Assembly: GCA_902472585.1 (NCBI GenBank) | Contig: CABROM010000001.1 | Coordinates: 221,864-285,863 of the forward strand | Source: an uncultured Clostridium sp. | GTDB taxonomy: Bacteria > Cyanobacteriota > Vampirovibrionia > Gastranaerophilales > Gastranaerophilaceae | Direction of reading: 5' to 3' | Length of the DNA: 64,000 bases | Shown here: positions 1 through 64,000 of the stretch, piece by piece | Layout: each line of letters starts with the position of its first letter | Position numbering within the stretch: the stretch's first letter is position 1 | Made by a program: the position numbers and the translations under genes | Notes under the pieces: model-generated | Database searches by the model: none | Told to the model about the DNA's origin: nothing | Seen by the model: only the letters and a program-made list of their open reading frames with translations

Positions 1-1
1 G

Positions 2-313
2 TTTGCATCAGACCTTGACCAAGCAACTAAAAACCAATTATTAAGAGGTGAAAAACTTACAGAAGTATTAAAACAACCTCAATATAATCCTTTAAGCGTT
101 GCTGAACAGGTTACACTTCTTTATGCCGCAAACGAAGGCGTTTTAGATGATGTTGCAAATACTGATATTGCTAAATTCAAAAAAGAATGGGTAGCATACT
201 TGAATACTAATATGCAAGATCTTGTTTTAAGACTGAATGGCGGTGCAAAACTTGAAGATGCTGATAAAGAACAGTTGAACAAAGCATTGGCAAACTTTAA
301 AAAGACATTCTAA
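2..313 (+). CDS. atpA: F0F1 ATP synthase alpha subunit, C-terminal fragment (5' end outside window)
   Basis: Frame-2 translation ...LLRGEKLTEVLKQPQYNPLSVAEQVTLLYAANEGVLDD...KKTF* matches the conserved C-terminal helical domain of F1 alpha. It lies directly upstream of atpG in the conserved atpA-atpG order. Stop TAA at 311-313. Confidence 0.8.
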   Translation, partial: FASDLDQATKNQLLRGEKLTEVLKQPQYNPLSVAEQVTLLYAANEGVLDDVANTDIAKFKKEWVAYLNTNMQDLVLRLNGGAKLEDADKEQLNKALANFKKTF

Positions 314-378
314 TCGCAAAACAAAGAAAGGATAATAGTTTATAGAGCCAATAGGTATTTATAAGCTATGGTAAAGAA

Positions 379-1311
379 ATGGCAAACTTAAAAGACATAA
401 AAAACAGAATACAAAGCGTTAAAAGCACACAAAAGATTACGCGTGCGATGAAAATGGTTGCAGCAGCTAAAGTAAAAAAAGCTGAAAATACCGTTAAAGC
501 ATCACGTCCATTTACTTTTGAATTAACAGATATGTTTAAAAGGCTTCTTGCATCTGTTGGAACATACAGTGCTCAGAGTTTGAAAATCAAATCTGCAGTA
601 GACAATTATCCTGAACTTTTGCAGGTAAGAGATGTAAAAACAGTAGGTTTACTTGTAATTACATCTAATAAAGGTCTTGCAGGAGCTTACAACGCAAATA
701 TTGTAAGAAAGACTTTACAAACAATAAAAGAATATCAATCTCAAGGGATAAAAACAATTCTGTTTATTGTTGGTCAAAAAGGAATTTCTACTTTAAAGCG
801 CAAATGTAAAGACTATGATTGTGAGATTGCAAAAACATATCTTGGAGTTGCAAATGATCCGTCAGGAGAAGGTGCAAAGATTGTAATAGAAGATATTGCA
901 GAATATTTTGTCGGACATCAAATTGACAAAATAGAAGTTATTACAACAAGATTCAAAAATATGATGAGTTATTTTGTTGAAAATTGGACAATTTTGCCAT
1001 TAACAAACTTGCATAGTGAAGAAGAAAAACATCAAGATAATGTTATAGATCCATTAATGGAATTTATGCCTGATATGCATAACATCTTGCAAAAAGTTGT
1101 ACCAATGTATATGACAAATATCTTGTATCAAGCACTATTGGAAGCTCAAGCAAGTGAACTTGCAAGCAGAATGACAGCGATGTCAGCAGCTACAAGCAAT
1201 GCTGAAAAAATGATTAATGAGTTGTCAATTGAATACAATAAAACAAGACAATTTGCAATTACTCAAGAAATCATAGAAGTTGTTTCAGGTGCAAATGCTC
1301 AATTAGGATAA
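379..1311 (+). CDS. atpG: F0F1 ATP synthase gamma subunit
   Basis: N-terminus MANLKDIKNRIQSVKSTQKITRAMKMVAAAK is the classic gamma-subunit signature. Length 310 aa. C-terminal ...TQEIIEVVSGANA is conserved. Confidence 0.93.
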   Translation: MANLKDIKNRIQSVKSTQKITRAMKMVAAAKVKKAENTVKASRPFTFELTDMFKRLLASVGTYSAQSLKIKSAVDNYPELLQVRDVKTVGLLVITSNKGLAGAYNANIVRKTLQTIKEYQSQGIKTILFIVGQKGISTLKRKCKDYDCEIAKTYLGVANDPSGEGAKIVIEDIAEYFVGHQIDKIEVITTRFKNMMSYFVENWTILPLTNLHSEEEKHQDNVIDPLMEFMPDMHNILQKVVPMYMTNILYQALLEAQASELASRMTAMSAATSNAEKMINELSIEYNKTRQFAITQEIIEVVSGANAQLG

Positions 1312-1342
1312 ATTGTTATTTTGTATCATAAAATATATTAAA

Positions 1343-1381
1343 AAAAGTTTTGATAAGAAATTTATCAAAACTTTTTTATAT
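1343..1381 (+). terminator. Rho-independent terminator after atpG
   Basis: Inverted repeat aaagttttgataa...ttatcaaaacttt followed by a T-run. Confidence 0.6.
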
Positions 1382-1437
1382 ATTGACAAATTCTCAAAAA
1401 TATTAAATAATAAATATATAAATAGGAGGAAAACACG

Positions 1438-2116
1438 ATGAATAGAGCTTTTAGAATCGCCCCCCCCCGAAAAATTAAGATATAGCACAGGGGTTAAGGG
1501 GTTTACATTAGCAGAAGTATTGATTTCACTTGGTATTATTGGTATTGTTGCAGCTCTAACAATACCAGCACTTATTCAAAATACTAAAAAACAAGAAGCA
1601 AGTTCCAGAATAAAAAAATTCGTATCCGTAATAAATCAGGCACTTATATATGCAGAATTGGACTACGGATCTAGAGAAGATTGGAATATTGGCGAGACGG
1701 ATAGTTCAGATGCTGCATTCGATTTTTTAAATACATATATAAAACCTTACGTCAAAAGTTTTGACATTGAAAAACGACAATTATTAGGAAGGAATATGGC
1801 AACATTACGCTTTGTAGACGGTTCACAAATGAGTATTAAAATAGGCGCTTGTTATGATATTTATTATGACATAAATGGGGAAAAAGCTCCAAATGAGAAA
1901 GGTAGAGATATATACCCATTTATTCTATGCAGAAAAAGCGAAACTTGTAATGTGGCAAGTAATCAAGTTAGACCTTTTTACTGTATGCCAACAGGGACTC
2001 CATATCCAACGCATGAAGAATTGCTGAATGATTGCAAAAACGATGGGACATATTGCACTAAACTTCTTCAAGAAAACCAGTACGAATTTCCTAAAGATTA
2101 CCCCAAAAGGTTATAA
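1438..2116 (+). CDS. Type IV pilin-like protein (prepilin N-terminal cleavage/methylation domain). Reading frame interrupted at a poly-C tract, putative phase-variable gene currently OFF.
   Basis: ATG at 1438 with RBS aggagga 8 nt upstream encodes MNRAFRIAPPP..., then a stop at 1483. The +1 frame continues ...EKLRYSTGVKGFTLAEVLISLGIIGIVAALTIPALIQNT (class III signal peptide and hydrophobic alpha1 helix). There is no in-frame start between the stop at 1439 and the GFTLAEVL motif; the ORF-track TTG start at 1520 lies inside the mature pilin helix. Removing one C (8 C) or adding two (11 C) restores a single ORF. The Cys-rich C-terminus is typical of pilins. Confidence 0.75.
1460..1468 (+). repeat. 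Homopolymeric C9 tract (candidate slipped-strand phase-variation switch) inside the pilin leader-peptide coding region
   Basis: atcgc-ccccccccc-gaaaa read directly. G/C homopolymers of this length are highly non-random in this AT-rich sequence. Confidence 0.85.
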
Positions 2117-2120
2117 ACAA

Positions 2121-3875
2121 TTACATTCTACCGCTTAGAAAAGCTAAGTTTTCTGGTTTAATCATTGCCTGATATTGTTCATTCAATGTTGGAGAAGCTG
2201 CATTTGCTTTTGCATGTTGCTCAGATTTGTTTGCATTTGTTGCTGTTTCTGCTGCTGTTCCTTGATTTTGAGCTTTTGCAGCTGCAAGTTTTGCTTTACG
2301 TTTTTGTTCAGATTTATCTGTCATATAAATATTCAATCTAGGAATACCTGCACCTAATACAAGTCCTGAATACAAGTAACCTGCAACTTGAGCAATATTT
2401 AATGCTTTTAACTTTCCTTTTGTTTCTTTTCTTATTGCTTCATTAACTTGAGCTGAAGAAAGTTTTTGCATTAATTGTTTAAATGAAAGAGCTTTGCCAT
2501 TTTCAATAGGGTTAATACCAGCTGCTTTCAAGCCTCTATGCAAAACTTCATCTCTTGTAACCAAAGGAGCTTTTATAACCTTGTTGAAGAAGCCTTTACC
2601 ATGTTCTTTTTCACTGTAATTCAAAAGATTTTGATCAATAGCATTAGCAGCTATTTTAGCAACAAAGTTACCTAAAATAAGCCAGTTAAAGAAGCCTAAA
2701 ACATCTTTTACAACAGATTCTCTAAGTTCATCCTTATCACGTGCAACTATAAATCTTGACATGATTGTTACACCATAAATAAACTTAAATTGATCTAATG
2801 TAGGAACAAGACCTTTAAATTGAATTTTCTTTAAAATACCTTTAAATCCGCCACGCATACCTAATGATGCTAAAATACCACCACCAAATAATGCAGCAGC
2901 ACCGACTTTTAATGCTTTAAAGCCTGCTGAATAATCTTTTTCACGGCCTTCAACACCTACAAATCCGTCACTACCTGTCTTTTTCTTAGTCAAATAAATG
3001 TTCAAAGGTTGAATTGACATACCGACAGCAGATGCAATACCAATACCGAGAACTGAACGTCCAAGGTTCATATGTTTTAAATCTGCAATATATTTATTAA
3101 CTTTAAAATCTTTTGCAAATTCTTTTGCAATATTTTCATTTTTATTAACAAATGTACGAGAAACATTATAAACACTTTCAATAATGTTTTCCAAAGATGC
3201 AGTAGCAGCATCTTTACCAAGTCTGAATGTATTTTCAGAACCTGTTGCATTTGTAATTACTGAACGTGCGTATGCCTTCAAATCCTTAGAAATTGTTACA
3301 GGAGCTTCTTCTTTATTCAATACTTGAGAGAATTTTTCTACAACATCATCAACGTTATTTTCAGGGATTTTTATCCAATCATCACCGATACGAGTTTCTG
3401 CAGAACCAAATACATCTTTCAAATAAGCCTGTAATGGTTCTTTATTTCCGGCTTTAACTTGCTTATCCCAAGCTTTACCTAAAAGCTGAATAGTATCATC
3501 ATCAACAAATATTTTATGAGCCTTAACACCATATTTTTTATTTAATGCAGCAGCAATTGCAACACCAGCAAGAGTACCATAAACCCCAACTAAAGAATGG
3601 TTAATTGTACCGGAAGCTTCTCTTCTACCTGTTTCCATACCTGCAGCCGGGCCTCTTTTAACCATATCAATTGTAGTACGAGGGATTACCATAGATCCTA
3701 AATCCACAGCATTTGCACCCCAAGCCTGGTTTGTGTCTAAAAATCTTAAAAATACAGTTGCAGCATCAAAAGCACCTGTAAATTTTACATTATCATTGCT
3801 ATTTTGTTTGTAATTTTCTAAATTTTGTTTATGTTGTACTTGTTGTAATTGTGGGGCAATTTGTTGAATTTTCAT
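2121..3875 (-). CDS. Hypothetical 584-aa protein, paralog A of a tandem pair, with Gly-rich hydrophobic segments; family not recognised
   Basis: Long ORF with a good RBS (aaggagaaaataaatt before ATG). Clear similarity to the adjacent ORF 3890..5677, for example IPRT...GRREASGTI vs IPRT...FRRESSGLI, QFKGLVPTLDQF vs QFKGIFPTMDQA, DELRESVVKDV vs NELRESTVRDI. Confidence 0.7.
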   Translation of the reverse strand: MKIQQIAPQLQQVQHKQNLENYKQNSNDNVKFTGAFDAATVFLRFLDTNQAWGANAVDLGSMVIPRTTIDMVKRGPAAGMETGRREASGTINHSLVGVYGTLAGVAIAAALNKKYGVKAHKIFVDDDTIQLLGKAWDKQVKAGNKEPLQAYLKDVFGSAETRIGDDWIKIPENNVDDVVEKFSQVLNKEEAPVTISKDLKAYARSVITNATGSENTFRLGKDAATASLENIIESVYNVSRTFVNKNENIAKEFAKDFKVNKYIADLKHMNLGRSVLGIGIASAVGMSIQPLNIYLTKKKTGSDGFVGVEGREKDYSAGFKALKVGAAALFGGGILASLGMRGGFKGILKKIQFKGLVPTLDQFKFIYGVTIMSRFIVARDKDELRESVVKDVLGFFNWLILGNFVAKIAANAIDQNLLNYSEKEHGKGFFNKVIKAPLVTRDEVLHRGLKAAGINPIENGKALSFKQLMQKLSSAQVNEAIRKETKGKLKALNIAQVAGYLYSGLVLGAGIPRLNIYMTDKSEQKRKAKLAAAKAQNQGTAAETATNANKSEQHAKANAASPTLNEQYQAMIKPENLAFLSGRM

Positions 3876-3889
3876 AATTTATTTTCTCC

Positions 3890-5677
3890 TTACGAATTGA
3901 AAAATGACTTAAACGCTGTGTTATCCTTGACTAATGACCTTGTAAATTCATCATTTAGAACGGTTGATGAAGTTTCGGTCATTGCGGACGAGGAGGATGT
4001 TCGTCCGGATGAGGACGTTGTCGCGTTTAATGAAGCCGAATTATTTTGCTTTTCAGCTTCCAATTTCGCAAGTTCTGCAGCATGTCTTTTATTTATTGTC
4101 GTCCTAGTGTATAATGGGATGAACACTCCTAACGACAACAATGAGAATACAATATTACCGATTTGACAAATTGTTCTCATACGTTTGTCATTATGAGTTG
4201 CAAGTTCATCAGAAGATTTTAAAGATGTATGTTTGGCCCAATGCCAGAATTTTTTCATAAAGCTAGCATTTTTATCAGGTTCAGGTTTCAATCTGTTTAT
4301 CAAATGAATACCATCTTTTTTATGCTTATGTTCCAAAAATGTTGCAATACCTTTAGCAAGGTAATCTCCTAAGAAATAAAAACTTGAGAATGTAGCAATA
4401 TCACGAACTGTTGATTCTCGTAATTCATTTCTATCTTCAGAAGACCCCATACGGCTTGCAAATGTTGCGGTTGAAATTAATCTTGCCTGATCCATAGTAG
4501 GGAAAATACCTTTAAATTGCAAGATATTTTTCAATATAGGTTTGTCCATAAACATAGATAAACCGCATACTCCGAGCATTGAACCAATAGAAATAAATTT
4601 TTGAGCTAAAAGTTCTTTTTTTTCTTTTGGAGATAATTCTTTATGTTCTGTTTCTTTATTAAAATCTTTATAAATCGGAGCACCTTTTCTACCGGATGTC
4701 TTACGAGTAATCCATCTGTTAATAGGCTGCATAGAAATAGCAAGCGGAATAATTAATCCTAAACCGCCAATACTCTTCCAATTTACAAGTTTTTTAGCTC
4801 TATTAAAGTATTTAGAAAGTTCATTTGCATCTGTAATATTTTCTTTTATAACACCACGAATCATTTTAACTGTATCTTCACACATTGATTCAAGGTTGTT
4901 AGAGAAGAAGCCTTTATCACCTTTGAATTTAATATTTTCGGCAATTAATGTTTCTTCTACAATATTACGATAAGCCTTTTTAAACTGTTTTGAACTGTAT
5001 TTATCAGAAGTTACAAGATTTACAAATTCATTTACGGCATTATGAACTTTTTCATTACCGATTTTACCTACAAACTTGCCGTTTGCATCATGTTTTATCT
5101 TAAGAAGTTCATCGAAATGTTTTGTTTCATGTCCATCTACACCGGAAATACTACCAAGTTCATTTCTGAAAGTATTATAAATTTTTTCTTCTTTTGTTGC
5201 TCCTTCAGCTTCTGAATAGAATTTATGAATTTTATCTATTGCATCGCCATTTGCCCAAGTATTAATAAGATTAGACTTCTTGAAACTACCCATAATAGGA
5301 CGGTGTAAAAGAGATGCAACCCCCATAACAATAAAGCTTGGGATTAAGCAGTTAACAATTAAACCTGAAGACTCACGTCTAAAAGCTTCAAAACCAGCAT
5401 AACCGTTTGATTCTTTAGTTTCTACAATCGTACGAGGAATAATAGCTGTTGACAAATCCAATACAGAAACATTTACCATTGGTTGTTTTTCACACTGCTG
5501 AACCAATAAAATTGGCAAATCAGCTAAACCGCCTTTAAATGCCGGATTATTTTTCGCATTATTATCCCTATTTGGGGCACTATTATTATTTTTATTATTT
5601 ACACTTAATAAACTAACTTTTTCTATCATAATATAGTCTGGTTTAAAAACTTCACACCTATTATAACAATGACACAC
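3890..5677 (-). CDS. Hypothetical ~580-595-aa protein, paralog B of the tandem pair (start uncertain; likely ATG MIEKVSLL... near 5629)
   Basis: Paralogous to 2121..3875. A 14-bp gap to the downstream paralog suggests one operon. N-terminal Asn/Lys-rich low-complexity stretch. Confidence 0.65.
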   Translation of the reverse strand: MCHCYNRCEVFKPDYIMIEKVSLLSVNNKNNNSAPNRDNNAKNNPAFKGGLADLPILLVQQCEKQPMVNVSVLDLSTAIIPRTIVETKESNGYAGFEAFRRESSGLIVNCLIPSFIVMGVASLLHRPIMGSFKKSNLINTWANGDAIDKIHKFYSEAEGATKEEKIYNTFRNELGSISGVDGHETKHFDELLKIKHDANGKFVGKIGNEKVHNAVNEFVNLVTSDKYSSKQFKKAYRNIVEETLIAENIKFKGDKGFFSNNLESMCEDTVKMIRGVIKENITDANELSKYFNRAKKLVNWKSIGGLGLIIPLAISMQPINRWITRKTSGRKGAPIYKDFNKETEHKELSPKEKKELLAQKFISIGSMLGVCGLSMFMDKPILKNILQFKGIFPTMDQARLISTATFASRMGSSEDRNELRESTVRDIATFSSFYFLGDYLAKGIATFLEHKHKKDGIHLINRLKPEPDKNASFMKKFWHWAKHTSLKSSDELATHNDKRMRTICQIGNIVFSLLSLGVFIPLYTRTTINKRHAAELAKLEAEKQNNSASLNATTSSSGRTSSSSAMTETSSTVLNDEFTRSLVKDNTAFKSFFNS

Positions 5678-5926
5678 TAATATTAAAAGTCAGGCAAAAA
5701 AAAAATTGCCATAATAACTGCTAATGTTAAGGAGATATTAAGAGCACTTTTTGAATTTTTTATTAAAAATAGATGTATTTTAAACAAAATTTTTATTTTT
5801 TTTGAAAAAAACTCTAAAAAAAATAATCAAAATATGCAAAAATTAAAAAAAAATTCACACAAATTTTTTGTAAATAATTGTAACAATTACGATTAATATT
5901 GAAAAATAGTATAGACAAAATATATA

Positions 5927-7333
5927 CTACACGTAATTTTTAACAAATTCTATGGCATGGTCTTTTGTCAAAACATCACCTGAAATTTGTGCTTCATGTA
6001 AAGCATCCATAATTTCACCAAGACGTTTTGAAGGTTTTATGTTCAATATTTTCATAACCTCATTACCGTCTAACAATTTTGGTAATGGTTTTAAGGTTTC
6101 ACGAGCTTCAAGATAGAATTTTAAAAGCATATTTAATGATGTTATATTACGTTCAACAATTTCATCCGTAATCTCAGGGCCACGTGCAGATAATCTGTCA
6201 GCTTGAGCAAGAATAATTGCATCGATAGCATTTTTATCCATTTTTCTCACATATCTCATCATAATTTTTTCGGTAATCTGAGGAGAATTCATTACATGAG
6301 ACGGATAAATATGATACTTAATCATTGATGAAATATAATCAATCTGTTTATTTGAAAAATGCAGTTTCTTTAATATCTTTATAGACATTTTTGCACCAAC
6401 ATCATCGTGTTTTATAAAACGATGCTTGCCTTCTTCAATTGTCCATGTAGAAAATTTCCCGATATCGTGCATAAATGCAGCAAGCTTCAAATGAGCAAGT
6501 CGAGAAAATCCACCAAAATCGATACGATCTAAATGCTCTTTTACAACATCAGAAGCATTTTCATACAATAATTGAACCTGTTTAACAGTTTCAATCGAAT
6601 GATGAAACAAGTCTAAATGATGATGAGAATTTGGCGGAACTTGTTTCAATTCATTTACAAAAGGAAAGATTTCTTCTAAAAGCCAAGTTTTATTCATATT
6701 TTCAAGAGCTTGATGAGCATACTTTCCACTAAACAGTTTCAAAACCTCATAATTAATTCTTTCAACCGCAGGCTTATGAATTAAATCAACATACTTGCAA
6801 ACAGCGTTAATCGTTTCAGGAGCCAACTGAAATCCGTACAATGCCTGAAATCTGTAAACTCTTAAAAGCCTTAAAGGATCATCTATAAAATTGTGTTCAT
6901 TAACATAATTAATGCACTTATTTTTAATATCCGTAACCCCGCCTGAAATATCAATTACATCACCTGTTCTGATGTTAACGGCAATTGCATTAATAGTTAA
7001 ATCTCTCCTCATCAAATCTTTTTCAATAGAATCACCAACAGGATTTGTTACATCAATATAATTAATTTTGTCAGGCAAAACAAGTCTGTAAATCTTATTT
7101 TCTTCATCTAAAGGTACAAAAGTCGCATTAAATAAATCTGCTAGTTTTAGAGCAAATTCTCTTGCATCTTCATCCATAACAATTATATCTCTGTCAACAC
7201 TTTCAAGCCCCATATAATAATCACGGACAGTTCCACCAACAAGATAAATTTCATTATCAAAATTTTCTGCTATTTTTGAGATTACATCATCCAATTTAAT
7301 TTTTTCTATAATTTTCGAATTCATAAACCACAT
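5927..7333 (-). CDS. cca: CCA-adding tRNA nucleotidyltransferase / poly(A) polymerase family with HD domain
   Basis: The LVGGTVRDYYMG...DRDIIV nucleotidyltransferase motif, followed by the HD-domain motif (FMHDIGK). Confidence 0.85.
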   Translation of the reverse strand: MWFMNSKIIEKIKLDDVISKIAENFDNEIYLVGGTVRDYYMGLESVDRDIIVMDEDAREFALKLADLFNATFVPLDEENKIYRLVLPDKINYIDVTNPVGDSIEKDLMRRDLTINAIAVNIRTGDVIDISGGVTDIKNKCINYVNEHNFIDDPLRLLRVYRFQALYGFQLAPETINAVCKYVDLIHKPAVERINYEVLKLFSGKYAHQALENMNKTWLLEEIFPFVNELKQVPPNSHHHLDLFHHSIETVKQVQLLYENASDVVKEHLDRIDFGGFSRLAHLKLAAFMHDIGKFSTWTIEEGKHRFIKHDDVGAKMSIKILKKLHFSNKQIDYISSMIKYHIYPSHVMNSPQITEKIMMRYVRKMDKNAIDAIILAQADRLSARGPEITDEIVERNITSLNMLLKFYLEARETLKPLPKLLDGNEVMKILNIKPSKRLGEIMDALHEAQISGDVLTKDHAIEFVKNYV

Positions 7334-8051
7334 TTCCTAACGCGACTGTAACTGCAGTATCTGCTTTTAAAATAAGATTACCTAAGGTTAGCATTGCGAC
7401 ATCATTATCTTCAAAAAGTTTAAATTCTCTTTCTGAAAAACCACCTTCAGGACCAATAATTATTATAACATTTTCATTATCTTTAATAGGATTTTCACTA
7501 CAATATTTATGGAGTGTAAGTTCTGCACATCTTTCACAAAATGCAATAACTCTATATCCTTTATCTTTTAATTTTACAATATTTTCTAAATTAGTCAACT
7601 CATAACATGTGGGAATATATGCTCTTTCGCACTGCTTAGAAGCTTCAAACATGATTCTTTGCCATTTTGGGATTTTCTTTTGAATAACAGCTTGACTAAT
7701 AGCGCAATTATCAGTGTAAACAGGATAAACCCCATCCGCACCAAGTTCGGTTGCTTTTTCAATAATTTCTGATTGAGCATCACTCCTGAGCGGACTTTGC
7801 GCAAGATATAATCGAAAATTAAGTTTTCTATCCGAGTGATAAGAATTTTCAACATGAGCCGTTATAACCTTATTTGTAATATCTGTTACAACAGTTTCAT
7901 ACTGAATTTGATTTTCGTCAATAAGAAGTAATTTTTCTCCAACCTTAGTTCTTAAAGATTTTGCAATATGGTTATAATTTTCTTTATCAGAGATTATAAT
8001 ATTATTATCCTTAACATCTTTGGAACTTATAAAAAAATGCGGCATAATCAC
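7296..8051 (-). CDS. rsmE: 16S rRNA (uracil1498-N3)-methyltransferase RsmE
   Basis: RsmE-like N-terminal PUA-like region and C-terminal IIIIGPEGGFSEREF SPOUT motif. Overlaps the cca start. Confidence 0.8.
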   Translation of the reverse strand: MIMPHFFISSKDVKDNNIIISDKENYNHIAKSLRTKVGEKLLLIDENQIQYETVVTDITNKVITAHVENSYHSDRKLNFRLYLAQSPLRSDAQSEIIEKATELGADGVYPVYTDNCAISQAVIQKKIPKWQRIMFEASKQCERAYIPTCYELTNLENIVKLKDKGYRVIAFCERCAELTLHKYCSENPIKDNENVIIIIGPEGGFSEREFKLFEDNDVAMLTLGNLILKADTAVTVALGNVVYEFENYRKN

Positions 8052-8198
8052 TCCTTTTATTAACGTAATTGTACTATAAACATAAACAAAATTTTAAGAA
8101 ATTAATCTTTATAAACTCTTAACTTGAAAAAATATTATTACTGATATAAAATTAAAGTGTACAATTTACACTAAACAAAATATTAATGGCAGGTAATT

Positions 8199-9998
8199 AT
8201 GACAAAAGAAAATGAAAATATTAGAAATATAGCAATAATTGCACACGTTGACCACGGCAAAACAACACTTGTAGATTGTTTGTTAAAACAAGCAGGTGCC
8301 TTCAGAGCTAACCAACACGTGCAAGAACGTGTATTAGACAGCAACGATCTTGAAAGAGAACGTGGAATTACAATTCTTTCAAAAAATATTTCAATCAATT
8401 ACAAAAACACAAAGATTAACGTTGTAGACACCCCGGGTCACGCAGATTTCGGCGGCGAAGTTGAACGTGTTTTAGGTATGGTAGACGGAGCATTATTAAT
8501 TGTTGATGCTGCAGAAGGGCCTATGCCACAGACAAGATTTGTATTGTCAAAAGCTCTTGAATTAGGTTTGAAAATTATTGTTGTAATAAACAAAATTGAT
8601 AAACCTGCAGCAGAACCTTTAACTGCTCTTGATAAAGTTTTTGACTTATTTACAGAATTGACAGACAGAGATGATTTAATCGACTTTCCGTTCATATTTG
8701 CAAGCAGCTTAAACGGCTTTGCAATCAAGGATTTGGATGACGAAAGAAAAGATATGATACCTCTTCTTGATTGTATCCTAGAAAACATCAAACCTCCAAA
8801 GGGCGATGCTGACAAGCCTCTACAATTTAGAGCAACAACTCTTGATTACAACGAATATGTAGGAAGAATTGTTATCGGCAGAATTGAAAACGGTAAAATC
8901 AAATCACAAGAACAGGTTTGTGTAGTTCATGCAGACGGAAGCCAAGAAAAAGGTAAAATTACAAAGCTATTCGGATTCCACGATTTAGGTCGTATGGAAA
9001 TTGAAGAAGCATTTGCAGGTGATATTGTCGGAGTTGCAGGTTTTGCAGATATTCAAATCGGTGAAAGTATTTGTTCTGTAAACAACCCAATGCCTTTACC
9101 TTTGATTAAGGTTGACGAACCGACATTACAGATGAATTTTTCAGTTAATGACAGCCCGTTTGCAGGAACCGAAGGTAAATATGTTACATCAAGACAATTG
9201 AGAAAAAGATTGTATGATGAACTTGAAAAAAATGTAAGTTTGCGTGTTGAAGATACAGATTCAACAGATGTTTTCAAAGTATCAGGCAGAGGCGAACTTC
9301 ACCTTGGTATATTAATCGAAACTATGCGTCGTGAAGGTTATGAATTCCAAGTATCAAAACCAGAAGTTATCTACAAAACAATTGACGGTGTAAAATGTGA
9401 ACCGTTTGAAAACTTGATTGTAGATGTTCCGGAAAGTTATGCAGGAAGTTGTATTGACAGACTTTCAGGCAGAAAAGCCGAAATGAAAGAAATGAATAAC
9501 AACAAAGGCAGAACAAAAATGGTATTCCATATACCTGCAAGAGGTCTTATCGGATTTAGAAGCGAATTTATCAGAATGACACGCGGTGAAGGGATTATGT
9601 ATCATACTTTCTTGGATTACAGACCTTATGCAGGCGATATTCCACGTCAAAGAAACGGTTCAATTATTGCCCACGAACAAGGGGAAGCAATTCCTTACGC
9701 ATTGGCACAATATGAAGACAGAGGCGTATTCTTTGTAACTCCAAAAACAAAAGTATATCGTGGAATGATTATTGGCGAATGCAACAAACCTCAAGATATT
9801 GTAGTTAATATCTGTAAAACAAAGAAATTAACCAATATGAGAAGTGCAACAGCTGATGTTATGGTAACATTACAAGCTCATAAAGAAATGTCATTGGAAG
9901 AATGTATGGAATACATCGGAGATGATGAACTTGTTGAAATTACACCACAAAACATCAGAATAAGAAAAGCTGATTTAACAAGAAAAATATACAACTAA
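8199..9998 (+). CDS. typA: Translational GTPase TypA/BipA
   Basis: IRNIAIIAHVDHGKTTLVDCLL...DSNDLERERGITI G-domain motifs. 599 aa, typical BipA length and C-terminal region. Confidence 0.93.
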   Translation: MTKENENIRNIAIIAHVDHGKTTLVDCLLKQAGAFRANQHVQERVLDSNDLERERGITILSKNISINYKNTKINVVDTPGHADFGGEVERVLGMVDGALLIVDAAEGPMPQTRFVLSKALELGLKIIVVINKIDKPAAEPLTALDKVFDLFTELTDRDDLIDFPFIFASSLNGFAIKDLDDERKDMIPLLDCILENIKPPKGDADKPLQFRATTLDYNEYVGRIVIGRIENGKIKSQEQVCVVHADGSQEKGKITKLFGFHDLGRMEIEEAFAGDIVGVAGFADIQIGESICSVNNPMPLPLIKVDEPTLQMNFSVNDSPFAGTEGKYVTSRQLRKRLYDELEKNVSLRVEDTDSTDVFKVSGRGELHLGILIETMRREGYEFQVSKPEVIYKTIDGVKCEPFENLIVDVPESYAGSCIDRLSGRKAEMKEMNNNKGRTKMVFHIPARGLIGFRSEFIRMTRGEGIMYHTFLDYRPYAGDIPRQRNGSIIAHEQGEAIPYALAQYEDRGVFFVTPKTKVYRGMIIGECNKPQDIVVNICKTKKLTNMRSATADVMVTLQAHKEMSLEECMEYIGDDELVEITPQNIRIRKADLTRKIYN

Positions 9999-10018
9999 TA
10001 AAATCTACTAATAATAAA

Positions 10019-10049
10019 AAAGACCGCTTGAATGCGGTCTTTTTCTATG
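10019..10049. terminator. Bidirectional rho-independent terminator between convergent typA and the pilin gene
   Basis: aaaagaccgcttgaatgcggtctttttct: a 7-bp GC-containing stem flanked by A-run and T-run. Confidence 0.75.
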
Positions 10050-10789
10050 GCAAACTTTTCCAAAATGTAGGATCAGATAGAGCTTTATAAGTACACCCTG
10101 CGCCATTCATGCTATTATTAGAGGTCTTTGAGCAATACGCATCATTTGCATTATAATAAGTTGTACCTTCTGCACCCATTGGAATTAATTTTCCCTTATC
10201 ATCCAACTGAAACATAAATAAATCTTGACCTAACCGGTTTGGTCTTTTATTATAACCATTCACATCAATTGATATATATATATTCCCTGTAGTCCCATCA
10301 AAATTATTATTATTTTCAATTAAAATCAAACTTCCATCAGCTAAAACAAATTGTCCGTCATCAAACCACATCAATTCAATTGAATTTGTACCAGTAAAAT
10401 TTTTATATGTAGTCGAATTCTTATTGGGATCATTGTAATTTTTTATACAAGCAGAATCAGAATCTCCTGATCCAAAACCACAATCTTGTATAACTTTAAA
10501 ATATGGTATTATTTCAGATTTAAAACTTTGAGTACCCATGTTTGCAACAATTGGTTCACCATTTTCAGCCTGATACATATTTAGAGCTTGCGCTATCTCT
10601 GAAGCGCCTTTTTTCAATCCCGCTTCCAGCTCTTTTTTCTGCGTATTTTGTATCAATGCAGGTAAAGTCAATGCCGCAACAACCCCAATTATGCCTAATG
10701 TTATCAATACTTCAGCAAGGGTAAAACCTTTATAATTAGCGGTTAAACGCCCCCCCCCCGACGTTCCAATAAATCATGTTTTTTCATAA
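10045..10789 (-). CDS. Type IV pilin-like protein (prepilin N-terminal cleavage/methylation domain). Frame interrupted at a poly-G tract (C10 on + strand), putative phase-variable gene currently OFF.
   Basis: Minus-strand ATG at 10789 (RBS aggagctgaattt) encodes MKKHDLLERRGGG..., then TAA. The other frame continues RLTANYKGFTLAEVLITLGIIGVVAALTLPALIQNTQKK.... 11 G or 8 G would give one continuous ORF. There is no in-frame start before the GFTLAEVL motif in the current state. Confidence 0.75.
10750..10759 (-). repeat. Homopolymeric G10 tract on the coding (minus) strand (C10 on + strand); candidate phase-variation switch
   Basis: aaacgc-cccccccccc-gacg read directly on the + strand. Confidence 0.85.
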
Positions 10790-10840
10790 ATTCAGCTCCT
10801 TTGTTTAATATTCTTCTTTCTAAACTTTTATTCTATTATA

Positions 10841-11755
10841 TCAAATCTTAGAAGCTTTTTCAAGACTCTTTCCCTTTATCAAAGACTGCGAGAATACTGA
10901 TACTAATATCAAAATCATTCCAACATAAAAAGACAAAGTGAAATCACGCGCCTCTCCTAAAAAGATTACAGCCAATAATATACCATATACAGGTTCAAGA
11001 TTTCCTGCAAGGCTTACAGTAAATGCTGACAATGATTTTAAAACAGATATATGAAGCAAATACAACAAAACTGTACAGAAAAATGCCAAAATCATTAACC
11101 AGAACCAATCATTTCCGACAGGCCAAATTTGTTGAACATGAGCAAAATGCATATATATAGGTAAAAATAAAGTCATTAATAATACCCCGCCTAAAAGTTC
11201 ATAAAAAAGCATACAACGAGATGATTTCCCTACCTGAACAGTTTTATTAAACAAAGTGTATAAAGCGAACAATGCAGCAGATATTACACCTAAAATTATT
11301 CCAAACCTATAACTTGTATCAAACTTAAAGATTAACCAAATTCCAAACACTGCAATCAAGCTATAAAATAATTCAACAAATGAAAATTTAATCTTTAATA
11401 TTAAAGGCTCAAACAGTACCGTAAAAAATCCTACAAGTGAATAACAAACAACCCCGATTGAAAGAGTTGCCCATTTTATACTGCCGAAGAAAAACATCAA
11501 ATGCACTGCCAAAAGAGCACCAAGCCCTGTAATTTTTAATGCATCTTTAAATTTTTCAACAGGCTTTTTGCCCATCATCAAAAGCATAACAGCAAACATA
11601 ATAAAGGCAAAAAACATCCTATACCACACTGTCATTACTTCATTTAATGAAATCAATTTAGCTAAAAGTCCGGTAAAACCTGCTAACAATACCGAAATAT
11701 GAAGCTTTAAATATTCAAATTTTTTACTTCTTTCCATACCTTTATTCTGTCTCAA
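10841..11755 (-). CDS. DMT-superfamily (EamA-like) 10-TM transporter
   Basis: 304 aa, with two halves of ~5 hydrophobic helices each, as in EamA/RarD-type permeases. Family call from architecture only. Confidence 0.5.
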   Translation of the reverse strand: MRQNKGMERSKKFEYLKLHISVLLAGFTGLLAKLISLNEVMTVWYRMFFAFIMFAVMLLMMGKKPVEKFKDALKITGLGALLAVHLMFFFGSIKWATLSIGVVCYSLVGFFTVLFEPLILKIKFSFVELFYSLIAVFGIWLIFKFDTSYRFGIILGVISAALFALYTLFNKTVQVGKSSRCMLFYELLGGVLLMTLFLPIYMHFAHVQQIWPVGNDWFWLMILAFFCTVLLYLLHISVLKSLSAFTVSLAGNLEPVYGILLAVIFLGEARDFTLSFYVGMILILVSVFSQSLIKGKSLEKASKI

Positions 11756-11768
11756 ATTTTAAAATTGG

Positions 11769-13208
11769 TCAAATTAATTCTTTATATAATTTCAAATATT
11801 TTTGAGAACTTCTGCCCCAAGAAAAATCAGCTTCCATAGCAGATTTTCTCATAGCATTAAAAGTATATTTATCTTGATAAACGCCTAACGAGCAATAAAT
11901 TGCCTGCATCATATCCCAACCTGAATAACCCCAGAACTTAAATCCTGTTGAATCATTCAAAGGATAACCGTTTACGGTATCTTCCAAACCGCCCGTTGCT
12001 CTAACAATTGGCAATGAACCATAACGCATCGCAATTAATTGACTCAAACCGCAAGGCTCAAATTTTGAAGGCATTAAATAAAAATCACTTCCAGCATAAA
12101 TTTGATTAGCCAAATCACCACGATAACCAATATATGCTCTGATATTTGAAGAATTATTAGATAACCAGATTAAAAGATTTTCATAATCCTTTTCACCGCT
12201 TCCTAAAAATACAAAATCAGCATTCAAAGACTTTAACTCATTTTCGCATTGTCTGATTAAATCAATTCCTTTTTGAGAAACAAGCCTTGACACCATTGCA
12301 TACATAGGTCTTTCAGGATTATATTTTAATCCGAATTCCTCACAAACTTTCTTTTTATTCTTCTCTTTATTTTTCAAAGATTTTACATCGTAATTTTTTA
12401 CGATAGATTTATCTGTTTTCGGATTAAACACATCATAATCAATACCGTTTAAAATTCCGACAACTTTTTGCTGATTCATACGAAGGGTATAATCCATTCC
12501 CTCACCGTATTCACCTGTCATAATTTCTTTTGCATAAGTCGGAGAAACAGCAATTACTTTATCAGCATAATTGATAGCACCCTTCATCCAATTAACCTTG
12601 CCATAATGCTCAACTCCCCATTCATTATAGACAATATCTTTTCTCATATTTGCAAAATCAAGCACGTCCTCAAACCAAACACCTTGATAAGCAAGATTAT
12701 GAATTTCAAAAACACATTTTGTATTTTTCCAGAAATCATCAAATCTGTAATTACTGTGCAAATAAACAGGAATCATAGCTGTATGCCAATCATTAGCATG
12801 AATAATATCAGCCTTAAAGTTTAATAATTTTGCATACTCCATTGTTGCAAGAGAAAATGCAATATATCTTTCATGCTCATATTTTGGATCAAGCCATTTA
12901 GGATAAACTTCTTTAAAACAAGAAAAATACCAATCATTATGCACAAAAAATACATTAATATTAGTTCCGGGAAGCTTGCACATAAATAATTTGAATCTAT
13001 GTCCCATACCGTTGAACGTAAGCCATAATGAAGAATTTTCTAATTCCTTAATTCCCCATTTATTCACATCTATACAACCGTGTAACGGAGTAAATATCGC
13101 AATTTGTGCATCTTTTTCCAATGCTTTTGGCAAACTTCCGACAACATCGGCTAACCCTCCGGCCTTAGAAAACGGAGCTACTTCTACTGATGCAAATAAA
13201 ATTTTCAT
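11769..13208 (-). CDS. glgA: Glycogen synthase (ADP-glucose type)
   Basis: MKILFASVEVAPFSKAGGLADVVGSLPKAL N-terminal signature. 479 aa. Confidence 0.92.
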   Translation of the reverse strand: MKILFASVEVAPFSKAGGLADVVGSLPKALEKDAQIAIFTPLHGCIDVNKWGIKELENSSLWLTFNGMGHRFKLFMCKLPGTNINVFFVHNDWYFSCFKEVYPKWLDPKYEHERYIAFSLATMEYAKLLNFKADIIHANDWHTAMIPVYLHSNYRFDDFWKNTKCVFEIHNLAYQGVWFEDVLDFANMRKDIVYNEWGVEHYGKVNWMKGAINYADKVIAVSPTYAKEIMTGEYGEGMDYTLRMNQQKVVGILNGIDYDVFNPKTDKSIVKNYDVKSLKNKEKNKKKVCEEFGLKYNPERPMYAMVSRLVSQKGIDLIRQCENELKSLNADFVFLGSGEKDYENLLIWLSNNSSNIRAYIGYRGDLANQIYAGSDFYLMPSKFEPCGLSQLIAMRYGSLPIVRATGGLEDTVNGYPLNDSTGFKFWGYSGWDMMQAIYCSLGVYQDKYTFNAMRKSAMEADFSWGRSSQKYLKLYKELI

Positions 13209-16200
13209 TATCCCTCACTTCCTGAATCATTACTGTTATCTTGTATACCTTCAGCACCACCTAATATATCTGCTGCCTCCTCTAAACTAACCTCATTATC
13301 TTCTTCATCTTCTTCAACAGCAATATAATGGTTTGGATCTGTATCAAATACAAAATTAACACCGTATTTTTGAGCAACATAATTTGCTTGAGCTATACAA
13401 ATATTTGCTTTCTCATAATCTTTTTTAAACATCATGACTTTATACATATTATACTTAAACAACATCAAAAGATATTCACTCGTAGAATTATTCTTTTCGA
13501 GCTGAATAAGTGAGTTATTAATAATTCCGAATGCAACATCATATTTGTTTTCTTTTAAATGTAACAAGCTCATTACATACCATGCAACATATAATAAAGT
13601 TGTCATTCCGTTATTATTAGTTTCTTTTATAATCTTGTAAATTATAGAATTTGCTTTTTTGAAAGAATTTAATTCCATATAGGAATAACCAACCATAAGA
13701 TCGGCAAACAACTCTAACTGATACAACCTGAAATGTTTTGCCGCAAGTTTTGCCTTATAAATATTTTCGGCAAATATATTGTAATCACCGTTAAAGTTAA
13801 CAAATGAATTAATCAAAGCTAAAATTGTATGACCGAAACGATCATTGTCGGAAATATTAAAATTAAGATTTGAAACTGATTTGCCATGAATTAACTGTTC
13901 CAAAACAATAAATAGATTATAAGATTCAGGAACAAAATTAATTTCGCCACGCAAAATATTTAAGAATTCACCAACATTACCGTACAATAATAAAACATTT
14001 GCCAAAGCAACATAACCTGCAGAATCAACAATCAATGATTTAAAATCATCTTCTGACATATAATCAGGTTTCAAAACACTTATAGTATCATTGCTTATAA
14101 CATTCAAAACCTTATAACCGATATCCAAACAGTCAACAAGTGCACCGATATTAAATAATATCTGAATATGAATAACAGACATTAAAAAGAAATACGTATT
14201 AAAATTTGGATCCGCAGGATTAATTGATGACGGAGGCAATAATGATAAGACCTTATGAGTCAATTCGAGAGCATGATTATAATTTCCCATAAATAATGAG
14301 CCGTTAATCATTTTATTGCACAAAAGGATAATTTGATCAGTATCTTTTGATTTTTCAAGATTTTTCAACGCACTTAATGCAATACCCGAAGTCTTATCTG
14401 GAATATACTCATAAAGATTTTGAGCAATATTCTTATATAAATTTTGTTTGTAATCCTCAAGCCTTTCCAACTGTTCAGGATCAGTATTTTTATCAAGAAG
14501 CTCTAATACTTTCTCGGTAGAATTCAAATATGCACTAAAATCACCAAGAGATAAATCAATATCGCTAAGCTGCTCCCACTGTTCTCTTTCCTTATCGGTT
14601 TCTTCCAAAAGGCCGTATAAATAAGCTTTTACAGGACTTGGCATACTTGAATCAAACACTTTGTCAAACAACTCATTTGCGACATCAGTTAAATAAATTT
14701 TACTAATCGTAGTTAATAAATTAGATCTCAACAAATTGTAATTAGGGAAATAAATACAATCATTATACTGATATATAAATCCCATATTTGCAAGCTTTTC
14801 TATAATTTCATCCTTGTTTTCATATCCAAGAGATTCAATAGTTGCCATATCAATACGTGTACCAAGTAAAACTATTGATGTTAAAAACTTCATAGTATCA
14901 ACATCATCTTGCAAAAGATTTAATCGGCGTGCGACTAATTTATCCAAGCTTGACGGAATAATAATAGTTTTAGGATTAATCATTTCAACACTATCATCAT
15001 CTGCCGCGAAAACACCTGATTCTATCAAATATTGCATTGCAATATCAATAAACAAAATACTTCCGCAAGCATATTTTGCAATTCTTTGGAAATAAAAATT
15101 ATTTAATATGTTACGATAATATATTTTATTTTCTTCAATTAATTTTTCAAACGGAGTAGGTTTTAACGTAATTTCAGTATAATAAGGTTTGCTTAACAAG
15201 AAATGGCAATCTTTATGTAATGAGAAGGATTTATCATAAGATATTAAAAAGCTTATATCAAGTTGTTCAAAAGACTCAAACAAATATTTTAGAACATCAT
15301 AAGAGCTTGAATCAATTTTATCAAAGTCTTCAACAAATATTAAAGTTTTTGGAATAATTTGTAAAAGAGTCAAGAAAATTTCAAAATAAACATGTCTTTT
15401 ATCCATGCTATCGCCATTATCGTTACGTCTATGTAACGTAATTAAATCTTTTATCAAACCGTCAGGATCAACTGATGAAAACATTGAAAAATCATTTGTT
15501 GAAAATAGTTTTTGAGAAACCGTATACTCAAAAATTGCTGAAACAAGTTCTCTAAAGAATGAATAAGGAGAATACTTCATCTCATCATAACAAGTTAGTG
15601 AGATAATATTATTAAATTTTCCTGTTTCTGCAGCTGCATTCAGCACTTTAATAGTATAAGGTTTATACATTTCTGCTGTTTTTATTGCGACAATACCTTT
15701 AGGTATATTTTGGAACTTGTTTAAAATATGGAATATAACATCGATATTTTCAGTTCTTATAAATTCACACTGAATTTCATCAAAATTAATTGTATCTATA
15801 TCATAAATTGCATCAGGATCTCCAGGAGAATCCAAATTATTTAAAGCCTCACCATCAAGTTTATCCTGCTCAATAAGCATATTTTGAACGAAATTCGGAA
15901 TTTCAATTTCTTTATCCTCATCCTCATCAGGATATTCGACCTTTACGAATTCTCTTAAATCCACCTCATAAAACATAACCATGTTATTTTTAATCATAAC
16001 AGAATTCAAAGGTGATACCTTGTAATCCCCACTAATAGAGTCAGTTACCTGATCGTCCGTTAAAACTTGGAAGGTATTTAAAATTTTATCGCTCTTATTT
16101 TTTGTAACTTGATTTAATAAACTGATATTGTAACCCGAATCGATATTATACGGATCATCGTTAATATTACGTCTTAAAAGAAACATGTTACAACGAACAG

Positions 16201-16738
16201 TAGCATTCTTTTTACGGGTTAATTTGCAGTTCATCGCTGTAATAAGGTTTAAAAGATCAATAGCAGCTTTAACAGCACTTGCAGCAGAGCTATTAAATGT
16301 ATAATCTTTATCAAACCTTATAACATAAGTTTTATTAATTATTTGTCTGCGAAGTCCGATAGATTTTGCGTAATCAAAAATAATTTTGTCTAAATTAATT
16401 TTAAACTTGTTCAATAATTTTGCAGAACCGAACAAGTCTTTCATTTCATTAATATTAGGAAAATCAATCGTCAAAATAACAAAATCATCAGAATTTGCTT
16501 CATTCAATATAACACTTTTTTCAGTATCAAAACCGCACTTTCTGCATTTTTTGTTAATTGTCTGATTGATTTTTCCACAATTATGACATTTATTGATAAT
16601 TACATAGCCGCATTTTTTGCAGGTATTAGTTGTATTAATAGTTTTGCAAATCGGACAAGCAAGCTTTAGTACCTTTTTACAATTCGGGCACACCATAGCT
16701 TTATCATCGATTTCATAACCACATTTAGGACATTCCAT
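13208..16738 (-). CDS. Large (1176 aa) multidomain protein: N-terminal triple zinc-ribbon (CxxC x6), central region of unknown function, TPR-like helical repeats, acidic C-terminal tail
   Basis: MECPKCGYEIDDKAMVCPNCKK...CPICKTINTTNTCKKCG...CHNCGKINQTINKKCRKCG. No Walker A motif seen. C-terminus EEDEEDNEVSLEEAADILGG. The start overlaps the glgA stop region. Confidence 0.6.
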   Translation of the reverse strand: MECPKCGYEIDDKAMVCPNCKKVLKLACPICKTINTTNTCKKCGYVIINKCHNCGKINQTINKKCRKCGFDTEKSVILNEANSDDFVILTIDFPNINEMKDLFGSAKLLNKFKINLDKIIFDYAKSIGLRRQIINKTYVIRFDKDYTFNSSAASAVKAAIDLLNLITAMNCKLTRKKNATVRCNMFLLRRNINDDPYNIDSGYNISLLNQVTKNKSDKILNTFQVLTDDQVTDSISGDYKVSPLNSVMIKNNMVMFYEVDLREFVKVEYPDEDEDKEIEIPNFVQNMLIEQDKLDGEALNNLDSPGDPDAIYDIDTINFDEIQCEFIRTENIDVIFHILNKFQNIPKGIVAIKTAEMYKPYTIKVLNAAAETGKFNNIISLTCYDEMKYSPYSFFRELVSAIFEYTVSQKLFSTNDFSMFSSVDPDGLIKDLITLHRRNDNGDSMDKRHVYFEIFLTLLQIIPKTLIFVEDFDKIDSSSYDVLKYLFESFEQLDISFLISYDKSFSLHKDCHFLLSKPYYTEITLKPTPFEKLIEENKIYYRNILNNFYFQRIAKYACGSILFIDIAMQYLIESGVFAADDDSVEMINPKTIIIPSSLDKLVARRLNLLQDDVDTMKFLTSIVLLGTRIDMATIESLGYENKDEIIEKLANMGFIYQYNDCIYFPNYNLLRSNLLTTISKIYLTDVANELFDKVFDSSMPSPVKAYLYGLLEETDKEREQWEQLSDIDLSLGDFSAYLNSTEKVLELLDKNTDPEQLERLEDYKQNLYKNIAQNLYEYIPDKTSGIALSALKNLEKSKDTDQIILLCNKMINGSLFMGNYNHALELTHKVLSLLPPSSINPADPNFNTYFFLMSVIHIQILFNIGALVDCLDIGYKVLNVISNDTISVLKPDYMSEDDFKSLIVDSAGYVALANVLLLYGNVGEFLNILRGEINFVPESYNLFIVLEQLIHGKSVSNLNFNISDNDRFGHTILALINSFVNFNGDYNIFAENIYKAKLAAKHFRLYQLELFADLMVGYSYMELNSFKKANSIIYKIIKETNNNGMTTLLYVAWYVMSLLHLKENKYDVAFGIINNSLIQLEKNNSTSEYLLMLFKYNMYKVMMFKKDYEKANICIAQANYVAQKYGVNFVFDTDPNHYIAVEEDEEDNEVSLEEAADILGGAEGIQDNSNDSGSEG

Positions 16739-16800
16739 AAAAAAATTATACCACGTTGAAATCTACGATACAATAGGAATTATTCATCTAAAAAGAGTAT

Positions 16801-17970
16801 TTAGCAATATCTAATGCCAGCCTCTTTCATTCTTCTTATACATTCCTTAATTGTATCAACATCTTTAGTTAAAGCTACACGAAAATATCCTTCTCCGTAT
16901 TTTCCGTAGCCGTTACCTGCAGGAACTACTACATGAGCTTTTTCAAGCATCAATGTAACAAATTCTTCAGAAGTCATACCTTTTGGAACAGGAAGCCATA
17001 AATAGAAAGTTGCTTTAGCCGGTTTTACATTCCAACCAAGTTCTCTAAAACCTTCTTCTGCAGCATCTCTACGCTCTTGATACATTTTATTCAAATCATT
17101 AATATATTTTTCATCTACTGTAAATGCAGCAGTTGCAGCGTCTTGAATAGCTTTAAAAGTTCCTGAATCAATATTATTTTTAATAGTTCCAAGAGCTTTA
17201 ACAGCATCAGCATTACCACATACAAAACCAACTCTCCAGCCAGTCATATTATAAGATTTTGAATGAGAATAAAATTCTAAAGCTACATCTTTAGCACCTT
17301 CAACCTGCAAAACAGATGGTGCTTTATAACCGTCATAAGTCATTTCAGAATATGCCATATCAGAGCATAATAAAATATCATATTTTTTACAAAAATCAAC
17401 TGCTTTTTTATAAAAATCTAAATCAGCAACAGCACCTGTCGGATTGTTTGGATAATTTAAAAACATGATTTTAGATTTTTTCGCAATATCAGCAGGAATT
17501 TTATCAAAATCAGGAAGATATCCGTTTTCTTCCAATAAAGGCATTTCATAAGGTGTTCCGCCTGCAAAAATTGTTGCATTGTGATATACAGGATACCCAG
17601 GATCTGGAACTAATGTATAATCGCCTTTATCGACATAAGCTAAAAATACATGTGCAATAGCTTCTTTTGAACCGATATTTGCAAGCATTTCAGTATCAGG
17701 ATCAAGTTCAACACCAAAACGTTTTTTCATCCACTCGCAAGCACCTTTTCTGAATCTTTCGGTACCGTTATATGGAGGATAATCATGATTTTTAGGATTA
17801 TCAATAGCTCTGTGCATTTCCTCAACAATTGGAGGTAATGTCGGAGAATCAGGATCACCAATCCCAAGACTTATAATATCTATACCTTTTGCTCTTGCTT
17901 CAGCAATTTTTTTATCTATTTCCGCAAACAAATAAGGCGGGATTAATTCTAAACGTTCTGATACTTTCAT
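16801..17970 (-). CDS. PLP-dependent class I aminotransferase, probably LL-diaminopimelate aminotransferase (DapL-like)
   Basis: ERLELIPPYLFAEIDKKI...ISLGIGDPDSP N-terminal pattern resembles the DapL GYLFPEI...LGIGD motif. 389 aa. Confidence 0.55.
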   Translation of the reverse strand: MKVSERLELIPPYLFAEIDKKIAEARAKGIDIISLGIGDPDSPTLPPIVEEMHRAIDNPKNHDYPPYNGTERFRKGACEWMKKRFGVELDPDTEMLANIGSKEAIAHVFLAYVDKGDYTLVPDPGYPVYHNATIFAGGTPYEMPLLEENGYLPDFDKIPADIAKKSKIMFLNYPNNPTGAVADLDFYKKAVDFCKKYDILLCSDMAYSEMTYDGYKAPSVLQVEGAKDVALEFYSHSKSYNMTGWRVGFVCGNADAVKALGTIKNNIDSGTFKAIQDAATAAFTVDEKYINDLNKMYQERRDAAEEGFRELGWNVKPAKATFYLWLPVPKGMTSEEFVTLMLEKAHVVVPAGNGYGKYGEGYFRVALTKDVDTIKECIRRMKEAGIRYC

Positions 17971-18039
17971 TAAAATCTCCTTCTTAATATTCTTTCCTAA
18001 CCTTTAATTTTATGCTATCATGAATATAAAGGAAAGACA

Positions 18040-19116
18040 ATGAGTATCATAGCAGATGACAACGATTTTCAACAAAAAAGCATATCCGAAAAGAAAAAAA
18101 ATTCGGTAATTAAATGTGAATGCCTTGAAAATGATAAAAATTTTGAAAATTGTATCCGTCCAAAAACTTTTGACTCGTACATAGGTCAATCTGCTCTTAA
18201 AGAAACCTTAAAAATTTCAATTGCCGCAGCAAAAAAACGAGGACTTCCTCTTGATCACTTACTTTTTTACGGTCCACCGGGATTAGGGAAAACGACACTT
18301 GCAGGTGTAATTGCCGAGCAAATGGGAGTTGATATCAAAATTACATCAGCCCCTGCTCTTGAAAGACCTCGAGATATTATAGGAATTTTAATGTCTTTAA
18401 AGGGTGGCGAAATATTATTCATAGATGAAATTCATAGACTGAATAAAGTTGCGGAAGAAATTTTATACCCTGCTATGGAAGACTTTTTCTTAGATATGAC
18501 AACAGGGAAAAGTCAAACGGTAAAAACTCTTCGCGTACCGCTTCCAAAATTTACACTAATCGGTGCAACAACAAAAGCAGGAGAATTGTCAGGGCCGTTA
18601 CGTGACCGTTTTGGAATTATCCACAGACTTGAATTTTACACAGAAGATGAATTAGCTCAAGTTATAAAAAGAACAGCAGGAATTTTAAATATAGAAATTA
18701 CGGAAGAAGGAGCACAGGCTATTGCAAAAAGATCCCGCGGAACTCCTCGTATAGCAAACAGACTTGTCAAAAGGGTTGCAGATTATGCACTCGTAAAACA
18801 TGACGGAAAAATAACAGAAGATATAGCAAACAAATCACTTGATATCTTAAAAATAGATAATTTTGGGCTTGATAATACAGATAGAAGCCTATTAAGATTA
18901 ATTATCGAAAAATATGACGGTGGGCCTGTCGGAATAGAAACAATTGCAGCAGCGATAGGAGAAGATGTCAGAACAATTGAAGATGTTTGCGAACCTTTCT
19001 TATTACAAGCAGGCTTGTTGCAACGAACACCTCGAGGAAGAAAAGTTTCTCCTGAAACTTACAGACACTTGGGTTACAAAAATTATAAAAACAATGAACA
19101 ACAAAGTTTATTTTAA
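18040..19116 (+). CDS. ruvB: Holliday junction branch-migration ATPase RuvB (with ~40-aa N-terminal extension)
   Basis: [11 protein letters not shown]...[19 protein letters not shown] Walker A plus RuvB-specific motifs. Confidence 0.9.
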
Positions 19117-19196
19117 AAATAATAATTAAATATTATTATTTCTAATGTTATCTATATTTTTTTATGGTAAATTTATGCTTGGTTAGGAGATATTTT

Positions 19197-20342
19197 ATGA
19201 AAAAATTTATCATAATTTTATTTTTATTAATGGGATTTTTTACACAATGCTATGGCGCAGATGACAATAAAACAGTTTTGCCATCTGAAACAGGTATTGT
19301 TGAAAATATTAAATATGAAGATGCAGACGGGCTAAACCAAGGAGAAGAAACGACAAAACAAGTTGTTACCGTAAAGGTTTTAACAGGAGATTTTAAAGGA
19401 ACAGAAAGAATTATTGATAACATGCTAACAGGCAACCCTGCATACGATATAAACCTTTCCAAAGGAGAAAGAGTTGTTTTGCATGTTGAACCGGTTTCTG
19501 ACACGGTTTCAACCGCAGATGATGTAGATTTCTTTATCGCAGATATTAAACGTGATAAACAAATATATATCTTTACAGGCATATTCTTTGCACTGCTTTT
19601 GCTTATAGGCAAGAAAAAAGGTTTAACAAGTATTATTTCAATCATATCTACAATTACACTTGTATTTTTCATGCTTTTACCAATGATATTAAAAGGTTTT
19701 TCACCAATTGCATCAGCAGTTTTAACAGGCATCTTGTCGACAATCATAACGATTTATCTTGTTGGCGGATTAAATTCAAAAAGTTCTTCCGCAATAATTG
19801 GTGCTGCAATAAGCCTTGTTTTTGCAGGCGGACTTTCTATGCTTGCAATATATTTTGCACATCTTACAGGCTTTGCAGGTGAAGAAAACATGTTTTTATA
19901 CACAGCAAGACCAGATTTAAGTTTCACAGGAATTCTTGCAGCCTCAATGATTATAAGCGCATTAGGAGCACTAATGGATACATCGGTATCAATTGCAAGT
20001 ACTGTCAACGAAATTTTTGAAACAGATAAAACACTTTCAATAAAGCAATTATTCAAATCAGGAATGAATGTAGGGCGTGATATTATAGGTACAATGTCAA
20101 ACACACTTATTCTGGTTTATCTTGGCGGAGCATTATCACTTGTTCTTTTATCAAACAATATTGATATGAACAAATTTTTCAACCTTAACCAAGTAGCAAC
20201 AGAAATTCTATCCGCAATCACAGGAAGTATCGCAATTTTATTTTGCGTTCCAATTACGGCAATTATTGCAGCCTACTTAATTAAACGCAGCAGCAATAAA
20301 CAAAAAACTGATTTTAACTTAAATCAAATTGATATACATTAA
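19197..20342 (+). CDS. YibE/F-like integral membrane protein with N-terminal signal/anchor and periplasmic domain
   Basis: MKKFIIILFLLMGF signal, an ~120-aa soluble domain, then ~8 TM helices. RBS taggaga before ATG 19197. Confidence 0.45.
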   Translation: MKKFIIILFLLMGFFTQCYGADDNKTVLPSETGIVENIKYEDADGLNQGEETTKQVVTVKVLTGDFKGTERIIDNMLTGNPAYDINLSKGERVVLHVEPVSDTVSTADDVDFFIADIKRDKQIYIFTGIFFALLLLIGKKKGLTSIISIISTITLVFFMLLPMILKGFSPIASAVLTGILSTIITIYLVGGLNSKSSSAIIGAAISLVFAGGLSMLAIYFAHLTGFAGEENMFLYTARPDLSFTGILAASMIISALGALMDTSVSIASTVNEIFETDKTLSIKQLFKSGMNVGRDIIGTMSNTLILVYLGGALSLVLLSNNIDMNKFFNLNQVATEILSAITGSIAILFCVPITAIIAAYLIKRSSNKQKTDFNLNQIDIH

Positions 20343-20392
20343 TATTTATAATTACTTAATCATACAAAACAAAATTAATATTTTTATAAAAA

Positions 20393-20421
20393 AAGGAGAG
20401 TTAAAAAACTCTCCTTTTTCC
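20393..20421. terminator. Bidirectional terminator between the YibE/F-like gene and convergent metK
   Basis: aaaaaggagagttaaaaaactctccttttt. Confidence 0.75.
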
Positions 20422-20437
20422 AGTTTTTATTATATAC

Positions 20438-21712
20438 CTACTTTGAAGAAGAACAACAATCACAAGCAGCAGACTTTAAAATATCTGCTTTATCTGTTCT
20501 TTCCCAAGGTACATCAATATCAGTTCTGCCCATATGACCGTAAGCAGCTAATAATTGATAGAACTTACCGCCATTTTTAGCAGGCAAACCGCGCAAGTCA
20601 AACTGATTAATAATAGCAGCAGGTCTTAAATCAAAGTATTTGAATACTAATTTAGAAATTTCATCATCAGAAATTTTACCAGTACCGAATGTATCAACCA
20701 TAATTGAAACAGGTTCTGCAACACCTATTGCATAAGCCAATTCAATTTCACATTTATCAGCTAAACCTGCAGCAACAATGTTTTTAGCAACCCATCTTGC
20801 AGCATAAGCAGCAGATCTGTCAACTTTTGTAGGATCCTTACCAGAAAATGCTCCGCCGCCATGACGAGAATAACCACCGTAAGTATCAACAATAATCTTA
20901 CGACCTGTCAAACCGGCATCCCCTTGAGGGCCACCAACAACAAAACGTCCTGATGGGTTTACAAGAATTTTTGTTTCACTATCTAATTTAATAGCTTCGT
21001 GAGCAAAAACTTCATCAATTACATAAGCAGTAATATCTCTTTTTATAATTTCTTGAACTTTATGATTATCAGACACACCGTCAATTTCAGGATCATGCTG
21101 AGTAGAAATCAAAACAGTATGAATTCTTGAAGGTTTTCCATCAACATATTCAACAGTAACCTGAGATTTTCCATCCGGTCTTAAATATTTAAGAATACCT
21201 TGTTTTCTAACCTGAGCTAATCTATGTGATAATTTATGAGCTAAGCTGATTGGCAAAGGCATCAATTCAGGAGTTTCGTTACAAGCGTAACCAAACATAA
21301 TTCCCTGATCACCTGCACCGATATCATCTGTTTCAGAAGATGAAGTATCAGCATTATCAGATCTTGTTTCAAATGCTTTGTTAACTCCGCCAGCGATATC
21401 ACAAGATTGTTCATCAATACTTGTCAAAACTGCGCAAGTATCAGCATCAAAACCACCACCTGAAGCACCTGAATAACCGATATTTTTAATAGTGCTTCTT
21501 ACAACTGATGGGATATCAACATAACAATCAGATGTAATTTCACCGCAAACAAGAGCCATACCTGTTGTAACAGTAGTTTCTGCTGCAACTCTTGATTGAG
21601 GGTATTTTGTCAAAAACTCGTCCAAAATAGCATCAGAAATCTGATCGCATACTTTGTCGGGGTGTCCTTCCGTAACTGATTCGGAAGTGAATAAAAAGTT
21701 TCTTGGTGTCAT
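20438..21712 (-). CDS. metK: S-adenosylmethionine synthetase (with short Cys-rich C-terminal extension)
   Basis: [31 protein letters not shown]. 424 aa, ending ...[11 protein letters not shown]. Confidence 0.93.
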
Positions 21713-21738
21713 TTCAAATTCTCCTTAATTTGTATTTT

Positions 21739-21800
21739 AGGATTCGGCGAACCTATCACCGTCAATCCGCCGGTAAGGTTTTTAATTCCGACCCGGCAAC
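21739..21800 (-). promoter_or_regulatory. GC-rich structured element in the metK 5' leader; candidate riboswitch-like regulatory RNA
   Basis: A GC island in an AT-rich intergenic region, 25-85 nt upstream of the metK ATG. Two mutually exclusive helices share the ccgccgg segment (cggcg/cgccg and gccgg/ccggc). Confidence 0.35.
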
Positions 21801-22084
21801 ATCATTAAGAACCATTGTACAACCAAAAAATTTGAAAAGCAAACATTCTATGAAAATATATTAAATTATTTATTATAAGAAACACTGACAACAATATCTT
21901 TTTCATTCAAATCAATTATTGCCCAGCGAACAATATTTGAATATGTATTAATCAATTGCTTTTCAATATATTCATCATCAAAATTATCAACTTTTGTTAT
22001 TCTTATTGTATCTGATTTAATCATAACTTGATTTTACTACAAATAGAATTGATTTTATAAATATTATCTGCTACCCTAAAAAAT

Positions 22085-22900
22085 ATGAAAGAAAGATTAG
22101 ACAAATACCTGACTGATTTAGGATATTTTGAAACAAAAAGCAAAGCAGCTGCAGCTATTCTTGCAGGACATGTAAAAATTAATGATGAATATATTACAAA
22201 ATCAGGATTTCAAATTAATCCTGCTAAAGAATATGATATTCAAGTTAAATCAATGCCATTTGTTTCAAGGGGTGGATTTAAGCTAAAAAAAGCCTTAGAT
22301 ACATTCCCTGTAAAAGTTGAGGGAAGAATTTGCTTTGATGCAGGAGCATCAACCGGAGGTTTTACAGATTGTCTGCTTCAAAACGGTGCAAAATTTGTAT
22401 ACGCAGTTGATGTCGGCTACGGACAATTAGATTGGAAAATCCGCTCTGATAAAAGAGTTAAAACAATAGAGAGAACAAATCTTAAAATATGTTCTTTTCA
22501 AGATATTTATTCAGAAAATGAGCCGATTGCAGACCTTTTAGTGAGTGATTTGTCTTTTATTTCGTTGACAAAAGTTCTTGGGAATTTACAAAAACTTCTC
22601 AACACAGAACATCATGAAATGATTTGTCTTATAAAACCTCAATTTGAAGCAGGGAAAGAAAAAGTTGAAAAAGGCGGGGTTGTAAGAGATAAAAAAGTAC
22701 ATTTTGAAGTTATTGAAAATGTAATAAATTTTGCAAAAAATCTTGGATATACAATTAAAGGACTTACATTTTCATCAATAAAAGGTCCGTCAGGGAATAT
22801 TGAATATTTAGTTTGGCTTTCAACAGATAAAACTGAAAAAGCTGAAGATTTTAATATCAAAGAAATTATTGATACTGCATTTGAAACTTTAAATTCCTAA
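22085..22900 (+). CDS. tlyA: TlyA-family rRNA 2'-O-methyltransferase (hemolysin A-like)
   Basis: S4-like N-terminus (MKERLDKYLTDLGYFETKSKAAAAILAGHVKIND) and FtsJ-like GASTGGFTDCLLQNGA motif. Confidence 0.88.
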   Translation: MKERLDKYLTDLGYFETKSKAAAAILAGHVKINDEYITKSGFQINPAKEYDIQVKSMPFVSRGGFKLKKALDTFPVKVEGRICFDAGASTGGFTDCLLQNGAKFVYAVDVGYGQLDWKIRSDKRVKTIERTNLKICSFQDIYSENEPIADLLVSDLSFISLTKVLGNLQKLLNTEHHEMICLIKPQFEAGKEKVEKGGVVRDKKVHFEVIENVINFAKNLGYTIKGLTFSSIKGPSGNIEYLVWLSTDKTEKAEDFNIKEIIDTAFETLNS

Positions 22901-23316
22901 ATTTTAGGAAGTCCTACAACCGGAGTTGCACCGTATAAATCAATATATCTAAAGAAATTCAAAACGACTCCCGGTTGGAAAAAGTAATTGTTATTTGTCG
23001 GCGTAATTTTTAACATAGAATGATTGCTATCAACTTTTACAACGCTTGCAAGATAATCTTTATTTACAGCATTAAACAATATATAACCTGTTTTAGACTG
23101 CATCTCCTCAACCGTAAATCTGTTTGCATTAGCACTTGCAAGAGCCATATAAAACAATTTTTCAGGTGAAAGTTTATAAGTTCTTGTGCAAATATTGAAA
23201 TTTACATTTTGAGGAGTAACAAGCGTACTCAACAACAAATCATCCGCCTTTACAGAAATTTGACTTAAAAATAAAACGCATAAAAAAGTTATAAAATATT
23301 TTATTGTTCTTTCCAT
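22897..23316 (-). CDS. Hypothetical secreted protein (signal peptide)
   Basis: MERTIKYFITFLCVLFLSQISVKA signal peptide. 139 aa. Wedged between polA and tlyA with small overlaps. Confidence 0.45.
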   Translation of the reverse strand: MERTIKYFITFLCVLFLSQISVKADDLLLSTLVTPQNVNFNICTRTYKLSPEKLFYMALASANANRFTVEEMQSKTGYILFNAVNKDYLASVVKVDSNHSMLKITPTNNNYFFQPGVVLNFFRYIDLYGATPVVGLPKI

Positions 23317-26156
23317 GATTCACCTACATTCACATCGACAACAAGCGGAACTGATAAAGGTTGATTCAATTCCATTGCCTCTTTTACTAATTTTGATACA
23401 ATCTCAAGTTCGGGTTTATAAACTTCAACCACAAGTTCATCGTGAACCTGCATAATCATTTTTGATTTTAAATTATTTTCTTTCAATTTTTTTGCAAAAT
23501 CAATCATTGCAATTTTCATTAAATCAGCAGCAGTACCTTGCATTGGCTGATTAATTGCAGCACGTTTTGCAAATTCTCTTATCATACCGTTTGAGCTTGA
23601 AAGTTCTGTTGATAAATATCTTTTGCGGCCGAATATCGTTTGTACATAACCGTTTTCTTCAGCTTGCAAAACAGTAGCCTCCATATAAGCTTTTACTTTT
23701 GAATAAGTTGCAAAATATTTATTTATAAAAGTTTCCGCCTCAGCATTTGAAATTCCTAAAGCTTTTGCAAGACCGTATTTGCTTTGCCCGTATATTATTC
23801 CAAAATTTACAGCCTTTGATTTATAACGCATTTCTTTAGTAACTTCTTCAACCGGTACATCAAAAACCTTTGAAGCAGTTAAGGTATGAACATCTACTCC
23901 GCTATTAAATGCTTCTTGCAAATGCTTATCTTGACTTATGTGAGCCAACAATCTTAGCTCAATCTGAGAATAATCCGCAGATAATATAAGCCCGTTTTCT
24001 CTATCTCCGGCAACAAATGCGTTTCTAATCTTATTACCTTCTTCAGTTCTGACAGGTATATTTTGCAAATTAGGATTTGAAGAAGACAATCTGCCTGTTG
24101 CAGTAACAGTCTGATTATAAGTTGTATGAATTCTGTTATCTTTTCTATCAATCAATGCAGGAAGTGCCTCTGTATAAGTTGATTTCAACTTTGAATATCT
24201 TCTGTAATCCAAAATTAATTTTGCTATTTCATAATCTTCAGCCAACTCTTCAAGCACAGCAGCATTTGTAGAATAACTTGTTTTACCACGTTTTTTCTTT
24301 GCTTTAAGTCCCATCTTATCAAATAAAACTTCACCAACCTGACGAGGAGAATTTATATTGAAAGGTTGTCCTGCCAAATCATAGATTTTACCTTCAATTT
24401 TTGACAATTCATTATTCATAAATGTTGTCAATTCATGCAAATAACTTTCATCAACCGCAACACCTGTATATTCCATATCAGCAAGCACAAATGTTAAAGG
24501 AACTTCTACATTATAAGTAAGTTCAAGCTCCTTCTCATCAAGATTTTTAACCCAATAACGAGTAAGTTCAAGAATACAAAAAGCTTCATCAGTCGCAAAA
24601 TCAAAAACACTATCAAGATTTGCATCTTTAAATGAAATTTGCTTTTTCTTATTCTTTTCAAATGGTGCAAAAGCAGGAACTGCATGGTTTAATTGTTCCA
24701 TAGCCTGAATATCAAGTTCATGATTTCTTTGCGGATCTTTCACATAACTTGCTAATACAGTATCAAAAATTATGCCTTTTGCATTAATATCAATATTTCT
24801 TAAAATATTAAATTGCGTTTTCACATCATGAGCAGTTTTTTTAATATTTTCATCTTCAAATATAGGTTTTAACAAACCAATTACATCATCAATTCTCAAC
24901 TGATTTTCAGCATTTGAATGTTTTAGCGGAATATAAAAAGTTTTTGTCACACTGTTACTATCTGTTTGAACTGATATTTTAGAATCAGCAGAAATATTTG
25001 AATTATATGCAAACGCAACACCTACAACATCTGACGTAATCGCATTTTTTACATCAGCATAAATATTGAAAGCAATCAATGATTGCCCTTTCAATTCATC
25101 AATCATTTGTGATAAATCTGAAGAATCAGTAATCAATTTTTTATCAAATTTAAAATCACTTTCTTTATTAATTTCTTCATTTACAGCATCAGCAAAAAAT
25201 CCTAACTGCATAGTTCCTTTTTTTTCAACTGAAGGAATATTTACAGCACCTTCAACCTTGTCAAAAGAATATAAAATCTCGTTAATATTTTTGATAAATG
25301 TGTAAAACTGCATTTTTTTCAAAAATTCAGTAACAACAGAAACCTCAGGCAAATCAACCTTTGTTTTATCAAAATCGAAATCAATATCAAGATTTCTAAC
25401 AATAGTTGCAAGATATTGACTTAACTTAGCCTGCTCTTTTCCTGCACAAATTTTTTCTCTTATTGATTTTTCAGGAATATTTTCACAATCAGCAAGAACA
25501 TTATCCAGAGTAGAATATTTTGCAAGAAGTTTTTGAGCAGTTTTTTCGCCTATCCCCTTAACCCCGGGTATGCAGTCAGACACATCTCCTCGCAGGCCTT
25601 TATAATCTATAACCTGATTTGGATAAACCCCTAATTTTTCATAAATTTTATCCCAATTATATTCAATCAACTCACCTTTTGAAGGCAAAATAACCTTCAC
25701 GCAACCATCTTTATCAACTAGCTGAAAAGCGTCCTGATCACCAGTCAAAATCAAAACTTTATGTCCTAGTTCGCATGCTTTTTTAGAAATTGTTCCGATG
25801 ACATCATCCGCCTCAAATCCCTCTTTTGTATAAATAGGAATATTAAATGCCTTTAATCCTTCAAAAATTAAACCCATTTGGATTTGCATATTATCAGGCA
25901 TAGCAGCACGATTTGATTTATAATCCGAAAAAGTTTCAGTACGAAAAGTTCTATGACTTACATCAAATGCAACGGCAATAGCATCAGCATTCAAATCATT
26001 ATTTTTTAAAAGGTCAAATATAGCTTTAAAAAAGCCATAAACAGCCCATGTCGGAGTGCCGTCAGAAGTTCTCATATTGCTTCTTTCTAAAGCATAATAT
26101 TGCCTAAAAGCCAATGCATGTCCATCTATTAATATTAAAGTTTTATTTTCTGCCAT
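23301..26156 (-). CDS. polA: DNA polymerase I
   Basis: 5'-3' exonuclease N-terminus (LILIDGHALAFRQYYA), polymerase motif A/C (QVHDELVVEV). 951 aa. Confidence 0.95.
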   Translation of the reverse strand: MAENKTLILIDGHALAFRQYYALERSNMRTSDGTPTWAVYGFFKAIFDLLKNNDLNADAIAVAFDVSHRTFRTETFSDYKSNRAAMPDNMQIQMGLIFEGLKAFNIPIYTKEGFEADDVIGTISKKACELGHKVLILTGDQDAFQLVDKDGCVKVILPSKGELIEYNWDKIYEKLGVYPNQVIDYKGLRGDVSDCIPGVKGIGEKTAQKLLAKYSTLDNVLADCENIPEKSIREKICAGKEQAKLSQYLATIVRNLDIDFDFDKTKVDLPEVSVVTEFLKKMQFYTFIKNINEILYSFDKVEGAVNIPSVEKKGTMQLGFFADAVNEEINKESDFKFDKKLITDSSDLSQMIDELKGQSLIAFNIYADVKNAITSDVVGVAFAYNSNISADSKISVQTDSNSVTKTFYIPLKHSNAENQLRIDDVIGLLKPIFEDENIKKTAHDVKTQFNILRNIDINAKGIIFDTVLASYVKDPQRNHELDIQAMEQLNHAVPAFAPFEKNKKKQISFKDANLDSVFDFATDEAFCILELTRYWVKNLDEKELELTYNVEVPLTFVLADMEYTGVAVDESYLHELTTFMNNELSKIEGKIYDLAGQPFNINSPRQVGEVLFDKMGLKAKKKRGKTSYSTNAAVLEELAEDYEIAKLILDYRRYSKLKSTYTEALPALIDRKDNRIHTTYNQTVTATGRLSSSNPNLQNIPVRTEEGNKIRNAFVAGDRENGLILSADYSQIELRLLAHISQDKHLQEAFNSGVDVHTLTASKVFDVPVEEVTKEMRYKSKAVNFGIIYGQSKYGLAKALGISNAEAETFINKYFATYSKVKAYMEATVLQAEENGYVQTIFGRKRYLSTELSSSNGMIREFAKRAAINQPMQGTAADLMKIAMIDFAKKLKENNLKSKMIMQVHDELVVEVYKPELEIVSKLVKEAMELNQPLSVPLVVDVNVGESWKEQ

Positions 26157-26217
26157 ATATATATTTTTTCATAAAACAGCATGTTTTACAAATATGTTAA
26201 GTAATTAATTACTAAAA

Positions 26218-26246
26218 AAGGCGATTATTAAAACCGCCTTTTATAA
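26218..26246 (-). terminator. Rho-independent terminator downstream of clpX (minus strand)
   Basis: Minus strand aaaaggcggttttaataatcgccttttttag. Confidence 0.65.
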
Positions 26247-26252
26247 CTTATT

Positions 26253-27557
26253 CTATGCTGTAATTTCCTTATCTTTTACAGTTGTCGGAAGAGGTACAAC
26301 CTCAGCATTTTTTCTGTTCCTTACCATATCAGCAGTTACAACAAATTTTGTTATATCCTTTTTGGTTGGAACATCATACATAACATCAAGCATTATCTCT
26401 TCAACAATTGATCTTAATGCTCTTGCACCTGTCTTACGTTTGATAGCTTCTTGAGCAATCAAATCAATAGCTTCAGGTTCAAATTCCAAATCAACACCAT
26501 CCATTTCCAATAAACATTTATATTGTTTAAGAACAGCATTTTTAGGTTCTGTCAAAATCATCTTCAATGTTTTTTCATTCAATTCATCAAGAACTGCATA
26601 AATTGGAACACGACCTATAAATTCAGGAATTAAACCAAATTTTAACAAGTCTTCAGGCTGCAATTTCTTAAGCATTTTAACAGCAGCGGCATCTTTTTCA
26701 GCTTGAGTCATAGGAGCTTTTGCACCAAACCCAACAGAAATACCTTCACCTGCTCTGCGTTCAACGATTTTTTCCAAACCTACAAACGCACCACCAACAA
26801 TAAATAATATATTGCTTGTATCAATTTCGATAAATTCTTGATGCGGATGTTTTCTTCCCCCTTGAGGCGGAACATGTGCAACAGTACCTTCAATCATCTT
26901 CAATAAAGCCTGTTGAACACCTTCACCTGAAACATCACGGGTAATAGATGTATTTTCAGATTTTCTTGAAATCTTATCAATTTCATCGATATATATAATA
27001 CCTCTTTCAGCTTTTGAAGAATCAAAATCAGCATTTTGATATAAACGAAGTAATATATTTTCAACATCATCACCGACATACCCTGCTTCGGTCAAAGTAG
27101 TTGCATCTGCAACAGCAAAAGGTACATCTAACATTTTTGCAAGCGTTTGAGCCAATAAAGTTTTACCTGAACCTGTCGGTCCGACAAGAAGAATATTTGA
27201 CTTTTGAATTTCAACATTATCCTTCAAATCAGCTTCTTTATTGTGTTTTAATCTCTTGTAGTGATTATAAACAGCAACTGATAAAACTTTTTTGGCATCA
27301 TCCTGACCAACAATATATTCATCAAGATATGCTTTTATTTCATGAGGTTTTGGAATAGGTTTTTCTTCAGCTTTAGCTTCTTCTCCACCGTTTTCCTTAT
27401 CTTTATTTTCAAAGAATTCTTCATCAAGTATCTGATTACAAAGTTCTACACATTCATCGCAAATATAAACTTCAGGACCTGCAATCAATTTTTTTACTTG
27501 ATCTTGAGATTTTCCGCAAAATGAACATTTTAATCTACTGTCATCATGTTTTGGCAT
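26253..27557 (-). CDS. clpX: ATP-dependent Clp protease ATP-binding subunit ClpX
   Basis: Zinc-binding CSFCGKSQ...CDEC N-terminus. Walker [19 protein letters not shown]. Confidence 0.95.
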
Positions 27558-27622
27558 TTCTTACACCACAGCCTACATTTTTAAATAGTTTTATTTAAAA
27601 ATACAAGCCTATCCTTTCTTTC

Positions 27623-28213
27623 TTACTTAATTGCATCTCTTGAAATAACTTTATCAATCATACCGTATTCAAGTGCTTCGGCAGGAGTCATAATATAATC
27701 ACGATCAGTATCTTTTTCAATTTTCTTAATAGACTGACCTGTATTTGAAGCAAGAATTTCGTTCAATGATTTTTTAATTCTTATAATTTCAGCAGCTTGA
27801 ATTTCAATATCAGTAGCCTGACCTTGAGCACCGCCTAGAGGTTGGTGAATAAGTACACGAGAATGAGGTAAAGCCATACGTTTTCCTTTAGCACCTGAAG
27901 ATAAAAGGAATGCGCCCATTGAAGCAGCTTGACCTAAACAAATTGTAGAAACATCTGCTCTGATATGCTGCATAGTATCATAAATAGCAAAACCTGCAGT
28001 TACAGAACCACCTGGGCTGTTTATATATAGCATAATATCTTTTTCAGGATTTTCACTATCTAACAATAACAATTGAGCAACGATTAAATTTGCAACCATG
28101 TCATCAATAGGAGTTCCCAAGAAAATAATTCTCTCTCTTAACAATCTTGAAAAGATATCAAAAGAACGTTCACCTCTGCTGGATTGCTCTATTACAACGG
28201 GTACAAAACTCAT
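27623..28213 (-). CDS. clpP: ATP-dependent Clp protease proteolytic subunit ClpP
   Basis: [30 protein letters not shown]...[11 protein letters not shown] with the Ser-His-Asp context. Confidence 0.95.
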
Positions 28214-28348
28214 GATTAATTCCCTTTCTTTTTATCTCGTGTTTGATAATACTTTTTACCAAACATATTAATATTCATTGTATAACTTTTTATAATATTA
28301 ATCAAAAATGTGCCGTTGTAAATACGGCACATATATTATTTGAAATTT

Positions 28349-29641
28349 TTACTTGATTTCAACTTTGTTGTTTGCATTCAAGAAATCTCTTACTTTTTCA
28401 TTCAAAGCTTGTTGAGAAATAGAAGCAAGAACTTGAGGATTTTGACCTAATTGTTTAATCAAGTCTTGAGGTTTCAATCCGTAAGCTGCACTTAATTGAG
28501 TAAATTTATTTTCAATATCTTTTTGTTCAAGCTTGATATTTTCTTCTTTTGCAATCTTATCGATTACTAAAGAATTTTTAATTCTTACAAGTGCATCTTC
28601 GTTCAAGTTTTTCAATAATTGATCTTCGCCTTGAGATTTTACAAGAGCATCCCAATTAATACCTTGAGCTGCAAGTCTTTGTTTATATTCTTCTCTCAAA
28701 GAATTAGCTTCTCTGTCAATCATTGATTGAGGAATATCAACTTTTGCAGCGTCTACAACAGTTTTGAATACTTCGTTTTCGGAATTCATTTTATTAGTTC
28801 TTTCACGTTGTGATTCAAGATATTTTTGAATATCAGCTTTTAATTCATCAACTGTTTTGAATGGGCCAACTTTTTGAGCAAATTCATCATTAAGTTCAGG
28901 GACTTTTCTTTCTTTAATTTCGTTAATTTTAATTTTGAAAGTTGCAGGTTGACCTTTCAATTTTTCATCGTGGTAATCTTCTGGGAAAGTTACCTTGATA
29001 TCAAATTCATCATTCAAGTTTTTACCAACGATTTGTTCAGCAAAACCAGGAATAAAATTAGAATGAGCTAAATCAAGAGGGTAATTTTTTGCATCTCCTC
29101 CTTTGATTTTTTCACCGTTTGCAGTACCTTCAAAATCGATTACTGCGATATCAGTATCTTTTGTCGGTCTGTCAATAACTGTAACCTGTTCACTGTGTTG
29201 TTTCAAAAGATTGTCGATAGATTTTTGCATTGCATCTTCTTCGATTGGAGAATCTTTTACTTCAAGAGTCAAACCTTTATATTGACCAAGAGTAACTTCC
29301 GGTCTTAATTCAGCTTTTGCAGTAACTGTTAAATCTTCACCAACATTGAAATTGTAATTTGTAATATATGGTTGAGCGATTAAATCCAAGTCGTTATCTA
29401 CAACAGCTTGGTTAATTGCTTTTGGCATCAAGTTTTCGATAGCTTCTTGTTTAATTCTTTCAGTACCAACATGTCTTTCAACAACAGCACGTGGAGCTTT
29501 TCCTTTTCTGAAGCCGTCAATATTTACATATTGAGAAATTTTGTGAACTGCTTTGTTATAAGCATCTGCTGCATCTTTTGCAGGAATTGTAATATCTAAT
29601 TTTACTACATTTTCTTTTTCTTTTTCTAAAGTTACTTTCAT
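28349..29641 (-). CDS. tig: Trigger factor
   Basis: MKVTLEKEKENVVKLDITIPAKD...GFRKGKAPR. ORF track starts at 29683, but the ATG at 29641 has RBS aaggatga and matches the canonical N-terminus. Conserved tig-clpP-clpX order. Confidence 0.9.
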   Translation of the reverse strand: MKVTLEKEKENVVKLDITIPAKDAADAYNKAVHKISQYVNIDGFRKGKAPRAVVERHVGTERIKQEAIENLMPKAINQAVVDNDLDLIAQPYITNYNFNVGEDLTVTAKAELRPEVTLGQYKGLTLEVKDSPIEEDAMQKSIDNLLKQHSEQVTVIDRPTKDTDIAVIDFEGTANGEKIKGGDAKNYPLDLAHSNFIPGFAEQIVGKNLNDEFDIKVTFPEDYHDEKLKGQPATFKIKINEIKERKVPELNDEFAQKVGPFKTVDELKADIQKYLESQRERTNKMNSENEVFKTVVDAAKVDIPQSMIDREANSLREEYKQRLAAQGINWDALVKSQGEDQLLKNLNEDALVRIKNSLVIDKIAKEENIKLEQKDIENKFTQLSAAYGLKPQDLIKQLGQNPQVLASISQQALNEKVRDFLNANNKVEIK

Positions 29642-29761
29642 ATTTTCATCCTTTATTTTACTTAATACTTTTGCAATAATCATACCGCAAAAAAGAATTT
29701 GTGCAAGTTTAGCGATTTACAAATAAAATAATTAAAACAAATTTTATGATATAATCAGAGC

Positions 29762-30448
29762 ATGGTAAGATTGATTAATGACAGCAACCTTAAATTTTTA
29801 ACAAGTGCGGTATATAGGATTTTAAGATTCCAAGAAATATTTACACACATAGAAAATCATAATCATCCCAAAAATCCACCTTGCATATTTGCACTATGGC
29901 ATGCGAATCAATTACTTGTGCATGGGATTAAGGACAGAAAAAATTTAAGTGTATTAATCAGTAATTCTATTGACGGACAAATTGTTGCAAGTGTTTGTGA
30001 AAATTGGGGATTTAAAGTCGTAAGAGGTTCCTCAGGCAAAAAAGGTTCCGTTGAATCAACAATGCAAATGCTTGAAAGATTAAAGAATGGAGAAAGCGTT
30101 GCAATAATGGTTGACGGGCCTCACGGTCCATTACATAAAGTTAAAAACGGAGCCATTAAATTGGCACAACTTTCCGGAGCTCCAATTATTCCGGTTACTT
30201 GGTTTTCTCCGCAAAAATCATTTGTAAGCCTTCCTTCCTGGGACAAAATGAAAGTCCCTTGCGGATTATGTAATATTTTAAACATATACGCAGAACCTAT
30301 ATACGTAAAACAAGATGCTACTAATGAAGAGCTTTCAGAAATTAAAGAAAAAATTAAAAATGAACTTTTAAATTTAGATGCAAAAGCACCTGAAATATAT
30401 AACGAGGCTAAAAAACAAGGATTATGGGACAAAAAGAAAAAGAATTAA
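29762..30448 (+). CDS. DUF374-like protein (lysophospholipid acyltransferase-like family)
   Basis: 228 aa, ...MVDGPHGPLHKVKNGAIKLAQLSGAPIIPV pattern recalled for the DUF374 family. Low certainty. Confidence 0.4.
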   Translation: MVRLINDSNLKFLTSAVYRILRFQEIFTHIENHNHPKNPPCIFALWHANQLLVHGIKDRKNLSVLISNSIDGQIVASVCENWGFKVVRGSSGKKGSVESTMQMLERLKNGESVAIMVDGPHGPLHKVKNGAIKLAQLSGAPIIPVTWFSPQKSFVSLPSWDKMKVPCGLCNILNIYAEPIYVKQDATNEELSEIKEKIKNELLNLDAKAPEIYNEAKKQGLWDKKKKN

Positions 30449-31251
30449 ACATATCTGCAATACAGATGTGTTCAAAGATTGGGGATAAAAAAGCAAATTT
30501 TGATAAAGTATCATCTCTTGTTCAAAGAGATATCAAAAAAGGAGTTGATATTATTGTTTTGCCTGAAGTTTGGACTGTCGGCTGGGCACCAAAACATTTT
30601 AGAGAATCGGCAGAAGAAATTAAAAACAGTGAAACAATTAAACTTCTTTCAGACATAGCAAAGGATTATAATACATGGGTTGTTGGCGGAAGCTTCATTT
30701 CCAAATCAGATGAACATTATTACAACACCTGTCCTGTATTAAACAGAAAAGGCGAACTTGTTGCTTTATATTCCAAAAACCACTTATTCTCATATTACGG
30801 AAGTGATGAAGGAACATTTGTAGAAGTTGGCAAAAATCCTGTTATGGTTGATATTGAAGGAGTAAAAACAGGTTTAACAATATGTTATGATATTAGATTT
30901 CCTGAAATTTACAGAGCATACAGAAAAGCAGGAGCTGATCTTTTTATAAATTGTGCAGCCTGGGGATTAAAAAAGCCTATACCATGGGAATGTATGACAA
31001 GATGCAGAGCTGTTGAAAACCAAGCATATATGGTTGCTCTAACTCAATCAGGCTACATCGAAAACGGCGAATGGAATATCGGTCACTCAAGAATTATTGA
31101 TTACAAAGGAGATACAATATCAGAAATCAAAGACCAAAAAGAAGGTGCATTTTCAGCAACTTTAGATTTTGCTCCAATGTATGAATTCAGAGAAAAATGT
31201 ACTTGTATGAATGATATAAGAAAATCTTACGAGGTTGAAATAATTAAATGA
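30424..31251 (+). CDS. Carbon-nitrogen hydrolase (nitrilase superfamily) protein
   Basis: LPEVWTVGW (catalytic Glu context), the K in YSKNHLF, and catalytic Cys in TICYDIRFPE. Confidence 0.8.
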   Translation: MGQKEKELNISAIQMCSKIGDKKANFDKVSSLVQRDIKKGVDIIVLPEVWTVGWAPKHFRESAEEIKNSETIKLLSDIAKDYNTWVVGGSFISKSDEHYYNTCPVLNRKGELVALYSKNHLFSYYGSDEGTFVEVGKNPVMVDIEGVKTGLTICYDIRFPEIYRAYRKAGADLFINCAAWGLKKPIPWECMTRCRAVENQAYMVALTQSGYIENGEWNIGHSRIIDYKGDTISEIKDQKEGAFSATLDFAPMYEFREKCTCMNDIRKSYEVEIIK

Positions 31252-32597
31252 AAAAAATCTTAGTTCTTTTAATGAGTTTAACGGTAATATTAGGGATACA
31301 ATCAAAAGTTTTTGCCTCAGCAATTGATTCAACAATTTCAGATTCAGGCATAAATAAAGGTAGTGTATCCGTTTCTGTCAGAGATTTAGAAACGGGGAAA
31401 GCGGTTTATGAGCTTCACGAAAACAAGCCTTCCATGCCTGCATCAACAATGAAACTTATAACCCTGACAGCATCAATAGACAAACTCGGAAAGAACTACG
31501 AATTTTCAACAAAATTATATAAAAATACCAACAACGAATTATTCATAAAACTTGGGGCAGATCCATTCTTAACTTCAGCAGGTCTAAATAATTTGTTTGA
31601 AAAAGCCGTAAAAGAGAAAAAAGTAGTTTCTCCAAAAGCCATATATATTGATGACTATATTTTTGACAGCACGGAATGGGGAGAAGGCTGGCAATGGGAT
31701 GATGATTTAAACCCGCTTATGCCAAAATTCAGTTCCTATAACATTGACGGTAATAAACTCGGTATAATTATTACACCGACAACACTTGGTGCTCCAGCAT
31801 CAATTTACACATCAAAATTCTACCCGACAACATTTATGAACCTTGTAACAACAGGGAAAGAAAATAAAGTAGAAATCAGCAGAAATAATAGTATTTCACC
31901 TGATATTTTAAAAGTTGAAGGGACAATAAATAAACAAATTACCCAATACATTCCAATCAACCACCCTAAAAGATATTTTATTTTAAGGATGGAAGATGCA
32001 ATTCGATCTGCAAAAATGGATTACTACGGCGCATTTATGCAGAAAAAAGTTCCATCATCAAATGTTTATCTGGTCTCAGAAGTAAAACATCAGATGGATA
32101 AGGCTATTGAAGAAATACTTGCAAACAGCAACAATTTTGTCGCAGAATCAGTCTTTAAATTAGCCGGAGCAAAATATGTTAATAACACAGGCTCTTTAGC
32201 TAATTCACAAAAAATGTTAAATGCCTATTTTGATAAAATAGCAATTAATCATGATGATATCAAAATAATTGACGGAAGCGGCGTATCAAAAAATAACATC
32301 GTAACAACAGATTTTATGAGTGATTTTTTGACACATAAAGAAGTGTATGCATTTTTAAAAGATACCTTACCAACAGCAGGCGAAGGTACTTTAAAAAACA
32401 GAATGCTGTATTTTAAAGACAATTTACATGCTAAAACAGGCACCTTATCAGATGTAAGTGCAATTGCAGGATATATCACTTCAAGAAACGGCAAGACCTA
32501 CGCATTTTCAATAATAATTAATGATTCAAAAACAAAACCGCAGGCAAAGAAATCTCTTGAAGAATACATAATCAGAGACATATATACAAACTACTAA
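31248..32597 (+). CDS. dacB: D-alanyl-D-alanine carboxypeptidase/endopeptidase, PBP4 (peptidase S13) family
   Basis: Signal peptide. SxxK (PASTMK), SxN-like and KTGT motifs (HAKTGTL). 449 aa. Confidence 0.8.
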   Translation: MKKILVLLMSLTVILGIQSKVFASAIDSTISDSGINKGSVSVSVRDLETGKAVYELHENKPSMPASTMKLITLTASIDKLGKNYEFSTKLYKNTNNELFIKLGADPFLTSAGLNNLFEKAVKEKKVVSPKAIYIDDYIFDSTEWGEGWQWDDDLNPLMPKFSSYNIDGNKLGIIITPTTLGAPASIYTSKFYPTTFMNLVTTGKENKVEISRNNSISPDILKVEGTINKQITQYIPINHPKRYFILRMEDAIRSAKMDYYGAFMQKKVPSSNVYLVSEVKHQMDKAIEEILANSNNFVAESVFKLAGAKYVNNTGSLANSQKMLNAYFDKIAINHDDIKIIDGSGVSKNNIVTTDFMSDFLTHKEVYAFLKDTLPTAGEGTLKNRMLYFKDNLHAKTGTLSDVSAIAGYITSRNGKTYAFSIIINDSKTKPQAKKSLEEYIIRDIYTNY

Positions 32598-33016
32598 ATA
32601 TCAGACTTATCTCCAAACATTATTCGGCCAAAAATTCCTGCTAATGCACCGATAACTCCAAAAACGATAGCAGTCTGAACACGAGCTTTAGGAAGAAAAT
32701 CTTTTACAGCTCTATATGCTTTTGAATATTTTGGGACATTTAAAAGCTCAGCAAGCTTAGCATCACCTGAATTTTTCTTAGCAGCATGTTGAAGAAGTTT
32801 TCTGCCATCTACAATAATATCAAACGCATTTCTTTGTTCTTTTCCCGCCTTTTGCATAATATCTTTCGGAAAAGATTTTTCAAACACATCAGGCTTTTGA
32901 GTTAAAAGTTGCTCAAGATTATATTTTCTCGGAGCAATCGTATAACCGACACCGGCAGAGACAATGCCTGTCATAATTCCCATTTCCGCAGGCGAAACTG
33001 AAGTATATTGAGACAT
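32594..33016 (-). CDS. Hypothetical small protein with C-terminal TM helix
   Basis: 140 aa with hydrophobic stretches at both ends. No family recognised. Confidence 0.4.
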   Translation of the reverse strand: MSQYTSVSPAEMGIMTGIVSAGVGYTIAPRKYNLEQLLTQKPDVFEKSFPKDIMQKAGKEQRNAFDIIVDGRKLLQHAAKKNSGDAKLAELLNVPKYSKAYRAVKDFLPKARVQTAIVFGVIGALAGIFGRIMFGDKSDI

Positions 33017-33184
33017 AACACCCTCCTATACCACTCTTAATAAACACTACTACTTATATTTAAACTCACTTTTAAACATTTTTGTTGTAATTTTTATATA
33101 TAATTTACATCTCGTAACAATTCGTAAAATCGGCGGTATTGTGTTATTATAGAGAATAATATAAAGCAAATAAAGGGATAAAAT

Positions 33185-34060
33185 ATGGAACCTTACGTAA
33201 CAATTATTACACCGACACATAATTTATTGGAAAACAATCTGGCTGATGATTTTAATCTTTTAATATCTCTACTGGATTTGCAAACATATCCTTATATAGA
33301 ACACATGGTAATTGATAAAGCATCAAATGACGGAACTATTGAAATGCTAAAAGATTACAAAAACAAAGGATTTTTTAAATTTTTCTCAGAACCTGATACA
33401 GGAAAATTTGATGCTTACAATAAAGGGGTTATGAGAGCAAAAGGTAAATATGTTACATTTTTGAGCTGTGATGATTTTATCCATGACATTACATCTATTG
33501 CTGATATAGTTAATCTTATGGAAGCAAATAACGCAGATTTTACATTTGCACCTGCATATTGCAGACACCCTGAAGGTTTTGTATTTTTATTTGCCCCTTC
33601 TATGTACAACGCATTTCAAGCAATGCCTTGTGCAAGACAAGCTATGTTTTTTAAAAAGTCAATGATAGAAAAAGAGAATTACTTTGATTTAAAATTTAAA
33701 ACAATGTCAGATTTTGACTTTATTATGAGAATAATAATGAAAAAATATACCCCTGCATATTTTGATAACAACTATGTAACATATAAACTCGGAACTAAAC
33801 CTATGGAAAATCCTCAACGTTCCGAAGAAGAAGTAAAAGCGATTTATTATAAAAATTTCAGATCAATTTACCCTATGAATGATGACATTTTAGACAGAAT
33901 GGCTAAATATTCGGAATTTCCAAAAGGTCTTTTAGATAAATTGTCAGTCTATTTTCCTGAAGCTGACAGAGAACTTTTCTACAACAAATGTGAGGAAATG
34001 CACCAATTAAGATTATCAGCATTCCAACAACAGCAACAAAATGCAAACAATAATATGTAA
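33185..34060 (+). CDS. Family 2 glycosyltransferase
   Basis: VTIITPTHN...DKASNDGT...FLSCDDF (DxD-like) GT-A fold motifs. Confidence 0.75.
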   Translation: MEPYVTIITPTHNLLENNLADDFNLLISLLDLQTYPYIEHMVIDKASNDGTIEMLKDYKNKGFFKFFSEPDTGKFDAYNKGVMRAKGKYVTFLSCDDFIHDITSIADIVNLMEANNADFTFAPAYCRHPEGFVFLFAPSMYNAFQAMPCARQAMFFKKSMIEKENYFDLKFKTMSDFDFIMRIIMKKYTPAYFDNNYVTYKLGTKPMENPQRSEEEVKAIYYKNFRSIYPMNDDILDRMAKYSEFPKGLLDKLSVYFPEADRELFYNKCEEMHQLRLSAFQQQQQNANNNM

Positions 34061-34162
34061 AAAATTTGCAAAATAATCTTTGAGTAGTATGATATAAAAA
34101 GAGCGTGCAAGACTTTTGCACAAATAATAAATAAAAATTAAGAGAAATTAGGGAATTTAAAG

Positions 34163-35161
34163 ATGAAAGAACAAAAAGTTGCAGTAATAGGCTGCGGTGT
34201 ATGGGGAAGAAACATTGTCCGCAATTTTTATAACTTAAATGTATTAGATACCGTATGCGATATTGATGAAGAAAACTTGAAAAAAGTTACGGAACAATAT
34301 CCCGGAGTAAAAGTTACAAGAGATTTTAACGATATTATTAATGACAGCACAATAACAGGTGTATGCGTTGTTACTCCAAGTCATACACATTATAAAATGG
34401 TTAAAGCAATGCTTGAAGCAGGCAAAAATGTTTATGTTGAAAAACCGATTTCAACAGTTGCTGCAGAAGCTAGAGATTTAACAAGACTTGCACATGAAAA
34501 AGGCCTTGTTCTAATGGTTGGTCACTTATTACTTTATCATCCTGCTGTTAACCGTTTGAAAATGCTTATTGAAGAAGGTGCTTTAGGTAAAATCCTTTAT
34601 GCACAAAGTGACAGATTGAATGTTAACTTCTTCAAAAATGACAGAAGTGTAATGTGGGATTTAGCTCCTCATGATGTATCTTTAATCAGCTATGTAACAG
34701 GTAAAGCTCCTGTACATGTTCTTTCAGCTCTGGGTTGTTCTTCTGAACAAAATGATATTATGGATATTACACATATCGGAATTCAATTTGAAGACGGTGT
34801 AATAGGTCATATTTCAGAAAGCTGGATTACACCAAGAAAACATGTACAACTTTTGGTTAGAGGAACAAAAGCTACTGCAATTTTAGATGATACAGTTCCT
34901 GAACATAAACTTGTTATTTACGATAACTTTGTTAAAGACAGCTCTCAAAATATTAAACTCGATTATCTGGAAATTGAACCTTTAAAACTAGAATGTCAAC
35001 ATTTTGTAAGCTGTTGTGCAACAGGTAAAAAAGCTCGTTCAGACGGTGATAACGGTTGTATGGTTACTCAAATCTTAGAAGAAGCTGAAAAAATCATGCT
35101 TGGAGATAGAGTAAAAGAACTTGATCAAGTAAACTTTGCACTTTCAAGAACAAAAAAATAA
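34163..35161 (+). CDS. Gfo/Idh/MocA-family NAD(P)-dependent oxidoreductase
   Basis: KVAVIGCGVWGRN Rossmann motif and EKPIS motif. Confidence 0.8.
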   Translation: MKEQKVAVIGCGVWGRNIVRNFYNLNVLDTVCDIDEENLKKVTEQYPGVKVTRDFNDIINDSTITGVCVVTPSHTHYKMVKAMLEAGKNVYVEKPISTVAAEARDLTRLAHEKGLVLMVGHLLLYHPAVNRLKMLIEEGALGKILYAQSDRLNVNFFKNDRSVMWDLAPHDVSLISYVTGKAPVHVLSALGCSSEQNDIMDITHIGIQFEDGVIGHISESWITPRKHVQLLVRGTKATAILDDTVPEHKLVIYDNFVKDSSQNIKLDYLEIEPLKLECQHFVSCCATGKKARSDGDNGCMVTQILEEAEKIMLGDRVKELDQVNFALSRTKK

Positions 35162-35192
35162 AATTATAACAATTAGTTGGAGAGACATTTTT

Positions 35193-35810
35193 ATGAATAT
35201 TAAAAATAACCTTGCAAATATTGTATCAGTATCAAGAGTATTTGTTGCATATATTGCAATTGCAATGCTTTATATGCAAACAACCTGGGCATATTTAATT
35301 GCATTTATTTTAACAATAATTGCATTTGCTATGGACGGACTTGATGGGTATTTAGCAAGAAAGCTTAATCAATCCTCAGAATGGGGCTCTGTTCTTGATA
35401 TTTTGGGTGATAGAATTGTAGAAGTTTCATATTGGACAGCTTTTGCTGTTTTAGGTTGGATTAATATTTTATTTCCGCTTGTTTGTGTTGCAAGAGCCTT
35501 TACAACAGATGGTATTAGAAGTGTTGCATTATCTCAAGGTATGACTGCATTTGGAGACAAATCTATGCAATCTACTAAATGGGGAAAATTTATTTGCGCA
35601 TCAAGATTTATGAGAATAAGTTATGCTGTCGCAAAAGTTCTCGCATTTTTGCTTTTAATTGCAGTAAATACACCGGGACTTGAGCTTTGGGAAGGAACCC
35701 CAACACTTCATATTATAACAATGGTATTTGCTTGGGCTGCAATTATATTTTGCGTTGTAAGAGCAATTCCTGTTGTTGTAGAAAGTCCAAAATTATTCAA
35801 TAAGGATTAA
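35193..35810 (+). CDS. CDP-alcohol phosphatidyltransferase family protein
   Basis: DGLDGYLARKLNQSSEWGSVLDILGDR matches D-G-x2-A-R-x8-G-x3-D-x3-D. RBS ggagag before ATG 35193. Confidence 0.8.
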   Translation: MNIKNNLANIVSVSRVFVAYIAIAMLYMQTTWAYLIAFILTIIAFAMDGLDGYLARKLNQSSEWGSVLDILGDRIVEVSYWTAFAVLGWINILFPLVCVARAFTTDGIRSVALSQGMTAFGDKSMQSTKWGKFICASRFMRISYAVAKVLAFLLLIAVNTPGLELWEGTPTLHIITMVFAWAAIIFCVVRAIPVVVESPKLFNKD

Positions 35811-35817
35811 TTACAAA

Positions 35818-36267
35818 ATGGCAAAACTTAATATAGTATTATATGAACCTGAAATTCCGCAAAATACAGGAAATATTGCAAGACTTTGCGCCTGTACGGG
35901 AGCAAGCCTCTATCTTGTCGGGAAATTAGGTTTTTCTCTTTCAAGCAAATACACCAAAAGAGCAGGACTAGACTACTGGGATAGTGTAGATATACATAAA
36001 ATTGATACAATGGATGAATTGCTTGAAGCGAACAAATCTGCTAATTTTTATTATCTGACAACTAAAGCAAAAAAATTATACACAGATATAAAATTCCAAG
36101 ACGGAGATTTTATAGTTTTCGGACCTGAAACAAGAGGATTGCCTAACATTTATGTAAAAGATAAAAATGCTCTAACAATTCCAATGAAAGAAGGTCAAAG
36201 AAGTTTAAATTTATCGAACTCTGTTGCAATAGTTGCTTATGAGGCTATAAGACAAAATGGATTATAA
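35818..36267 (+). CDS. trmL: tRNA (cytidine/uridine-2'-O)-methyltransferase TrmL (SpoU family)
   Basis: IVLYEPEIPQNTGNIARLCACTGASLYLV...LNLSNSVAIVAYE. Confidence 0.85.
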   Translation: MAKLNIVLYEPEIPQNTGNIARLCACTGASLYLVGKLGFSLSSKYTKRAGLDYWDSVDIHKIDTMDELLEANKSANFYYLTTKAKKLYTDIKFQDGDFIVFGPETRGLPNIYVKDKNALTIPMKEGQRSLNLSNSVAIVAYEAIRQNGL

Positions 36268-37066
36268 TATACCAAACCTTCCTTTTAGAGATGAAAATTC
36301 AAACAAAGGAACTTTCGGCAAAATATTAAATGTATCAGGTTCAGAATATATGACAGGAGCAGCTTGTCTATCATCGATTGCTGCTTTGAAAATAGGAGCA
36401 GGCTACGTTGAACTGGCAAGCCATGAAAATGTTTTAAGGGCAGCAGCAACACTTGCACCTGAAATTGTACTTGCGCCAACCGAAAAAATTTTAGAATTAA
36501 CTAAAACATCAACAGTTTTGCTTATCGGATGCGGGCTTTCAACATCTGAAAAAGCGACCAAAATATTTAAAGAAACAATATCTTCATCAATTAATCTTCC
36601 AACAGTAATTGATGCAGACGGGCTTAATATACTTTCTCAGAATAAAATTGAGTTACCTGAAAATGTTGTACTAACTCCTCATCCCAAAGAAGCATCAAGG
36701 CTTTTACATACAACACTGGATAAAGTTCTGCAATCTCCTGAAGAAGCTGCACTTGAAATATGTAAAACATATAATTGTGTAACCGTTTTAAAACTGCACA
36801 GAACAATAGTTGCATCTCAATACGGAACAATATACCACAACAAAACAGGTAACAGCGCTCTTGCAAAAGCAGGCAGCGGTGATGTTCTTGCAGGAATGAT
36901 TGCAGGTCTGCTCGCTCAACATATGAATATTTTTGACGCTTCGGTATTAGGAGTTTATCTTCACGGATTAGCAGGAGATTTGGCAAAAAATGACCTGACT
37001 GCTTACGGAGTTTTAGCTTCCGACACAATCAGGTACATTCCTTATGCTATAAAAACATTATGCTAA
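36257..37066 (+). CDS. nnrD: ADP-dependent NAD(P)H-hydrate dehydratase (YjeF C-terminal domain)
   Basis: GTFGKILNVSGSEYMTGAACLS...VIDADGLN...KAGSGDVLAGMIAGL. Confidence 0.85.
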   Translation: MDYNIPNLPFRDENSNKGTFGKILNVSGSEYMTGAACLSSIAALKIGAGYVELASHENVLRAAATLAPEIVLAPTEKILELTKTSTVLLIGCGLSTSEKATKIFKETISSSINLPTVIDADGLNILSQNKIELPENVVLTPHPKEASRLLHTTLDKVLQSPEEAALEICKTYNCVTVLKLHRTIVASQYGTIYHNKTGNSALAKAGSGDVLAGMIAGLLAQHMNIFDASVLGVYLHGLAGDLAKNDLTAYGVLASDTIRYIPYAIKTLC

Positions 37067-37306
37067 TAAATCAAATCTCTTAGCAGCAGCTGCTCTTTTT
37101 GCTAATTCTTCTTCCAAGCCATTTCCTGTTGGTGCGAATGGGCTTGTATATTCAGCGTGTTTTACAAAAGGTTGAGCAATTTTTGCTTTTGGTAATTCAG
37201 GTAAAATTGAAGAAGCAGCAACAAATTCTTGAGCCTTAGGTGCAGCTTTTTTCAAACCATCTGTTAACATAGTTTCTCTACCTGTGAATGCGACTTTATT
37301 TATCAT
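37058..37306 (-). CDS. Hypothetical 82-aa Ala/Lys-rich protein
   Basis: ORF with plausible composition between nnrD and anmK. No family recognised. Confidence 0.3.
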   Translation of the reverse strand: MINKVAFTGRETMLTDGLKKAAPKAQEFVAASSILPELPKAKIAQPFVKHAEYTSPFAPTGNGLEEELAKRAAAAKRFDLLA

Positions 37307-37436
37307 TTTAATCTCCTTTTCATTTCAGTTTGATAAATTGTACATCTTTAAGAATACTACTGAAAAAACATAATTGCTAAAAAATAGAATAAGATTTACA
37401 ATAGTTAATAAAACAATATCAAAATAAGATATAAAA

Positions 37437-38567
37437 TCAATTAGCTATTTTTCCTAAAATAACCCTTTTTGAAGCCCCCGTGCAAGACGGTAAATTATTA
37501 GGAATTCCATAATATGTACAGTAACCAAGCAATGCAAATGCCATAACTTCTTTAAAATTATTTGAAATTCCGTAAGCTTCATGTGTTTTCAAATCGATAT
37601 GTTTTGGAAGATAATGCCTTATATATTTCATTAAAGTAGGATTATATGCGCCCCCACCACCAATAATAACTTCTTTAACATCAATATCAGGATAAATAAA
37701 TCTTTCATAAGCAGATGTTATTGTTTTTGCAGTAAGTGCAGTTGCTGTTGCAATAATATCTTCAGGTTTTTTAGGCCCGAAACGGAGAGCATTTTCAATA
37801 TATTCTGCTGAAAAATATTCTCTCCCTGTTGTTTTAGGCGGAGTTTTAAAATAATATTCATCTTGCATTAAACATTCAAGCCAGCTTTCAGAAACTTTAC
37901 CCGAATCTGCGATTTTGCCATCTTTATCATAAGGCTTTTTAAAATACTTGTTAGTACAATAATCAATCATAATATTTCCAAGCCCTGTATCAAATCCGAA
38001 TGTCGGAAAATCTTTGGAAATCACAGTAACATTTGAAATACCACCGATATTTTGAACGAGCAGATTTTTCTTTAACGGCTTGAACCATTTTTCATCCGCA
38101 AAGCAAACCAAAGGTGCCCCCTCACCACCTGCTGCAATATCAGCTTCTCTAAAATTTGAGATAGTTAAGCATCCTGTTTCTTGAGCAATAACAGAGCTTT
38201 CGCCAATTTGTAACGTACTTTTTAAAGAAATTTTATCTAACTTTTCATCAATCGGAAAATGAAATATAGTCTGACCATGACTTGCAATAAAATCAGGCTT
38301 GCCATGTTCTGATATCAAAACTTTACAAGCTTCAGCAAAACAATGACCGATTACAAAATTCATTTGGCAAACATCTTTAACAGAAACATTTCCGGAAAAA
38401 AGTTGAAAAATTTTTGCTCTGATATGTTCAGGATACTTATAATTTATGCCTGAAATTAATTTTACAGACAAATCAGGATGCACTTCACATAAACCTGCAT
38501 CAATACTGTCACAAGATGTACCTGACATTAATCCTATTACAAGTTTTGTCTGCAACTCATCAACCAT
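37437..38567 (-). CDS. anmK: Anhydro-N-acetylmuramic acid kinase
   Basis: LVIGLMSGTSCDSIDAGL N-terminal signature. 376 aa. Confidence 0.88.
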   Translation of the reverse strand: MVDELQTKLVIGLMSGTSCDSIDAGLCEVHPDLSVKLISGINYKYPEHIRAKIFQLFSGNVSVKDVCQMNFVIGHCFAEACKVLISEHGKPDFIASHGQTIFHFPIDEKLDKISLKSTLQIGESSVIAQETGCLTISNFREADIAAGGEGAPLVCFADEKWFKPLKKNLLVQNIGGISNVTVISKDFPTFGFDTGLGNIMIDYCTNKYFKKPYDKDGKIADSGKVSESWLECLMQDEYYFKTPPKTTGREYFSAEYIENALRFGPKKPEDIIATATALTAKTITSAYERFIYPDIDVKEVIIGGGGAYNPTLMKYIRHYLPKHIDLKTHEAYGISNNFKEVMAFALLGYCTYYGIPNNLPSCTGASKRVILGKIAN

Positions 38568-38582
38568 ACTCTATATAATATA

Positions 38583-38612
38583 AAAAAGCTTGCACTTTAG
38601 CAAGCCTTTTTA
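38583..38612. terminator. Bidirectional hairpin with flanking A/T runs immediately upstream of the anmK start
   Basis: aaaaagcttgcactttagcaagccttttt (gcttgc/gcaagc stem). Confidence 0.5.
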
Positions 38613-38892
38613 TATTCAACTATCTCCTACTCCCCTAAAATTTTCTTTACTCCCATAATACTTTTAAAAATAAAAAATTAAATCGATAAAAAAAATATCC
38701 CTAATCGTTCTCTGCACTTCCAAAAGTTTCTTTTTTGTTTCCTTTCTAAACCTTTTTCACAACTATCGGACTTTGCCATCACCTCTCTTTTTCATTTCCG
38801 ATTTTTTTAACTATCCGGCAGCCGTTCTGAATTTCTTTTATTCAGTTCCTTGCCCCTCCACGTTTTTTAATGTAAATCTAAGTTAAAAGTTT

Positions 38893-38921
38893 GACAAGTA
38901 AAGAAAAATAAAATAAAATTT
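38893..38921 (+). promoter_or_regulatory. Candidate sigma-70 promoter for the WYL-regulator operon
   Basis: TTGACA - 17 nt - TAAAAT (tttgacaagtaaagaaaaataaaataaaat), ~200 nt upstream of the ATG at 39121. Confidence 0.45.
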
Positions 38922-39120
38922 ACAATTGACCATGCCCCTATATTTATCAAGCAAAAATTCAAGTTCTTAAATCTTAATGAAGAAAACTTAATGAAATAAA
39001 GTAAAAATAAAAAAATTTTTAATTGACATTTTATAATTAGCGATAACATTATATGCTAATTACATGCTTTGTAACTAATAATTATTTTTATAGTAAACTA
39101 TTAATAATGGGGAAAATACA

Positions 39121-40065
39121 ATGAAAGAGTTTATTAAAAATCAAAAAGTTACATACAACCTGATGTCTTTCACAGGTTTCAAAGCTCTTCTTATTTTTTC
39201 GCTGCTTGCAGATGGACCAAAGTCTTATGAAGACATAAATCAATATCTTTTTAACCACCCATATTTAAGAGAAAAAATATCAATAGATACACTAAGAGTT
39301 TACATAAATTCTCTAAAGCGTCTTGGTTGCGAAGTCAAAAGGGTTAGAGGAGAAGACAAAATTTCAAGATACGTTATAACCAAACATCCTTTTGAATTAA
39401 AATTAACACAAGACCAAATTCAAAGTATAATCAAGGTTTACAAAAGTATTGTTAAAAGCATGGATATCAAAGAAATTATTTCGATGGCACATTTCTTTGA
39501 AAAAATAGGTGCATATATTAAAAATCAAGAATTTGTTGCCGAAATCAAAAAAATTTCTATGCTAAACGATGTGGATATCAAGCTTTTGGAAGACTTGGTT
39601 GAATGCTGCGATAAAAAAGAACAAATCGTTATTTTATATAATTCTCCAAATTCAGGTAAAAAAAATGTAGAATTAATTGCAGATAAAATAGAAACTTCAA
39701 ACGGGAAAATTTATCTTTACGGTACCGGTTTTGAATACATGCAATACGGAAGTTTTCTTGTCAGCAGAATTATTAAAATTAATGAAATTAAATTACACTC
39801 AAATATTCCAAAAGATATTAAAAGCTTAAAAATTATATACGAACTAAATTGTGATGAACAAAAAGTTAAATTACTTACTAATGAAAAAATTATAAACTCG
39901 ACAAATAACAAAACCATTGTAGAAATGGACACTTCTAATGAATTTTTAGCAAAACAAAGATTATTAGAATACGGCCCGTTATGCAAAATATTAGAACCTG
40001 AAAGCTTTAAAAAAGATTTTATTAATCTTTTGAAAGATATGAAAGCGGGGTATTATTGTGACTAA
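39121..40065 (+). CDS. WYL-domain transcriptional regulator (wHTH - WYL - WCX architecture), first of a tandem pair
   Basis: N-terminal HTH-like SYEDINQYLFNHP...ISIDTLRVYINSLKRLG. WYL-like beta-barrel segment IVILYNSPNSGKKNVELIADKIETSNGKIYLYGTGFEYMQYGSFLVSRIIKINEI. C-terminal YGPLCKILEPESFK (WCX-like). 314 aa. Confidence 0.65.
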   Translation: MKEFIKNQKVTYNLMSFTGFKALLIFSLLADGPKSYEDINQYLFNHPYLREKISIDTLRVYINSLKRLGCEVKRVRGEDKISRYVITKHPFELKLTQDQIQSIIKVYKSIVKSMDIKEIISMAHFFEKIGAYIKNQEFVAEIKKISMLNDVDIKLLEDLVECCDKKEQIVILYNSPNSGKKNVELIADKIETSNGKIYLYGTGFEYMQYGSFLVSRIIKINEIKLHSNIPKDIKSLKIIYELNCDEQKVKLLTNEKIINSTNNKTIVEMDTSNEFLAKQRLLEYGPLCKILEPESFKKDFINLLKDMKAGYYCD

Positions 40066-40984
40066 AAAATTAACAGAAAAATACAATGATTCCTGCATAA
40101 AGTTGTTCACCTTTATAAAAATGCTATATGAAGGTGATGTTGAATTTAAAAAAGTTATCGATTTACTATCAGACGGAAATTATGACGGAACATCAAACAC
40201 GCATGTAACCCTTAACAAATATCTGAATGCCATGAAAATATTTGGTCTTAAAGTAAAAAAGATTAAGGGCAAATATCACATGTTCAGTTCTATTTATAAA
40301 ATTAAATTCAACCTTGAAGATATCAAAAGTATAAATTTATTAAAAGAAGCTGGTTCAATTCTTCCTGATGGGAAAAATAAAACAAATTTTGAAAGTTTTA
40401 TAAATAGTCTTGAAATGCGTTATGATGAATCCGCACAAAGTCTTGAACAAATTGAAAATAATACAAAGAACTTAAATCTGTCATTTTATCATTCTGAAAT
40501 GGTAGAACAAGTAAAAAAATGCGAAAAATACTGCCAGGATAAATTAAAATTAGAAATTATTTACACAGATGACAAAGGTGAAGAAATAAATCTTGTATGT
40601 TCACCTGTTGAACAAATTTATCAAAAAAGAAAAATTTGTCTGAAAGCAATCGGACAAAACGGAAGCAGAGTATATGAAATTCCGATTGAAAATATAATAT
40701 CAATAAAACAATTACCGTCAGCATCTTCATCACAATCAATTCCAACGACAGTAGTTTACAGAATAAAAAACAGACTTGCCAGAAACTATAAAATTCGTGA
40801 CTGGGAAAGATTAGACAAAATAGAATCTGACGGAAGCCATATAATAGTAAATAAAAACGAAGATTTACATTCTCTTATTAACAGACTTATGAGATATGGC
40901 AGACAATGCGAAATTATATCTCCAAAATTCTTAAAAGAAGAAATGATTGAAAATATAAATAAAACACTTGCGAATTACGAATAA
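40058..40984 (+). CDS. WYL-domain transcriptional regulator, second of the tandem pair (GTG start overlapping the upstream stop by 8 nt)
   Basis: LEIIYTDDKGEEINLVCSPVEQIYQKRKICLKAIGQNGSRVYEIPIENIISIKQL fits the WYL-domain consensus pattern (...Y.d.kGe...r.v.P..l.....wYL.a.c...g..R.FrldRI.s...l). C-terminal MRYGRQCEIISPKFLKEEM (WCX-like). 308 aa. Confidence 0.7.
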   Translation: MTKKLTEKYNDSCIKLFTFIKMLYEGDVEFKKVIDLLSDGNYDGTSNTHVTLNKYLNAMKIFGLKVKKIKGKYHMFSSIYKIKFNLEDIKSINLLKEAGSILPDGKNKTNFESFINSLEMRYDESAQSLEQIENNTKNLNLSFYHSEMVEQVKKCEKYCQDKLKLEIIYTDDKGEEINLVCSPVEQIYQKRKICLKAIGQNGSRVYEIPIENIISIKQLPSASSSQSIPTTVVYRIKNRLARNYKIRDWERLDKIESDGSHIIVNKNEDLHSLINRLMRYGRQCEIISPKFLKEEMIENINKTLANYE

Positions 40985-41073
40985 TTTATCAAATTTTCTA
41001 TTTATTGAATTTATAAATTACATTATTTAACATTCAATTCATTCTTAAATTCATACATGCTAAAATTTTAATT

Positions 41074-44000
41074 ATGGATAAGAACACACAATTTGTACCA
41101 CTACATCTTCACAGTGAATTTTCATTACTGGACGGGGCTATAAAGCTAAAAGAACTTTGCAAATTTGCAAAAGAAAATAACATGCCTGCCGTTGCAATTA
41201 CGGATCACGGTGTTATGTATGGTGCACTTGATTTATATTTGGAAGCAAAAGAAGCAGGAATAAAGCCAATTATAGGTTGTGAATTTTATGTCCATAACGG
41301 AGATATTACAGAAAGAGATCCGAATAACAACCCGAGATATCACTTAATCCTCTTAGCAAAAAACAACGAAGGCTACATGAACCTTGTAAAGCTTGCATCA
41401 GATGCGGCTTGCAAAGGATTTTACATGAAACCTCGTATTAACTTTGAATTATTGAAAGAACGCCATGAAGGAATAATTTGCTGTTCAGCATGTTTAGGCG
41501 GCGAGGTTTTACAAAACTTGCTAAAAGGAGATTATGAAGAAGCCAAAGCTGTTGCCAAACGCTATAAAGATTTATTCGGAGACGATTATTATATAGAACT
41601 TCAAGATCACGGACTGGAAGAACAAAAAAGAACTAACCCTGATTTAATTAAAATTGCAAAAGAGCTTGGGATAAAAATGATTATCACAAACGATTCCCAC
41701 TATTTGCGAAAAGAAGATGCCGACTGGCATGATACATTGCTTTGTATGCAAACTCAGTCTATGAAGGATGAAGAAAATCGTTTCCATTTTCCGAATAACG
41801 AATTTTATGTAAAAACAGTTTCTGAAATGCGTGACGCATTCAAATGGATGGATTCTGAAACTTTTGACGAATGTATTAAAAACACAGTCGATATAGCAGA
41901 ACAATGTCATGTAACAATTAAATGGGAAGCTCCTTTACCAGATTTTCCGGTTCCGCCAAATCATACAACCGATTCTTATTTGGAAGAACTTGTAATGCAA
42001 GGTTTAAAAAAGAAATACAAAGAAGAACAAATAACTCCGGAATTAAAAGAACGTGTAAAATATGAACTCGGAATTATTGAAAAAATGGGATTTTCCGCAT
42101 ACTTCTTAATAACTTGGGATTTTATCCATTTTGCAAAAACTCATGATATTCCGGTAGGTCCAGGTAGAGGTTCAGCGGCAGGTTCAGTTGTTGCATACGC
42201 ACTTGATATTACAGATTTGGATCCAATCAGGCACCATCTGTTGTTTGAAAGATTTTTGAACCCTGAACGTTTCAGCATGCCTGATATTGATACAGACTTT
42301 TGTATTGAAAAACGTGGAGAAGTTATCGATTACGTTGTAAAAAAATACGGAGCAGATAAAGTTTGCCAAATTATTACCTTCAATACACTTGCTGCCAGAA
42401 ACGCATTCAAAAGTGTTGCAAGAGTCTTTGGCATGGAGTATGCAAAGAGTAACAAAACAGCATCTTTAATTGAAGATACTATTGAAGGTTCAATGATTGA
42501 AGGTTCAGAACTTAAAAATTTATATGACACTGATCCTGAAATAAAAAGAGTAATTGATACAGCCAAAAATGTTGAAGGTATAAAATGCGGTATCGGTATG
42601 CATGCTGCAGGTGTAATCATTTCTTACAAACCGCTTGATCAAATCGTACCTGTTCAGCCATCTAAAGACGGAATTATTATTACGCAATACCACAGAGAAA
42701 TTTTAGAGAAAATGAAACTTCTAAAAATGGACTTTTTGGGGTTGCGTAACCTTACTATGATTCATAAGACCGTAAAACTCGTAAAAAAATGTCAGGGAAT
42801 TGATGTTGATATAAATCACATTCCGCTCGATGACAAACCAACTTATGACATGCTTGTTCGAGGAGAAACAGTCGGAGTATTCCAGCTTGAATCTTCCGGC
42901 ATGACAAATTTGGTAAAGAAATTAAAACCTGACGTATTTGAAGATTTAGGCGCTTTAGTAGCTCTATTCAGACCTGGACCTTTAGGATCCGGCATGGTAG
43001 ATGACTTCGTAGAAAGAAAACACGGTCGTCAGGCTATTACTTATGCTCACCCAAGATTGGAACCTATCTTAAAAGATACATACGGAACAATGGTTTACCA
43101 AGAACAGATTATGCAAATCTTCCAGGTTATGGCAGATTATTCTCTTGGGCAAGCCGACCAGGTTCGCCGTATGATGGGGCACAAAGACCCTGTTGCCATG
43201 GCTGCTCAAAAAGATAAGTTAATCGAAGGTTCAGCAAAATATGGCATGAAAGCAGAAGATGCTACAAAACTTTTTGATCAAATTCAAAATTTCGCGGCAT
43301 ACTGCTTTAACAGAGCCCATTCATCAGCCTATGCGTTCGTTGCATATCAAACAGCTTATTTGAAATGCCATTATCCTGTTGAATATTTATCAGCTCTATT
43401 ATCAAGTGTTGCGGGAGATCAGGATAAAACTCAAAGCTATATTGAAGAAGCATTGAAATACGGAATAAAAGTTTTACCGCCTGATATTAACAAGTCATAT
43501 CTTGAATACGCACCTGACGGACATAACATAAGATTTGGACTTGCTTCAATTAAACAAGTAGGAGAAGGTGTAATTGAAGAAATTATAAAAGAAAGAGAAG
43601 AAAACGGCGAATATAAATCAATATATGATTATATTAAACGTTTAGATACAAAATGTTCAAACAAAAAAACGCTTGAAGGCTTGATTAAAGCAGGCGCATT
43701 TGCATCAATTGAAAAAAGCAGAAAACAATTGATGGATAATATTGAATATATAACAGCAACAGCATCAAAAGAATCAAAAGCAAAAGAATCAGGACAAGGA
43801 AGTTTGTTTGACATGCTTGGCGATACAGCAGAAATTGCAGATGCGAAATTTCAACTTTCAGGTTCAGATGAAGAATATGATGCAAGAACATTACAAAATT
43901 TTGAAAAAGAATTTTTGGGCTTTTATGTAACAAGTCACCCGCTATCAACTATAAGGGACAAATTACCGTTTCTTATGACTCATAAAATTTCAGAAATTCC

Positions 44001-44553
44001 TGAACTTCCGAATGACAAGATTGTAACTATCTGCGGACTTGTCACTACAATGCGACAAATTCCGACTAAAAAAGATCCGACAAAATTCATACGCTTTTTA
44101 ACAATAGAAGATTTGTCAGGGAAAATAGAAGCCATCGCATTTAACAGAAAAATTGCGGAATACGGAGATATTCTACAAAGCGAACAACGCGTAATTATTT
44201 CAGGCAAAGTAAACAGAAGAAGCGATGACGAACCGCCATCCATTGTTATAGAAAGCGTAAAAACTGTTGATAATTCAAATATATTTACAATAACACTTCT
44301 TGATGATTTTAAATTTGAAGAAATAGTACTTTTAAAAAATATTTTATGCCAACATTCAGGCTCAGATCCAGTTATGTTTAAACTAAAAGATTTTGATACT
44401 GATGTAAAAATCTTATCAGCATCAATTTTCTGGGTTGAAAGTTCAAATGAGTTGGTAAATCAATTAAAAAGACAATTCGGCGAAAGGCTTGAAACCAATA
44501 TAAGTTCTATGGATACAAACGAAAAAGTGGAAGAAGAACCAACCGCTGCATAA
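41074..44553 (+). CDS. dnaE: DNA polymerase III alpha subunit
   Basis: PHP N-terminus (VPLHLHSEFSLLDGAIK...AITDHGVMYGAL), polymerase core, OB-fold tail. 1159 aa. Confidence 0.95.
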   Translation: MDKNTQFVPLHLHSEFSLLDGAIKLKELCKFAKENNMPAVAITDHGVMYGALDLYLEAKEAGIKPIIGCEFYVHNGDITERDPNNNPRYHLILLAKNNEGYMNLVKLASDAACKGFYMKPRINFELLKERHEGIICCSACLGGEVLQNLLKGDYEEAKAVAKRYKDLFGDDYYIELQDHGLEEQKRTNPDLIKIAKELGIKMIITNDSHYLRKEDADWHDTLLCMQTQSMKDEENRFHFPNNEFYVKTVSEMRDAFKWMDSETFDECIKNTVDIAEQCHVTIKWEAPLPDFPVPPNHTTDSYLEELVMQGLKKKYKEEQITPELKERVKYELGIIEKMGFSAYFLITWDFIHFAKTHDIPVGPGRGSAAGSVVAYALDITDLDPIRHHLLFERFLNPERFSMPDIDTDFCIEKRGEVIDYVVKKYGADKVCQIITFNTLAARNAFKSVARVFGMEYAKSNKTASLIEDTIEGSMIEGSELKNLYDTDPEIKRVIDTAKNVEGIKCGIGMHAAGVIISYKPLDQIVPVQPSKDGIIITQYHREILEKMKLLKMDFLGLRNLTMIHKTVKLVKKCQGIDVDINHIPLDDKPTYDMLVRGETVGVFQLESSGMTNLVKKLKPDVFEDLGALVALFRPGPLGSGMVDDFVERKHGRQAITYAHPRLEPILKDTYGTMVYQEQIMQIFQVMADYSLGQADQVRRMMGHKDPVAMAAQKDKLIEGSAKYGMKAEDATKLFDQIQNFAAYCFNRAHSSAYAFVAYQTAYLKCHYPVEYLSALLSSVAGDQDKTQSYIEEALKYGIKVLPPDINKSYLEYAPDGHNIRFGLASIKQVGEGVIEEIIKEREENGEYKSIYDYIKRLDTKCSNKKTLEGLIKAGAFASIEKSRKQLMDNIEYITATASKESKAKESGQGSLFDMLGDTAEIADAKFQLSGSDEEYDARTLQNFEKEFLGFYVTSHPLSTIRDKLPFLMTHKISEIPELPNDKIVTICGLVTTMRQIPTKKDPTKFIRFLTIEDLSGKIEAIAFNRKIAEYGDILQSEQRVIISGKVNRRSDDEPPSIVIESVKTVDNSNIFTITLLDDFKFEEIVLLKNILCQHSGSDPVMFKLKDFDTDVKILSASIFWVESSNELVNQLKRQFGERLETNISSMDTNEKVEEEPTAA

Positions 44554-44615
44554 AATAATAAAAAAAAACACTTGCAAAAAAAAAATGTTTATGTAATACT
44601 AAAAAAGTACCCGAT

Positions 44616-44687
44616 GCGGGGGTAATTCAGTGGTAGAATGCCTCCTTGCCAAGGAGGATGTCGCGAGTTCGAGCCTCGTCTCCCGCT
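44616..44687 (+). tRNA. tRNA-Gly (anticodon GCC)
   Basis: gcgggggtaattcagtggtagaatgcctccttGCCaaggaggatgtcgcgagttcgagcctcgtctcccgct. Cloverleaf fits (7-bp acceptor with one G-U, D-stem attc/gaat, 5-bp anticodon stem, T-arm gcgag/ctcgt). No CCA encoded. Confidence 0.9.
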
Positions 44688-44693
44688 AATTAA

Positions 44694-44725
44694 AAAAGGA
44701 TTGGATTTATTCCAGTCCTTTTTTA
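44694..44725 (+). terminator. Terminator after tRNA-Gly(GCC)
   Basis: aaaaaaggattggatttattccagtccttttttaa. Confidence 0.7.
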
Positions 44726-44756
44726 ATTTATTGAGATACAGGTGAGAACTTATTTT

Positions 44757-44875
44757 GAGTTCGAGCGAACTGCGAGCAGAGGGCGAAGACTTGACTGCGT
44801 ATGGCTTTAGCCACTTAAGCAGACAAGCGTAGACCTGTTTAACGCGAGCAGGTCAAGACAGCCTCGTCTCCCGTC
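44757..44875 (+). other. Split partial duplicate of the tRNA-Gly 3' end (T-loop ... acceptor) interrupted by a ~100-nt structured insert
   Basis: gagttcgagc (44757-44766) and gcctcgtctcccg (44861-44873) together reproduce cgagttcgagcctcgtctcccg of the adjacent tRNA-Gly. The intervening sequence has internal complementarity (cttgac/gtcaag, tggct/agcca, gacctg/caggtc) and a direct repeat gcgagcag x2. Confidence 0.6.
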
Positions 44876-44949
44876 ATCATTAGATGGAGCTTTTTTATTT
44901 TACTAAATTATTAAAATACAGACTAATATTCACATTCCGTTCACTTAAT

Positions 44950-45610
44950 TTATTTTCTTGGAACATATAAACAAGCGTACTTATCAAAATAAAACAATAT
45001 ACGTCCGTCTTTTAACAGAACTGAATACCCTCCAGGTCTTTTATAAGGCATATTTTTTATCAATACAGATTTACCTGTTTCAGGATTGAATATTTCAGTT
45101 CGATTTTCATATATACCATCTCCTGAAAAATTACCGGATTTTTCAATATTTTGACCTCCATTTACTAAAATATTTCCATCTGGTAATAATGTCATGTTAT
45201 ACAAATAAACTGATCCTCTCGGAACAATTAATTTCCCTAGTTCAACAATTTTAACCAATAAATTTCGTGTTCAAACTGTTCTGAAGGTTCTTTAAATAAA
45301 GGTGCTATAAACAAAATTTTATTTTTGTTTAATCCAATAGCTTTAGTATTATCATGCTTATTAATCGATGTATTGAGAGTTGCAATTTTCTTGAATTTAT
45401 TAGTATTAGGATCAAAATTTATAATATTATCATCAGAAATTATAAATACTCTCCGTCATTAAATTGAACAGGCATCCCCAAATGATAATCAGTATTTATT
45501 TTTTCAAAATGCCCGTTTTTATAATCTAAAGCATAAACATTAGATGGAATTAGCAAATAAAAAAATAATATTACTATTAATAAAAATATTCTTTTATAAC
45601 CCAGCATCAT
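44950..45610 (-). pseudogene. Frameshifted remnant of a secreted Kelch-like/beta-propeller repeat protein gene
   Basis: Minus-strand ATG at 45610 gives a signal peptide MMLGYKRIFLLIVILFFYLLIPSNVYA.... The reading frame is then broken into at least three pieces; the last (44950..45258) carries ...LLPDGNILVNGGQNIEKSGNFSGDGIYENRTEIFNPETGKS... Kelch-like motifs. Confidence 0.6.
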
Positions 45611-45754
45611 TTACAATAAACTCCAACTCTTATCATAAATAAAAGATTAGGGAATTTTACACATTTTGTCAAGCTAAAAAATAAATTTTTAAAAGAATTT
45701 TACTTGCATGATTTATGCATATTTGATAAACTTATAAAGTTAAAATAATAAATT

Positions 45755-45829
45755 GCGGAAGTAATTCAGTGGTAGAATGCAACCTTCCCAAGGTTGACGT
45801 CGCGGGTTCGAGTCCCGTCTTCCGCTCCA
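45755..45829 (+). tRNA. tRNA-Gly (anticodon CCC), CCA encoded
   Basis: gcggaagtaattcagtggtagaatgcaaccttCCCaaggttgacgtcgcgggttcgagtcccgtcttccgctcca. Clean cloverleaf. Confidence 0.88.
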
Positions 45830-45835
45830 TAAAAA

Positions 45836-45866
45836 AATAACCCATAATTCTGGGTTATTTTTTTAT
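45836..45866 (+). terminator. Terminator after tRNA-Gly(CCC)
   Basis: aacccataattctgggttatttttttattt. Confidence 0.75.
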
Positions 45867-45884
45867 TTCTAAATTTTTTTAATT

Positions 45885-46226
45885 TTACCATTTTTTAAAT
45901 ATAAAAAATGCTGCAAAAACAATAAAAATAAATCCAACAAGGTAATTCCACTTAAATTCTTCTTTCAAATACAAAACAGAGAAGAAACTAAATACAATAA
46001 GCGTAATTACTTCTTGTATTGTTTTTAATTGAGCTGCGGAATATACACTGCTACCGATTCTGTTTGCAGGGACTTGAAAACAATATTCAAAAAATGCTAT
46101 TCCCCAACTGATAAGAATAACCGCCCATAGAGCAGTAGATTTGTGTTTTAAATGCCCATACCAGGCAAATGTCATAAATATATTAGAAATTGCTAATAAT
46201 AAAATTGGAGTAAAATATCTTGTCAT
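45885..46226 (-). CDS. Small 4-TM membrane protein (DMT-superfamily-like, DUF486-type)
   Basis: 113 aa, four hydrophobic helices. Family assignment from size and topology only. Confidence 0.4.
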   Translation of the reverse strand: MTRYFTPILLLAISNIFMTFAWYGHLKHKSTALWAVILISWGIAFFEYCFQVPANRIGSSVYSAAQLKTIQEVITLIVFSFFSVLYLKEEFKWNYLVGFIFIVFAAFFIFKKW

Positions 46227-46325
46227 TTATAATCACCTTTCAAAATTCCAAAAATATTATACATCAAATACGAAAGAGAGTATTGACATTTAAATATTTT
46301 CTTAATACAATAGTTCATGTGACTT

Positions 46326-46397
46326 GCCGACTTGGCTCAATGGTAGAGCAACGGTTTTGTAAACCGTAGGTTGTAGGTTCGATTCCTATAGTCGGCA
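46326..46397 (+). tRNA. tRNA-Thr (anticodon UGU)
   Basis: gccgacttggctcaatggtagagcaacggttTTGTAaaccgtaggttgtaggttcgattcctatagtcggca. Anticodon loop tttgtaa. Confidence 0.88.
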
Positions 46398-46429
46398 TTT
46401 TTCTTGAAAATTAAATAAGAATTTTTATA

Positions 46430-46448
46430 TATTTGAGCCTTTGTGGCG
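46430..46448 (+). repeat. 19-nt direct repeat duplicating the 5' flank and first 12 nt of tRNA-Thr(GGU) (second copy 46491-46509)
   Basis: tatttgagcctttgtggcg occurs at 46430 and again at 46491, where it runs into the real tRNA. Confidence 0.85.
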
Positions 46449-46497
46449 AGGATTCATAAGACAAAATGTTTTATGAAAATGATGTAAACTTATTTGA

Positions 46498-46569
46498 GCC
46501 TTTGTGGCGCAGGGGTAGCGCACTCCCTTGGTAAGGGAGAGGCCACGGGTTCAAATCCCGTCAAAGGCA
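46498..46569 (+). tRNA. tRNA-Thr (anticodon GGU)
   Basis: gcctttgtggcgcaggggtagcgcactcccttGGTaagggagaggccacgggttcaaatcccgtcaaaggca. Confidence 0.88.
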
Positions 46570-46587
46570 TTTTTGAAAATTTAATAT

Positions 46588-46673
<86 letters not shown>

Positions 46674-46677
46674 TTTT

Positions 46678-46706
46678 AAAAGATTTCCGAATTAGGAAAT
46701 CTTTTT
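46678..46706 (+). terminator. Terminator after the Thr-Thr-Tyr tRNA cluster
   Basis: aaagatttccgaattaggaaatcttttttt. Confidence 0.75.
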
Positions 46707-46812
46707 TTGTTAGAAGGGTATGAACCACATTTTCAGGGTCAAGCATGAGTGGCTTGAGGCTTGAGTATTTTGCAATAAGATGTAACCTAGCAAAATACAA
46801 AAATTGTATTAT

Positions 46813-47202
46813 TTATTTCATTTGTTCTGGAGTCATAATCCACAAATCAATATTATGACAATTTGCGACTGATTTTACACGTTTTATATATTTTTCATCA
46901 CTTTGACCATTTTCAGAAATTAAAACAATTCCGGCTTTTTTATGAAGTTGTTGACCGTAATACAACGATTGTCCGATACTTTCTGCCCATTTTTTTGTGA
47001 AATCAAATTCAATCGCATGAGTTTTTGTCACACAATCAACCCTTGTTTTATCAGGCAAAATCACCTATGTTACACCGCCATTTGCTCTACACCATGCATT
47101 TTGATATTCCTTTTCATAATATTTATGAGTTTTGGGAGTAGAAGCATATACAGACAATGAAATAATATTCATTATTAAAATCAATAATAAAAATTGCTTC
47201 AT
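46813..47202 (-). pseudogene. Secreted small protein gene interrupted by a single in-frame TAG (45 codons - TAG - 84 codons)
   Basis: Minus-strand ATG at 47202 gives MKQFLLLILIMNIISLSVYASTPKTHKYYEKEYQNAWCRANGGVT, then TAG (+ strand cta at 47065-47067), then VILPDKTRVDCVTKTHAIEFDFTKKWAESIGQSLYYGQQL.... The halves are in the same frame. Confidence 0.6.
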
Positions 47203-47263
47203 ATATTAATTTTACAATTTTATTGATAATTATAAAATTAGCTAAACGTGTAAAATTATTATT

Positions 47264-48484
47264 TTAGATATTACTAAAAGAATAAATTATTGTTCTATCA
47301 TACTTTTCACCTTTTTTCAAAATTGGCTTTTCATCAAACGTATTAATAGAATCAGGGAAGAATTGAGGTTCTACGCACAAAGCAGAATGTTTTTCGTATC
47401 TTTTCCCGTCTTTGCCTAAAGGTTGAGAATCTTTTCCTAAATTATTTGCTGTATAAAACTGAAAACCAGGTAAATTTGTTGATACATTCATATTTATTCC
47501 TGATTTTTCAGATTTTACTCTTGCAACTTCTATTAAAGATTTCCCGTCATAATTATCGACTACAAAATTATGATCATATCCGTTTTTATTCATTTCTGAT
47601 AATTTTTTAGGATTTCTGAAATCAAAATCTGTACCTTCAACAAATTTTATTTCTCCTGTCGGAATTGCGATTTCATTTACAGGAGTGTATTTAGAAGAAT
47701 TTGGCAATTGAACTATATGTTCCATTACGGAATTTTCATAAGCATTTTCAGCACCATCAAGATTAAAATAAGAATGATTTGTCAAATTTAAAATAGTATC
47801 ACTATCCGATTGAGCCTCATATTTTACTGACAATTTATTATTATTGTCAAATTTATATGTTACAGACATTTTGACATTAGCAGGATACCCGCCTTCCATA
47901 TCTTTCTTTGTGTATGTAAATTTAACACCGTCTTTCAAAACTTCAGGCTTCCAATTTTTAACATCAAGCCCTTCTTTCCCGCCATGAGAATGAGTTTGTC
48001 CGTTATCTTTGTTACAATCAAGCTTATATTCTTTTTCTCCAAGCTTAAATGTACCTTTATCAATTTTATTTGCACAAGGTCCTATTGTGCCTCCTGCATG
48101 TCCTACTGGTGATTTTTCATAAGGAGTAACAGAATCGTATCCTTGAGTAACGTCTATTAATTTTCCATTTTTATCAGGGACTTTTATTGATGTTATTGTT
48201 GCGCCAAAAGATGACAAGCTAACACTTGCGCCATTTTTATTTGTAATAGTAAACAATTGAGCTTGAGCGCCTGTTTTTTCAATCCTGCCAAAAGATTTTT
48301 TCTCAATTTTTATTCCATCATACAAAGCATTGTCATTCACAGATTGAGTTTGAACAGTTTTTGTAAAAGTATCCTGTATCGGTTGATAAGCTAAGAAATT
48401 AGAATTAACAATATTTTGCAATACAGGTCTGTTATTATTAACGAATAAAATATTTGGATTAAAATCAATCGGCATATTTAGCAC
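47264..48484 (-). CDS. Aldose 1-epimerase (galactose mutarotase) family protein with N-terminal extension
   Basis: ...ATITSIKVPDKNG...HAGG...NLTNHSYFNLDG... mutarotase-domain motifs. 406 aa. Confidence 0.7.
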   Translation of the reverse strand: MLNMPIDFNPNILFVNNNRPVLQNIVNSNFLAYQPIQDTFTKTVQTQSVNDNALYDGIKIEKKSFGRIEKTGAQAQLFTITNKNGASVSLSSFGATITSIKVPDKNGKLIDVTQGYDSVTPYEKSPVGHAGGTIGPCANKIDKGTFKLGEKEYKLDCNKDNGQTHSHGGKEGLDVKNWKPEVLKDGVKFTYTKKDMEGGYPANVKMSVTYKFDNNNKLSVKYEAQSDSDTILNLTNHSYFNLDGAENAYENSVMEHIVQLPNSSKYTPVNEIAIPTGEIKFVEGTDFDFRNPKKLSEMNKNGYDHNFVVDNYDGKSLIEVARVKSEKSGINMNVSTNLPGFQFYTANNLGKDSQPLGKDGKRYEKHSALCVEPQFFPDSINTFDEKPILKKGEKYDRTIIYSFSNI

Positions 48485-48641
48485 TCCTTGTTACGAGAAA
48501 ATAATAACACAAATTTTAAAACAAAAGGAAAATAAAAATTGCCATAATTTATTAAAAGTAACATAACTTTATTAAATATTGCCGTCAAAAGCTTTTACAT
48601 GTAAGATATTAATGGAATATTTATACATAGGAGAGTAGAAT

Positions 48642-49787
48642 ATGAAAAACTTAATTAAACTGGCGTTATCTGCACTGGTCACATTAGTTATCACAATACC
48701 TGCTTTTGCTTATCCTGATGTTACACCTGAGCATTGGGCAGCAAAACAAATTGAAATTTTAACAGAAAAAGGTGTCATTGTAGGTTATCCTGACGGGACA
48801 TTCAAGCCTGATGACAATGTTTCAAGAGCAGAATTTGCATCAATGGCAATTAAAGCTTTGGGACAAGAGCATACAACAGTTGCTCAACCTGTAAAATTTA
48901 ATGATATTCAACCGGGATTTTGGGCTTATGATGCAATACAAAAAGCATTATATTTTGATTTAATTGCCTGCCCTCCACAAGGCGAACCTTTCAGACCTGA
49001 CGATACCGTAACTCGTGCCGAATCAATTTCTGTTGCTGTTAATGCTTTAACAACAGAAGCAATTAGCGATATGAAAGCAAAAGAAGTTCTTTCAAAAAAA
49101 TTCGCAGATGTAAATGAAGTTCCTGAATGGTTTGTAATTCCTGCCGGTAAAGCAGAAATTTTAAACATGCTTGTTACAATACCTTCTACAAATAAAGCTA
49201 AAGTAGAAGCTAACAGACCTGCAACAAGAGCAGAAGTTGCAGCTATTCTATATGAAATGATGGAACAGGCAAAACTTAATCCAAACGCAAAACTTGCAGA
49301 AGCTATGAGAAAAAAGACAGGTAACGGTTACGTTGTAGAAAGCGCATTTGTACAAGGAAGCGTTGGAACAATTCCTGCAGGCGCAATAGTTCCTGTAAAA
49401 TTAACAAAATACATAAGTTCTCAAACATCTCAACCGGGAGATATATATTCTGCTACGGCACCTGAAAATTACATAACTAAAGATAAATACATTCTTGTAT
49501 ATAAAGATTCTTCTCTAAAAGGACAACTTTTAGATGTAAGAAAAGGCAAATGGTTTGTAAGAAACGGCGTCTTAGTTTTAGATAATTCATTATTAACTAC
49601 AAACAATGACCAAACAGTTTCATTTAACGGTGTTGGCGAAATTTCAAAACACAGAAACTGGTTTATGAAAATAGTAAGAGCAACTCTAAAAGGCGAAAAG
49701 CTTAACGTTGAACCTGAAGGTGTTGTATATATAAAACTTTTAAAACCAATAAAAGTTGATTTAACAAACGGTTGGATTTTAGAATAA
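48642..49787 (+). CDS. S-layer homology (SLH) domain protein with signal peptide
   Basis: Three SLH repeats: YPDVTPEHWAAKQIEILTEKGVIVGYPDGTFKPDDNVSRAEFASMAIKAL, FNDIQPGFWAYDAIQKA...RPDDTVTRAESISVAV, FADVNEVPEWFVIPAGKAEILNMLV...RPATRAEVAAILYEMM. Confidence 0.85.
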   Translation: MKNLIKLALSALVTLVITIPAFAYPDVTPEHWAAKQIEILTEKGVIVGYPDGTFKPDDNVSRAEFASMAIKALGQEHTTVAQPVKFNDIQPGFWAYDAIQKALYFDLIACPPQGEPFRPDDTVTRAESISVAVNALTTEAISDMKAKEVLSKKFADVNEVPEWFVIPAGKAEILNMLVTIPSTNKAKVEANRPATRAEVAAILYEMMEQAKLNPNAKLAEAMRKKTGNGYVVESAFVQGSVGTIPAGAIVPVKLTKYISSQTSQPGDIYSATAPENYITKDKYILVYKDSSLKGQLLDVRKGKWFVRNGVLVLDNSLLTTNNDQTVSFNGVGEISKHRNWFMKIVRATLKGEKLNVEPEGVVYIKLLKPIKVDLTNGWILE

Positions 49788-49811
49788 ATAAAATATATAA
49801 CAAATAATAAA

Positions 49812-49850
49812 AACAGCTTCTAAAAACATAGAGGCTGTTTTTTTATACAA
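49812..49850 (+). terminator. Terminator after the SLH protein gene
   Basis: acagcttctaaaaacatagaggctgtttttttatac (imperfect stem plus T-run). Confidence 0.6.
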
Positions 49851-49956
49851 AAATAAAAAAAGAACACCCGCACCAAGGAGTTAAGATACGGGTATTAAAT
49901 CAGTAAAAGAGACATCAACAACAGTATGAAACATTTAAAAATAAAGTCAAATTTTT

Positions 49957-50616
49957 GTGGAAAAATTTTTCGATTTATTTTATAATCCTCTTATGAGAAG
50001 ATTTTGCTTAATTTTAACTTTAATAATTTTGAGTGCGAATTGTACATTTGCACTTCCGTTTAATTTAAAAAAAGAAGAAAATAAATTTGTACAATCAGAC
50101 CAATATAAAACCGTGACAGAGCAGGCAAATGTTTATTATGCACAGAATGACATAAAAAACGCCTTCAATATACTCTTGACAATACCTGATGAAGAACGTT
50201 CCGCTCAAAACTGGCTTTTGCTTGGAAATATTTTGCAAGACCAAGGCAAAATTGATGAAGCGGTTTTTATGTACAACAAAGCAATTGAAGTAGATAGCAA
50301 ATATTACAAAGCATATTATAACTTAGGGAACGTTTACTTGAATGACGGACGCCCTAATATGGCAATAGAGCAATATAAAAAGGTTATTGATCTCAATCCT
50401 GAATATGCTTATGCGCATTACAACTTAGCTTGTGCGTATATCAAACTCGGAAAATACAGTAAAGCAAAATACGAGCTATATACTGCAATTGATTTAAAAA
50501 ATACAGTACCTGAGTTTCACTACAATTTAGCGTATGTTTTTAAGCAACTAAAAAAAGAAAAAGATGCAAAAACATATCTTGAATACTATAACAAATTAAT
50601 ACAAGATCAGATATAA
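49957..50616 (+). CDS. TPR-repeat protein with signal peptide
   Basis: Repeated A..Y..LG..Y...G....A...Y..A TPR units (AYYNLGNVYLNDGRPNMAIEQYKKVIDLNP...). Confidence 0.75.
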   Translation: MEKFFDLFYNPLMRRFCLILTLIILSANCTFALPFNLKKEENKFVQSDQYKTVTEQANVYYAQNDIKNAFNILLTIPDEERSAQNWLLLGNILQDQGKIDEAVFMYNKAIEVDSKYYKAYYNLGNVYLNDGRPNMAIEQYKKVIDLNPEYAYAHYNLACAYIKLGKYSKAKYELYTAIDLKNTVPEFHYNLAYVFKQLKKEKDAKTYLEYYNKLIQDQI

Positions 50617-50625
50617 AGAGGCAAT

Positions 50626-51312
50626 ATGTATAAAGGAATAATTTTTGATTTTAACGGAACATTATTTTGGGATTCGGAAAAGCACCAAGAAGCTTGGAGA
50701 GAATTTTCAAAACGCTTAAGAGATCATGCTTTTACAGATGAAGAGATGCGTGAATATATGTTTGGAAGAACAAATGAAGATATTATCGCATATCTTATCG
50801 GGAAAAAGCCGTCTGTAGAGTTAGTAGAAAAGTTCGCTCAAGAAAAAGAAGCCGTATATAGAGATATGTGCAGAAAGGACAAAGAACATACAGTTCTTGC
50901 TCCCGGTGCAATTGATTTTTTAAATTATCTTGTTGAAAACAATATTCCGCATACAATAGCAACAATGTCAGAAAAAGACAATGTTGAATTTTATATCGAA
51001 GAATTTAAACTTGCAAAATGGTTTGATATAGAAAAAATTGTTTACGCAGACGGAACAATTCCAGGAAAACCTGCACCTGATATATACATAAAAGCAGCAA
51101 AAAAATTAAATCTAAATCCTCAAGATTGTATTGTTGTAGAAGATGCAATCTCAGGAATAGAATCAGCAAAAAATGCAGGAATCGGAAAAATTATAGCAAT
51201 TGCATCAATGGAGAGCGTAGCTTTGTATAAAAATATTCCTGCCGTTTCTCAAATTATCAAAAACTTTGACGAAATCGACAGAAATATTTTACAAATTCCA
51301 AGTTTAAAATAA
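50626..51312 (+). CDS. HAD-superfamily hydrolase (subfamily IA, beta-phosphoglucomutase-like)
   Basis: Motif I IIFDFNGTL, motif IV VVEDAISGIESAKNAG. Confidence 0.8.
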   Translation: MYKGIIFDFNGTLFWDSEKHQEAWREFSKRLRDHAFTDEEMREYMFGRTNEDIIAYLIGKKPSVELVEKFAQEKEAVYRDMCRKDKEHTVLAPGAIDFLNYLVENNIPHTIATMSEKDNVEFYIEEFKLAKWFDIEKIVYADGTIPGKPAPDIYIKAAKKLNLNPQDCIVVEDAISGIESAKNAGIGKIIAIASMESVALYKNIPAVSQIIKNFDEIDRNILQIPSLK

Positions 51313-51322
51313 ATTTATTATT

Positions 51323-54300
51323 TTATTTGAACACATCTTTCAAGTTCTTCAAGTTTTTCAAGCCTTCAACAGCATTTTTCATCTGCTGTTGAGCTTCTTG
51401 AGCTTGTTCTTTTTGAACCTGTTTTTTAGCGTTATAAGCATCTACTTTTTGCTGAACAGCTTCTTGTACAGCCTTTTTAGTTTCTTGAACCTGTTCTTTT
51501 ACAGTAGTTTTTTCTATCGCAGATGTATCACAGGTCGAGAGCCACTTGAAAGATTTTACTGAACTTTTACTTTCAACTCCTCCGTTAAAAGTTACTTTAA
51601 AATCTTTATAATTAGTATTTCCTGATGAAAGTTTTGGAATTGATGAGATTTTTTCCTTCTTAGGATCTGATGTTAAAGCGTTTATAAGGTTTCCTGTTAA
51701 TGTTCCGAATTTAGGAATATAAGATGTCAATTTTGTAACCGACAAATCACCTAAAGGCCCCAAAACAGATACAACTTCGGCAGAAATTCTACCAAGCACT
51801 GTAACATTAGCCGTCGCATTTAGAAGATTATAACGACCGGTAATATAATATGCCATAGAAGGACCTGTTGTCGTTATCGGATTTAGGTATGCCCAACCGT
51901 TATTAAATGACATATTACCTTTTATTGTCTTAAATTCTGCCGTACTTTTTATCGCTGGTAAAGAAGAAACTGAATTTACTGCAGCTTTTATAATACTGTT
52001 TGACTGCAAGTTTTGTGCAAGCAACATATTTTCAAATCTTCCGATATTTCCTAAAGATCCGTCATTTATATCAAAAGATGCATTACCTTTTAAATATTTC
52101 ATCATTTCAACATCGGTTGCACCATGCGTTGTAATATTTGTATTAAAATTCAATGTTCCAGAAAGAGCATTTTTCAAACCTGCTGCACCTGCAATTGCAG
52201 TTTGTGCATCCATACTTGCACCTTTTAGAGAAACTCCGATATTACCGTTTGCAATATTATAAGATATGTTTCCGTCAATTGTACCTTTGAAAGCATCACC
52301 TTTTAAATTTTTAAGATAAAATACATTATTTGTTAAATTAAAATCAGATGCCAAATTTTCGGCAACAATACCACCTGACACAAATTTTTTAAGAGTTCCG
52401 CTACCTTTTAAAATCGGACCGTTTAATTTAACCTCCATATTTTCCATTGTCAAAAGCATATCAGGAATTTTAATCGAAGGAATAGATAAATTTCCTTTCA
52501 AATAAGGTGATAAAGCTGTTCCTGTAACATCAATATTCCCTGTTGCCGTAAGTTTTGAATTTTTCAACCCTGGAATTGCAAAAGAAATTTTATTTGGAGT
52601 ATTCAAATTCAAATTTAATTTTTGAGTTTTATATAAATCATTTACGTTTCCATTCAGATATAAAATTCCAGTATTATTAGCAAAAACCCCTGCATCAGAG
52701 AAAGATAATTTATCATTATCAATCAAAACATGACCTTTTATAACAGTATTTTTGCCTTTTAATTCATCTACATTCAAAATAGAAAGATAAGCAGACGGAT
52801 TTGACGACAAAGAAAATGTGATATTTTGTTTTTTATCATTACCACTAACTGAAACGGAAAGCGGTAAAGCACCTTTTGCTCCTACCTCGTTTCTAAAATC
52901 AGCAGGAATCATTGATTTTAAATCTGATGCAAGTAAATTTCCTTTAGCATTTAAATTTATACTCAAATCTTTAGACATATAATCATTTACTTGACCTGTA
53001 ATATCAATTCTTGAATTATCAAGCATTATATATGCGCTTTGAATATTGATATCTTTTTCGCCTAACTTTATTTTTGCAGACGGAGCAGAAATATTAACCA
53101 TCGGATTAAGAACTTTCACATTTGAAATATCAATCAAACCTGATGTTTTTTTACCGTCAGTTTCAATATTAATAACAGATTTTGGAGCTTTAACCGTTGT
53201 ATTTGAAGGTATATTTTTAACATCTACATTATCAACACTTACATTTATTTTCGGCAATATTTTATCCAGTCTGCCTTTCAAAATAACGTTTGCACTAACT
53301 GTACCGTTATTAATTTTATTTTCCTTCAACAAAGCCATTTGTCCTGCTGTTAAAAGAAGGCTCTTTAATTGCAATTTATCAGCATTTATTGCTAAATCTG
53401 CAGTAGCGTCATGAGAAACCGTACCTTTTATTGTTAACGGGTGGTTTAATACAGTTAATCCTGCTTTTTTAATATTTATGATGTTATTTGAAAAATCAAC
53501 ATCTGCATTAATTTTATTAATCACAATATTATATAACTTATATGAAATTGAAGCATCAGGAATTTTTAAATACCCTGAAGAATCAACCTTTTTCAAATCG
53601 GATTTTAAACTAAAATCAGCATCAATTCCGCCAGTTGCACTAAGTGTATCTAAATCATTGTAATCAAAAGATTTTGCAACACTATCAATCATATCAATTA
53701 TGCTTTTGAATTTTGCATTAGATTTACAATTTAATTCAATTTTAGGCTTTTTACCTGTTTTAAAATTCCCGATAACTTCAGTAATCTCTTTATCAGCAGT
53801 ATATAATTTTGAATACATATTGATATGATTACCTTTTAATTTTAAATCAATATTACTTTGCGGAAGTTTCTTGCCATCAACAGCAACACCTAAATTTGTA
53901 ACATTTGCAGAACCGTCAAAATGCATATCCTCAAATGTTCCGCTTGTTTTTACATCAGCAACCATATCAGCAGTTAAATAGTTATTGTGAATAGCTTTGA
54001 AAATATCAATAACATTTACGAAAGTTCCTTCAGGCTTTTCTTGATTTTCTTCTGGAGGAGTACTCAACAAATCATTCAAATCAACATCAGGCATAACTCT
54101 GTTTAAAAGTTTTATATCATAGTTAAACTGCACTCTATCCTGAAGCATAAATTTACCATCAGCAACAAGTTTGAATTTCTTATTTATAATAAAATCGCTT
54201 AAAGAAACATTATTCCCGTATATTGAATAAGTTTTGTCAGTCGGAATATCAATAAAAGAAATATTGTAATTATTAATAATAATATTAGGCAAATGGTTAG

Positions 54301-54787
54301 ATAGTTTTAACCCAAACGGAAGTGCGAAAGGTTGTTGATTTGCCTGAGTATCATCACTCTTTAAATTTTCAGATGATTTTAAATAATCCTCTAACAAAAA
54401 TTTTCCGTCTTTTTTAACCTTTAAATTCAAATTGATATTATCAGCACCGACCATATCAATTTCTATCCTACGAATTAAAATAGGGAAAATAGACAATTTT
54501 CCTTGAACATTATCAGCAGTAAAGAATGTATCTCCGTTTGGCAAGCTAACTTCCAAATGTCCAACACCTGCGCCAACTGTTAACTTTGGAGTCGTTAATA
54601 CTTTTATATTTTCAAGTTTTAATTTTAATCCGCAGCTATCTTCAACTAATTTTGAGATTGTTCCGCTGTACGAATTTGCAATCCCTGTCAAGAAAAACGG
54701 GACAACTAAAAACAAAATATATAAACTAACTAAAATTACAGAAACACTAATACCTGTATATTTCAAAAATTTATTCATATAACACAC
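51323..54787 (-). CDS. AsmA/TamB-like outer-membrane biogenesis protein (N-terminal anchor, long beta-rich body, C-terminal coiled coil)
   Basis: 1154 aa. N-terminal TM then KLKLENIKVLTTPKLTVGAGVGHLEVSLPNGDTFFTADNVQGKLSIFPILIRRIEIDMVGADNINLNL, typical of the AsmA N-terminal domain. Repetitive beta-strand-like body. Confidence 0.55.
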   Translation of the reverse strand: MCYMNKFLKYTGISVSVILVSLYILFLVVPFFLTGIANSYSGTISKLVEDSCGLKLKLENIKVLTTPKLTVGAGVGHLEVSLPNGDTFFTADNVQGKLSIFPILIRRIEIDMVGADNINLNLKVKKDGKFLLEDYLKSSENLKSDDTQANQQPFALPFGLKLSNHLPNIIINNYNISFIDIPTDKTYSIYGNNVSLSDFIINKKFKLVADGKFMLQDRVQFNYDIKLLNRVMPDVDLNDLLSTPPEENQEKPEGTFVNVIDIFKAIHNNYLTADMVADVKTSGTFEDMHFDGSANVTNLGVAVDGKKLPQSNIDLKLKGNHINMYSKLYTADKEITEVIGNFKTGKKPKIELNCKSNAKFKSIIDMIDSVAKSFDYNDLDTLSATGGIDADFSLKSDLKKVDSSGYLKIPDASISYKLYNIVINKINADVDFSNNIINIKKAGLTVLNHPLTIKGTVSHDATADLAINADKLQLKSLLLTAGQMALLKENKINNGTVSANVILKGRLDKILPKINVSVDNVDVKNIPSNTTVKAPKSVINIETDGKKTSGLIDISNVKVLNPMVNISAPSAKIKLGEKDINIQSAYIMLDNSRIDITGQVNDYMSKDLSINLNAKGNLLASDLKSMIPADFRNEVGAKGALPLSVSVSGNDKKQNITFSLSSNPSAYLSILNVDELKGKNTVIKGHVLIDNDKLSFSDAGVFANNTGILYLNGNVNDLYKTQKLNLNLNTPNKISFAIPGLKNSKLTATGNIDVTGTALSPYLKGNLSIPSIKIPDMLLTMENMEVKLNGPILKGSGTLKKFVSGGIVAENLASDFNLTNNVFYLKNLKGDAFKGTIDGNISYNIANGNIGVSLKGASMDAQTAIAGAAGLKNALSGTLNFNTNITTHGATDVEMMKYLKGNASFDINDGSLGNIGRFENMLLAQNLQSNSIIKAAVNSVSSLPAIKSTAEFKTIKGNMSFNNGWAYLNPITTTGPSMAYYITGRYNLLNATANVTVLGRISAEVVSVLGPLGDLSVTKLTSYIPKFGTLTGNLINALTSDPKKEKISSIPKLSSGNTNYKDFKVTFNGGVESKSSVKSFKWLSTCDTSAIEKTTVKEQVQETKKAVQEAVQQKVDAYNAKKQVQKEQAQEAQQQMKNAVEGLKNLKNLKDVFK

Positions 54788-54820
54788 CCCTTATTTGTCA
54801 GTAATTATATCATAACAAAA

Positions 54821-55693
54821 TTATTTTTTCTTCTTTTCAGGATAACAATTCCACTTTATATTTTCATTTTTCCGAAACCAAGTAAGCTGACGTTTTGCAT
54901 AATTTCTGGTATTTTGTTTTAATAACTCTTTTGCTCTTTCAAGAGAAATATCGCCGTCTAAATAAGCTATAATTTCTCTATAACCAATCGTATCAACGAT
55001 ATTTGGAATTCTACCATATTTACTTAAAAGATTTTTTGTTTCTTCAATAAGACCTTCTTCAATCATTAAATCGACACGCTTATTTATTCTTTCGTACAAT
55101 TCTTCTCTCGGGAAATTTAATCCAATCCATTCAATATCAAATTCATCTTCATCTTTTTTCCCTCGAGCTTTCGATAAAGGCAAACCCGTTAATTTTACAA
55201 CTTCTATATATCTGATTAATTTCTTTTTATCATTCCGCTCAACAGACTCAGCGGATTCCTTATCCAGCTTGTATAAAATATCATATAATTCATCAAAACT
55301 TAATTTTGCTAATTCATCCCTCAATTTATAATCTGGTTCAATATTAGGTAAATCATAATTTTCGAGCAAAACTCTTATATATAAACCTGTTCCACCAGCA
55401 ACTATCGGAGTTTTGCCACGAGAAAGAATATCTTTAATACATTCCTTTGCCTGCTTTGCATAAAGTCCTGCAGAATAATTGAAATCAGGCTCCACAATAT
55501 CAATCATATAATGCGGAATACCTTTTCTTTCGTCAATACCAGGTTTTGCAGTTCCGATATCCAATCCCTTATACACATATCTTGAATCTGCAGAAATAAT
55601 TTCTCCATCAATTTTTTGTGCAAGTTCAACTGCATAAGCGGTCTTTCCGCTTGCAGTAGCCCCAACAATTGCAATAACCTTATTATTTTTCAT
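54821..55693 (-). CDS. miaA: tRNA dimethylallyltransferase
   Basis: IAIVGATASGKTAYAVELAQKIDGEIISADSRYVYKGLDIGTAKP. Confidence 0.92.
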   Translation of the reverse strand: MKNNKVIAIVGATASGKTAYAVELAQKIDGEIISADSRYVYKGLDIGTAKPGIDERKGIPHYMIDIVEPDFNYSAGLYAKQAKECIKDILSRGKTPIVAGGTGLYIRVLLENYDLPNIEPDYKLRDELAKLSFDELYDILYKLDKESAESVERNDKKKLIRYIEVVKLTGLPLSKARGKKDEDEFDIEWIGLNFPREELYERINKRVDLMIEEGLIEETKNLLSKYGRIPNIVDTIGYREIIAYLDGDISLERAKELLKQNTRNYAKRQLTWFRKNENIKWNCYPEKKKK

Positions 55694-56549
55694 CTTCTGA
55701 AGAATCCGTAATTACATATTTTCTATCAAAATATAAAAATATTAATACAACAAAATAAACAGAAAAATAGAATAACACAATACTCATAAGTATATATGCA
55801 AAAGGATTAATAACTGCAAATGTGTTTATAAACAACAGAATAAATCCTGTAAACCACAGAATTAAAAATAATCTTACAGTAGTAAAAAAATCCTTAAACA
55901 ATTTTACAAGCGATCTCCATAGTGCAACAAAAGGATTTGTTGTAAAATAAATAATTTCAGGAATCCACAGCATTAAAAGATACATTATAACAGATGTAAT
56001 CGCAGTAAATAAAAGACTCCATTTACCAAAAAATACGATTTGATCTATTGATAACGCATCTATAAAAGATGCCATTCCATCACCAGATGAGAGTGTACTA
56101 TCCATTGTCAATTTTTGCAAATGCTGCATTGATTCAGGATCCAAACCACCTATTATATTTACTCCGAGAATATAAACCAAAGGTGTTGCAATAGTTTGAA
56201 TAAGAAGAAAAATAAAATACACTCCGACAAATGATAAAAAATACTTGCCAACCCCTTCAGGGAAAACTTTAAATAAATTTAAAGCAGCCTTTGCTCTGTC
56301 ATTATCAAGCACAAACACTTTTTTAGAAAGCGTAATAGCACCCTTTATCATTAAAAACCAGCCGGAGCAAAATACCCCGAACATAAACAATACGGTTATT
56401 GAGGCGATTAAAAATTTTAAAGTAGAATCAACATTATACCTTGAATACAAAGAATATAAATCAAGCAATTTTACAAATATAATTAATGGAATAGTCAAAA
56501 TTATATTATAATTTGTAATTTTTATAGCATCTTTAAATAATTCACGCAT
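55683..56549 (-). CDS. Hypothetical polytopic membrane protein
   Basis: 288 aa, ~6-7 hydrophobic helices. No family recognised. Confidence 0.45.
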   Translation of the reverse strand: MRELFKDAIKITNYNIILTIPLIIFVKLLDLYSLYSRYNVDSTLKFLIASITVLFMFGVFCSGWFLMIKGAITLSKKVFVLDNDRAKAALNLFKVFPEGVGKYFLSFVGVYFIFLLIQTIATPLVYILGVNIIGGLDPESMQHLQKLTMDSTLSSGDGMASFIDALSIDQIVFFGKWSLLFTAITSVIMYLLMLWIPEIIYFTTNPFVALWRSLVKLFKDFFTTVRLFLILWFTGFILLFINTFAVINPFAYILMSIVLFYFSVYFVVLIFLYFDRKYVITDSSEDEK

Positions 56550-56592
56550 AATTATATAATCACCTTTAATTTCAAAAAATATAATAACCGAT

Positions 56593-57741
56593 TTACTTAA
56601 TAAGTTCAGCCGGTTTTTCTTGTCCTTTAGCCTTTGAAAGCTTACGTTTACGACGTCTCATCAAGTCAACAAAAGCTTCTAATCTTGTCAAATAACCTGC
56701 TTTACCTGTCTGTTCATCCATAATTAAAGGTAATATCGGGATTTCACAATTTTCTCTCATAGCAGGGAAAATATTTTGTGACATAATCTCAGGCATACAA
56801 GTAAACGGACTTATATGGATAATACCGTCAATACCTCGTTCATCAGCATAAGCAACATCAGATACACATTCTAATGAATCACCACCGATATCACGCATCA
56901 AATAAGGTTTTGCAAGTCTGTTTGCTCTTTGAAGGTGAGTTTCACCTTTTCTGAATATTTTTGGAATAATTGCATCTTTCAAGAAGCTGCTTATTGTCAA
57001 GCTGCGTCTTGTCTGAACACCCATTTTACCCAATTCTCTTGCAATATTTTGATTTGAGAACTGGTCACAAACAAGATATATTTCACCTGTCAAATCAACA
57101 TTCAAAACTTCTTTGTTTTTATCAATTGCAGTTTTTTCCATTTCAGCAAAAGCAAGTTTTTTAGCTTTACTCAAGCTTCTTGTATTATCAGCATCTTTAA
57201 TATATTGCAAAGCTTTATTATAATTTTTTTCTGCATCACCGAAATTAATTTCACGTGCTCTGTAATAAGACAATAAATTTTCCAAATCATCAAGCACAAA
57301 CATCTTTCTGATTGCAATATTAATAGCTCTTATAAAAAGAATAGGATCATTCTTACCGCTGATTTTTTGAAGGAAATCATACATTCCCTTTAATCCGTCA
57401 TACAAAGTCAATTCAATATATTTTGTCTTATAACCGAGATCTGTTAAAGCATTATGAATACAATTGCCATATTCTCCAAGTCTGCAACATCCAGGAGATG
57501 AAATCATTGCAACATAATCAGTTCCGCCCTCTATTGCTTCAATAAAATTACCTAAAATCAATTTATAAGGCAAACAAATTGCCTCAGGGGAATGTTTTGT
57601 TCCAAGAGATAAAGTCTTTTTACTTGTATAAGGTGGAACAAATGGTTCTACACCAATTTTTTTCAATGCAGCTGACCATGCTATATATACTGTTCCCATA
57701 TGGGGAAATGCAACTTTTAATTTTTTCTTATCTTTTGTCAT
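56593..57741 (-). CDS. DUF2229-family protein (acyl-CoA dehydratase activase-related)
   Basis: LKVAFPHMGTVYIAWSAALKKIGVEPFVPPYTSKKTLSLGTKHSPEAICLPYKL fits the DUF2229 N-terminal pattern (IGIPR.L..Y..YP.W..FF..LG.EV..S..T.K......E.C.P.K). Several conserved Cys. Confidence 0.5.
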   Translation of the reverse strand: MTKDKKKLKVAFPHMGTVYIAWSAALKKIGVEPFVPPYTSKKTLSLGTKHSPEAICLPYKLILGNFIEAIEGGTDYVAMISSPGCCRLGEYGNCIHNALTDLGYKTKYIELTLYDGLKGMYDFLQKISGKNDPILFIRAINIAIRKMFVLDDLENLLSYYRAREINFGDAEKNYNKALQYIKDADNTRSLSKAKKLAFAEMEKTAIDKNKEVLNVDLTGEIYLVCDQFSNQNIARELGKMGVQTRRSLTISSFLKDAIIPKIFRKGETHLQRANRLAKPYLMRDIGGDSLECVSDVAYADERGIDGIIHISPFTCMPEIMSQNIFPAMRENCEIPILPLIMDEQTGKAGYLTRLEAFVDLMRRRKRKLSKAKGQEKPAELIK

Positions 57742-57766
57742 TTTATCTGTTTCTCGTTTTCTTTAA

Positions 57767-59191
57767 TTACTGTACAAACTTTAAATCAGGATGACGAGCA
57801 GCAAGCGTCTCATCCAATCTTTTTACCGGAGTTGTATGAGGAGCTGAAATTAATTTTTCAGGATTTGTCTTAGCTTCCTGCGCAATCTTCAACATTGCCT
57901 CAACAAACTCATCTAAAACTTCTTTTGTTTCAGATTCAGTAGGTTCAATCATTATTGCCTCATGAACAATTAATGGGAAATAAACCGTTGGCGGATGAGT
58001 ATTTTCATCCATCAAAGCTTTTGCAATATTTAATGTTGAAACCCCGTTTTCATGTTTTTGCTTTTCACCAGACAAAACAAATTCATGCATACAAGGTTCA
58101 TCGTAAGGTAATAAATATGCACCTTTTAATTTTTCTTTTAAATAATTAGCATTTAAAACGGCATTTTCACTAGCCTCTTTTAAGTTATCACCCATCATTA
58201 AAATATAAGCATAAGCTCTGACTAAAACACCAAAGTTGCCATAAAAGCCTTTCACACTACCGATTGAATGCTTGATATTATAATTTCTGAAATATTTTTC
58301 TCCGTCATAATCAATAAAAGGCGCAGGCAAAAATTCTTTCAAAGCGTCTACAACACAAACAGGGCCGGCACCAGGTCCGCCACCACCGTGAGGAGTTGAA
58401 AATGTTTTATGCAAATTCAAATGAACAACATCAAATCCCATTAATTTCGGATTTGTATAACCCATAATAGCATTGAAATTAGCTCCGTCATAATACAAAA
58501 GTGAACCATTTTCATGCATCAATTTTGAAATTTCCAAAACATTTTCTTCAAACAACCCTAAAGTATTAGGGTTAGTCATCATAATAGCAGCAACATCACT
58601 ATCTAAAAGACGTTTCAATTCTTCGATATCAACCTGTCCTCTTTCGTTAGATTTTACAGGGACAATATCAAATCCGCACAAATGAGCACTTGCAGGATTT
58701 GTACCATGAGCAGAATCAGGGATAAGAACTTTTTTACGCTTATCTCCTTTTACCTCAAAGTATTTTTTAATAATCATCATCCCTGTAAGCTCACCATGAG
58801 CACCTGCTGCAGGTTGCAAAGTTACGGCATCCATTCCTGTAACTTTTTTCAAAGCTTCCTGTAACTTATACATCAATTCCAAAGCGCCTTGACAATCAAC
58901 ATCATCAGATAGAGGATGTAAATTGGCAAAATTTTCAAGAGAAGCCAATAGCTCATTAACCTTTGGATTATATTTCATAGTGCAAGAGCCTAAAGGATAA
59001 AAGCCTTTTTCAATACAAAAATTTTCATCAGAAAGAGCCTTGTAATGTCTCAATGCCTCCAATTCACTAACACTTGGCAATCCTATTTCATTTTGTCTTA
59101 ACAAATTTTGATTTAAGAAGTTCAAGTCTTCTTTTTCATCAGTTAAAGTAATACCCTGAACTCCATTACTTTTTTCAAAAATAGTTTTCAC
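57767..59191 (-). CDS. gcvPB: Glycine dehydrogenase (decarboxylating) subunit 2 (P-protein C-terminal subunit)
   Basis: ...GLPSVSELEALRHYKALSDENFCIEKGFYPLGSCTMKYNPKV... 474 aa. Confidence 0.9.
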   Translation of the reverse strand: MKTIFEKSNGVQGITLTDEKEDLNFLNQNLLRQNEIGLPSVSELEALRHYKALSDENFCIEKGFYPLGSCTMKYNPKVNELLASLENFANLHPLSDDVDCQGALELMYKLQEALKKVTGMDAVTLQPAAGAHGELTGMMIIKKYFEVKGDKRKKVLIPDSAHGTNPASAHLCGFDIVPVKSNERGQVDIEELKRLLDSDVAAIMMTNPNTLGLFEENVLEISKLMHENGSLLYYDGANFNAIMGYTNPKLMGFDVVHLNLHKTFSTPHGGGGPGAGPVCVVDALKEFLPAPFIDYDGEKYFRNYNIKHSIGSVKGFYGNFGVLVRAYAYILMMGDNLKEASENAVLNANYLKEKLKGAYLLPYDEPCMHEFVLSGEKQKHENGVSTLNIAKALMDENTHPPTVYFPLIVHEAIMIEPTESETKEVLDEFVEAMLKIAQEAKTNPEKLISAPHTTPVKRLDETLAARHPDLKFVQ

Positions 59192-59808
59192 TAAATAATC
59201 CCCTGTTTTTTTAAATCCAACTTAATTTTATCTAACCCTGATTGTATAATACGTGAAATTCGTGATTGGGAAATGTTAAATTCTTCAGCGATTTCTCTTA
59301 ATTTTTTTTCTTTAAAGAATTTATATTCAATAAGTTCTCTTTCTCTTGGCGGAAGCTTTTTCATAGATTCAATAATTTCAGCCTTAAGTTCAGATAATTC
59401 AATGCATTCTTCAGGAGTTTTATCTTCAGCTTTAATCTGAATAGGAACTTCTGCATCTTGCATTTCATCTATTGATAAAATTGTTTTATAAACTTCTTCT
59501 CTAAGATTATCATTTTCTTCAGCAGCTCTGAGTTTTCTGTTTTTCAAAGAATACCATTTGTAACGGCGTCTTACTTCGTTTCTGATAGCCCATTTTATAG
59601 CTGTTGAAAGATAAGTATTGTTGTAATTTTCAGGAGAATGATTTTTGAATAAAATATATAAAGTGTGATTACCAATATTAATAAGTTCAGGCAATTCTAT
59701 AAGATGAGAATTTGAGAACTTCTGATACTCAACTTTTGCAATAGTTTCTATTAAATCTTTATAATCTCTTAAATTTATCTTTTGCTGAACATTTTGTTTT
59801 GCTGTCAT
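59191..59808 (-). CDS. Sigma-70-family RNA polymerase sigma factor (FliA/SigF-like, regions 2 and 4)
   Basis: Region 4 HTH LREIAEEFNISQSRISRIIQSGLDKIK. 205 aa. Stop overlaps the gcvPB start. Confidence 0.6.
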   Translation of the reverse strand: MTAKQNVQQKINLRDYKDLIETIAKVEYQKFSNSHLIELPELINIGNHTLYILFKNHSPENYNNTYLSTAIKWAIRNEVRRRYKWYSLKNRKLRAAEENDNLREEVYKTILSIDEMQDAEVPIQIKAEDKTPEECIELSELKAEIIESMKKLPPRERELIEYKFFKEKKLREIAEEFNISQSRISRIIQSGLDKIKLDLKKQGII

Positions 59809-59947
59809 GACTATAACATATTCCTATCAAAAAACATTTCCCTAAAAACATAATAGCAGAAAAAAATATAGAATACCAGACAATGTAATTTTCCTTAACA
59901 TAAATTATATTTATTGGGCAATATGATTTTAATAAAGGAGAAAATTT

Positions 59948-60814
59948 ATGAAAATATTATTTTGTACAGATGGCTCAAAAATAAGCTTTAATGCACTAAA
60001 AAACATCTCTCGTTGGGTTAGAAAAGCCCAAATCGATACAATATGTGTAATAGATTGGTCATTTTTACCTGATGAAATAAATATTGAGGATGAAAATTTT
60101 TCCTATACTTGTGCAAATATGGCAGACACAGTTCTTAATCACGCAAAAGAAGAAATTAATAAATTACAAATGCAAAACGGAGAACAAATAAAAAATTGCG
60201 GTTCTGCGATAGAGGGAATAATTGAACAAGCAGATAAAAAGGATTATGACTTAATTCTTATGGGCTCTCACGGCAAAAAAGGAATGCAAAAATGGTTAGG
60301 TTCGGTATCACAAGCAATTATTAACAATAGCGAAATATCAAATTATATATCTAAAGAAGAAAATAAATGTGAAAAAATTTTACTAACGACAGACGGTTCT
60401 CTTTGCTCTTTAGAAATAATGAATAAAATAATTCCGAATATAAATTTTGAGGATAAAGAAATTCATATTTGTATGGTAAATGAAGACCCGAATTTTTTAT
60501 TTCTTGACGGCACTTTAGATACAAATTGGCTTCTTGATATTCAAAAGCAGCAACAAATATATGCAGCAAAAGCAATTGACAAAATCAAAGACATAATTAA
60601 AACAAACTGCAATAAAGATGTTAATGAAACCGCAATATTATCAGGTATTCCCGCACAAAAAATAATAGATTATGCAAGAACAAGAGAAATTGATTTAATT
60701 GTTATGGGTTACAAAAGTAAGACAAAATTAGACAGATTTCTAACAGGTTCTGTCAGTAAACGAGTTCTTGAAAATGTTGTAAGTGATATATGGCTTGCAA
60801 GATGCAAGAATTAA
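59948..60814 (+). CDS. Tandem universal stress protein (UspA) domain protein
   Basis: Two Usp modules: KILFCTDGS...LILMGSHGKKGMQKWLGSVSQAIIN and KILLTTDGS...LIVMGYKSKTKLDRFLTGSVSKRVLE. Confidence 0.8.
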   Translation: MKILFCTDGSKISFNALKNISRWVRKAQIDTICVIDWSFLPDEINIEDENFSYTCANMADTVLNHAKEEINKLQMQNGEQIKNCGSAIEGIIEQADKKDYDLILMGSHGKKGMQKWLGSVSQAIINNSEISNYISKEENKCEKILLTTDGSLCSLEIMNKIIPNINFEDKEIHICMVNEDPNFLFLDGTLDTNWLLDIQKQQQIYAAKAIDKIKDIIKTNCNKDVNETAILSGIPAQKIIDYARTREIDLIVMGYKSKTKLDRFLTGSVSKRVLENVVSDIWLARCKN

Positions 60815-61503
60815 TATGTCATTTCCCAATTATTATTTAATATTAATCCAAAGCAACCCTTTGCATCTGATCTTGCAGTACAACCAAGTGCAGCCCTTAC
60901 ATCTTTTGCATTAGTTTTTCCAGATCCGCAAGATGTACCGGAAGTTCTGCATTCTGGAGGGATTCCATCTTCATCAATAGAACCGTCTTTATAATAAGAT
61001 ACAAAATATAAATCACGACCAGCGACATTTGGACCGGCTTTTCCGTTTACATCAATTGTTATATGTCCATAAGTACCGTGATATTTTGCATTTTCCAAAC
61101 ATAAAGAAGCTCCGTTTGCTATTACAAAACAAGGTGCATTGGCACTACCAAACCAATAATTACTATTATTCAAATTAGAACCATTTATATTTTTATATTG
61201 CCCATCATAAAAACAATCAGTAAAATTAGTACAAGATTTAACTATTTTAAAATAATTTTGCATAAAATTCGTAATCTCAGCAGAAGATGTAAGTCCTGCT
61301 TCATGCAGATTCAACGCATTTTTATCAGTCATATATTGCATAAAAGCCTGAGATAGCAAAGTATACACTTGATGAAGTTGGGTTGTATAAGCTTTTCTCT
61401 GGTGATTTTGCATTAATGTAGGCACTGTCATTGCTGCGACAACACCAATAATTGCTAATGTAATTAAAACTTCAGCTAATGTAAAAGCACTAAATTTTTT
61501 CAT
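60811..61503 (-). CDS. Type IV pilin-like protein (prepilin N-terminal cleavage/methylation domain), intact
   Basis: MKKFSAFTLAEVLITLAIIGVVAAMTVPTLMQN. Cys pairs in the C-terminal half. No homopolymer tract. Confidence 0.85.
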   Translation of the reverse strand: MKKFSAFTLAEVLITLAIIGVVAAMTVPTLMQNHQRKAYTTQLHQVYTLLSQAFMQYMTDKNALNLHEAGLTSSAEITNFMQNYFKIVKSCTNFTDCFYDGQYKNINGSNLNNSNYWFGSANAPCFVIANGASLCLENAKYHGTYGHITIDVNGKAGPNVAGRDLYFVSYYKDGSIDEDGIPPECRTSGTSCGSGKTNAKDVRAALGCTARSDAKGCFGLILNNNWEMTY

Positions 61504-61619
61504 ATAAAACTCTCCATATTCTTTACTTTATTATTATAAAACATATCTACAATAATGTCAATCTTTAATATATTATTTCAAATCTTGACCGCAAATAAAA
61601 ATAATGTCATAATTAAGCT

Positions 61620-62492
61620 ATGTTTAAATATTATGGCAAATACGCACCTTATTTATTTTTATTGCCGGCAGCAGTTGTGCTTGTAATATTCTTTTTTATA
61701 CCATTTTTTCAAACTTTTTTACTAAGTTTTTTGGATTATTCAAACAATATTTATCAAGCAGAATTTGTAGGACTTCAAAACTATATAAATTTATTCCACA
61801 ATCCTATATTTTATAAAGTTATGTGGAACACATTTTTATATCTTTTTATTGCGGTGCCAATTCTTGCAATATTCCCGCTTTTTCTGGCAATATTAATTAA
61901 TCAAAAAATCAAAGGGGTAACTTTATATAAAATATTAATATACCTTCCTGTAATTGTATCAATCGTTGTTGCAGCAATAGCATTTAAGTGGCTTTACGCT
62001 GATCAGGGAATTTTAAATTATCTTGTTACAAAACTCGGATTTGAACCTGTCGGTTGGCTTACTGATCCGAATTTTGCGCTGTATTCAGTTATTATTGTAA
62101 CTATTTGGAAGGGAATCGGATATTATATGATAATCTATCTTGCGGCATTAATGAGTGTTCCAAAAGAACTTTATGAAGCCTGTGATATTGACGGTGCGAA
62201 CTTTTTAACCAAACATTTAACCGTTACGGTTCCTCATATAATGCCGACTATCGCACTTGTAACAACAATCAGCGCAATATCTGCAATGAAAGTTTTTGCA
62301 GAAATTTATGTTATGACAAAAGGCGGTCCTTTAAATTCCAGCAAAACAATCGTTTATTACATTTATGAAAGAGCATTTGAAAATCTTGATTTAGGTTTTG
62401 CCTCTGCTATGGCAGTTGTTCTACTTGTTATTGTAATGGTGTTCTCGCTAATCAACATCTTATGTTTTGAAAGAAACAAATATCAGATTTAA
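61620..62492 (+). CDS. Carbohydrate ABC transporter permease (MalF/UgpA-like)
   Basis: 6 TM. EAA-loop region ...LYEACDIDGANFLTKHLTVTVPHIMP. Confidence 0.8.
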   Translation: MFKYYGKYAPYLFLLPAAVVLVIFFFIPFFQTFLLSFLDYSNNIYQAEFVGLQNYINLFHNPIFYKVMWNTFLYLFIAVPILAIFPLFLAILINQKIKGVTLYKILIYLPVIVSIVVAAIAFKWLYADQGILNYLVTKLGFEPVGWLTDPNFALYSVIIVTIWKGIGYYMIIYLAALMSVPKELYEACDIDGANFLTKHLTVTVPHIMPTIALVTTISAISAMKVFAEIYVMTKGGPLNSSKTIVYYIYERAFENLDLGFASAMAVVLLVIVMVFSLINILCFERNKYQI

Positions 62493-62508
62493 TTGAAAGG
62501 TTGAAATT

Positions 62509-63354
62509 TTGAAAGGAATAAAATTTAAAAATTTATATGCACATATTATATTAATCGCGGTTTCACTTTTATCAATATTTCCGTTTATATGGTTAATATC
62601 AACTTCTTTAAAAGGGAACAGCGAAAATATTTTTGCATACCCGCCACAAATTATTCCTCAAGATTTTACTTGGGCAAATTATAGCGGAGTATGGGACAAA
62701 GTTGATTTTATCGGATATTTTATAAACAGTATGATTGTTGCAGGCGGTACTGTAATTCTTAATTTAATTCTTTCTGCAATGGCTGGTTATCCGCTTGCTA
62801 GAATGGAATTTAAGGGTAAAAAAATCACATTTTTTGCAGTTCTTGCAACAATTATGATTCCGTTTCAGGCAATAATGCTTCCCGTATATCTTATTACACT
62901 AAAACTTCATTTGGTTGACAGTGTAAACAATTTTGCAGGATTTGTAGGATTAATTATGCCTTTTGCAGTAAACGCATTTGGAATATTTCTTATGCGCCAA
63001 GCATTTTTAGGAGTACCAAGAGAAATGGAGGAAGCTGCAATTGTTGACGGGTGCAACGTATGGCAAGTATTTTGGAAAGTTTTAATGCCAATGGTAAAAC
63101 CATCACTTGCGGTTCTTGCAATATTCACATTTATCGGTTCTTGGGGAGAATTTTTATGGCCAAGTATCGTACTTACAAAAGAATCTATGTACACACTGCC
63201 TGTCGGAGTAAATAACCTTCAAGGAATGTTCAGTTCAAATTGGAGATTTATTGCAGCGGGTTCAATTCTTTCCACAATTCCTATTTTAATATTTTTCTTA
63301 GCTATGCAAAGATATTTCATTTCAGGAGAAAATGAAGGTGCTGTTAAAGGATAA
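62509..63354 (+). CDS. Carbohydrate ABC transporter permease (MalG/UgpE-like)
   Basis: MEEAAIVDGCNVWQVFWKVLMP EAA motif. 281 aa. Confidence 0.8.
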   Translation: MKGIKFKNLYAHIILIAVSLLSIFPFIWLISTSLKGNSENIFAYPPQIIPQDFTWANYSGVWDKVDFIGYFINSMIVAGGTVILNLILSAMAGYPLARMEFKGKKITFFAVLATIMIPFQAIMLPVYLITLKLHLVDSVNNFAGFVGLIMPFAVNAFGIFLMRQAFLGVPREMEEAAIVDGCNVWQVFWKVLMPMVKPSLAVLAIFTFIGSWGEFLWPSIVLTKESMYTLPVGVNNLQGMFSSNWRFIAAGSILSTIPILIFFLAMQRYFISGENEGAVKG

Positions 63355-63364
63355 GTAAATAAGT

Positions 63365-64000
63365 TTATTCAACACCTGGGACGTGAACATTATATCTTAC
63401 ATCATCATATTCGCTGTATTCATCGTCAAAATCTTCTTCAAAAATTTTCTTAGCTGAACAAACTCTTAAATTCTTTATAATAGCATTATCAAGTTCTTCT
63501 GTATAAACCAATTTACCATTAATGAAAGTTACAGGAGGATTTTCAACAGGTTTTTCGTCATCTTCCGTAATTTTATCAATCAAATCGCTGCTTGAATTTG
63601 CCAAAATAGTTCTGGTTACGTCATTCATAACATCAAATACATAACGTTGTTTTGAAGCAGTATTTTTACCGCCATAATTAGCTACCAAAGTTGTAGCCTT
63701 TTCTAATTCTTCCAAAGATTCTTTGTAATATTTCAAATGTCTTAATAAAATTGCTAAATTATAATGAGCTTCATAATTCATAGGATTAAGTTCAATTGCC
63801 TTACAATATGCTAATCCTGCTTCCTTATAATCTCCTAAAAGATGATAAGTTAAAGCCAAGTTGTAACGAGCATCATAATCTTTTTTCAAAATTTTGCAAG
63901 CTTCTTTATATGCTTCCAAAGCCTTTAACAAATATTGACGTCTTAATTCCCATTCATCATCAAGGTAAATTGATTTTTGTTTATATGCAACTCCCTTATT
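63365..64000 (-). CDS. TPR-repeat protein, N-terminus beyond the window end
   Basis: TPR units (ARYNLALTYHLLGDYKEAGLAYCKAIELNP...). The minus-strand frame stays open through position 64000 (...KQKSIYLDDEWELRRQYLLKALEA...). Confidence 0.6.
   Translation of the reverse strand, partial: NKGVAYKQKSIYLDDEWELRRQYLLKALEAYKEACKILKKDYDARYNLALTYHLLGDYKEAGLAYCKAIELNPMNYEAHYNLAILLRHLKYYKESLEELEKATTLVANYGGKNTASKQRYVFDVMNDVTRTILANSSSDLIDKITEDDEKPVENPPVTFINGKLVYTEELDNAIIKNLRVCSAKKIFEEDFDDEYSEYDDVRYNVHVPGVE

What the first reader, a model, noticed from the sequence alone, without database searches (positions are those of the whole stretch)
1438..1530. Poly-C(9) tract splits a type IV pilin-like gene between its leader peptide and the GFTLAEVL processing motif: candidate slipped-strand ON/OFF switch, currently OFF
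- A strong RBS (aggagga) and ATG at 1438 open a reading frame MNRAFRIAPPP..., which runs through nine consecutive C (1460-1468) and stops at 1483.
- The mature pilin (KGFTLAEVLISLGIIG..., 1496 onward) is in the +1 frame, with no possible start codon upstream of the cleavage motif.
- With 8 C or 11 C the gene becomes one continuous ORF: MNRAFRIAPPEKLRYSTGVKGFTLAEVL....
- C/G homopolymers of 9-10 nt are very unlikely by chance in a ~1/3-GC sequence.
- Tracts of this kind are the classic mechanism of phase variation of surface structures (established for Neisseria, Haemophilus, Campylobacter and others).
- Alternative: a homopolymer-length error in the assembly.
Basis: partly seen in the sequence, partly recalled or inferred. 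Interest (0 to 1): 0.75.

Follow-up and report, generated by a model that had tools for sequence, protein, structure and literature searches.

The report
Poly-C switch in pilin leader peptide
An uncultured human-gut bacterium (a non-photosynthetic relative of cyanobacteria) carries runs of 9-11 C or G inside the disposable leader of its pilin-like surface-protein genes; the run length differs between otherwise near-identical strains, so the genes are most likely switched on and off by the classic replication-slippage mechanism known from pathogens.

Summary
C9 (1460-1468) lies between a strong RBS/ATG (1438) and the G|FTLAEVL prepilin processing site and puts them in different frames. Only 8 or 11 C join them.

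A second pilin-like gene in the window (10045-10787, minus strand) has the same design, with G10 in its leader, and is also out of frame. These are the only two G/C runs longer than 5 in 64 kb (about 0.007 runs of 9 or more expected).

Independent assemblies with identical flanks carry 9, 10 or 11 C. The 11-C allele gives the predicted full-length prepilin. A sister species carries 8 (in frame), 9 and 10 C. Seven other Gastranaerophilales species keep an uninterrupted 9-11 nt tract at the same place although synonymous sites are saturated, one species has an interrupted tract that stays in frame, and dN/dS between species is 0.06-0.20. A fixed pseudogene and a pure assembly error are therefore unlikely.

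Best reading: a slipped-strand contingency locus, OFF in this assembly, and one of a family of tract-gated pilin-like genes in this lineage. The mechanism is classical (Neisseria pilC, Campylobacter poly-G); the lineage and the target family appear to be undescribed. Switching within a clone was not shown.

The parts
1341..1378 (+). AT-rich hairpin plus U-run after atpG (379-1311). It is the likely atpG terminator, which would make the pilin-like gene its own transcription unit.
   Evidence: strand folding on 1330-1385: 16-bp core stem, -17.7 kcal/mol, z = -6.8 against shuffles.
1383..1411 (+). Sigma-70-like promoter, TTGACA-17 nt-AATAAT.
   Evidence: 11 of 12 consensus matches. The same TTGACA...AATAAT arrangement is present upstream of the orthologues in L003, L015, L016, L021, L032 and L035.
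1424..1430 (+). Shine-Dalgarno AGGAGGA, 7 nt before the ATG.
   Evidence: Read directly. AGGAGG is conserved in the orthologues.
1438..1459 (+). Start codon and first part of the leader peptide (MNRAFRI, plus the G of the Ala codon), in frame 0.
   Evidence: The same N-terminus is seen in in-frame natural alleles P0129, P0137 and P0176.
1460..1468 (+). Poly-C tract of 9 C: the switch element. 8 or 11 C is ON; 9 or 10 C is OFF.
   Evidence: statistics; 9, 10 and 11 C in independent contigs with identical flanks.
1483..1485 (+). TAG that ends the ATG frame in the 9-C state, giving the 15-aa peptide MNRAFRIAPPRKIKI.
1469..1501 (+). Second part of the leader (EKLRYSTGVKG) in the +1 frame, ending in Gly at position -1. 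It contains no start codon.
1502..2116 (+). Mature pilin-like protein. It begins FTLAEVLISLGIIGIVAALTIP (class III signal-peptide core, Glu at +5) and continues with a DUF6613 globular part containing conserved cysteines. The stop codon is included.
   Evidence: PF07963 and PF20318. TIGR02532 scores 23.1 bits against a cut-off of 16.3. dN/dS between species is 0.06-0.20. The AlphaFold model shows a 53-residue N-terminal helix followed by five strands, at low confidence.
10785..10800 (-). Second locus: RBS AGGAG (10800-10796) and ATG (10787-10785) of a second pilin-like gene.
10750..10759 (-). Second switch tract: G10 on the coding strand (C10 on the + strand). 11 or 8 G is ON from the RBS-ATG. 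In the 10-G state the ATG frame stops at TAA 10745-10743.
   Evidence: The 11-G allele in L011 gives a called 248-aa N_methyl protein.
10045..10749 (-). Second locus: rest of the leader (RLTANYKG, 10749-10726) and the mature pilin-like protein (FTLAEVLITLGIIG..., 10725-10045).
   Evidence: PF07963 and TIGR02532. The homologue family is very large: 7569 hits among the 8000 candidates scored.
60811..61503 (-). Third pilin-like gene (MKKFSA|FTLAEVL...), intact and without a tract. It serves as an internal comparison.

Best explanation
The gene at 1438-2116 is a type IV pilin-like (prepilin-type) gene of a gut Gastranaerophilales bacterium (Melainabacteria). Its translation is gated by a hypermutable poly-C tract placed in the part of the leader peptide that is cut off during maturation.

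Slipped-strand mispairing during replication changes the tract by +/-1 C. With 8 or 11 C, the RBS-proximal ATG is in frame with the G|FTLAEVL processing site and the full prepilin is made (ON). With 9 or 10 C, translation stops after 13-15 codons. Because there is no start codon between the tract and the processing site, no processable pilin can then be made (OFF). The window is in the 9-C OFF state.

The tract encodes only Pro (or Gly) residues of the cleaved leader, so switching never alters the mature protein. A second pilin-like gene 9 kb away uses the same design with G10 and is also OFF. Many paralogues and orthologues in this order do the same. Together they would form a set of independently switched surface or pilus subunits.

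Shown: the anatomy; the length polymorphism among near-identical strains; ON alleles at the predicted lengths; conservation of an uninterrupted tract; and purifying selection on the protein.

Inferred: that the changes arise by replication slippage, are reversible and frequent within a clone, and control the protein level; and that the biological pay-off is variation of a surface structure under phage or host pressure.
For: (a) Anatomy. The RBS, ATG, tract and processing site are arranged so that only tract lengths of 3n+2 are in frame, and there is no alternative start.

(b) Non-randomness. The only two G/C runs longer than 5 in 64 kb both lie in leaders of pilin-like genes. In 125 kb from 20 other species, 7 of 8 runs of 8 or more lie within 350 nt upstream of the pilin motif on the coding strand.

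(c) Length polymorphism with identical flanks. In the window's species, 9 C occurs in 6 samples, 10 C in 8 and 11 C in 1. Locus 2 reads 10 versus 11 in two contigs that differ by only 12 substitutions in 15.6 kb. Five contigs share one identical 645-nt stretch running from the tract to the stop codon; one of them reads 9 C and four read 10 C. The sister species has 8 C (10 contigs, in frame), 9 C (5 contigs) and 10 C (3 contigs shown, 24 read).

(d) In-frame alleles occur exactly at the predicted lengths. These are P0129 (APPPE, 11 C), P0149 and P0151 (APPA, 8 C) and P0176 (11 C). In the CAG:715 lineage, the leader sequences of cluster representatives imply G8 to G12 with a mode at G10.

(e) The tract is kept uninterrupted at 9-11 nt in seven species whose synonymous divergence from the window is near or at saturation. 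One species has CCCCTTCCCC, which stays in frame and would be a locked-ON derivative (L015/P0137).

(f) The gene is not decaying. In all 15 contigs compared the reading frame from the tract to the stop codon is open, so the tract length is the only lesion, and between-species dN/dS is 0.06-0.20.

(g) GGG or PPP occurs in the called leaders of 85 of 120 and 28 of 120 family representatives, against 8 occurrences in 46,932 mature-part residues.

(h) In one Logan sample the k=31 graph breaks exactly at the tract. L061 ends after C10 and L008 starts 19 nt before the tract. That is what mixed tract lengths in the reads would produce.
Against: No read-level data were available, so heterogeneity within one population is only hinted at by a single graph break. 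Homopolymer-associated read errors could also cause that break.

ON alleles are rare. They make up 1 of 15 samples at locus 1, 0 of 7 tract-bearing species representatives, and about 9% of CAG:715-lineage representatives. This fits a mostly-OFF bet-hedging switch, but it would also fit slow loss of function in some lineages.

Tract length tracks haplotype to a degree. The window's atpG haplotype reads 9 C in the four contigs that reach the tract, which come from up to four assemblies; whether these are independent samples or hosts was not established. If they are independent, the majority state does not flip in every host.

Within the species, 11 of 12 segregating nucleotides are non-synonymous. 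That means diversifying or relaxed selection, and the numbers are too small to tell which.

Pilin function and surface location rest on the N-terminal domain match only. The structure model is of low confidence (pLDDT 60.6) and Foldseek found no significant hit.
Confidence: 0.8

Rival explanations
1. Recoding rather than DNA switching. The gene would be expressed from the out-of-frame genotypes by RNA-polymerase slippage on the C/G run, or by ribosomal +1/-1 frameshifting on CCC-C (Pro) codons. The tract would then act as a constitutive attenuator of expression and not as a heritable switch.
For: tRNA-Pro is intrinsically prone to +1 shifts on CCC-C, and homopolymer runs can cause transcriptional slippage (established knowledge, not tested here). 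Most natural alleles are out of frame, yet the protein is under purifying selection. Leaky recoding would help to explain that combination.
Against: A programmed site should keep one tract length and one frame relation. Here the same species carries alleles that need +1 (9 C), alleles that need -1 (10 C) and alleles that need no shift (11 C), and the sister species carries 8, 9 and 10 C. The variation is demonstrably in the DNA. No stimulatory structure or known RNA family lies at the site. This rival can coexist with the main explanation as a source of low-level leakiness.
Confidence: 0.08
2. A fixed or decaying pseudogene. The pilin-like gene has been inactivated by a frameshift in a mutation-prone run and is on its way to loss in this species.
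For: 14 of 15 samples of this species are out of frame. Within-species polymorphism is almost entirely non-synonymous.
Against: The only lesion is the tract length. The frame from the tract to the stop codon is open in all 15 contigs compared. An in-frame 11-C allele exists in the same species. The promoter, RBS, ATG and flanks are conserved. An uninterrupted tract persists across species at saturated dS, and dN/dS is 0.06-0.20. A second gene shows the same design.
Confidence: 0.07
3. Homopolymer-length error of sequencing or assembly. The true tract would be in frame (8 or 11 C) and the OFF state would be an artefact.
For: Homopolymers are error-prone, and one contig pair breaks at the tract. 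Most calls are one base short of the 11-C ON length.
Against: Calls reproduce between pipelines on matching sequence: L004 (MEGAHIT k141) against L008 (Logan) at both tracts, and L052 (ENA) against L053 (Logan). Lengths track haplotypes instead of scattering randomly. Both 9 and 10 occur, and they would need errors of different size and sign. Assemblies with 8 C and 11 C are also recovered, so the pipelines can report in-frame lengths. Error does not explain why the tracts exist, why they are conserved, or why they sit only in pilin leaders.
Confidence: 0.05

Closest known systems
Neisseria gonorrhoeae/meningitidis pilC1/pilC2: poly-G tract in the signal-peptide-coding region (Jonsson, Nyberg and Normark 1991, EMBO J 10:477; listed as reference 14 in PMC5910500; details from my own knowledge)
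   Same: A homopolymeric G/C run lies in the cleaved N-terminal targeting sequence of a type IV pilus protein. Changes of +/-1 nt switch translation ON or OFF without changing the mature protein.
   Different: PilC is a large tip or assembly protein with a Sec-type signal peptide, not a pilin with a class III (prepilin) leader. There is no sequence homology. The organism is a proteobacterial pathogen, not Melainabacteria. Here the same device recurs on many pilin-like paralogues.
Campylobacter jejuni poly-G/C contingency loci (my own knowledge: Parkhill 2000; Bayliss 2012)
   Same: In a genome of about 30% GC, G/C runs of 8 or more are otherwise absent and are concentrated in surface-structure genes. 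Tract lengths are 8-11 with a mode near 9-10, and many loci are OFF in the consensus.
   Different: The Campylobacter targets are glycan, capsule and flagellar-modification enzymes, with tracts inside the ORF body. Switching there was demonstrated experimentally. Here the targets are pilin-like structural proteins, the tracts are confined to the leader, and the evidence is only comparative.
Haemophilus influenzae lic1A (CAAT)n with start codons in two frames, and Helicobacter pylori outer-membrane protein genes with CT repeats in the signal-peptide region (my own knowledge)
   Same: The repeat lies at the 5' end of the ORF. Locus 2 has a second ATG (MIYWNV...) in another frame that comes into register in the 9-G allele of a related strain, whose sequence just after the tract also differs (L048/L049). 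This resembles the strong/weak/off arrangement of lic1A.
   Different: Those repeats have units of four or two nucleotides, not one. The second ATG here has no recognisable RBS, so a three-level output is conjecture.
Bordetella pertussis fim2/fim3 promoter poly-C tracts (my own knowledge)
   Same: A poly-C run controls expression of a fimbrial subunit gene.
   Different: In Bordetella the tract sets promoter spacing, so the control is transcriptional. Here it lies after the ATG and acts through the reading frame.
Type IV pilins and pseudopilins (class III signal peptide; PF07963 / TIGR02532)
   Same: A positively charged leader ends in Gly, followed by F at +1, E at +5 and about 20 hydrophobic residues. 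HMM scores are above the cut-offs.
   Different: The globular part is DUF6613, with no equivalog-level match to PilA, GspG or ComG. The leader (21-22 aa) is longer than in type IVa pilins because it carries the switch module.

Membership tests
Prepilin-type (class III signal peptide) proteins: type IV pilins and pseudopilins | N-terminal cleavage/methylation motif: G or A at -1, F or M at +1, E at +5, then a hydrophobic helix of about 20 residues. | tested here: met
   KG|FTLAEVLISLGIIGIVAALTIP was read directly. PF07963 scores 23.4 bits against a cut-off of 21.2. TIGR02532 scores 23.1 against 16.3. The same holds for locus 2 and the third gene.
Prepilin-type (class III signal peptide) proteins: type IV pilins and pseudopilins | Pilin fold: a long N-terminal alpha-helix packed on an antiparallel beta-sheet. 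| tested here: inconclusive
   The AlphaFold2 model has helix 24-76 and five strands, but mean pLDDT is 60.6. Foldseek against the PDB gave no hit with E <= 0.001.
Prepilin-type (class III signal peptide) proteins: type IV pilins and pseudopilins | Processing by a prepilin peptidase and assembly by PilB/PilC-type machinery. | not testable with these tools
   There are no machinery genes in the window. The literature reports pilA, pilB, pilC, pilT and pilD in a Gastranaerophilales genome (PMC5877343).
Simple-sequence-repeat contingency loci (slipped-strand phase variation) | A repeat tract, improbable for the genome's composition, in the 5' ORF or promoter of the gene. | tested here: met
   C9 and C10 are present where 0.007 runs of 9 or more are expected, and there are no runs of 6-8.
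Simple-sequence-repeat contingency loci (slipped-strand phase variation) | Repeat-number changes toggle the reading frame between a full-length and a truncated product. | tested here: met
   Frame logic. Natural 8-C and 11-C alleles encode the full prepilin, while 9-C and 10-C alleles do not.
Simple-sequence-repeat contingency loci (slipped-strand phase variation) | Tract length is polymorphic among closely related strains while the flanks are invariant. | tested here: met
   9, 10 and 11 C occur in 15 samples. Locus 2 reads 10 versus 11 G in contigs that differ by 12 substitutions in 15.6 kb. The sister species has 8, 9 and 10 C.
Simple-sequence-repeat contingency loci (slipped-strand phase variation) | Reversible, high-frequency switching within a clonal population. 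| not testable with these tools
   Reads cannot be reached. The only hint is a k=31 assembly-graph break exactly at the tract in sample ERR11564176.
Simple-sequence-repeat contingency loci (slipped-strand phase variation) | The gene is otherwise intact, and the tract is maintained by selection. | tested here: met
   The frame from the tract to the stop codon is open in all 15 contigs compared. Between-species dN/dS is 0.06-0.20, and tracts stay uninterrupted in species at saturated dS.
Programmed ribosomal frameshift or transcriptional-slippage sites | A fixed slippery sequence with one conserved frame relation between the upstream and downstream ORFs. | tested here: not met
   States needing +1, needing -1 and in frame coexist within one species and across species.
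Known RNA families (Rfam) | A match to a covariance model at the locus. | tested here: not met
   Only five tRNAs passed gathering thresholds in the window, and none lies near 1400-1530 or 10700-10800.

The most novel reading that the evidence does not exclude
Gut Gastranaerophilales may carry a lineage-wide 'pilin phasome'. Many scattered, single-gene DUF6613 pilin-like paralogues would each be gated by its own G/C tract embedded in the cleavable leader. That leader belongs to a conserved 5' module (promoter, RBS, ATG, about 7-9 codons, tract). The ON length would sit one step above the mutational mode (mode 10, ON 11 or 8), so each gene is ON in only a small fraction of cells. Some loci would add a second start codon in another frame, giving three expression states. 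The result would be a combinatorial, mostly silent repertoire of pilus or surface subunits in an uncultured sister lineage of Cyanobacteria, plausibly driven by phage or host immune pressure.
Probability: 0.35. Interest if true: 0.65.

Novelty: new member of a known kind. Interest (0 to 1): 0.55.

Why it matters
Melainabacteria (Gastranaerophilales) are widespread human-gut bacteria that have not been cultured, and almost nothing is known about their surface biology.

If these genes are contingency loci, this lineage uses the same stochastic ON/OFF strategy as mucosal pathogens, applied to a very large family of pilin-like proteins. That points to strong fluctuating selection on their pili, for example from phage receptors, host antibodies or attachment.

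There is also a practical consequence. Gene callers systematically truncate or misplace the start of these genes, giving 198-aa or 184-aa products or artificial 'MPPP...' and 'MSGGG...' N-termini. Annotation of metagenome-assembled genomes therefore under-reports intact prepilins.

Finally, tract lengths in public metagenomes could serve as a culture-free readout of phase state across hosts. I found no paper describing this in the library searched.

Tried and rejected
- Structure route: the AlphaFold2 model built from a 14-sequence alignment reached only pLDDT 60.6. Foldseek against the PDB returned no significant match, with top hits (EspG, CyaY) at E of about 0.3 that I treat as meaningless.
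- JGI metagenome scan: a degenerate flank pattern returned only the source contig ULMR01033525.1, so it added no samples.
- Rfam and tRNA scans: nothing at either locus.
- Palindrome GGTGCTACGCACGTAGCCC: I tested whether this element, seen in the long leaders of other species, is present here. There were 0 matches with up to 3 mismatches, so it plays no part in this window's switch.
- Alternative starts: I considered TTG 1520 (the gene callers' 198-aa product) as the real start. I rejected it because it deletes the processing motif and Glu+5 and has no RBS. I considered ATA 1442 as a start in the pilin frame and rejected it as very unlikely: it is a rare start codon, it overlaps the ATG, and gene callers never chose it.
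- Within-species pN/pS (2.7) rests on 12 sites, which is too few to interpret.
- Literature searches for phase variation or homopolymers in Melainabacteria, Gastranaerophilales or Vampirovibrionia found nothing relevant. Jonsson 1991 is not held in the library.

Full report
**1. The observation**

A hairpin with a U-run follows atpG (1341-1378, z = -6.8).
- Next comes a near-consensus promoter, TTGACA-17-AATAAT, at 1383-1411 (11 of 12 matches).
- The RBS AGGAGGA (1424-1430) and ATG (1438) open the frame MNRAFRIAPPRKIKI. This frame runs through nine C (1460-1468) and ends at TAG 1483-1485.
- The frame that encodes ...EKLRYSTGVKG|FTLAEVLISLGIIGIVAALTIP... is +1 relative to the ATG. A TGA closes it at 1439-1441.
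- The pilin frame has no ATG, GTG or TTG before the processing motif. Its only table-11 start is the rare ATA at 1442.
- With 8 or 11 C the two parts fuse into a 225- or 226-aa ORF.
- The repaired protein matches the prepilin N-terminal methylation motif (PF07963 and TIGR02532, both above cut-off) and DUF6613.
- The window is 31.9% GC. An iid model predicts 0.007 C runs of 9 or more.
- The observed distribution is bimodal: six runs of 5, then one of 9 and one of 10, with none of 6-8.

**2. A second copy of the same design in the window**

- The 10-C run (10750-10759) is G10 on the coding strand of a second pilin-like gene on the minus strand.
- That gene reads: RBS AGGAG, ATG 10787, MKKHDLLERRGGGV, stop. 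In another frame it continues ...GGGRLTANYKG|FTLAEVLITLGIIG....
- It needs 11 or 8 G to be in frame.
- Both of the window's long G/C runs therefore sit between the start codon and the processing site of prepilin genes. Those stretches are 62 and 61 nt long.
- A third pilin-like gene (60811-61503) has a short leader, no tract and is intact.

**3. The organism**

- Homologues come only from Gastranaerophilales (Melainabacteria) genomes and human or animal gut metagenomes.
- They include the misnamed 'Clostridium sp. CAG:715/768' and 'Fusobacterium sp. CAG:439', 'Ca. Stercorousia', and the complete genome MEL.A1.
- A Gastranaerophilales genome is reported to encode pilA, pilB, pilC, pilT and pilD (PMC5877343).

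**4. Tract length in independent assemblies of the same species**

- I fetched contigs through exact protein look-ups. One look-up was anchored on the neighbouring AtpG, so it was blind to the state of the pilin gene.
- The flanks are identical in all contigs. The sample counts are:

| Tract length | Samples | State |
|---|---|---|
| 9 C | 6 | OFF |
| 10 C | 8 | OFF |
| 11 C | 1 | ON |

- The 11-C contig (L003) encodes the predicted full prepilin MNRAFRIAPPPEKLRYSTGIKGFTLAEVL... (P0129, 226 aa).
- Five contigs (L010-L014) share one identical 645-nt stretch from the tract to the stop codon. One of them reads 9 C and four read 10 C.
- At locus 2, L010 and L011 differ by 12 substitutions in 15.6 kb. 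They read G10 and G11. In L011 the gene is called as a 248-aa N_methyl protein.
- Length calls reproduce between assemblers. L004 (MEGAHIT) and L008 (Logan) are 100% identical over 10.7 kb, including both tracts.
- In the Logan assembly of ERR11564176 the left contig ends exactly after C10. The right contig begins 19 nt before the tract.
- A k=31 de Bruijn graph breaks in this way when reads support more than one tract length. This is a hint of within-sample heterogeneity, not proof.

**5. Other species**

- A sister species (77% protein identity) has 8 C, in frame (MFDIKAFRVAPPARIAKFKGFKG|FTLAEVL), in 10 contigs shown. It also has 9 C in 5 contigs and 10 C in 3 contigs shown of 24 read. Flanks are identical in all.
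- Among the GTDB species representatives that retain the N-terminal motif, seven carry a tract: C10 (four species), C9 (one), G10 (MEL.A1) and G11 (one). All seven are out of frame with their RBS-ATG.
- One species has CCCCTTCCCC. It reads MNRAFRVAPSPEK... in frame, as expected of a locked-ON derivative.
- Seven species have a short leader without a tract.
- In those 125 kb, 7 of 8 G/C runs of 8 or more lie within 350 nt upstream of the pilin motif on the coding strand.
- The 5' module is recognisably conserved at the nucleotide level: promoter, AGGAGG, ATG, 6-9 codons ending ...AGCTT(T)TAGArTtG, the C tract, then GmAAA.
- In the CAG:715 lineage, the N-termini of about 80 cluster representatives imply tract lengths from G8 to G12 with a mode at G10. 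About 9% are in frame with the RBS-ATG.
- Across the family, GGG or PPP occurs in 85 of 120 and 28 of 120 called leaders. It occurs only 8 times in 46,932 mature-part residues.

**6. Not a pseudogene**

- In all 15 contigs compared, the reading frame from the tract to the stop codon is open, so the tract length is the only lesion.
- Between species the mature part evolves at dN/dS 0.06-0.20.
- Synonymous sites are near or at saturation against most species (dS about 0.4 to more than 2).
- A neutral 10-nt run would not stay uninterrupted over that distance, so the tract itself appears to be maintained by selection (inference).
- Within the species, 11 of 12 segregating nucleotides are non-synonymous. 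Three codons carry multi-nucleotide changes.
- That pattern fits diversifying or relaxed selection on a surface protein, but the numbers are too small to decide.

**7. Mechanism**

- Best explanation (confidence 0.8): slipped-strand mispairing changes the tract by +/-1 nt and toggles translation of the prepilin.
- The tract lies in the leader that prepilin peptidase removes. The ON lengths (8 and 11) therefore differ only by one Pro in a discarded peptide.
- The gene has its own promoter and is followed by a convergent ORF, so the switch affects this gene alone.
- Locus 2 has a second ATG (MIYWNV...) in another frame, without an RBS. It is in register in the 9-G allele of a related strain, whose sequence just after the tract also differs from the window's (L048/L049). 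A weak third expression state is possible but unproven.
- Most natural alleles are OFF and one step from ON (mode 10, ON 11). This would give a small ON subpopulation, a bet-hedging arrangement (inference).
- Three rivals are weighed in the Rival explanations section of this report: recoding by transcriptional or ribosomal slippage, a decaying pseudogene, and homopolymer error.
- None of the three accounts for DNA-level length polymorphism, in-frame alleles at the predicted lengths, conservation of the tract and restriction of tracts to pilin leaders all together.
- Recoding could still add leakiness.

**8. Comparison with known systems**

- The switch works like Neisseria pilC (poly-G in the signal-peptide region). 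It also resembles Campylobacter poly-G loci and Helicobacter outer-membrane protein genes with signal-peptide repeats.
- Locus 2 distantly recalls H. influenzae lic1A with its two start frames.
- There is no homology to any of these.
- Membership in the class of SSR contingency loci is met for every criterion that can be tested on assemblies.
- The defining behaviour, reversible high-frequency switching in a clone, could not be tested.
- Membership in the prepilin class is met at the N-terminal domain. The fold test was inconclusive.
- I found no publication on SSR phase variation in this lineage in the library searched.

**9. Verdict**

- The mechanism is classical, so this is a new member of a known kind.
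- Its value lies in three things: the lineage (uncultured gut Melainabacteria), the recurrence of the device across a very large pilin-like family, and a clear annotation pitfall.
- Interest 0.55.

Noticed in passing
L023 2690-3040 (MEL.A1), L031 2260-3050, L032 2850-3040, L017 (upstream of 3007); also proteins P0208, P0209, P0246, P0274: In other Gastranaerophilales species the stretch between the tract or ATG and the real FTLAEVL motif is very long (50-220 codons) yet stays open in frame. It often contains a near-palindrome GGTGCTACGCACGTAGCCC (translated 'GATHVA'), sometimes preceded by a second, pseudo N-terminus ('AFTLAEGATHVA...'). Variants with and without a 150-nt insert exist (P0020 versus P0021). 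It could be a mobile or recombination element in pilin 5' regions. It is absent from this window.
   Followed up: partly
window 2121-3875 (-) and 3890-5677 (-): Two adjacent large ORFs (584 and 595 aa) lie convergent to the pilin-like gene and have no Pfam or NCBIfam match. The first one varies in length between strains (550, 580, 584, 588 and 592 aa), so it may contain an indel-prone or repeat region.
   Followed up: no
window 10768-10779 (-), and L048/L049 330-500: Locus 2 has a second ATG (MIYWNV...) in a different frame upstream of the G tract. It has no RBS but is in register in the 9-G allele of a related strain, whose sequence just after the tract also differs; gene callers use it there (P0181). 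L050 has yet another ATG directly abutting the tract (MSGGGH...). Multiple starts in different frames may give graded expression.
   Followed up: partly
L006 18852-20597: In one strain (SRR31704207), an MmeI-type N6-methyltransferase/restriction gene follows bipA where the locus-2 pilin-like gene and the EamA gene follow it in other strains. This is a strain-specific replacement next to the switch locus.
   Followed up: no
window 1-64000: GC skew is negative over nearly the whole window, and both switch tracts are poly-C on the + strand although their genes are on opposite strands. This may reflect an orientation bias of the tracts relative to replication, but with n = 2 it is not interpretable.
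   Followed up: no
window 5696-5705: An A10 run (T10 on the minus strand) lies about 20 nt upstream of the GTG start (5677) of the 595-aa ORF, in its putative promoter or 5' UTR. A/T runs of 8-10 are otherwise common and intergenic in this AT-rich window.
   Followed up: no
window 1520-2116 and database proteins P0001, P0003, P0150, P0179: Public gene calls for these loci are systematically wrong at the 5' end. They give truncated 198-aa or 184-aa products that start inside the transmembrane helix, or artificial starts such as 'MPPP...' (TTG abutting the tract) and 'MSGGG...'. Protein databases therefore hide the intact prepilins and the switch.
   Followed up: yes

Follow-up and report, generated by a model that had tools for sequence, protein, structure and literature searches.

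A G tract in the leader of a Gastranaerophilales type IV prepilin gene: a probable slipped-strand contingency locus resting OFF

Prepilin genes and homopolymer tracts of the window

The window, as we call the whole stretch of DNA analysed here, comes from an uncultured Gastranaerophilales bacterium of the human gut and is 64 kb long with a composition of 32% G+C. A six-frame scan found three prepilin N-terminal motifs in it, and a long G or C tract precedes two of the three. We refer to the two tract-bearing genes as gene 1 and gene 2, and the third serves as a comparator. Their features are listed below; here and throughout, a slash in a protein sequence marks the prepilin cleavage site.

10835-10863, minus strand: promoter-like site of gene 2, TTGAAA, 17 nt and a TG-extended TATAAT (TGnTATAAT), placed by consensus matches only (11/12)
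10796-10801, minus strand: ribosome-binding site of gene 2, AAGGAG, 8 nt 5' of ATG1 (direct reading)
10785-10787, minus strand: ATG1 of gene 2, start of the leader frame (direct reading, in-silico editing)
10775-10777, minus strand: ATG2 of gene 2, which opens the third frame (MIYWNVGGG...) and would join the body frame at G9 or G12
10750-10759, minus strand: G10 homopolymer of gene 2 (C10 on the plus strand), the proposed slippage tract (direct reading, run count, editing)
10743-10745, minus strand: TAA that ends the leader frame of gene 2 in the G10 (OFF) state (direct reading, in-silico editing)
10045-10749, minus strand: prepilin body frame of gene 2, with its stop at 10047-10045
10016-10045, minus strand: hairpin and T run resembling an intrinsic terminator, directly 3' of the gene 2 pilin stop
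1383-1411, plus strand: promoter-like site of gene 1 (TTGACA, 17 nt, AATAAT), placed by consensus match
1424-1429, plus strand: ribosome-binding site of gene 1, AGGAGG
1438-1485, plus strand: leader frame of gene 1, ATG at 1438-1440, MNRAFRIAPPRKIKI, stop TAG at 1483-1485
1460-1468, plus strand: C9 homopolymer of gene 1, ON at C8 or C11 (run count, in-silico editing)
1469-2116, plus strand: prepilin body frame of gene 1 (...KG/FTLAEV...; N_methyl and DUF6613)
60811-61503, minus strand: third prepilin-like gene, leader MKKFSA/FTLAEV, without a tract; the comparator

Read from ATG1, gene 2 with its G10 tract yields a leader frame of 14 codons, MKKHDLLERRGGGV, followed by TAA, and the tract itself occupies codons 10-13. 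The body, which begins RLTANYKG/FTLAEVLITLGIIG..., lies in a different frame from ATG1 and is open as far as 10047-10045. Its cleavage site falls between a G (10728-10726) and an F (10725-10723), giving a mature pilin of 226 aa. An earlier note on this DNA had already described the pilin body as thrown out of frame by G10, and direct reading and in-silico editing agree on this. The editing also bears out its proposal that 8 or 11 G would restore a single ORF (246 or 247 aa, respectively); with G7, G9, G10 or G12, translation from ATG1 terminates within 13-17 codons, and the ON lengths from ATG1 are G8, G11 or G14. A version of the gene 2 tract locked at G10 would read, for example, GGAGGCGGAGG. 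An uninterrupted repeat inside the ORF of gene 2 sets its reading frame, as is characteristic of contingency loci.

Some details of that description need correction. The start codon had been placed at 10789, which is 2 nt away from the actual ATG at 10787-10785, and the leader of gene 2 would be 20-21 aa long instead of about 25 aa. A tract roughly 10 codons into the leader was right for gene 2, where it starts at codon 10, and wrong for gene 1, where it begins at codon 8. The body had also been said to have no usable start codon. This holds for a cleavable prepilin; it does not hold for any start whatsoever, as there is a TTG at 10707, in frame and after the G/F site, from which the sole ORF in the mechanical list for gene 2 (220 aa) is read. 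Since this TTG lies 3' of the prepilin cleavage site, no processable pilin can come from the 220-aa ORF.

Two other routes around the tract were considered and rejected. ATG2 lies 18-19 nt from the ribosome-binding site, and a gene caller chose it in one allele (P0004, from L029/L030), but its use as the start of gene 2 is doubtful because of this excessive distance. It was not retained as a general second functional start either: allowing an ATG without an adjoining ribosome-binding site rescues just 3 more genes (an in-frame ATG in 14 vs 11 of the 126 listed tract-bearing pilin genes). Re-initiation after the short leader ORF of gene 2 fails on the lack of an in-frame start between tract and cleavage site. 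The promoter-like site and the terminator hairpin flank gene 2, which therefore appears to be a complete monocistronic unit.

That both genes encode pilin-like proteins, as the earlier note had it, is supported by the N-terminal domain models of Pfam and NCBIfam. With its frame restored, gene 2 scores 27.1 bits against PF07963 (cut-off 21.2) and 23.6 against TIGR02532 (cut-off 16.3); restored gene 1 scores 23.4 and 23.1 bits, also above the Pfam and NCBIfam cut-offs, and additionally matches DUF6613. Gene 2 reads ...NYKG/FTLAEVLITLGIIGVVAALTLPAL, with Gly at -1, Phe at +1, Glu at +5 and about 20 hydrophobic residues, and the body of gene 1 starts KG/FTLAEVLISLGIIG.... The fold of type IV pilin-like proteins, in which a beta sheet supports a long alpha-helix formed by the N terminus, was also found. 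Judged from their sequences, the two products are predicted to be pilin-like with a divergent head domain, and they might belong to a type IVa pilus, a competence pilus or a pseudopilus. Expression of the third, tract-less gene is presumably constitutive.

The locus order around gene 2 is EamA gene, pilin, TypA. Judged by the Pfam families of its ORFs and called neighbour genes, the remaining window is ordinary chromosome, with genes for an ATP synthase gamma subunit, a TypA/BipA-type GTPase, a glycogen-synthase-like glycosyltransferase, RuvB, SAM synthetase and DNA polymerase III alpha. No pilus machinery genes were found among the ten window ORFs scanned; pilA, pilB, pilC, pilD and pilT have been reported in the termite-gut Ca. 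Gastranaerophilus termiticola (PMC5877343).

The placement of the tracts is far from random. The only G/C runs of more than 5 nt in the window are the C9 at 1460-1468 and the C10 at 10750-10759, so that two runs of at least 9 G/C were seen, compared to about 0.012 expected from an analytic estimate (P(>=2) = 7e-5). Both lie 21-30 nt 5' of prepilin N-terminal motifs, on the coding side. The same association appears in 861 kb of listed metagenome loci, where 149 of the 158 G/C runs of 8 nt or more have a pilin N-terminal motif at most 700 nt downstream and 136 of the 158 have one within 75 nt. Over-representation of tracts and their concentration at the starts of one class of genes are both marks of contingency loci.

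Alleles of the two tracts in other assemblies

The availability of related assemblies allowed us to compare alleles of both tracts. For gene 2, G10 followed by CGTTTAACC is present in eight independent assemblies, the window included, and on that account is almost certainly not a sequencing error. The possibility that the true tract is G11 or G8 and the gene intact, with an error in sequencing or assembly simulating the frameshift, had been raised in the earlier note as the finding that would overturn its reading. Long G runs are indeed error-prone in library amplification, and tract lengths that are uniform within a data set could hint at a data-set-specific bias. However, the eight assemblies come from different projects, and the tract of gene 1 is found at 9, 10 and 11 across samples. 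We regard an artefact as hardly credible, and the frame-dependent tract lengths described below speak against it as well.

The other alleles of gene 2 are also OFF when read from ATG1. In one assembly (L020) the tract is GTG8, its length unchanged, with two G>T changes, and in two others (L029 and L030) it is G9 with the adjacent CGT missing; the latter have a body 81% identical to that of gene 2 and an identical 5' region. GTG8 and G9 minus CGT were the sole variants, and no pure length change was found at the gene 2 tract among the eight assemblies, in look-ups that were keyed on the OFF-state protein and therefore favoured OFF alleles. No exact match to any of six hypothetical ON proteins of gene 2, or to either of two hypothetical ON proteins of gene 1, exists among about 15 billion proteins. 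The 90% cluster of the gene 2 protein consists of truncated forms only, and the exact gene 2 leader followed by at least 6 G's had no match in the metagenome scan. The exact look-up of the 198-aa ORF of gene 1 from the window also came back empty, even though this ORF is present in the protein cluster table.

Gene 1 is where the variation in length is seen. Its tract, with identical flanks, is C9 in 3, C10 in 9 and C11 in 1 of 13 assemblies, and the C11 allele, being in frame, has a protein call of 226 aa (P0133). Across samples, gene 1 occupies the ON frame and both OFF frames. The parallel that the earlier note drew between the two genes, as length-variable switches, is supported by these alleles and by the recurrence of the same design in at least 127 pilin genes, described below.

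An in-frame relative of gene 2 exists in another species. There, a syntenic ortholog (L015) has the same leader, MKKHDLLERRGGG, and also G10, but in frame; its body is only 31% identical to that of gene 2 despite the common leader. Among alleles of gene 2 itself, the flanks are about 100% identical, the middle of the body has 61-66% nucleotide identity and the overall dN/dS is 0.3-0.4. Such a mosaic, hypervariable pattern is as would be expected for an exposed surface protein under selection and not for a dead gene.

This bears directly on the idea that gene 2 is a decaying pseudogene, a pilin paralog that was frameshifted in a mutable run and is heading for loss. As such a pseudogene would have it, none of the assemblies with this allele has gene 2 in frame, and the ON protein is missing from the records. 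But its 227-codon body is open and conserved, as the dN/dS indicates, and the promoter-like site, the ribosome-binding site and the terminator are intact. The same holds for the family as a whole: all 105 complete listed bodies are open though 91% of the genes are out of frame at the tract, and no frameshift occurs anywhere but at the tract. Decay is thus a very improbable explanation.

The family of tract-bearing pilin genes and its resting state

More than 7,500 relatives came up in a protein search, many with GGG, GGGG or PPP in their leaders and many with a protein call that begins inside the mature protein (MITLGIIG...). In species-representative genomes, they belong to gut MAGs labelled Candidatus Gastranaerophilales, Candidatus Scatousia or 'uncultured bacterium'. 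A scan of metagenome DNA that is blind to reading frame (at least 8 G's, 8-38 nt, then FTLAEVLIT) gave at least 119 loci, and pooling metagenome, genome and assembly loci resulted in at least 127 distinct genes with a G tract in the leader on the coding strand. The 123 distinct metagenome tracts listed range from G8 to G16 with a mode of 10, with lengths of 8 (3), 9 (13), 10 (60), 11 (29), 12 (11) and 13 (4), and one each of 14, 15 and 16.

The design of these genes is uniform. A start codon adjoining a ribosome-binding site lies 5' of the tract in 126 of the 127 listed genes, and in 123 of the 127 the stretch from tract to cleavage site lacks any in-frame start codon, so that the only route to the protein leads through the tract. 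All 105 of the complete mature frames listed are open (206-350 aa), and residue -1 is G in 87, A in 39 and S in 1 of the 127 listed genes. Paralogs without a tract have leaders of merely 3-8 residues, which is why the long leader seems to exist to house the tract. Some pilin leaders contain a duplicated AFTLAE motif.

Tract length varies in 3 of 12 multi-member ortholog groups. One sample (ERZ779843) has 19 tract-bearing pilin genes in 138 kb of contigs, 2 ON and 17 OFF, all with G11-G12, and six samples have G10 only. Consensus tract lengths are uniform within samples and different between them, and lineage, leader design and typical length are therefore confounded. Uniform lengths within a sample fit switching so fast that it has reached equilibrium, but they fit a tract that does not change equally well.

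Most of these genes are OFF. Only 11 of the 122 listed scorable genes (9%) are in frame from the start adjoining the ribosome-binding site (P(<=11) = 3e-10 against the one third that unselected switching would give), and the ON fraction averaged per sample is 5% over the 59 samples of the genes listed. The remaining 111 of the 122 are divided into 61 that need +1 G and 50 that need -1 G. Among the genes listed, the observed length of a tract depends on the length at which that gene is in frame (chi-square P = 2e-11): genes that are ON at 8/11/14 have G10 (51), G12 (10), G9 (7) or G11 (5), and genes that are ON at 7/10/13 have G11 (25), G9 (6) or G10 (3). An error process is blind to reading frame, so this dependence is biological. 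To produce the artefact discussed above, with tracts of 10 where 11 would be ON and of 11 where 10 would be ON, the sign of a technical bias would have to change between lineages, +1 here and -1 there.

Our reading of this distribution is a balance of mutation and selection, in which tracts drift near a lineage-typical length of 10-11 and ON cells are usually selected against, so that at each locus the majority is found at the nearest OFF length. Gene 2 (ON = 11, seen at 10) and gene 1 (ON = 11, mostly at 10) match this pattern. Host immunity or phage pressure may be what keeps most loci OFF.

A different view of the same numbers is that the DNA tract is stable and out of frame, and that stuttering of RNA polymerase or slippage of tRNA-Gly on GGG codons partly restores the frame. 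Many pilins would then be made constitutively at a low level, and 'OFF' alleles would be attenuated alleles. The 91% of 122 listed genes that are exactly one base out while their bodies are intact, the uniform tract lengths within samples and the G10 of gene 2 in 8/8 assemblies all agree with this view, and once 9-10 or more identical bases follow each other, they cover the whole RNA-DNA hybrid and can realign without mismatches. On the other side, +1 is needed in 61 and -1 in 50 of the listed genes, gene 1 is found in the ON frame and both OFF frames across samples, in-frame alleles do occur (11 listed genes, L015 and L022), and no stimulatory structure was found downstream. To our knowledge, transcriptional slippage in bacteria has been documented mainly for A/T runs and not for G/C runs. 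We give this explanation an outside chance, and such slippage may coexist with switching at the DNA level rather than replace it.

Programmed ribosomal frameshifting at the leader tracts is unlikely, because both directions are about equally frequent, some alleles are in frame, each of the three frames is represented among the gene 1 alleles and no stable structure follows the tract. A programmed shift goes in one conserved direction, and the OFF alleles in both frames argue against any direction-specific shift (61 at +1, 50 at -1 and 11 in frame among the genes listed). Nor is a stimulatory RNA structure indicated: the 93 nt that start with the gene 2 tract are no more stable when folded than their shuffled counterparts (z = +0.71), and no Rfam family reached its gathering score.

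The bases adjoining the tract are conserved relative to the G strand, as C-Gn-CA, in either gene direction. When scored in the G orientation with a flank matrix built from the 127 listed genes that have G on the coding strand, the eight or nine genes with C there instead reach 9.2 bits vs 8.3 for the G-on-coding-strand genes. Shuffles score -7.7 bits and the opposite orientation -16.6, and the orientation difference remains after dropping the four adjacent positions. A palindromic tract module was rejected, given that the reverse orientation scores far lower. The G run is on the locally G-rich strand in 63 of 76 G-on-coding-strand genes, in 5 of 6 C-on-coding-strand genes (few as these are) and at both loci of the window.

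These flanks raise the question of whether tract and flanks are mainly a DNA-level site, for a regulator or for recombination that shuffles leaders and bodies, with the effect on the frame being secondary. Conservation relative to the G strand regardless of gene direction would fit such a site, as would the position of the G run on the G-rich strand in most genes and the conservation of leaders while bodies differ (L015; the duplicated AFTLAE leaders). However, the information content of the flanks is low beyond C-Gn-CA, only eight independent genes have C on the coding strand, and no recombinase gene or inverted partner site was seen near the window loci. By our own reasoning, a simple inversion between tracts also cannot interconvert the two types of gene orientation; it would only swap leaders or bodies, and we discarded it as the origin of the C-on-coding-strand genes. 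The chance that the tract is primarily such a site seems slim to us.

Proposed switch and comparison with known systems

Taken together, gene 2 is probably a slipped-strand contingency locus resting OFF, its translation gated by the G10 in the leader. Ribosomes would initiate at the ATG beside the ribosome-binding site and, with G10, would stop after 14 codons without making a prepilin. Slipped-strand mispairing during replication, by adding one G or removing two, would join the leader to the body. The leader of the fused product would be 21 aa long with Lys-Gly at its end, a prepilin peptidase would cut just before Phe+1, and the protein would then presumably be processed and assembled into a filament. 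We infer that replication slippage is the source of these changes in length and that, within a clone, it is frequent and reversible. The paralogous pilin genes, each with a tract of its own, would form a repertoire of contingency loci like that of Neisseria opa, and since the majority of the population is one base from ON at nearly every locus, few pilins would be expressed at once.

A more speculative possibility, to which we attach little weight, is that being one base out is itself the designed state and provides a low-level pilin repertoire through slippage of RNA polymerase or ribosomes on G10-G11 runs or, alternatively, that an active system acts on the strand-specific module C-Gn-CA and sets the tract length or exchanges pilin bodies. 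If true, either would be a form of surface variation undescribed for type IV pili.

Replicative slippage remains our preferred explanation. Weighing against it are the unvarying G10 of gene 2 in 8/8 assemblies, the missing ON proteins, the uniform lengths within samples and the low share of ON alleles (9%). Slipped-strand switching has apparently gone unreported in this lineage and this protein family; in the literature that was searched, we found no report of pilins switched by a homopolymer in Gastranaerophilales or Melainabacteria. The guts of humans and animals harbour the Gastranaerophilales, uncultured cyanobacterial relatives that do not photosynthesise and whose dealings with the host are almost unstudied. 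Pilin genes that are intact but OFF are the signature of a contingency repertoire under strong, fluctuating selection, presumably by antibody or phage, and such repertoires have classically been tied to pathogens such as Neisseria and Campylobacter. On a practical matter, gene callers reduce most tract-bearing pilins to fragments that start in the mature protein, like the 220-aa and 198-aa calls seen here, and tract lengths in metagenomes could be used to report selection on pili in vivo.

Several known systems offer a comparison. In Neisseria opa, CTCTT repeats lie in the coding region of the leader peptide, and the scattered paralogs switch independently by slippage and frameshift (PMC3960869). 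The pilins described here likewise are paralogous surface-protein genes, each with its own repeat tract in the region coding for the signal or leader. Further likenesses are that few opa genes are usually ON and that their bodies contain hypervariable regions shaped by recombination. Unlike the opa pentamer, the repeat here is a mononucleotide run of G or C; where opa encodes beta-barrel outer-membrane proteins, the products here are type IV prepilins, whose signal peptide is of class III; the host of the genes is no proteobacterial pathogen but a gut commensal, uncultured and related to Cyanobacteria; and the loci per genome are apparently more numerous (at least 19 in one sample). By analogy, the opa family appears to be the closest functional counterpart.

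Other systems share single elements. In pilC1/pilC2 of Neisseria, a G tract in the signal-peptide region reportedly switches expression and piliation by frameshift, and there too a homopolymeric G tract is found in the signal-peptide coding region of a pilus-associated gene. PilC, however, is an adhesin and biogenesis factor with a Sec-type signal peptide and not a pilin, and it exists in two copies, compared to the large family seen here. The poly-G phasome of Campylobacter jejuni comprises tracts at various ORF positions in glycosylation, capsule, flagellar-modification and restriction genes. The two have in common a low-GC, host-associated genome in which rare, non-random G/C runs of about 8-12 nt occur in surface-structure genes and vary between isolates, whereas the tracts described here all occupy the leader, a fixed position, in a single protein family.

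The Moraxella Piv inversion and Neisseria pilE/pilS likewise vary the pilin subunit itself, keeping its N-terminal part constant and changing its C-terminal part, and they operate through site-specific inversion and RecA-dependent gene conversion, respectively. In contrast to these, the frame here is controlled by a homopolymer, and neither an invertase nor a silent-cassette arrangement was seen. What is distinct in the present case is that the pilin itself carries the tract, at one fixed position throughout a very large family, in this lineage and with an extreme bias towards OFF.

Tract length in gene 1 and across the family

We compared the prepilin gene with the leader C tract (gene 1) with loci from other samples.

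1438-2116, + strand: gene 1, compared with loci L022-L028 and L153-L157

Together with the window, these loci showed tract lengths that differed among samples, with C9 in three cases, C10 in nine and C11 in one, while the flanks were identical. The C11 allele is in frame and encodes a 226-aa protein, and the truncated 198-aa call accounts for 14 of the 15 distinct proteins in the 90% cluster of gene 1.

For the pilin family, the analysis took in the window, the loci from genomes and assemblies (L001-L031) and the metagenome loci L032-L150. Among the matches listed, only 9% of the 122 distinct tract-bearing pilin genes were in frame and the consensus tract lengths avoided each gene's in-frame length, i.e. 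genes in frame at length 11 were observed at 10, and those in frame at 10 were observed at 11. Among the same matches, tract lengths were uniform within one sample and different from sample to sample.

Tract surroundings and the third prepilin-like gene

Comparing the flanks of both tracts in the window (1448-1490 and 10728-10771) with those in loci L049, L057, L062, L072, L095, L129 and L145, we observed that the surroundings are conserved relative to the G strand, as C-Gn-CA plus weaker positions, and that this holds alike for pilin genes reading poly-G and poly-C. The locally G-rich strand carries the G run in most cases.

60811-61503, - strand: third prepilin-like gene (N_methyl, 26.4 bits)

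This third gene has a short leader, MKKFSA|FTLAEV, without a homopolymer tract. Ala instead of Gly occupies the -1 position in 39 of 127 family genes among the matches listed.

Mosaic alleles and possibly rearranged leaders

10045-10725, - strand: mature pilin region of gene 2 (the prepilin gene with the leader G tract), compared with L029 and L031

Against these two loci, the gene 2 alleles are mosaics, in which identity is ~100% in the 5' region and in the downstream flank, whereas in the middle of the mature pilin it falls to 61-66% at the nucleotide level. This pattern of identity suggests recombination or diversifying selection acting on the head domain. In L020 (ERZ28616521), unlike in all other assemblies, the gene 2 leader carries two G>T substitutions, CATTATTT and GTCGTG8, one of which breaks the tract, with total length unaltered; the change may be genuine and mark a stabilised allele, or it may be an error due to low coverage.

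A second, degenerate copy of the AFTLAE motif occurs in some leaders, e.g. ...SAFTLAEGAAQICHFDNICRA|AFTLAEVLITLG.

L015, 3001-3150: extra AFTLAE copy
L005, about 2900-3020: extra AFTLAE copy
Proteins P0069, P0079, P0087 and P0097: extra AFTLAE copy

The join gives the impression that a leader module was recombined onto the start of another pilin gene.

Some relatives carry a G10 tract at a distance of 105-459 nt upstream of a pilin gene.

L002 and L003, 2889: upstream G10 tract
L004, 2712: upstream G10 tract
L005, 2547: upstream G10 tract

A ribosome-binding site and an ATG of its own precede each tract. The pilin gene downstream likewise has a separate ribosome-binding site, and its leader is short; such a tract could be part of an ORF upstream of the pilin gene, or a remnant.

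Neighbours of gene 1 and the A10 runs

2121-3875, - strand: tandem gene adjoining gene 1, 584 aa
3890-5677, - strand: its tandem paralogue, 595 aa

The two neighbours are paralogous (24% identity, E = 2e-35), and a Pfam search gave no match for either. Tract-bearing pilins in L049 and L129 are also flanked by proteins of similar length.

5696-5705: A10 run, between two ORFs
44576-44585: A10 run

These two runs, the longest A/T homopolymers of the window, could serve as internal error controls for read-level tract lengths.

Follow-up and report, generated by a model that had tools for sequence, protein, structure and literature searches.

Two overlapping genes, here called A and B, lie upstream of dnaE in the 64-kb window (the whole stretch of DNA that was analysed), with spoU, nnrD, anmK, and dnaE as the neighbours of the pair. 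The DNA belongs to a Gastranaerophilales MAG, from a gut Melainabacterium related to cyanobacteria. The gap between the stop codon of B and dnaE is 89 nt, and on the other side A is preceded by a 553-nt intergenic region (38568-39120) bordered by the minus-strand gene anmK. The features of the pair and of dnaE are as follows.

39023-39052, plus strand, candidate proximal promoter of A-B (TTGACA-18-CATTAT)
39089-39094, plus strand, alternative -10 for A-B (TATAGT), conserved
39109-39112, plus strand, Shine-Dalgarno-like GGGG of A, 8 nt 5' of the ATG
39121-40065, plus strand, gene A, ATG start, 314 aa, predicted wHTH-WYL-WCX regulator with its domains at residues ~14-88 (wHTH), 97-164 (helical linker), 168-223 (WYL barrel), and 236-306 (WCX)
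40046-40049, plus strand, Shine-Dalgarno-like GGGG of B, within the 3' end of A
40058-40065, plus strand, overlap of A and B, 8 nt, GTGACTAA, made of the GTG start of B and the TAA stop of A
40058-40984, plus strand, gene B, GTG start, 308 aa, predicted wHTH-WYL-WCX regulator, paralog of A
41026-41066, plus strand, promoter-like region of dnaE, with TTTAACA (41026-41032) and the extended -10 TGCTAAAAT (41058-41066)
41074-44553, plus strand, dnaE, DNA polymerase III alpha, 1159 aa, usually, though not always, the gene that follows the pair

The first-pass annotation of this DNA had described two genes of about 310 codons that overlap by 8 nt and lie about 90 bp 5' of dnaE, and both the overlap at 40058-40065 and the measured gap agree with that description. 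Because residues 1-21 of B are conserved at the protein level in 38 homologs, with K8, N10, C13, K15, F17, and F19 invariant, we take the GTG start of B to be real, and not the rival start M22, which was picked by one gene caller (P0121, 287 aa). The -35 of the candidate A-B promoter is kept across species, while its -10 region varies.

Judging from the predicted structures, A and B are transcription regulators of the wHTH-WYL-WCX type (class A WYL proteins). Both AlphaFold2 models (pLDDT 80.8 for A and 77.5 for B) consist of three helices with a β-hairpin wing, which form the wHTH (residues 14-88 of A and 11-75 of B), a helical linker, a five-stranded barrel, and an α/β C-terminal domain. When these models were compared with the PDB by Foldseek (E ≤ 1e-3), all 32 matches of A and all 26 matches of B were wHTH-WYL-WCX proteins. 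The best match for A was PafBC (9fnd_X, 2.4e-11), followed by DriD (8tpk, 3e-10), with CapW and BrxR also found, and the best for B were DriD (8tp8, 2e-9) and PafBC (6sj9, 1.7e-7). The full-length alignments to PafBC and DriD span the wHTH domain, the C-domain (WYL-WCX) structures of DriD, 7tzv and 9cu3, are matched by both proteins (E ~1e-7), and A also weakly matches the wHTH of PadR/LmrR. Among the Pfam models, WCX was matched by B at 25.3 bits, above the curated cut-off of 23.9, and by A at 20.4 bits (E 6.6e-4), below it; WYL was matched by A below the cut-off (E 0.013) and not by B, and HTH models were matched by neither. The PADLOC WYL models match both proteins (6.6e-12 for A, 8.1e-9 for B), and precomputed PF25583 (WCX) matches are present in many of the homologs. 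The HTH, WYL, and WCX domains that had been assigned to each protein from the letters are supported by the structural models and the PADLOC matches, and the peptide stretches quoted as WYL barrel correspond to barrel strands of the two proteins (for A, KIYLYG...FLVSRI; for B, KICLKA...IPIENI).

The two proteins are paralogous along their whole length: their profiles align over 267 columns in hhalign (probability 96.9%, E 1.5e-10), with 25% identity over 290 aa in BLASTP. B is adjacent to A in 77 of the 78 testable GTDB species loci and in all 19 metagenome loci, and the 8-nt overlap is identical in 62 of 73 species loci, the others ranging from -17 to +1 nt, which upholds the overlapping, translationally coupled arrangement noted at first. 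In a distant lineage (L084), an A-like gene that scores 166 bits with the A profile precedes a B-like gene that scores 100 bits with the B profile, again with an 8-nt overlap, in another neighbourhood. The A-like/B-like pair in L084 is older and, because it shows the same overlap in a different context, what is conserved is the pair rather than its surroundings. A distant member of the A family (P0284) is a singleton beside glutamate-synthase genes, indicating that the wHTH-WYL-WCX fold can work alone. In Gastranaerophilales (gut Melainabacteria), A-B is an anciently duplicated pair with a stable place on the chromosome, conserved across the order. In public records, the homologs bear generic YafY-type or 'WYL domain-containing protein' names (class A of Mueller et al., 2019; PMC6789036), and the names of the distant family members are uninformative. 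Our literature search found no paper combining WYL and Melainabacteria terms; none of the papers found describes the asymmetric, overlapping pair or its conservation across the order, and public annotations treat the genes singly.

The likeness to PafB/PafC in architecture, pointed out in the first-pass annotation, was confirmed: the actinobacterial PafBC (M. smegmatis, for example; PDB 6SJ9 and 9FND), the best Foldseek match to A, is likewise a tandem pair of wHTH-WYL-WCX paralogs (~310-330 aa) in one operon, and its subunits are functionally asymmetric, as those of A-B probably are. PafBC is a DNA-damage switch in mycobacteria, where ssDNA triggers the activation of promoters with the RecA-NDp-type motif. 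A-B differs in belonging to Melainabacteria/Vampirovibrionia and in its surroundings; the PafBC locus is linked to pafA and the Pup-proteasome, whereas no pafA-like gene occurs in the A-B window or in the related loci. Since A and B are related to each other (E 1.5e-10) but show no significant sequence similarity to the PafB/PafC PDB chains (E > 0.1), their duplication probably arose independently of that of PafBC. DriD of Caulobacter crescentus (PDB 8TP8, 8TPK, and 9PFQ), which ranks first among the Foldseek matches of B and second among those of A, has the same three domains and is chromosomal and SOS-independent, but it is the product of a single gene, forms a homodimer that binds one ssDNA per WYL domain, and activates didA and bapE. 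Unlike DriD, A-B consists of two diverged subunits that are kept together, and one of the WYL sites is degenerate. CapW and BrxR, the regulators of CBASS and BREX (PDB 9C5G, 7TB6, 7QFZ, and 7T8K), also share the fold (Foldseek E 1e-7 to 1e-4), but they are single-gene homodimeric repressors located beside defence operons, often in mobile islands, whereas A-B has no defence gene beside it and is chromosomally fixed across the order.

In PafBC, two arginines are needed in each WYL domain, which in PafB are R211 and R214, at +15 and +18 from the WYL-motif Y196, and only one subunit's WYL domain (PafB's) is required to bind ssDNA (PMC11804915). Because neither A and B nor their profiles, when searched against PDB chains, produced a significant WYL match (E > 0.1), and a WYL-WCX-only profile of A did no better, the residues were mapped by motif spacing (+15/+18 from the WYL-motif Tyr) together with the predicted strands, so that the correspondence is inferred and is not a structural superposition. 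By this mapping, A has Y198/L213/R216, of which Tyr198 and Arg216 are invariant, and B has C194/P209/N212, its barrel being degenerate at these canonical ligand positions. PafB and PafC both carry the arginine pair, whereas A keeps one of the two and B neither, and the PafBC signature (an FRxxRI arginine pair and the motif Tyr in both WYL domains) is not found in A-B when mapped in this way. The A-like protein of L084 retains both arginines (LRIDRI). Since the canonical pair is incomplete in A and absent from B, the ligand may not be ssDNA, and the sensing of ssDNA suggested earlier is weakened accordingly; a nucleic-acid ligand of some kind is conceivable, at rather less than even odds, and a DNA-damage role is doubtful. 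The recognition-helix residues are invariant inside each family but different between A and B.

dnaE lies closely 3' of B (within 150 nt) in 48 of 66 species, in close and distant clades alike, which bears out the occurrence of the pair outside Actinobacteria and next to dnaE in most relatives. In 13 of the 66 species, however, the gene after B is glnA, tig, der, queH, or another unrelated housekeeping gene, often on the opposite strand. The extended -10 of dnaE is conserved and ends 7 nt before the ATG (leaderless type), and a conserved TTTA(A)CA, with no standard -35, is located ~27 nt 5' of it. Longest-common-substring tests against shuffles revealed no sequence shared by the B-dnaE spacer and the region 5' of A above shuffled controls (2/36 at p ≤ 0.05), and the operator proposed to be common to 38568-39120 and 40985-41073 was dropped as a chance-level result. 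recA, uvr, and lexA are absent from the 64-kb window. The replicative dnaE is atypical as a damage-induced gene; those induced in damage regulons are dnaE2/imuB or the genes of polymerases II, IV, and V. Of the damage-responsive circuit through dnaE that had been suggested, the adjacency in most relatives stands but the circuit is not supported, given the replacements, the promoter-like -10 that dnaE has of its own, and the lack of a shared motif. From these comparisons, the adjacency appears to be ancestral, shared gene order and not evidence of a damage circuit, and we hereby correct that attractive but unsupported inference.

The intergenic region 5' of A contains the following features.

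38580-38862, minus strand, C-depleted, purine-rich RNA-like element, ~283 nt here and 103-337 nt elsewhere
38785-38776 and 38706-38697, minus strand, invariant motifs of this element, GAGGTGATGG and GATTAGGGAT, respectively
38868-39030, unstranded, ultraconserved noncoding block of ~160 bp, adjoining A-B and also found without A-B
TTGACA (38891)-17-TAAAAT (38914), plus strand, promoter-like site in the block
TTGTCA (38897)-17-TACATT (38874), minus strand, promoter-like site in the block
38922-38938, core of the block, ACAATTGACCATGCCCC
38973-38996, direct repeat of the block, CTTAATGAAG-N4-CTTAATGAAA

The noncoding region thus has about the size first given for it (550 bp), but it is not an empty leader, as it holds conserved elements that are also present without A-B. 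The block is more conserved than any flanking gene, dnaE included, and its two promoter-like sites stand back-to-back with the -35 in common; the RNA-like element, which also surpasses dnaE in conservation, terminates at a hairpin followed by a T-run. Both persist in lineages that are without A-B at the locus (L121, L146/L153, L116, and L163), and the distant L084 pair is without the block. Because the block persists where A-B is absent, it cannot be claimed as an operator, and the RNA-like element is given here as context only, its membership in the WYL system being conjectural. No neighbour of A-B is more constant than anmK together with the conserved intergenic elements (66/71). In 67 of 70 species, anmK has a promoter-like TTGnnn-17-TAnnnT of its own, ending 3-9 nt 5' of the ATG, which makes a riboswitch or leader of anmK less likely. 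Transcript 5' ends are predicted near 38926 (plus strand), 38862 (minus strand), 38567 (anmK, leaderless), ~39059 or 39101 (A-B), and 41074 (dnaE, leaderless). The inverted repeat TAATTAGC-N13-GCTAATTA (39034-39062) was dropped as a candidate operator, as no other part of the intergenic region is less conserved (33% identity). The motifs of the block do not recur elsewhere in the 64-kb window. Rfam searches (gathering and E ≤ 10 thresholds) returned only tRNAs and a terminator-like similarity at the hairpin, so that the block and the RNA-like element match no family, and RNAalifold gave no consensus pairs in the minus-strand element or the plus-strand block, so that neither is supported as a structured RNA. 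A CsrB-like sponge was rejected for the minus-strand element (GGA motifs not enriched, z ~0.9), as was a small ORF in either element (frames broken by indels, ORFs of 2-34 codons) and a replication origin (no skew inflection, and no DnaA-box-like motif noticed by eye).

These results allow the possible roles of the pair to be weighed. A PafBC-like circuit, in which ssDNA would activate an A-B dimer and thereby raise the transcription of dnaE and of distant repair genes, would accord with the architecture, with the ssDNA-activated PafBC, DriD, and CapW among the best structural matches, with the proximity of dnaE in most species, and with TTTA(A)CA in place of a standard -35, as for an activator-dependent promoter; the Tyr and one Arg kept by A, and the two Arg kept in L084, would also suit it. 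We nevertheless regard it as unlikely, because unrelated genes take the place of dnaE in 13 species, the two regions have no motif in common beyond chance, the arginines essential in PafBC are missing (one from A and two from B), the replicative polymerase is an atypical target, and the window lacks recA, uvr, and lexA. It is rather improbable as well that A and B are two independent homodimeric WYL regulators, merely co-transcribed, with their own operators and possibly their own ligands. DriD, BrxR, and CapW are described as homodimers, the singleton beside the glutamate-synthase genes fits such an arrangement, and so do the differing recognition helices, but the near-obligate co-occurrence, the conserved start/stop overlap, the persistence of the pairing in L084 with other neighbours, and the degeneracy of the WYL site of B, as expected of a partner-dependent subunit, all argue against it.

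Binding of A-B to the ultraconserved block, with control of the divergent purine-rich RNA and perhaps of anmK and peptidoglycan recycling, the RNA possibly being the WYL ligand, is suggested by the constancy of anmK and the intergenic elements (66/71) and by a block that out-conserves the flanking genes and carries back-to-back promoter-like sites. It is also in its favour that the fold of WYL domains is Sm/Hfq-like and that RNA is bound by some of them (PMC6789036). We consider this very unlikely, since the block and the purine-rich element persist without A-B, the block is absent at the L084 pair, and no operator-like symmetry is common to the block and the A-B promoter region. The suggestion that the pair is a remnant regulator of a lost phage-defence island, of the BrxR/CapW type, is effectively refuted: although PADLOC WYL models match both proteins and the structural matches include BrxR and CapW, the PADLOC matches are restricted to generic WYL models, neither the 64-kb window nor the flanks of >100 related loci contain a defence gene, no phage or plasmid relatives of A were found, and the pair is fixed order-wide in a housekeeping context under purifying selection.

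Our best reading, to which we give a probability of roughly 55%, is that A-B is an independently evolved, probably heterodimeric, asymmetric ligand-gated regulator. It builds on the observed fold, paralogy, coupling, conservation, synteny statistics, and residue pattern; against it, co-transcribed paralogs could instead form two homodimers. In this regulator, A and B would be made at ~1:1 and would assemble as a heterodimer in the manner of PafB/PafC, which we consider reasonably likely, and the two different, individually invariant recognition helices would read a non-palindromic DNA site. Ligand sensing would be asymmetric as well, with A retaining Tyr198 and Arg216 of the canonical nucleic-acid-binding WYL site and the degenerate site of B probably being structural or allosteric. 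A ligand at the WYL/WCX module, for which single-stranded nucleic acid is our best guess, would switch the operon of the pair and targets outside the window; autoregulation of the A-B operon is an even call. dnaE would be driven by its own promoter, its adjacency having been inherited.

To our knowledge, no heterodimeric WYL regulator other than PafBC has been studied well, and the asymmetry of PafBC lies at the centre of how it reprograms RNA polymerase. A-B would be a natural second example for asking what the asymmetry of the WYL fold is for, and would be a first entry point into regulation in uncultured gut Melainabacteria. As a long shot, A-B and the noncoding elements might form one module, in which the purine-rich transcript (with GAGGUGAUGG and UUAGGGAU invariant) would be the single-stranded WYL ligand of the heterodimer; if so, a dedicated small RNA, instead of damage-derived ssDNA, would gate the transcription factor. 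Apart from any tie to the pair, the block and the RNA-like element may together be a new noncoding locus, conserved across this order of gut Melainabacteria, and may be a more original lead than the pair.

Genes A and B encode two WYL-type regulators and lie upstream of dnaE in AT-rich chromosomal DNA (G+C of the window ~31%). The coordinates of the pair, its overlap, and its spacers in the first-pass annotation are all correct against the window sequence, as follows:

Bounded at 38567 (-): coding region of anmK (anhydro-MurNAc kinase), upstream of A
39121-40065 (+): A, ATG start, 314 aa
40058-40984 (+): B, GTG start, 308 aa
Start at 41074, 89 nt past B: dnaE, 1159 aa, with PHP, pol III alpha, finger, HhH, and OB domains

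Positions 40058-40065 read GTGACTAA, so that the GTG start of B overlaps the last codons and the TAA stop of A by 8 nt, while 553 nt lie between anmK and A. The gene content of the window is housekeeping only (polA, clpXP, tig, PBP4, spoU, nnrD, anmK, dnaE, tRNAs, miaA, and gcvP).

With one genome scanned for each GTDB species, 188 relatives emerged, and the best 80 of these 188 loci were examined. Among these 80, B directly follows A in 77 of the 78 loci with testable sequence, anmK is the divergent upstream neighbor in 66/71, and the A stop and B start share an identical 8-nt overlap in 62/73 (-17 to +1 nt in the others); the overlapping, coupled arrangement that had been proposed is therefore kept among relatives. 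The homologs are named "WYL domain-containing protein" of Candidatus Stercorousia, Gastranaerophilales, or "Fusobacterium sp. CAG:439", which places the window in a gut Melainabacterium (class Vampirovibrionia, order Gastranaerophilales). A profile search against 1.8 billion cluster representatives retrieved 584 relatives (105 at E<=1e-30), nearly all of which score higher with the A profile than with the B profile; the few organism-named members belong to Gastranaerophilales or are MAGs, and no phage or plasmid relatives of A were found. The gene for P0413, a distant A-family protein at locus L084 (GCA_028278605.1), overlaps the B-like gene after it by 8 nt, ATGCCTGA (5393-7316; 323 and 319 aa); the two lie downstream of an hflX-like GTPase gene, in a neighborhood that differs from that of the window and from which the ultraconserved noncoding block described below is absent. 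The occurrence of such a distant overlapping pair elsewhere indicates that the duplication is old and that the pairing itself is the conserved unit. Another distant A-family WYL protein, P0284 (L081-L083; L081 gene 7001-7951), is a singleton near metK, in divergent orientation to an operon of glutamate-synthase type (domains Glu_synthase, GXGXG, and Fer4).

The profile-library signals for A and B are weak but mutually consistent: with Pfam, WCX is above the cut-off in B, WCX and WYL are slightly under it in A, and WYL has no match in B, while generic PADLOC WYL models match both A (6.6e-12) and B (8.1e-9). Sequence searches of PDB chains with A and B were without success. In the AlphaFold2 models, built from alignments of 36 and 38 homologs (pLDDT 80.8 for A and 77.5 for B), each protein has a winged HTH and a helical linker ahead of a five-stranded barrel and closes with an alpha/beta domain at its C terminus. 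All Foldseek PDB matches at E<=1e-3 were wHTH-WYL-WCX regulators, namely PafBC (9fnd, 6sj9), DriD (8tp8, 8tpk, 9pfq, 7tzv, 9cu3), CapW (9c5g, 7tb5, 7tb6), BrxR (7qfz, 7t8k, 7t8l), and a CRISPR-associated WYL protein (6oaw). Judging from these predicted structures, which are decisive, both A and B belong to the wHTH-WYL-WCX regulators, in support of the WYL-type fold first proposed for them. A and B are 25% identical across 290 residues (BLASTP) and align profile to profile over 267 columns (E 1.5e-10, probability 96.9%); by this sequence comparison, they are collinear paralogs. Residues 1-18 of A (39121-39174; …VTYNLMSFTG…) form an N-terminal tail that is invariant throughout the A family, and residues 1-16 are predicted to be disordered (pLDDT <50) despite this invariance; the tail may serve as a motif for contact between proteins.

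That A and B almost always occur together, are translationally coupled, and have degenerated in complementary ways argues that they probably form a heterodimer. The recognition helices, ...SIDTLRVYINSLKR... in A and ...SNTHVTLNKYLNA... in B, are each invariant within their own family and differ from each other, which suggests a non-palindromic target. In PafBC, ssDNA binding depends on the WYL-motif tyrosine, which is Y196 of PafB, and on several arginines, among them a conserved pair (PafB R211/R214, PafC R201/R204); the WYL domain is essential for this binding only in PafB (PMC11804915). When these residues were placed on A and B through the +15/+18 spacing and the predicted strands, that is, by motif spacing and not by superposition, A showed I197-Y198-L199, L213, and R216, with Y198 and R216 invariant, and B showed I193-C194-L195, P209, and N212. 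The canonical WYL site would thus be partly kept in A and not at all in B. In the L084 pair, the A-like member has both arginines (LRIDRI), and the B-like member again lacks the second. We propose that A-B would act as an asymmetric, ligand-gated heterodimer, with A as the putative sensing subunit and B as the supporting one. Single-stranded nucleic acid is our default guess for the ligand, an uncertain one because the arginines are depleted.

The pair resembles PafBC in architecture, but it is probably not a member of the PafBC family: PafBC comes from another phylum, no pafA locus accompanies A-B, the hallmark arginines are incomplete, and no sequence relationship to PafB or PafC was detected, whereas one between A and B was. 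It also differs from DriD, a single-gene homodimer, and from BrxR and CapW in that no defence system is present at the locus. While the fold and general logic are already known, the probably independent, asymmetric, order-wide conserved pairing is new, as is the ultraconserved noncoding unit neighboring it. Public records label the homologs singly, as WYL or YafY protein, and no paper on WYL proteins in Melainabacteria was found in the literature searched.

The first-pass annotation had also suggested a damage-responsive circuit from the position of the pair next to dnaE. Adjacency holds in most relatives: in the best 80 of the 188, dnaE starts within 150 nt after B in 48/66 loci and within 150-2000 nt in 5/66; the B-dnaE spacers examined (52 loci) are short, at 9-91 nt. 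In the remaining 13/66 loci dnaE is absent after B, and glnA, tig, amidase/lysozyme, queH, flagellar hook-like, der, acyltransferase, PLD-like, or yibE/F genes, often on the opposite strand, stand in its place. The spacer in the window contains no Shine-Dalgarno sequence for dnaE and has two conserved elements:

41026-41032: TTTA(A)CA element (TTTAACA in the window), ~27 nt upstream of the dnaE -10
41058-41066: extended -10 of dnaE (TGnTAnnAT; TGCTAAAAT), ending 7 nt ahead of the ATG

The extended -10 ends 6-8 nt ahead of the ATG in the other spacers read. Because of this conserved -10 and its leaderless-type layout, as observed also at anmK (67/70 species), dnaE appears to have its own promoter. 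Nothing positively supports the alternative that A-B acts at this promoter, although it would fit with the lack of a standard -35, since TTTAACA lies farther from the -10 than a normal -35. The search for an operator shared by the spacer and the conserved region upstream of A stayed at chance level against shuffled controls (2/36 at p<=0.05), and the motifs of the latter region occur nowhere else in the 64-kb window. Given the apparent separate promoter, the absence of a shared motif, and the 20% of species in which dnaE is no longer next to B, ancestral gene order is the best explanation of this adjacency, and the proposed circuit is unlikely. The dnaE promoter (41026-41073) may itself be of an activator-dependent or otherwise unusual type. 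The organism seems to use leaderless-type starts often: in ~11/49 window ORFs (>=130 aa), a -10-like hexamer stands 4-10 nt ahead of the start codon and an SD-like sequence is missing, whereas 22/49 have one.

No part of the locus proved more unusual than the noncoding region between anmK and A, described earlier as a 550-bp stretch. An alignment of 70 species shows conserved blocks in this region, which contains these elements:

38568-38616 region: anmK promoter-like TTGCTA-17-TATTAT, ending 7 nt before the ATG, equivalent in 67/70 species
38580-38862 (-): purine-rich RNA-like element, left of the block, 103-337 nt across species
38868-39030: ultraconserved noncoding block
38868-38938 and 38951-39008: adjacent conserved blocks, median identity to the window 92% and 90%
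Within the block (+): promoter-like TTGACA-17-TAAAAT
Within the block (-): promoter-like TTGTCA-17-TACATT
Within the block: core ACAATTGACCATGCCCC
Within the block: direct repeat CTTAATGAAG-N4-CTTAATGAAA

Flanking coding DNA is less similar to the window (A 68%, B 72%, dnaE 74%, anmK 80%, spoU 83%), with third codon positions 50-62% identical. The two promoter-like sites of the block are back-to-back with a common -35. A metagenome scan found 40 true copies of the 17-mer core, which persists where A falls to 39-45% identity. At L121, L146/L153, L116, and L163, the block and a G-depleted flank are present without a following WYL gene, the next gene being convergent, which argues that the block is not simply a WYL operator. 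The purine-rich element is always found with the block; together they form a conserved unit of their own beside anmK, with A-B as its usual neighbor. Neither has an Rfam match, pairs conserved by RNAalifold, or a conserved peptide.

On the minus strand, C makes up just 7% of the purine-rich element, a strong depletion (A 39%, G 26%, U 27%), and no enrichment of GGA motifs was seen. GAGGTGATGG and TAGGGAT each occur in 64/65 species, and TTAGGGAT is a second invariant motif; GAGGTGATGG is a near-perfect match to the anti-16S 3' end, with no usable start codon following. The element terminates in a hairpin and T-run overlapping the anmK promoter, whose distance of 7 nt from the ATG implies a leaderless mRNA. 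This hairpin (GCTTGC-N6-GCAAGC, with A and T runs on its sides, overlapping 38568-38616) varies between clades by compensatory changes and resembles a terminator on either strand.

Elsewhere in the window, a 1176-aa ORF (13208-16738, -) has an N-terminal double zinc ribbon as its sole Pfam signal, the remainder being unannotated, and a five-tRNA cluster (44616-46673; Gly-GCC, Gly-CCC, Thr-TGT, Thr-GGT, Tyr-GTA), with small ORFs between, lies directly downstream of dnaE. Several records carry the Gastranaerophilales locus under other taxa (L021, L026, L080, L048, L075, L066; labeled Clostridium sp. CAG:967 and CAG:768, Brachyspira sp. CAG:484, "uncultured Muribaculaceae", and "Heliobacteriaceae"), and Fusobacterium sp. 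CAG:439 occurs in the protein names; these are probably mislabelled bins. Compared with the closest genome (L001), the window is 100% identical in dnaE protein, 96-99% in dnaE DNA, and 94-96% in B DNA, while gene A (39121-40065 vs L001:6001-6945) is only 87-92% identical, differing at 100 nt and 24 aa, with most of the changes synonymous; such a local patch of elevated divergence is suggestive of recombination.

Follow-up and report, generated by a model that had tools for sequence, protein, structure and literature searches.

Small gene-less units at tRNA 3' ends in gut Melainabacteria, described from a 188-bp insertion behind tRNA-Gly(GCC)

A split copy of the tRNA-Gly 3' end

The window, the whole 64,000-nucleotide stretch of DNA that was analyzed, carries an intact tRNA-Gly(GCC) gene downstream of dnaE (41074-44553); its remaining genes have housekeeping functions. 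The closest named DnaE is that of "Clostridium sp. CAG:768," a human-gut melainabacterium. Pfam scans of 30 window ORFs revealed no integrase, transposase, TnpB, or Cas protein, and no such gene lies in the units described below, in agreement with a preliminary description of this DNA that had noted no integrase nearby. The features of the locus are as follows.

44616..44687, + strand: intact tRNA-Gly(GCC), called by ARAGORN and by the Rfam tRNA model (63.5 bits); no CCA is encoded in the filled allele
44672..44687, + strand: first 16-nt repeat, AGCCTCGTCTCCCGCT, tRNA positions 58-73, the left insertion border (direct repeat; comparison of empty and filled alleles)
44688..44728, + strand: hairpin AATTAAAAAAGG...CCTTTTTTAATT, read as a cassette-borne replacement terminator (inverted repeat, 18-nt arms, 94% complementary)
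44729..44742, + strand: conserved box TATTGAGATACAGG, the start of every unit (found in all units)
44746..44762, + strand: hairpin H1 (GAACUUA / UGAGUUC), predicted in every unit, whose 3' arm is the start of the T-arm copy
44757..44766, + strand: piece 1, GAGTTCGAGC, equal to tRNA-Gly positions 51-60 (exact repeat; counterparts in the units of other tRNAs)
44767..44859, + strand: structured GC-rich core of 93 nt, ending ...GCGAGCAGGTCAAGAC (consensus fold; covariance model R1)
44860..44873, + strand: displaced original tRNA 3' end, the second occurrence of positions 58-71, cut by a 16-bp deletion (exact repeat)
44874..44896, + strand: rest of the original tRNA terminator (TCATCATTAGATGGAGCTTTTTT), equal to the flank of empty alleles and terminator-like
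46709..46790, + strand: relic of a related unit, of which the 5' part is left behind tRNA-Tyr (by comparison with L009 17061-17200 and L008)

Two segments of the tRNA are repeated exactly: GAGTTCGAGC at 44665-44674 and 44757-44766 (tRNA positions 51-60), and AGCCTCGTCTCCCG at 44672-44685 and 44860-44873 (positions 58-71). Each occurs twice in the 64-kb window, and two matches were obtained in 0 of 100 shuffles; the split copy of the tRNA 3' end reported in the preliminary description is thus real and not due to chance. Its distances need a small correction: the first fragment does reappear behind the tRNA, after 69 nt (44688-44756) and not 70, and the insert between the fragments measures 93 nt and not 94, the fragments overlapping by AGC and jointly repeating tRNA positions 51-71. 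The insert has a GC content of about 50%, compared with 32% for the window, and when folded alone it is marginally better than its shuffles (z about -1.9). The second AGCCTCGTCTCCCG fragment is 14 nt long in the window and extends to 16 nt (AGCCTCGTCTCCCGCT) in relatives; L004 and L021, for example, retain AGCCTCGTCTCCCGCT+CCATAAAG... at the right repeat.

The element following the tRNA, previously described as its terminator, is indeed an inverted repeat with 18-nt arms (44688-44705 / 44711-44728); it does not appear to be the native tRNA terminator, however, but a replacement carried by the inserted unit. Its stem varies in sequence between units while complementarity is kept (L051, L056, L069, L086, L088, and L110). 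The same holds for the upper stem of H1, which is variable yet complementary; in a unit at tRNA-Ala both arms have changed jointly, to GAACC / GGTTC. Piece 1 is thus the 3' arm of a conserved hairpin within the unit.

Empty sites, filled sites, and related units

Relatives of the window were gathered as contigs encoding exactly its DnaE, and five allele states were found among them. At the empty sites (L006/L016 and L014) the tRNA ends ...CTCCCGCT-CCA-TAAAGAAGCTTCATCATTAGATGGAGCTTTTTT, the 3' end of the gene reading ...CCCGCTCCA. Filled alleles with an intact right border (L004/L012) are longer than the empty site by exactly 188 bp, which comprise 172 bp of unique DNA, devoid of any ORF, and one copy of AGCCTCGTCTCCCGCT, so that 16-nt direct repeats bound the insertion. 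The window allele is filled but has lost 16 bp, CTCCATAAAGAAGCTT, directly past the right repeat, and L001 and L011 carry an additional 4-nt deletion within the insert. In L002/L013 the same tRNA-Gly holds another island, which bears an integrase. Contigs with a second, near-identical DnaE variant (P0007) add further filled haplotypes, with an internal deletion of 53 nt and with SNPs in each of the tRNA-derived pieces. The same exact-border polymorphism is seen in a second species, in which L069 is filled and L068 and L075 are empty.

The comparison with relatives called for by the preliminary description thus yielded exact empty sites, at 100% DnaE identity, and its reading of the repeats as an insertion at a tRNA 3' end is borne out. 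The extent of the insertion is another matter. It had been placed as an insert of about 94 nt in an older duplicate; since a filled allele is distinguished from an empty one by all 188 bp, however, the segment from 44688 to the second repeat is one insertion, and the inserted unit comprises a new 3' end, a terminator, a hairpin, and the core. From the alleles, we infer that 44688-44859 together with one 16-nt repeat entered as a single event and supplied the tRNA with both its present 3' end and its present terminator. A tRNA gene without CCA should be tolerable, because the window encodes a CCA-adding enzyme (5927-7333, - strand). The deletions and SNPs also agree with the earlier suggestion of a decayed element: given the 4-nt and 53-nt internal deletions, the loss of 16 bp from the flank, and the SNPs in each tRNA piece, the copy in the window's species is most likely no longer maintained and is decaying.

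Related units occupy the tRNA-Gly locus in lineages at 68 to 96% DnaE identity. At 95 to 96% identity the site is empty in four clades (P0079, P0019, P0089, and P0058). A 177-nt version is present in the P0033 and P0036 clades, alongside empty alleles in the latter (L054 and L055). In L051 the right repeat is degenerate, and in L056/L059 a truncated unit is followed by a 7.3-kb block of redox genes and no second repeat. We considered whether this block might be a full-length element and rejected the idea, as it holds no recombinase. A protein-anchored scan of JGI metagenomes returned 58 loci (42 to 92% identity), L069 among them, with units of 140 to 330 nt in L086/L087, L088/L089, L093, L097, L099, L112, and L117. 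L099 has two units in tandem, the repeat proximal to the tRNA being perfect and the distal one degenerate. L086 has one unit and, after it, only the box that begins a second, which is broken off by a Tn7-like element; a box-like T(A/G)TTGAGAT also lies upstream of the TnsB-site repeats in the Tn7-like elements of L008 and L086.

The distribution of unit types is discordant with host phylogeny: the window type is found in L069 (84% identity over the DnaE C terminus) and L099 (71%), whereas the P type occurs in hosts that are much closer. The window-type core retains, between species, about 78% identity and a GC content of 50 to 55% in a 32% GC genome, whereas nearby intergenic DNA is unalignable and the truncated L056 copy has drifted to AT richness. 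On these grounds, intact units are either under constraint or recently spread.

A search with nhmmer and with R1, a covariance model built from seven units, located the same scaffold in four more places. One unit lies behind tRNA-Ser(GGA) in L110 and one behind tRNA-Ala(GGC) in L123, a 43-kb IMG/VR contig (IMGVR_UViG_3300027542_000775). L123 has a second unit at an apparent prophage end, adjoining an endolysin gene; this unit terminates in a tRNA 3' end and has a partly deleted copy of its repeat just upstream. The fourth, in a strain of the window's own species (L009, 17061-17200; R1 match at E = 7e-4), is a decayed unit behind tRNA-Tyr. The relic at 46709-46790 of the window is likewise a member of the family and is separate from the tRNA-Gly unit.

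In the units at tRNA-Gly, tRNA-Ser, and tRNA-Ala, the tRNA pieces match the cognate tRNA and are split at position 57/58. The 3' copy runs from position 58 (56 in some units) to the discriminator at 73, and the second piece, covering positions about 50-57(60), lies 76 to 220 nt upstream of it as the 3' arm of the hairpin; at tRNA-Ala it reads GGTTCGA, with GAACC as the opposing arm. Because the rule holds for three tRNA species, the split copy, divided at the center of the T-arm dyad, is a defining feature of the family, and not the nested, one-off scar suggested earlier. The alternative offered at the same time, a miniature tRNA-targeting element, comes close to the appearance of the family. 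The island in L002/L013 and the prophage in L123 use the same tRNA positions, with no detectable sequence in common with the unit.

Searches farther afield gave little. R1 had no match in 0.5 Mb of unrelated viral loci. Exact scans with unit-specific 16- to 24-mers found nothing in viral contigs or in JGI metagenomes, and in species-representative genomes only one chance match, to coding sequence from Bathyarchaeia (L007). When the 188 bp were compared with phage and plasmid collections by BLAST, the AT-rich terminator alone gave matches. Two 16-mer scans of viral sequence gave 142 loci, among which nhmmer confirmed L123 alone, and R1 found nothing further on 57 of them; the repeat of unit B of L123 had no second copy on scanning.

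Predicted fold of the core

RNAalifold, applied to seven units from four tRNA contexts, predicted a core of 19 base pairs. Over these pairs, 91.6% of the cells were paired as observed, compared with 74% after shuffling and 30 to 40% with the 3' partner slid, and 12 of the 19 pairs were compensatory, compared with 4.9 in shuffles; these values were reached in 0 of 500 shuffles, and although the contrast is inflated, the structure having been taken from the same alignment on which it was tested, the gap is still large. Conserved G-U pairs place the fold on the tRNA-sense (+) strand. R1 matches the window at 44741-44867 with 115 bits. The fold applies to window-type (W-type) units, with a core of ∼95 nt, and R1 misses the P, Q, and long subtypes.

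The insert had been called structured in the preliminary description, and covariation across related units supports that. The folding and Rfam checks proposed there gave mixed results: the fold is backed by comparison with relatives, but the single-sequence fold is marginal, and there is no Rfam match. With Rfam 15, only tRNAs reached the gathering score, and nothing credible was found at E ≤ 10 over the window insert or the L031 unit. A sigma-70-like promoter was not found upstream of the core in the window. A long-range helix, GACCTGC / GCAGGTC, was dropped as not significant in single-sequence shuffles, the alifold consensus taking its place; a closing stem that would join the box to the repeat was set aside too, since it never varies and is thus uninformative.

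Origin of the unit and comparison with known systems

We propose that the segment is one 188-bp unit, a non-autonomous, gene-less cassette inserted by conservative recombination at a 16-nt tRNA segment, and we give this reading an even chance. The family to which it belongs, units of ∼190 to 330 bp at tRNA 3' ends in gut Melainabacteria, is previously undescribed. A unit brings, in order, a 58-73 copy of its own that restores the tRNA, then a replacement terminator, the box, the hairpin that copies positions ∼50-57, and a core of 76 to 220 nt, folded on the tRNA-sense strand and abutting the displaced original 58-73 segment. It would move as a small circle made of these same parts, the 58-73 copy, terminator, box, hairpin, and core, with a junction expected to read ...GGTCAAGAC|AGCCTCGTCTCCCGCT|AATTAAAA..., that is, GGTCAAGAC-AGCCTCGTCTCCCGCT-AATTAAAAAAGG. 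Entry would follow the logic of phages and ICEs, by conservative recombination between the 16-nt copy of the unit and the tRNA gene, with a recombinase supplied in trans, for example, by a prophage or island that targets these tRNA positions. The two partners have the segment to the right of the crossover in common, and the products of the reaction would therefore again be substrates; the tRNA would thus remain a target, which would allow tandem arrays with the newest copy proximal to the tRNA, and precise loss would be possible, leaving empty alleles. The exact borders, the rebuilt tRNA, the arrays, and the co-location with the integrase island of L002 and the prophage end of L123 would all fit such a circle.

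Several observations sit less comfortably with this cassette. Recombinase genes were found neither in the units, nor beside most of them, nor anywhere in the 64-kb window, and for that reason a helper has to be assumed. Classical integrases work poorly on a double-stranded circle of 188 bp. A double-stranded attP arm leaves unexplained both the strong, strand-specific covariation of the core and the hairpin with its copy of tRNA positions 50-57, which differs from one tRNA to another. In the P0033 and P0036 clades, the tRNA-adjacent terminator resembles the native flank of empty alleles, and insertion downstream of the terminator fits equally well there. Finally, the occurrence of one scaffold at five tRNA species is easier to account for by targeting that is read from nucleic acid than by five integrase specificities. 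It is conceivable, if rather unlikely, that the units form a new class of mobile structured-RNA cassettes anchored to the tRNA T-loop, in which the folded core and the pieces 50-57 and 58-73 together specify the target. They would act either as a guide-like RNA or as a folded single strand imitating the tRNA gene, and would serve a recombinase or transposase whose gene lies elsewhere.

Two nested events, as in the preliminary description, might have given the same arrangement: an integrase-type element with a 23-nt identity block (tRNA positions 51-73), since reduced to ∼70 bp, and a separate small element that later entered the redundant second copy at the center of the T-arm dyad (position 57/58). 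Removal of 44767-44859 plus AGC does leave a clean 92-bp insertion flanked by GAGTTCGAGCCTCGTCTCCCGCT, and a split that always falls at 57/58, with 0 to 3 nt of overlap in different tRNAs, is what a site-specific inserter would be expected to produce. That only the second copy is hit would follow from the lethality of an insertion into the functional copy. The intermediate, however, whether a core-less unit with an uninterrupted second tRNA copy or a core elsewhere, was seen in no lineage examined. On this model the box and the 5' hairpin arm would come from the first element, yet they and the core are conserved as one at all the tRNAs, the hairpin arm covaries with piece 1, and the alleles differ by the entire 188 bp. 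We therefore hold a nested origin to be fairly improbable.

A remnant of guide-RNA-like homing, in which the core is the scaffold and the tRNA-matching tail the spacer, in the style of type V, TnpB, or CAST systems with the effector elsewhere or lost, is in our view unlikely, for all its points of resemblance. Type V-K CASTs find tRNA genes by means of a 17-bp spacer, which adjoins a GTN PAM and has ∼13 bp of repeat in front of it (Hsieh & Peters, bioRxiv 10.1101/2021.02.06.429022). In the units of three tRNAs, the tail is 16 to 18 nt long and starts 0 to 2 nt past the universal T-loop motif GTTCG, different tails are joined to the same scaffold, and that scaffold is conserved and structured on the sense strand, with CAAGAC(R) directly before the tail. 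Moreover, tnsA-less Tn7-like elements with tnsB and tnsC lie downstream of tRNAs, in or beside units (L008 and L086). The window insert, however, sits exactly at the repeat border, the equivalent of the protospacer end, and not 60 to 66 bp past the PAM; neither the units nor the loci nor the window yielded a Cas12k, TnpB, or IscB; Rfam omega-RNA motifs gave no match (E ≤ 10); and no sigma-70-like promoter was found ahead of the core. Domain scans of the loci and the window likewise showed no OrfB or Y1 transposase domain. The unit and the window also lack the tnsB-tnsC-tniQ and cas12k genes of an element that would encode such a guide, and no cas12k was seen in the Tn7-like elements of L008 and L086. 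The reported hosts of type V-K CASTs are cyanobacteria only (PMC12416283), which also speaks against this reading, and PDB comparison of the Tn7-like proteins (L008 and L086) gave nothing near ShCAST. A direct link to type V-K CASTs was accordingly discarded: the L008 TnsB, TnsC, and 186-aa proteins have no ShCAST-like PDB matches. Manual reading of the Tn7-like insertion distances in L099, L086, and L008 (64, 72, and 95 nt) gave no single rule, and an 814-aa ORF beside the L088 unit, considered as an effector, proved to be a Cys/Asp-rich surface-type protein with no domain or PDB matches.

The unit might instead be a small RNA gene, resident behind tRNA genes and tRNA-like at its 3' end, that acts as a decoy, regulator, or processing substrate, its position reflecting function and not mobility. 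The covarying fold on the tRNA-sense strand, the terminator behind the second copy, and the retention of 50 to 55% GC and ∼78% identity, in a 32% GC genome whose other intergenic DNA near the locus is unalignable between hosts, would all suit such a gene. Its presence or absence within a species with exact, repeat-bounded borders, the tolerance of deletion variants, the tandem copies, the copy at a prophage end, and the failure to find a promoter would not, and we consider this reading quite doubtful. The idea that no insertion took place, the similarity being due to chance or to a neutral local duplication, has nothing in its favor beyond the small size and is refuted for practical purposes by exact repeats that are unexpected by chance, by the empty sites, and by homologous units at other tRNAs with their own matching pieces.

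If the fold of the proposed cassette is a recombination site or a guide, the units would represent a minimal and possibly programmable form of DNA insertion at tRNA genes; if nucleic acid targeting proves true, this would be programmed tRNA-gene insertion in a nonphotosynthetic sister lineage of the cyanobacteria. If the unit is only an attP relic, it would be a clean example of how such relics persist, form arrays, and alter tRNA 3' flanks (CCA and terminator), and also a caution for island-finding and tRNA annotation tools. Phages and islands classically land at tRNA genes, and tRNA fragments serve to detect them; the insertion described here is 20 to 100 times smaller than known examples, yet it is a conserved unit across many lineages. 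Literature searches on Melainabacteria with Tn7-like elements, and on TnpB with the tRNA T-loop, returned nothing relevant.

Williams, in 2002, reportedly distinguished T-loop and 3'-end sublocations of tRNA integration sites. Fragments of tRNA genes are a recognized footprint of integration (PMC9897764), and the units share with tRNA-integrating prophages, ICEs, and islands the tRNA 3'-end repeats that flank the insert, the rebuilt tRNA, the displaced 3' end, and the empty sites. Those reported so far, however, are kilobases long and carry an integrase, whereas the unit here is 188 bp and gene-less, with a covarying folded domain next to the right repeat and a second tRNA piece (50-57) before it. 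CIMEs likewise have att-like flanks, no recombination genes, and tandem or prophage neighbors, as in L099, L086, and L123; they are kilobase-scale deletion derivatives of ICEs, however, whereas the unit has no identifiable parent and is conserved across five tRNAs. Integron cassettes (attC × attI) resemble it in being small and non-autonomous with a folded, strand-specific site-like structure, and in serial insertion at a fixed site with the newest copy proximal and precise loss; unlike them, the unit has no integron integrase, attI, ORF, or attC consensus, and its repeat is a tRNA segment. The truncated repeat-spacer of type V-K CASTs offers a 16- to 18-nt tRNA match next to the GTN of the T-loop, a repeat-like tail with structured RNA before it, a host of cyanobacterial lineage, and tnsA-less Tn7-like elements at tRNAs in the same genomes; it differs in that the units have no cas12k, lie outside the Tn7-like element, and are inserted at the border and not 60 to 66 bp away. 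As in split, intron-containing, or permuted tRNA genes, tRNA sequence is broken within the T-loop by a structured insert. Here, however, the functional tRNA is intact upstream, and neither ARAGORN nor Rfam calls anything at the interrupted copy, which cannot be a tRNA because positions 1-49 are missing: upstream of piece 1 lie only the terminator and the box. What is known, then, is repeat-flanked insertion at a tRNA 3' end. What is new is a small, gene-less, conserved unit, with a split copy of the T-arm and 3' end around an undescribed structured core, which forms arrays and is found at five or more tRNA species, in Gastranaerophilales and in a single phage-like contig.

Neighbourhood of the cassette in the window

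Window 44950-45610, minus strand: gene downstream of the cassette locus
Window 45755-45829: tRNA-Gly(CCC), neighbour of the cassette locus, compared with L008, L019 and L028
Window 46709-46790: 5'-part relic of a related cassette, directly after the tRNA-Tyr terminator

The tRNA-Tyr relic has a more complete yet decayed counterpart in another strain (L009, 17061-17200). In L003, L004 and L006 the product of the gene downstream of the cassette locus is 443 aa long and shows a faint Kelch match. The gene appears split into short ORFs in the window, among them one of 102 aa (44950-45258), and likewise in L005/L009; the short ORFs indicate that it is probably a pseudogene in the window. The distance between the two tRNA-Gly genes varies with the presence of this Kelch-like gene, from about 90 nt to more than 1 kb. 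CCA is encoded in the window's tRNA-Gly(CCC) gene, but not in that of several close relatives.

Islands and insertions at cassette sites

L002 6614-9292 (the same as L013 13614-16292): integrase island, integrated in the same tRNA-Gly as the cassette
L099 6167-8140: 2-kb insertion splitting the conserved box of a second cassette unit
L059 13700-21000: 7.3-kb block, P0053 clade

The integrase island, which differs from the cassette, occupies the tRNA-Gly of a strain whose DnaE (the protein encoded upstream of the locus) is identical. It encodes a Phage_integrase protein of 361 aa and a DUF6973 protein, and the tRNA-Gly 3' end that it supplies, ...CCTCGTCGTTCCCGCCA, is mismatched to a normal acceptor stem. 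The L099 insertion holds a 508-aa ORF, which has no match in Pfam or NCBIfam, and both of its junctions carry duplicated ACTGAG. In the P0053 clade, defined by DnaE, the distal cassette part and the original tRNA flank are replaced by the 7.3-kb block, which encodes a flavodoxin-like protein, a cyclophilin-like protein, MerR, four aldo-keto reductases, an FGE-sulfatase and an acetyltransferase, with neither a recombinase nor a second repeat.

Cassette units on a contig classed as viral

L123 2520-3850, minus strand: two cassette units

This 43-kb IMG/VR contig (IMGVR_UViG_3300027542_000775) is viral by classification. One unit follows a tRNA-Ala(GGC) gene. The second comes immediately after an endolysin gene, and its terminus is the 3' end of a tRNA. 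Because host-like genes (an SDF symporter) come after it, the endolysin-side unit probably marks a prophage-host junction.

Tn7-like elements

L008, about 17990-21572: Tn7-like element 3' of tRNA-Tyr
L086/L087, about 5280-7985: Tn7-like element 3' of tRNA-Gly

Both elements are inserted inside or adjoining cassette units, and that of L008 interrupts the tRNA-Tyr cassette. The left end of the L099 insertion resembles the sequence that immediately precedes the ends of both Tn7-like elements (L008 and L086). Their TnsB (Mu-transpos_C/rve) is about 565-585 aa long, their TnsC (AAA_22/TniB) is short, at 226-242 aa, and a third product has 186 aa; no TnsA was seen. They have no PDB match of the ShCAST (type V-K CAST) kind, and their tnsB-proximal end is marked by TTTTTGCAC repeats.
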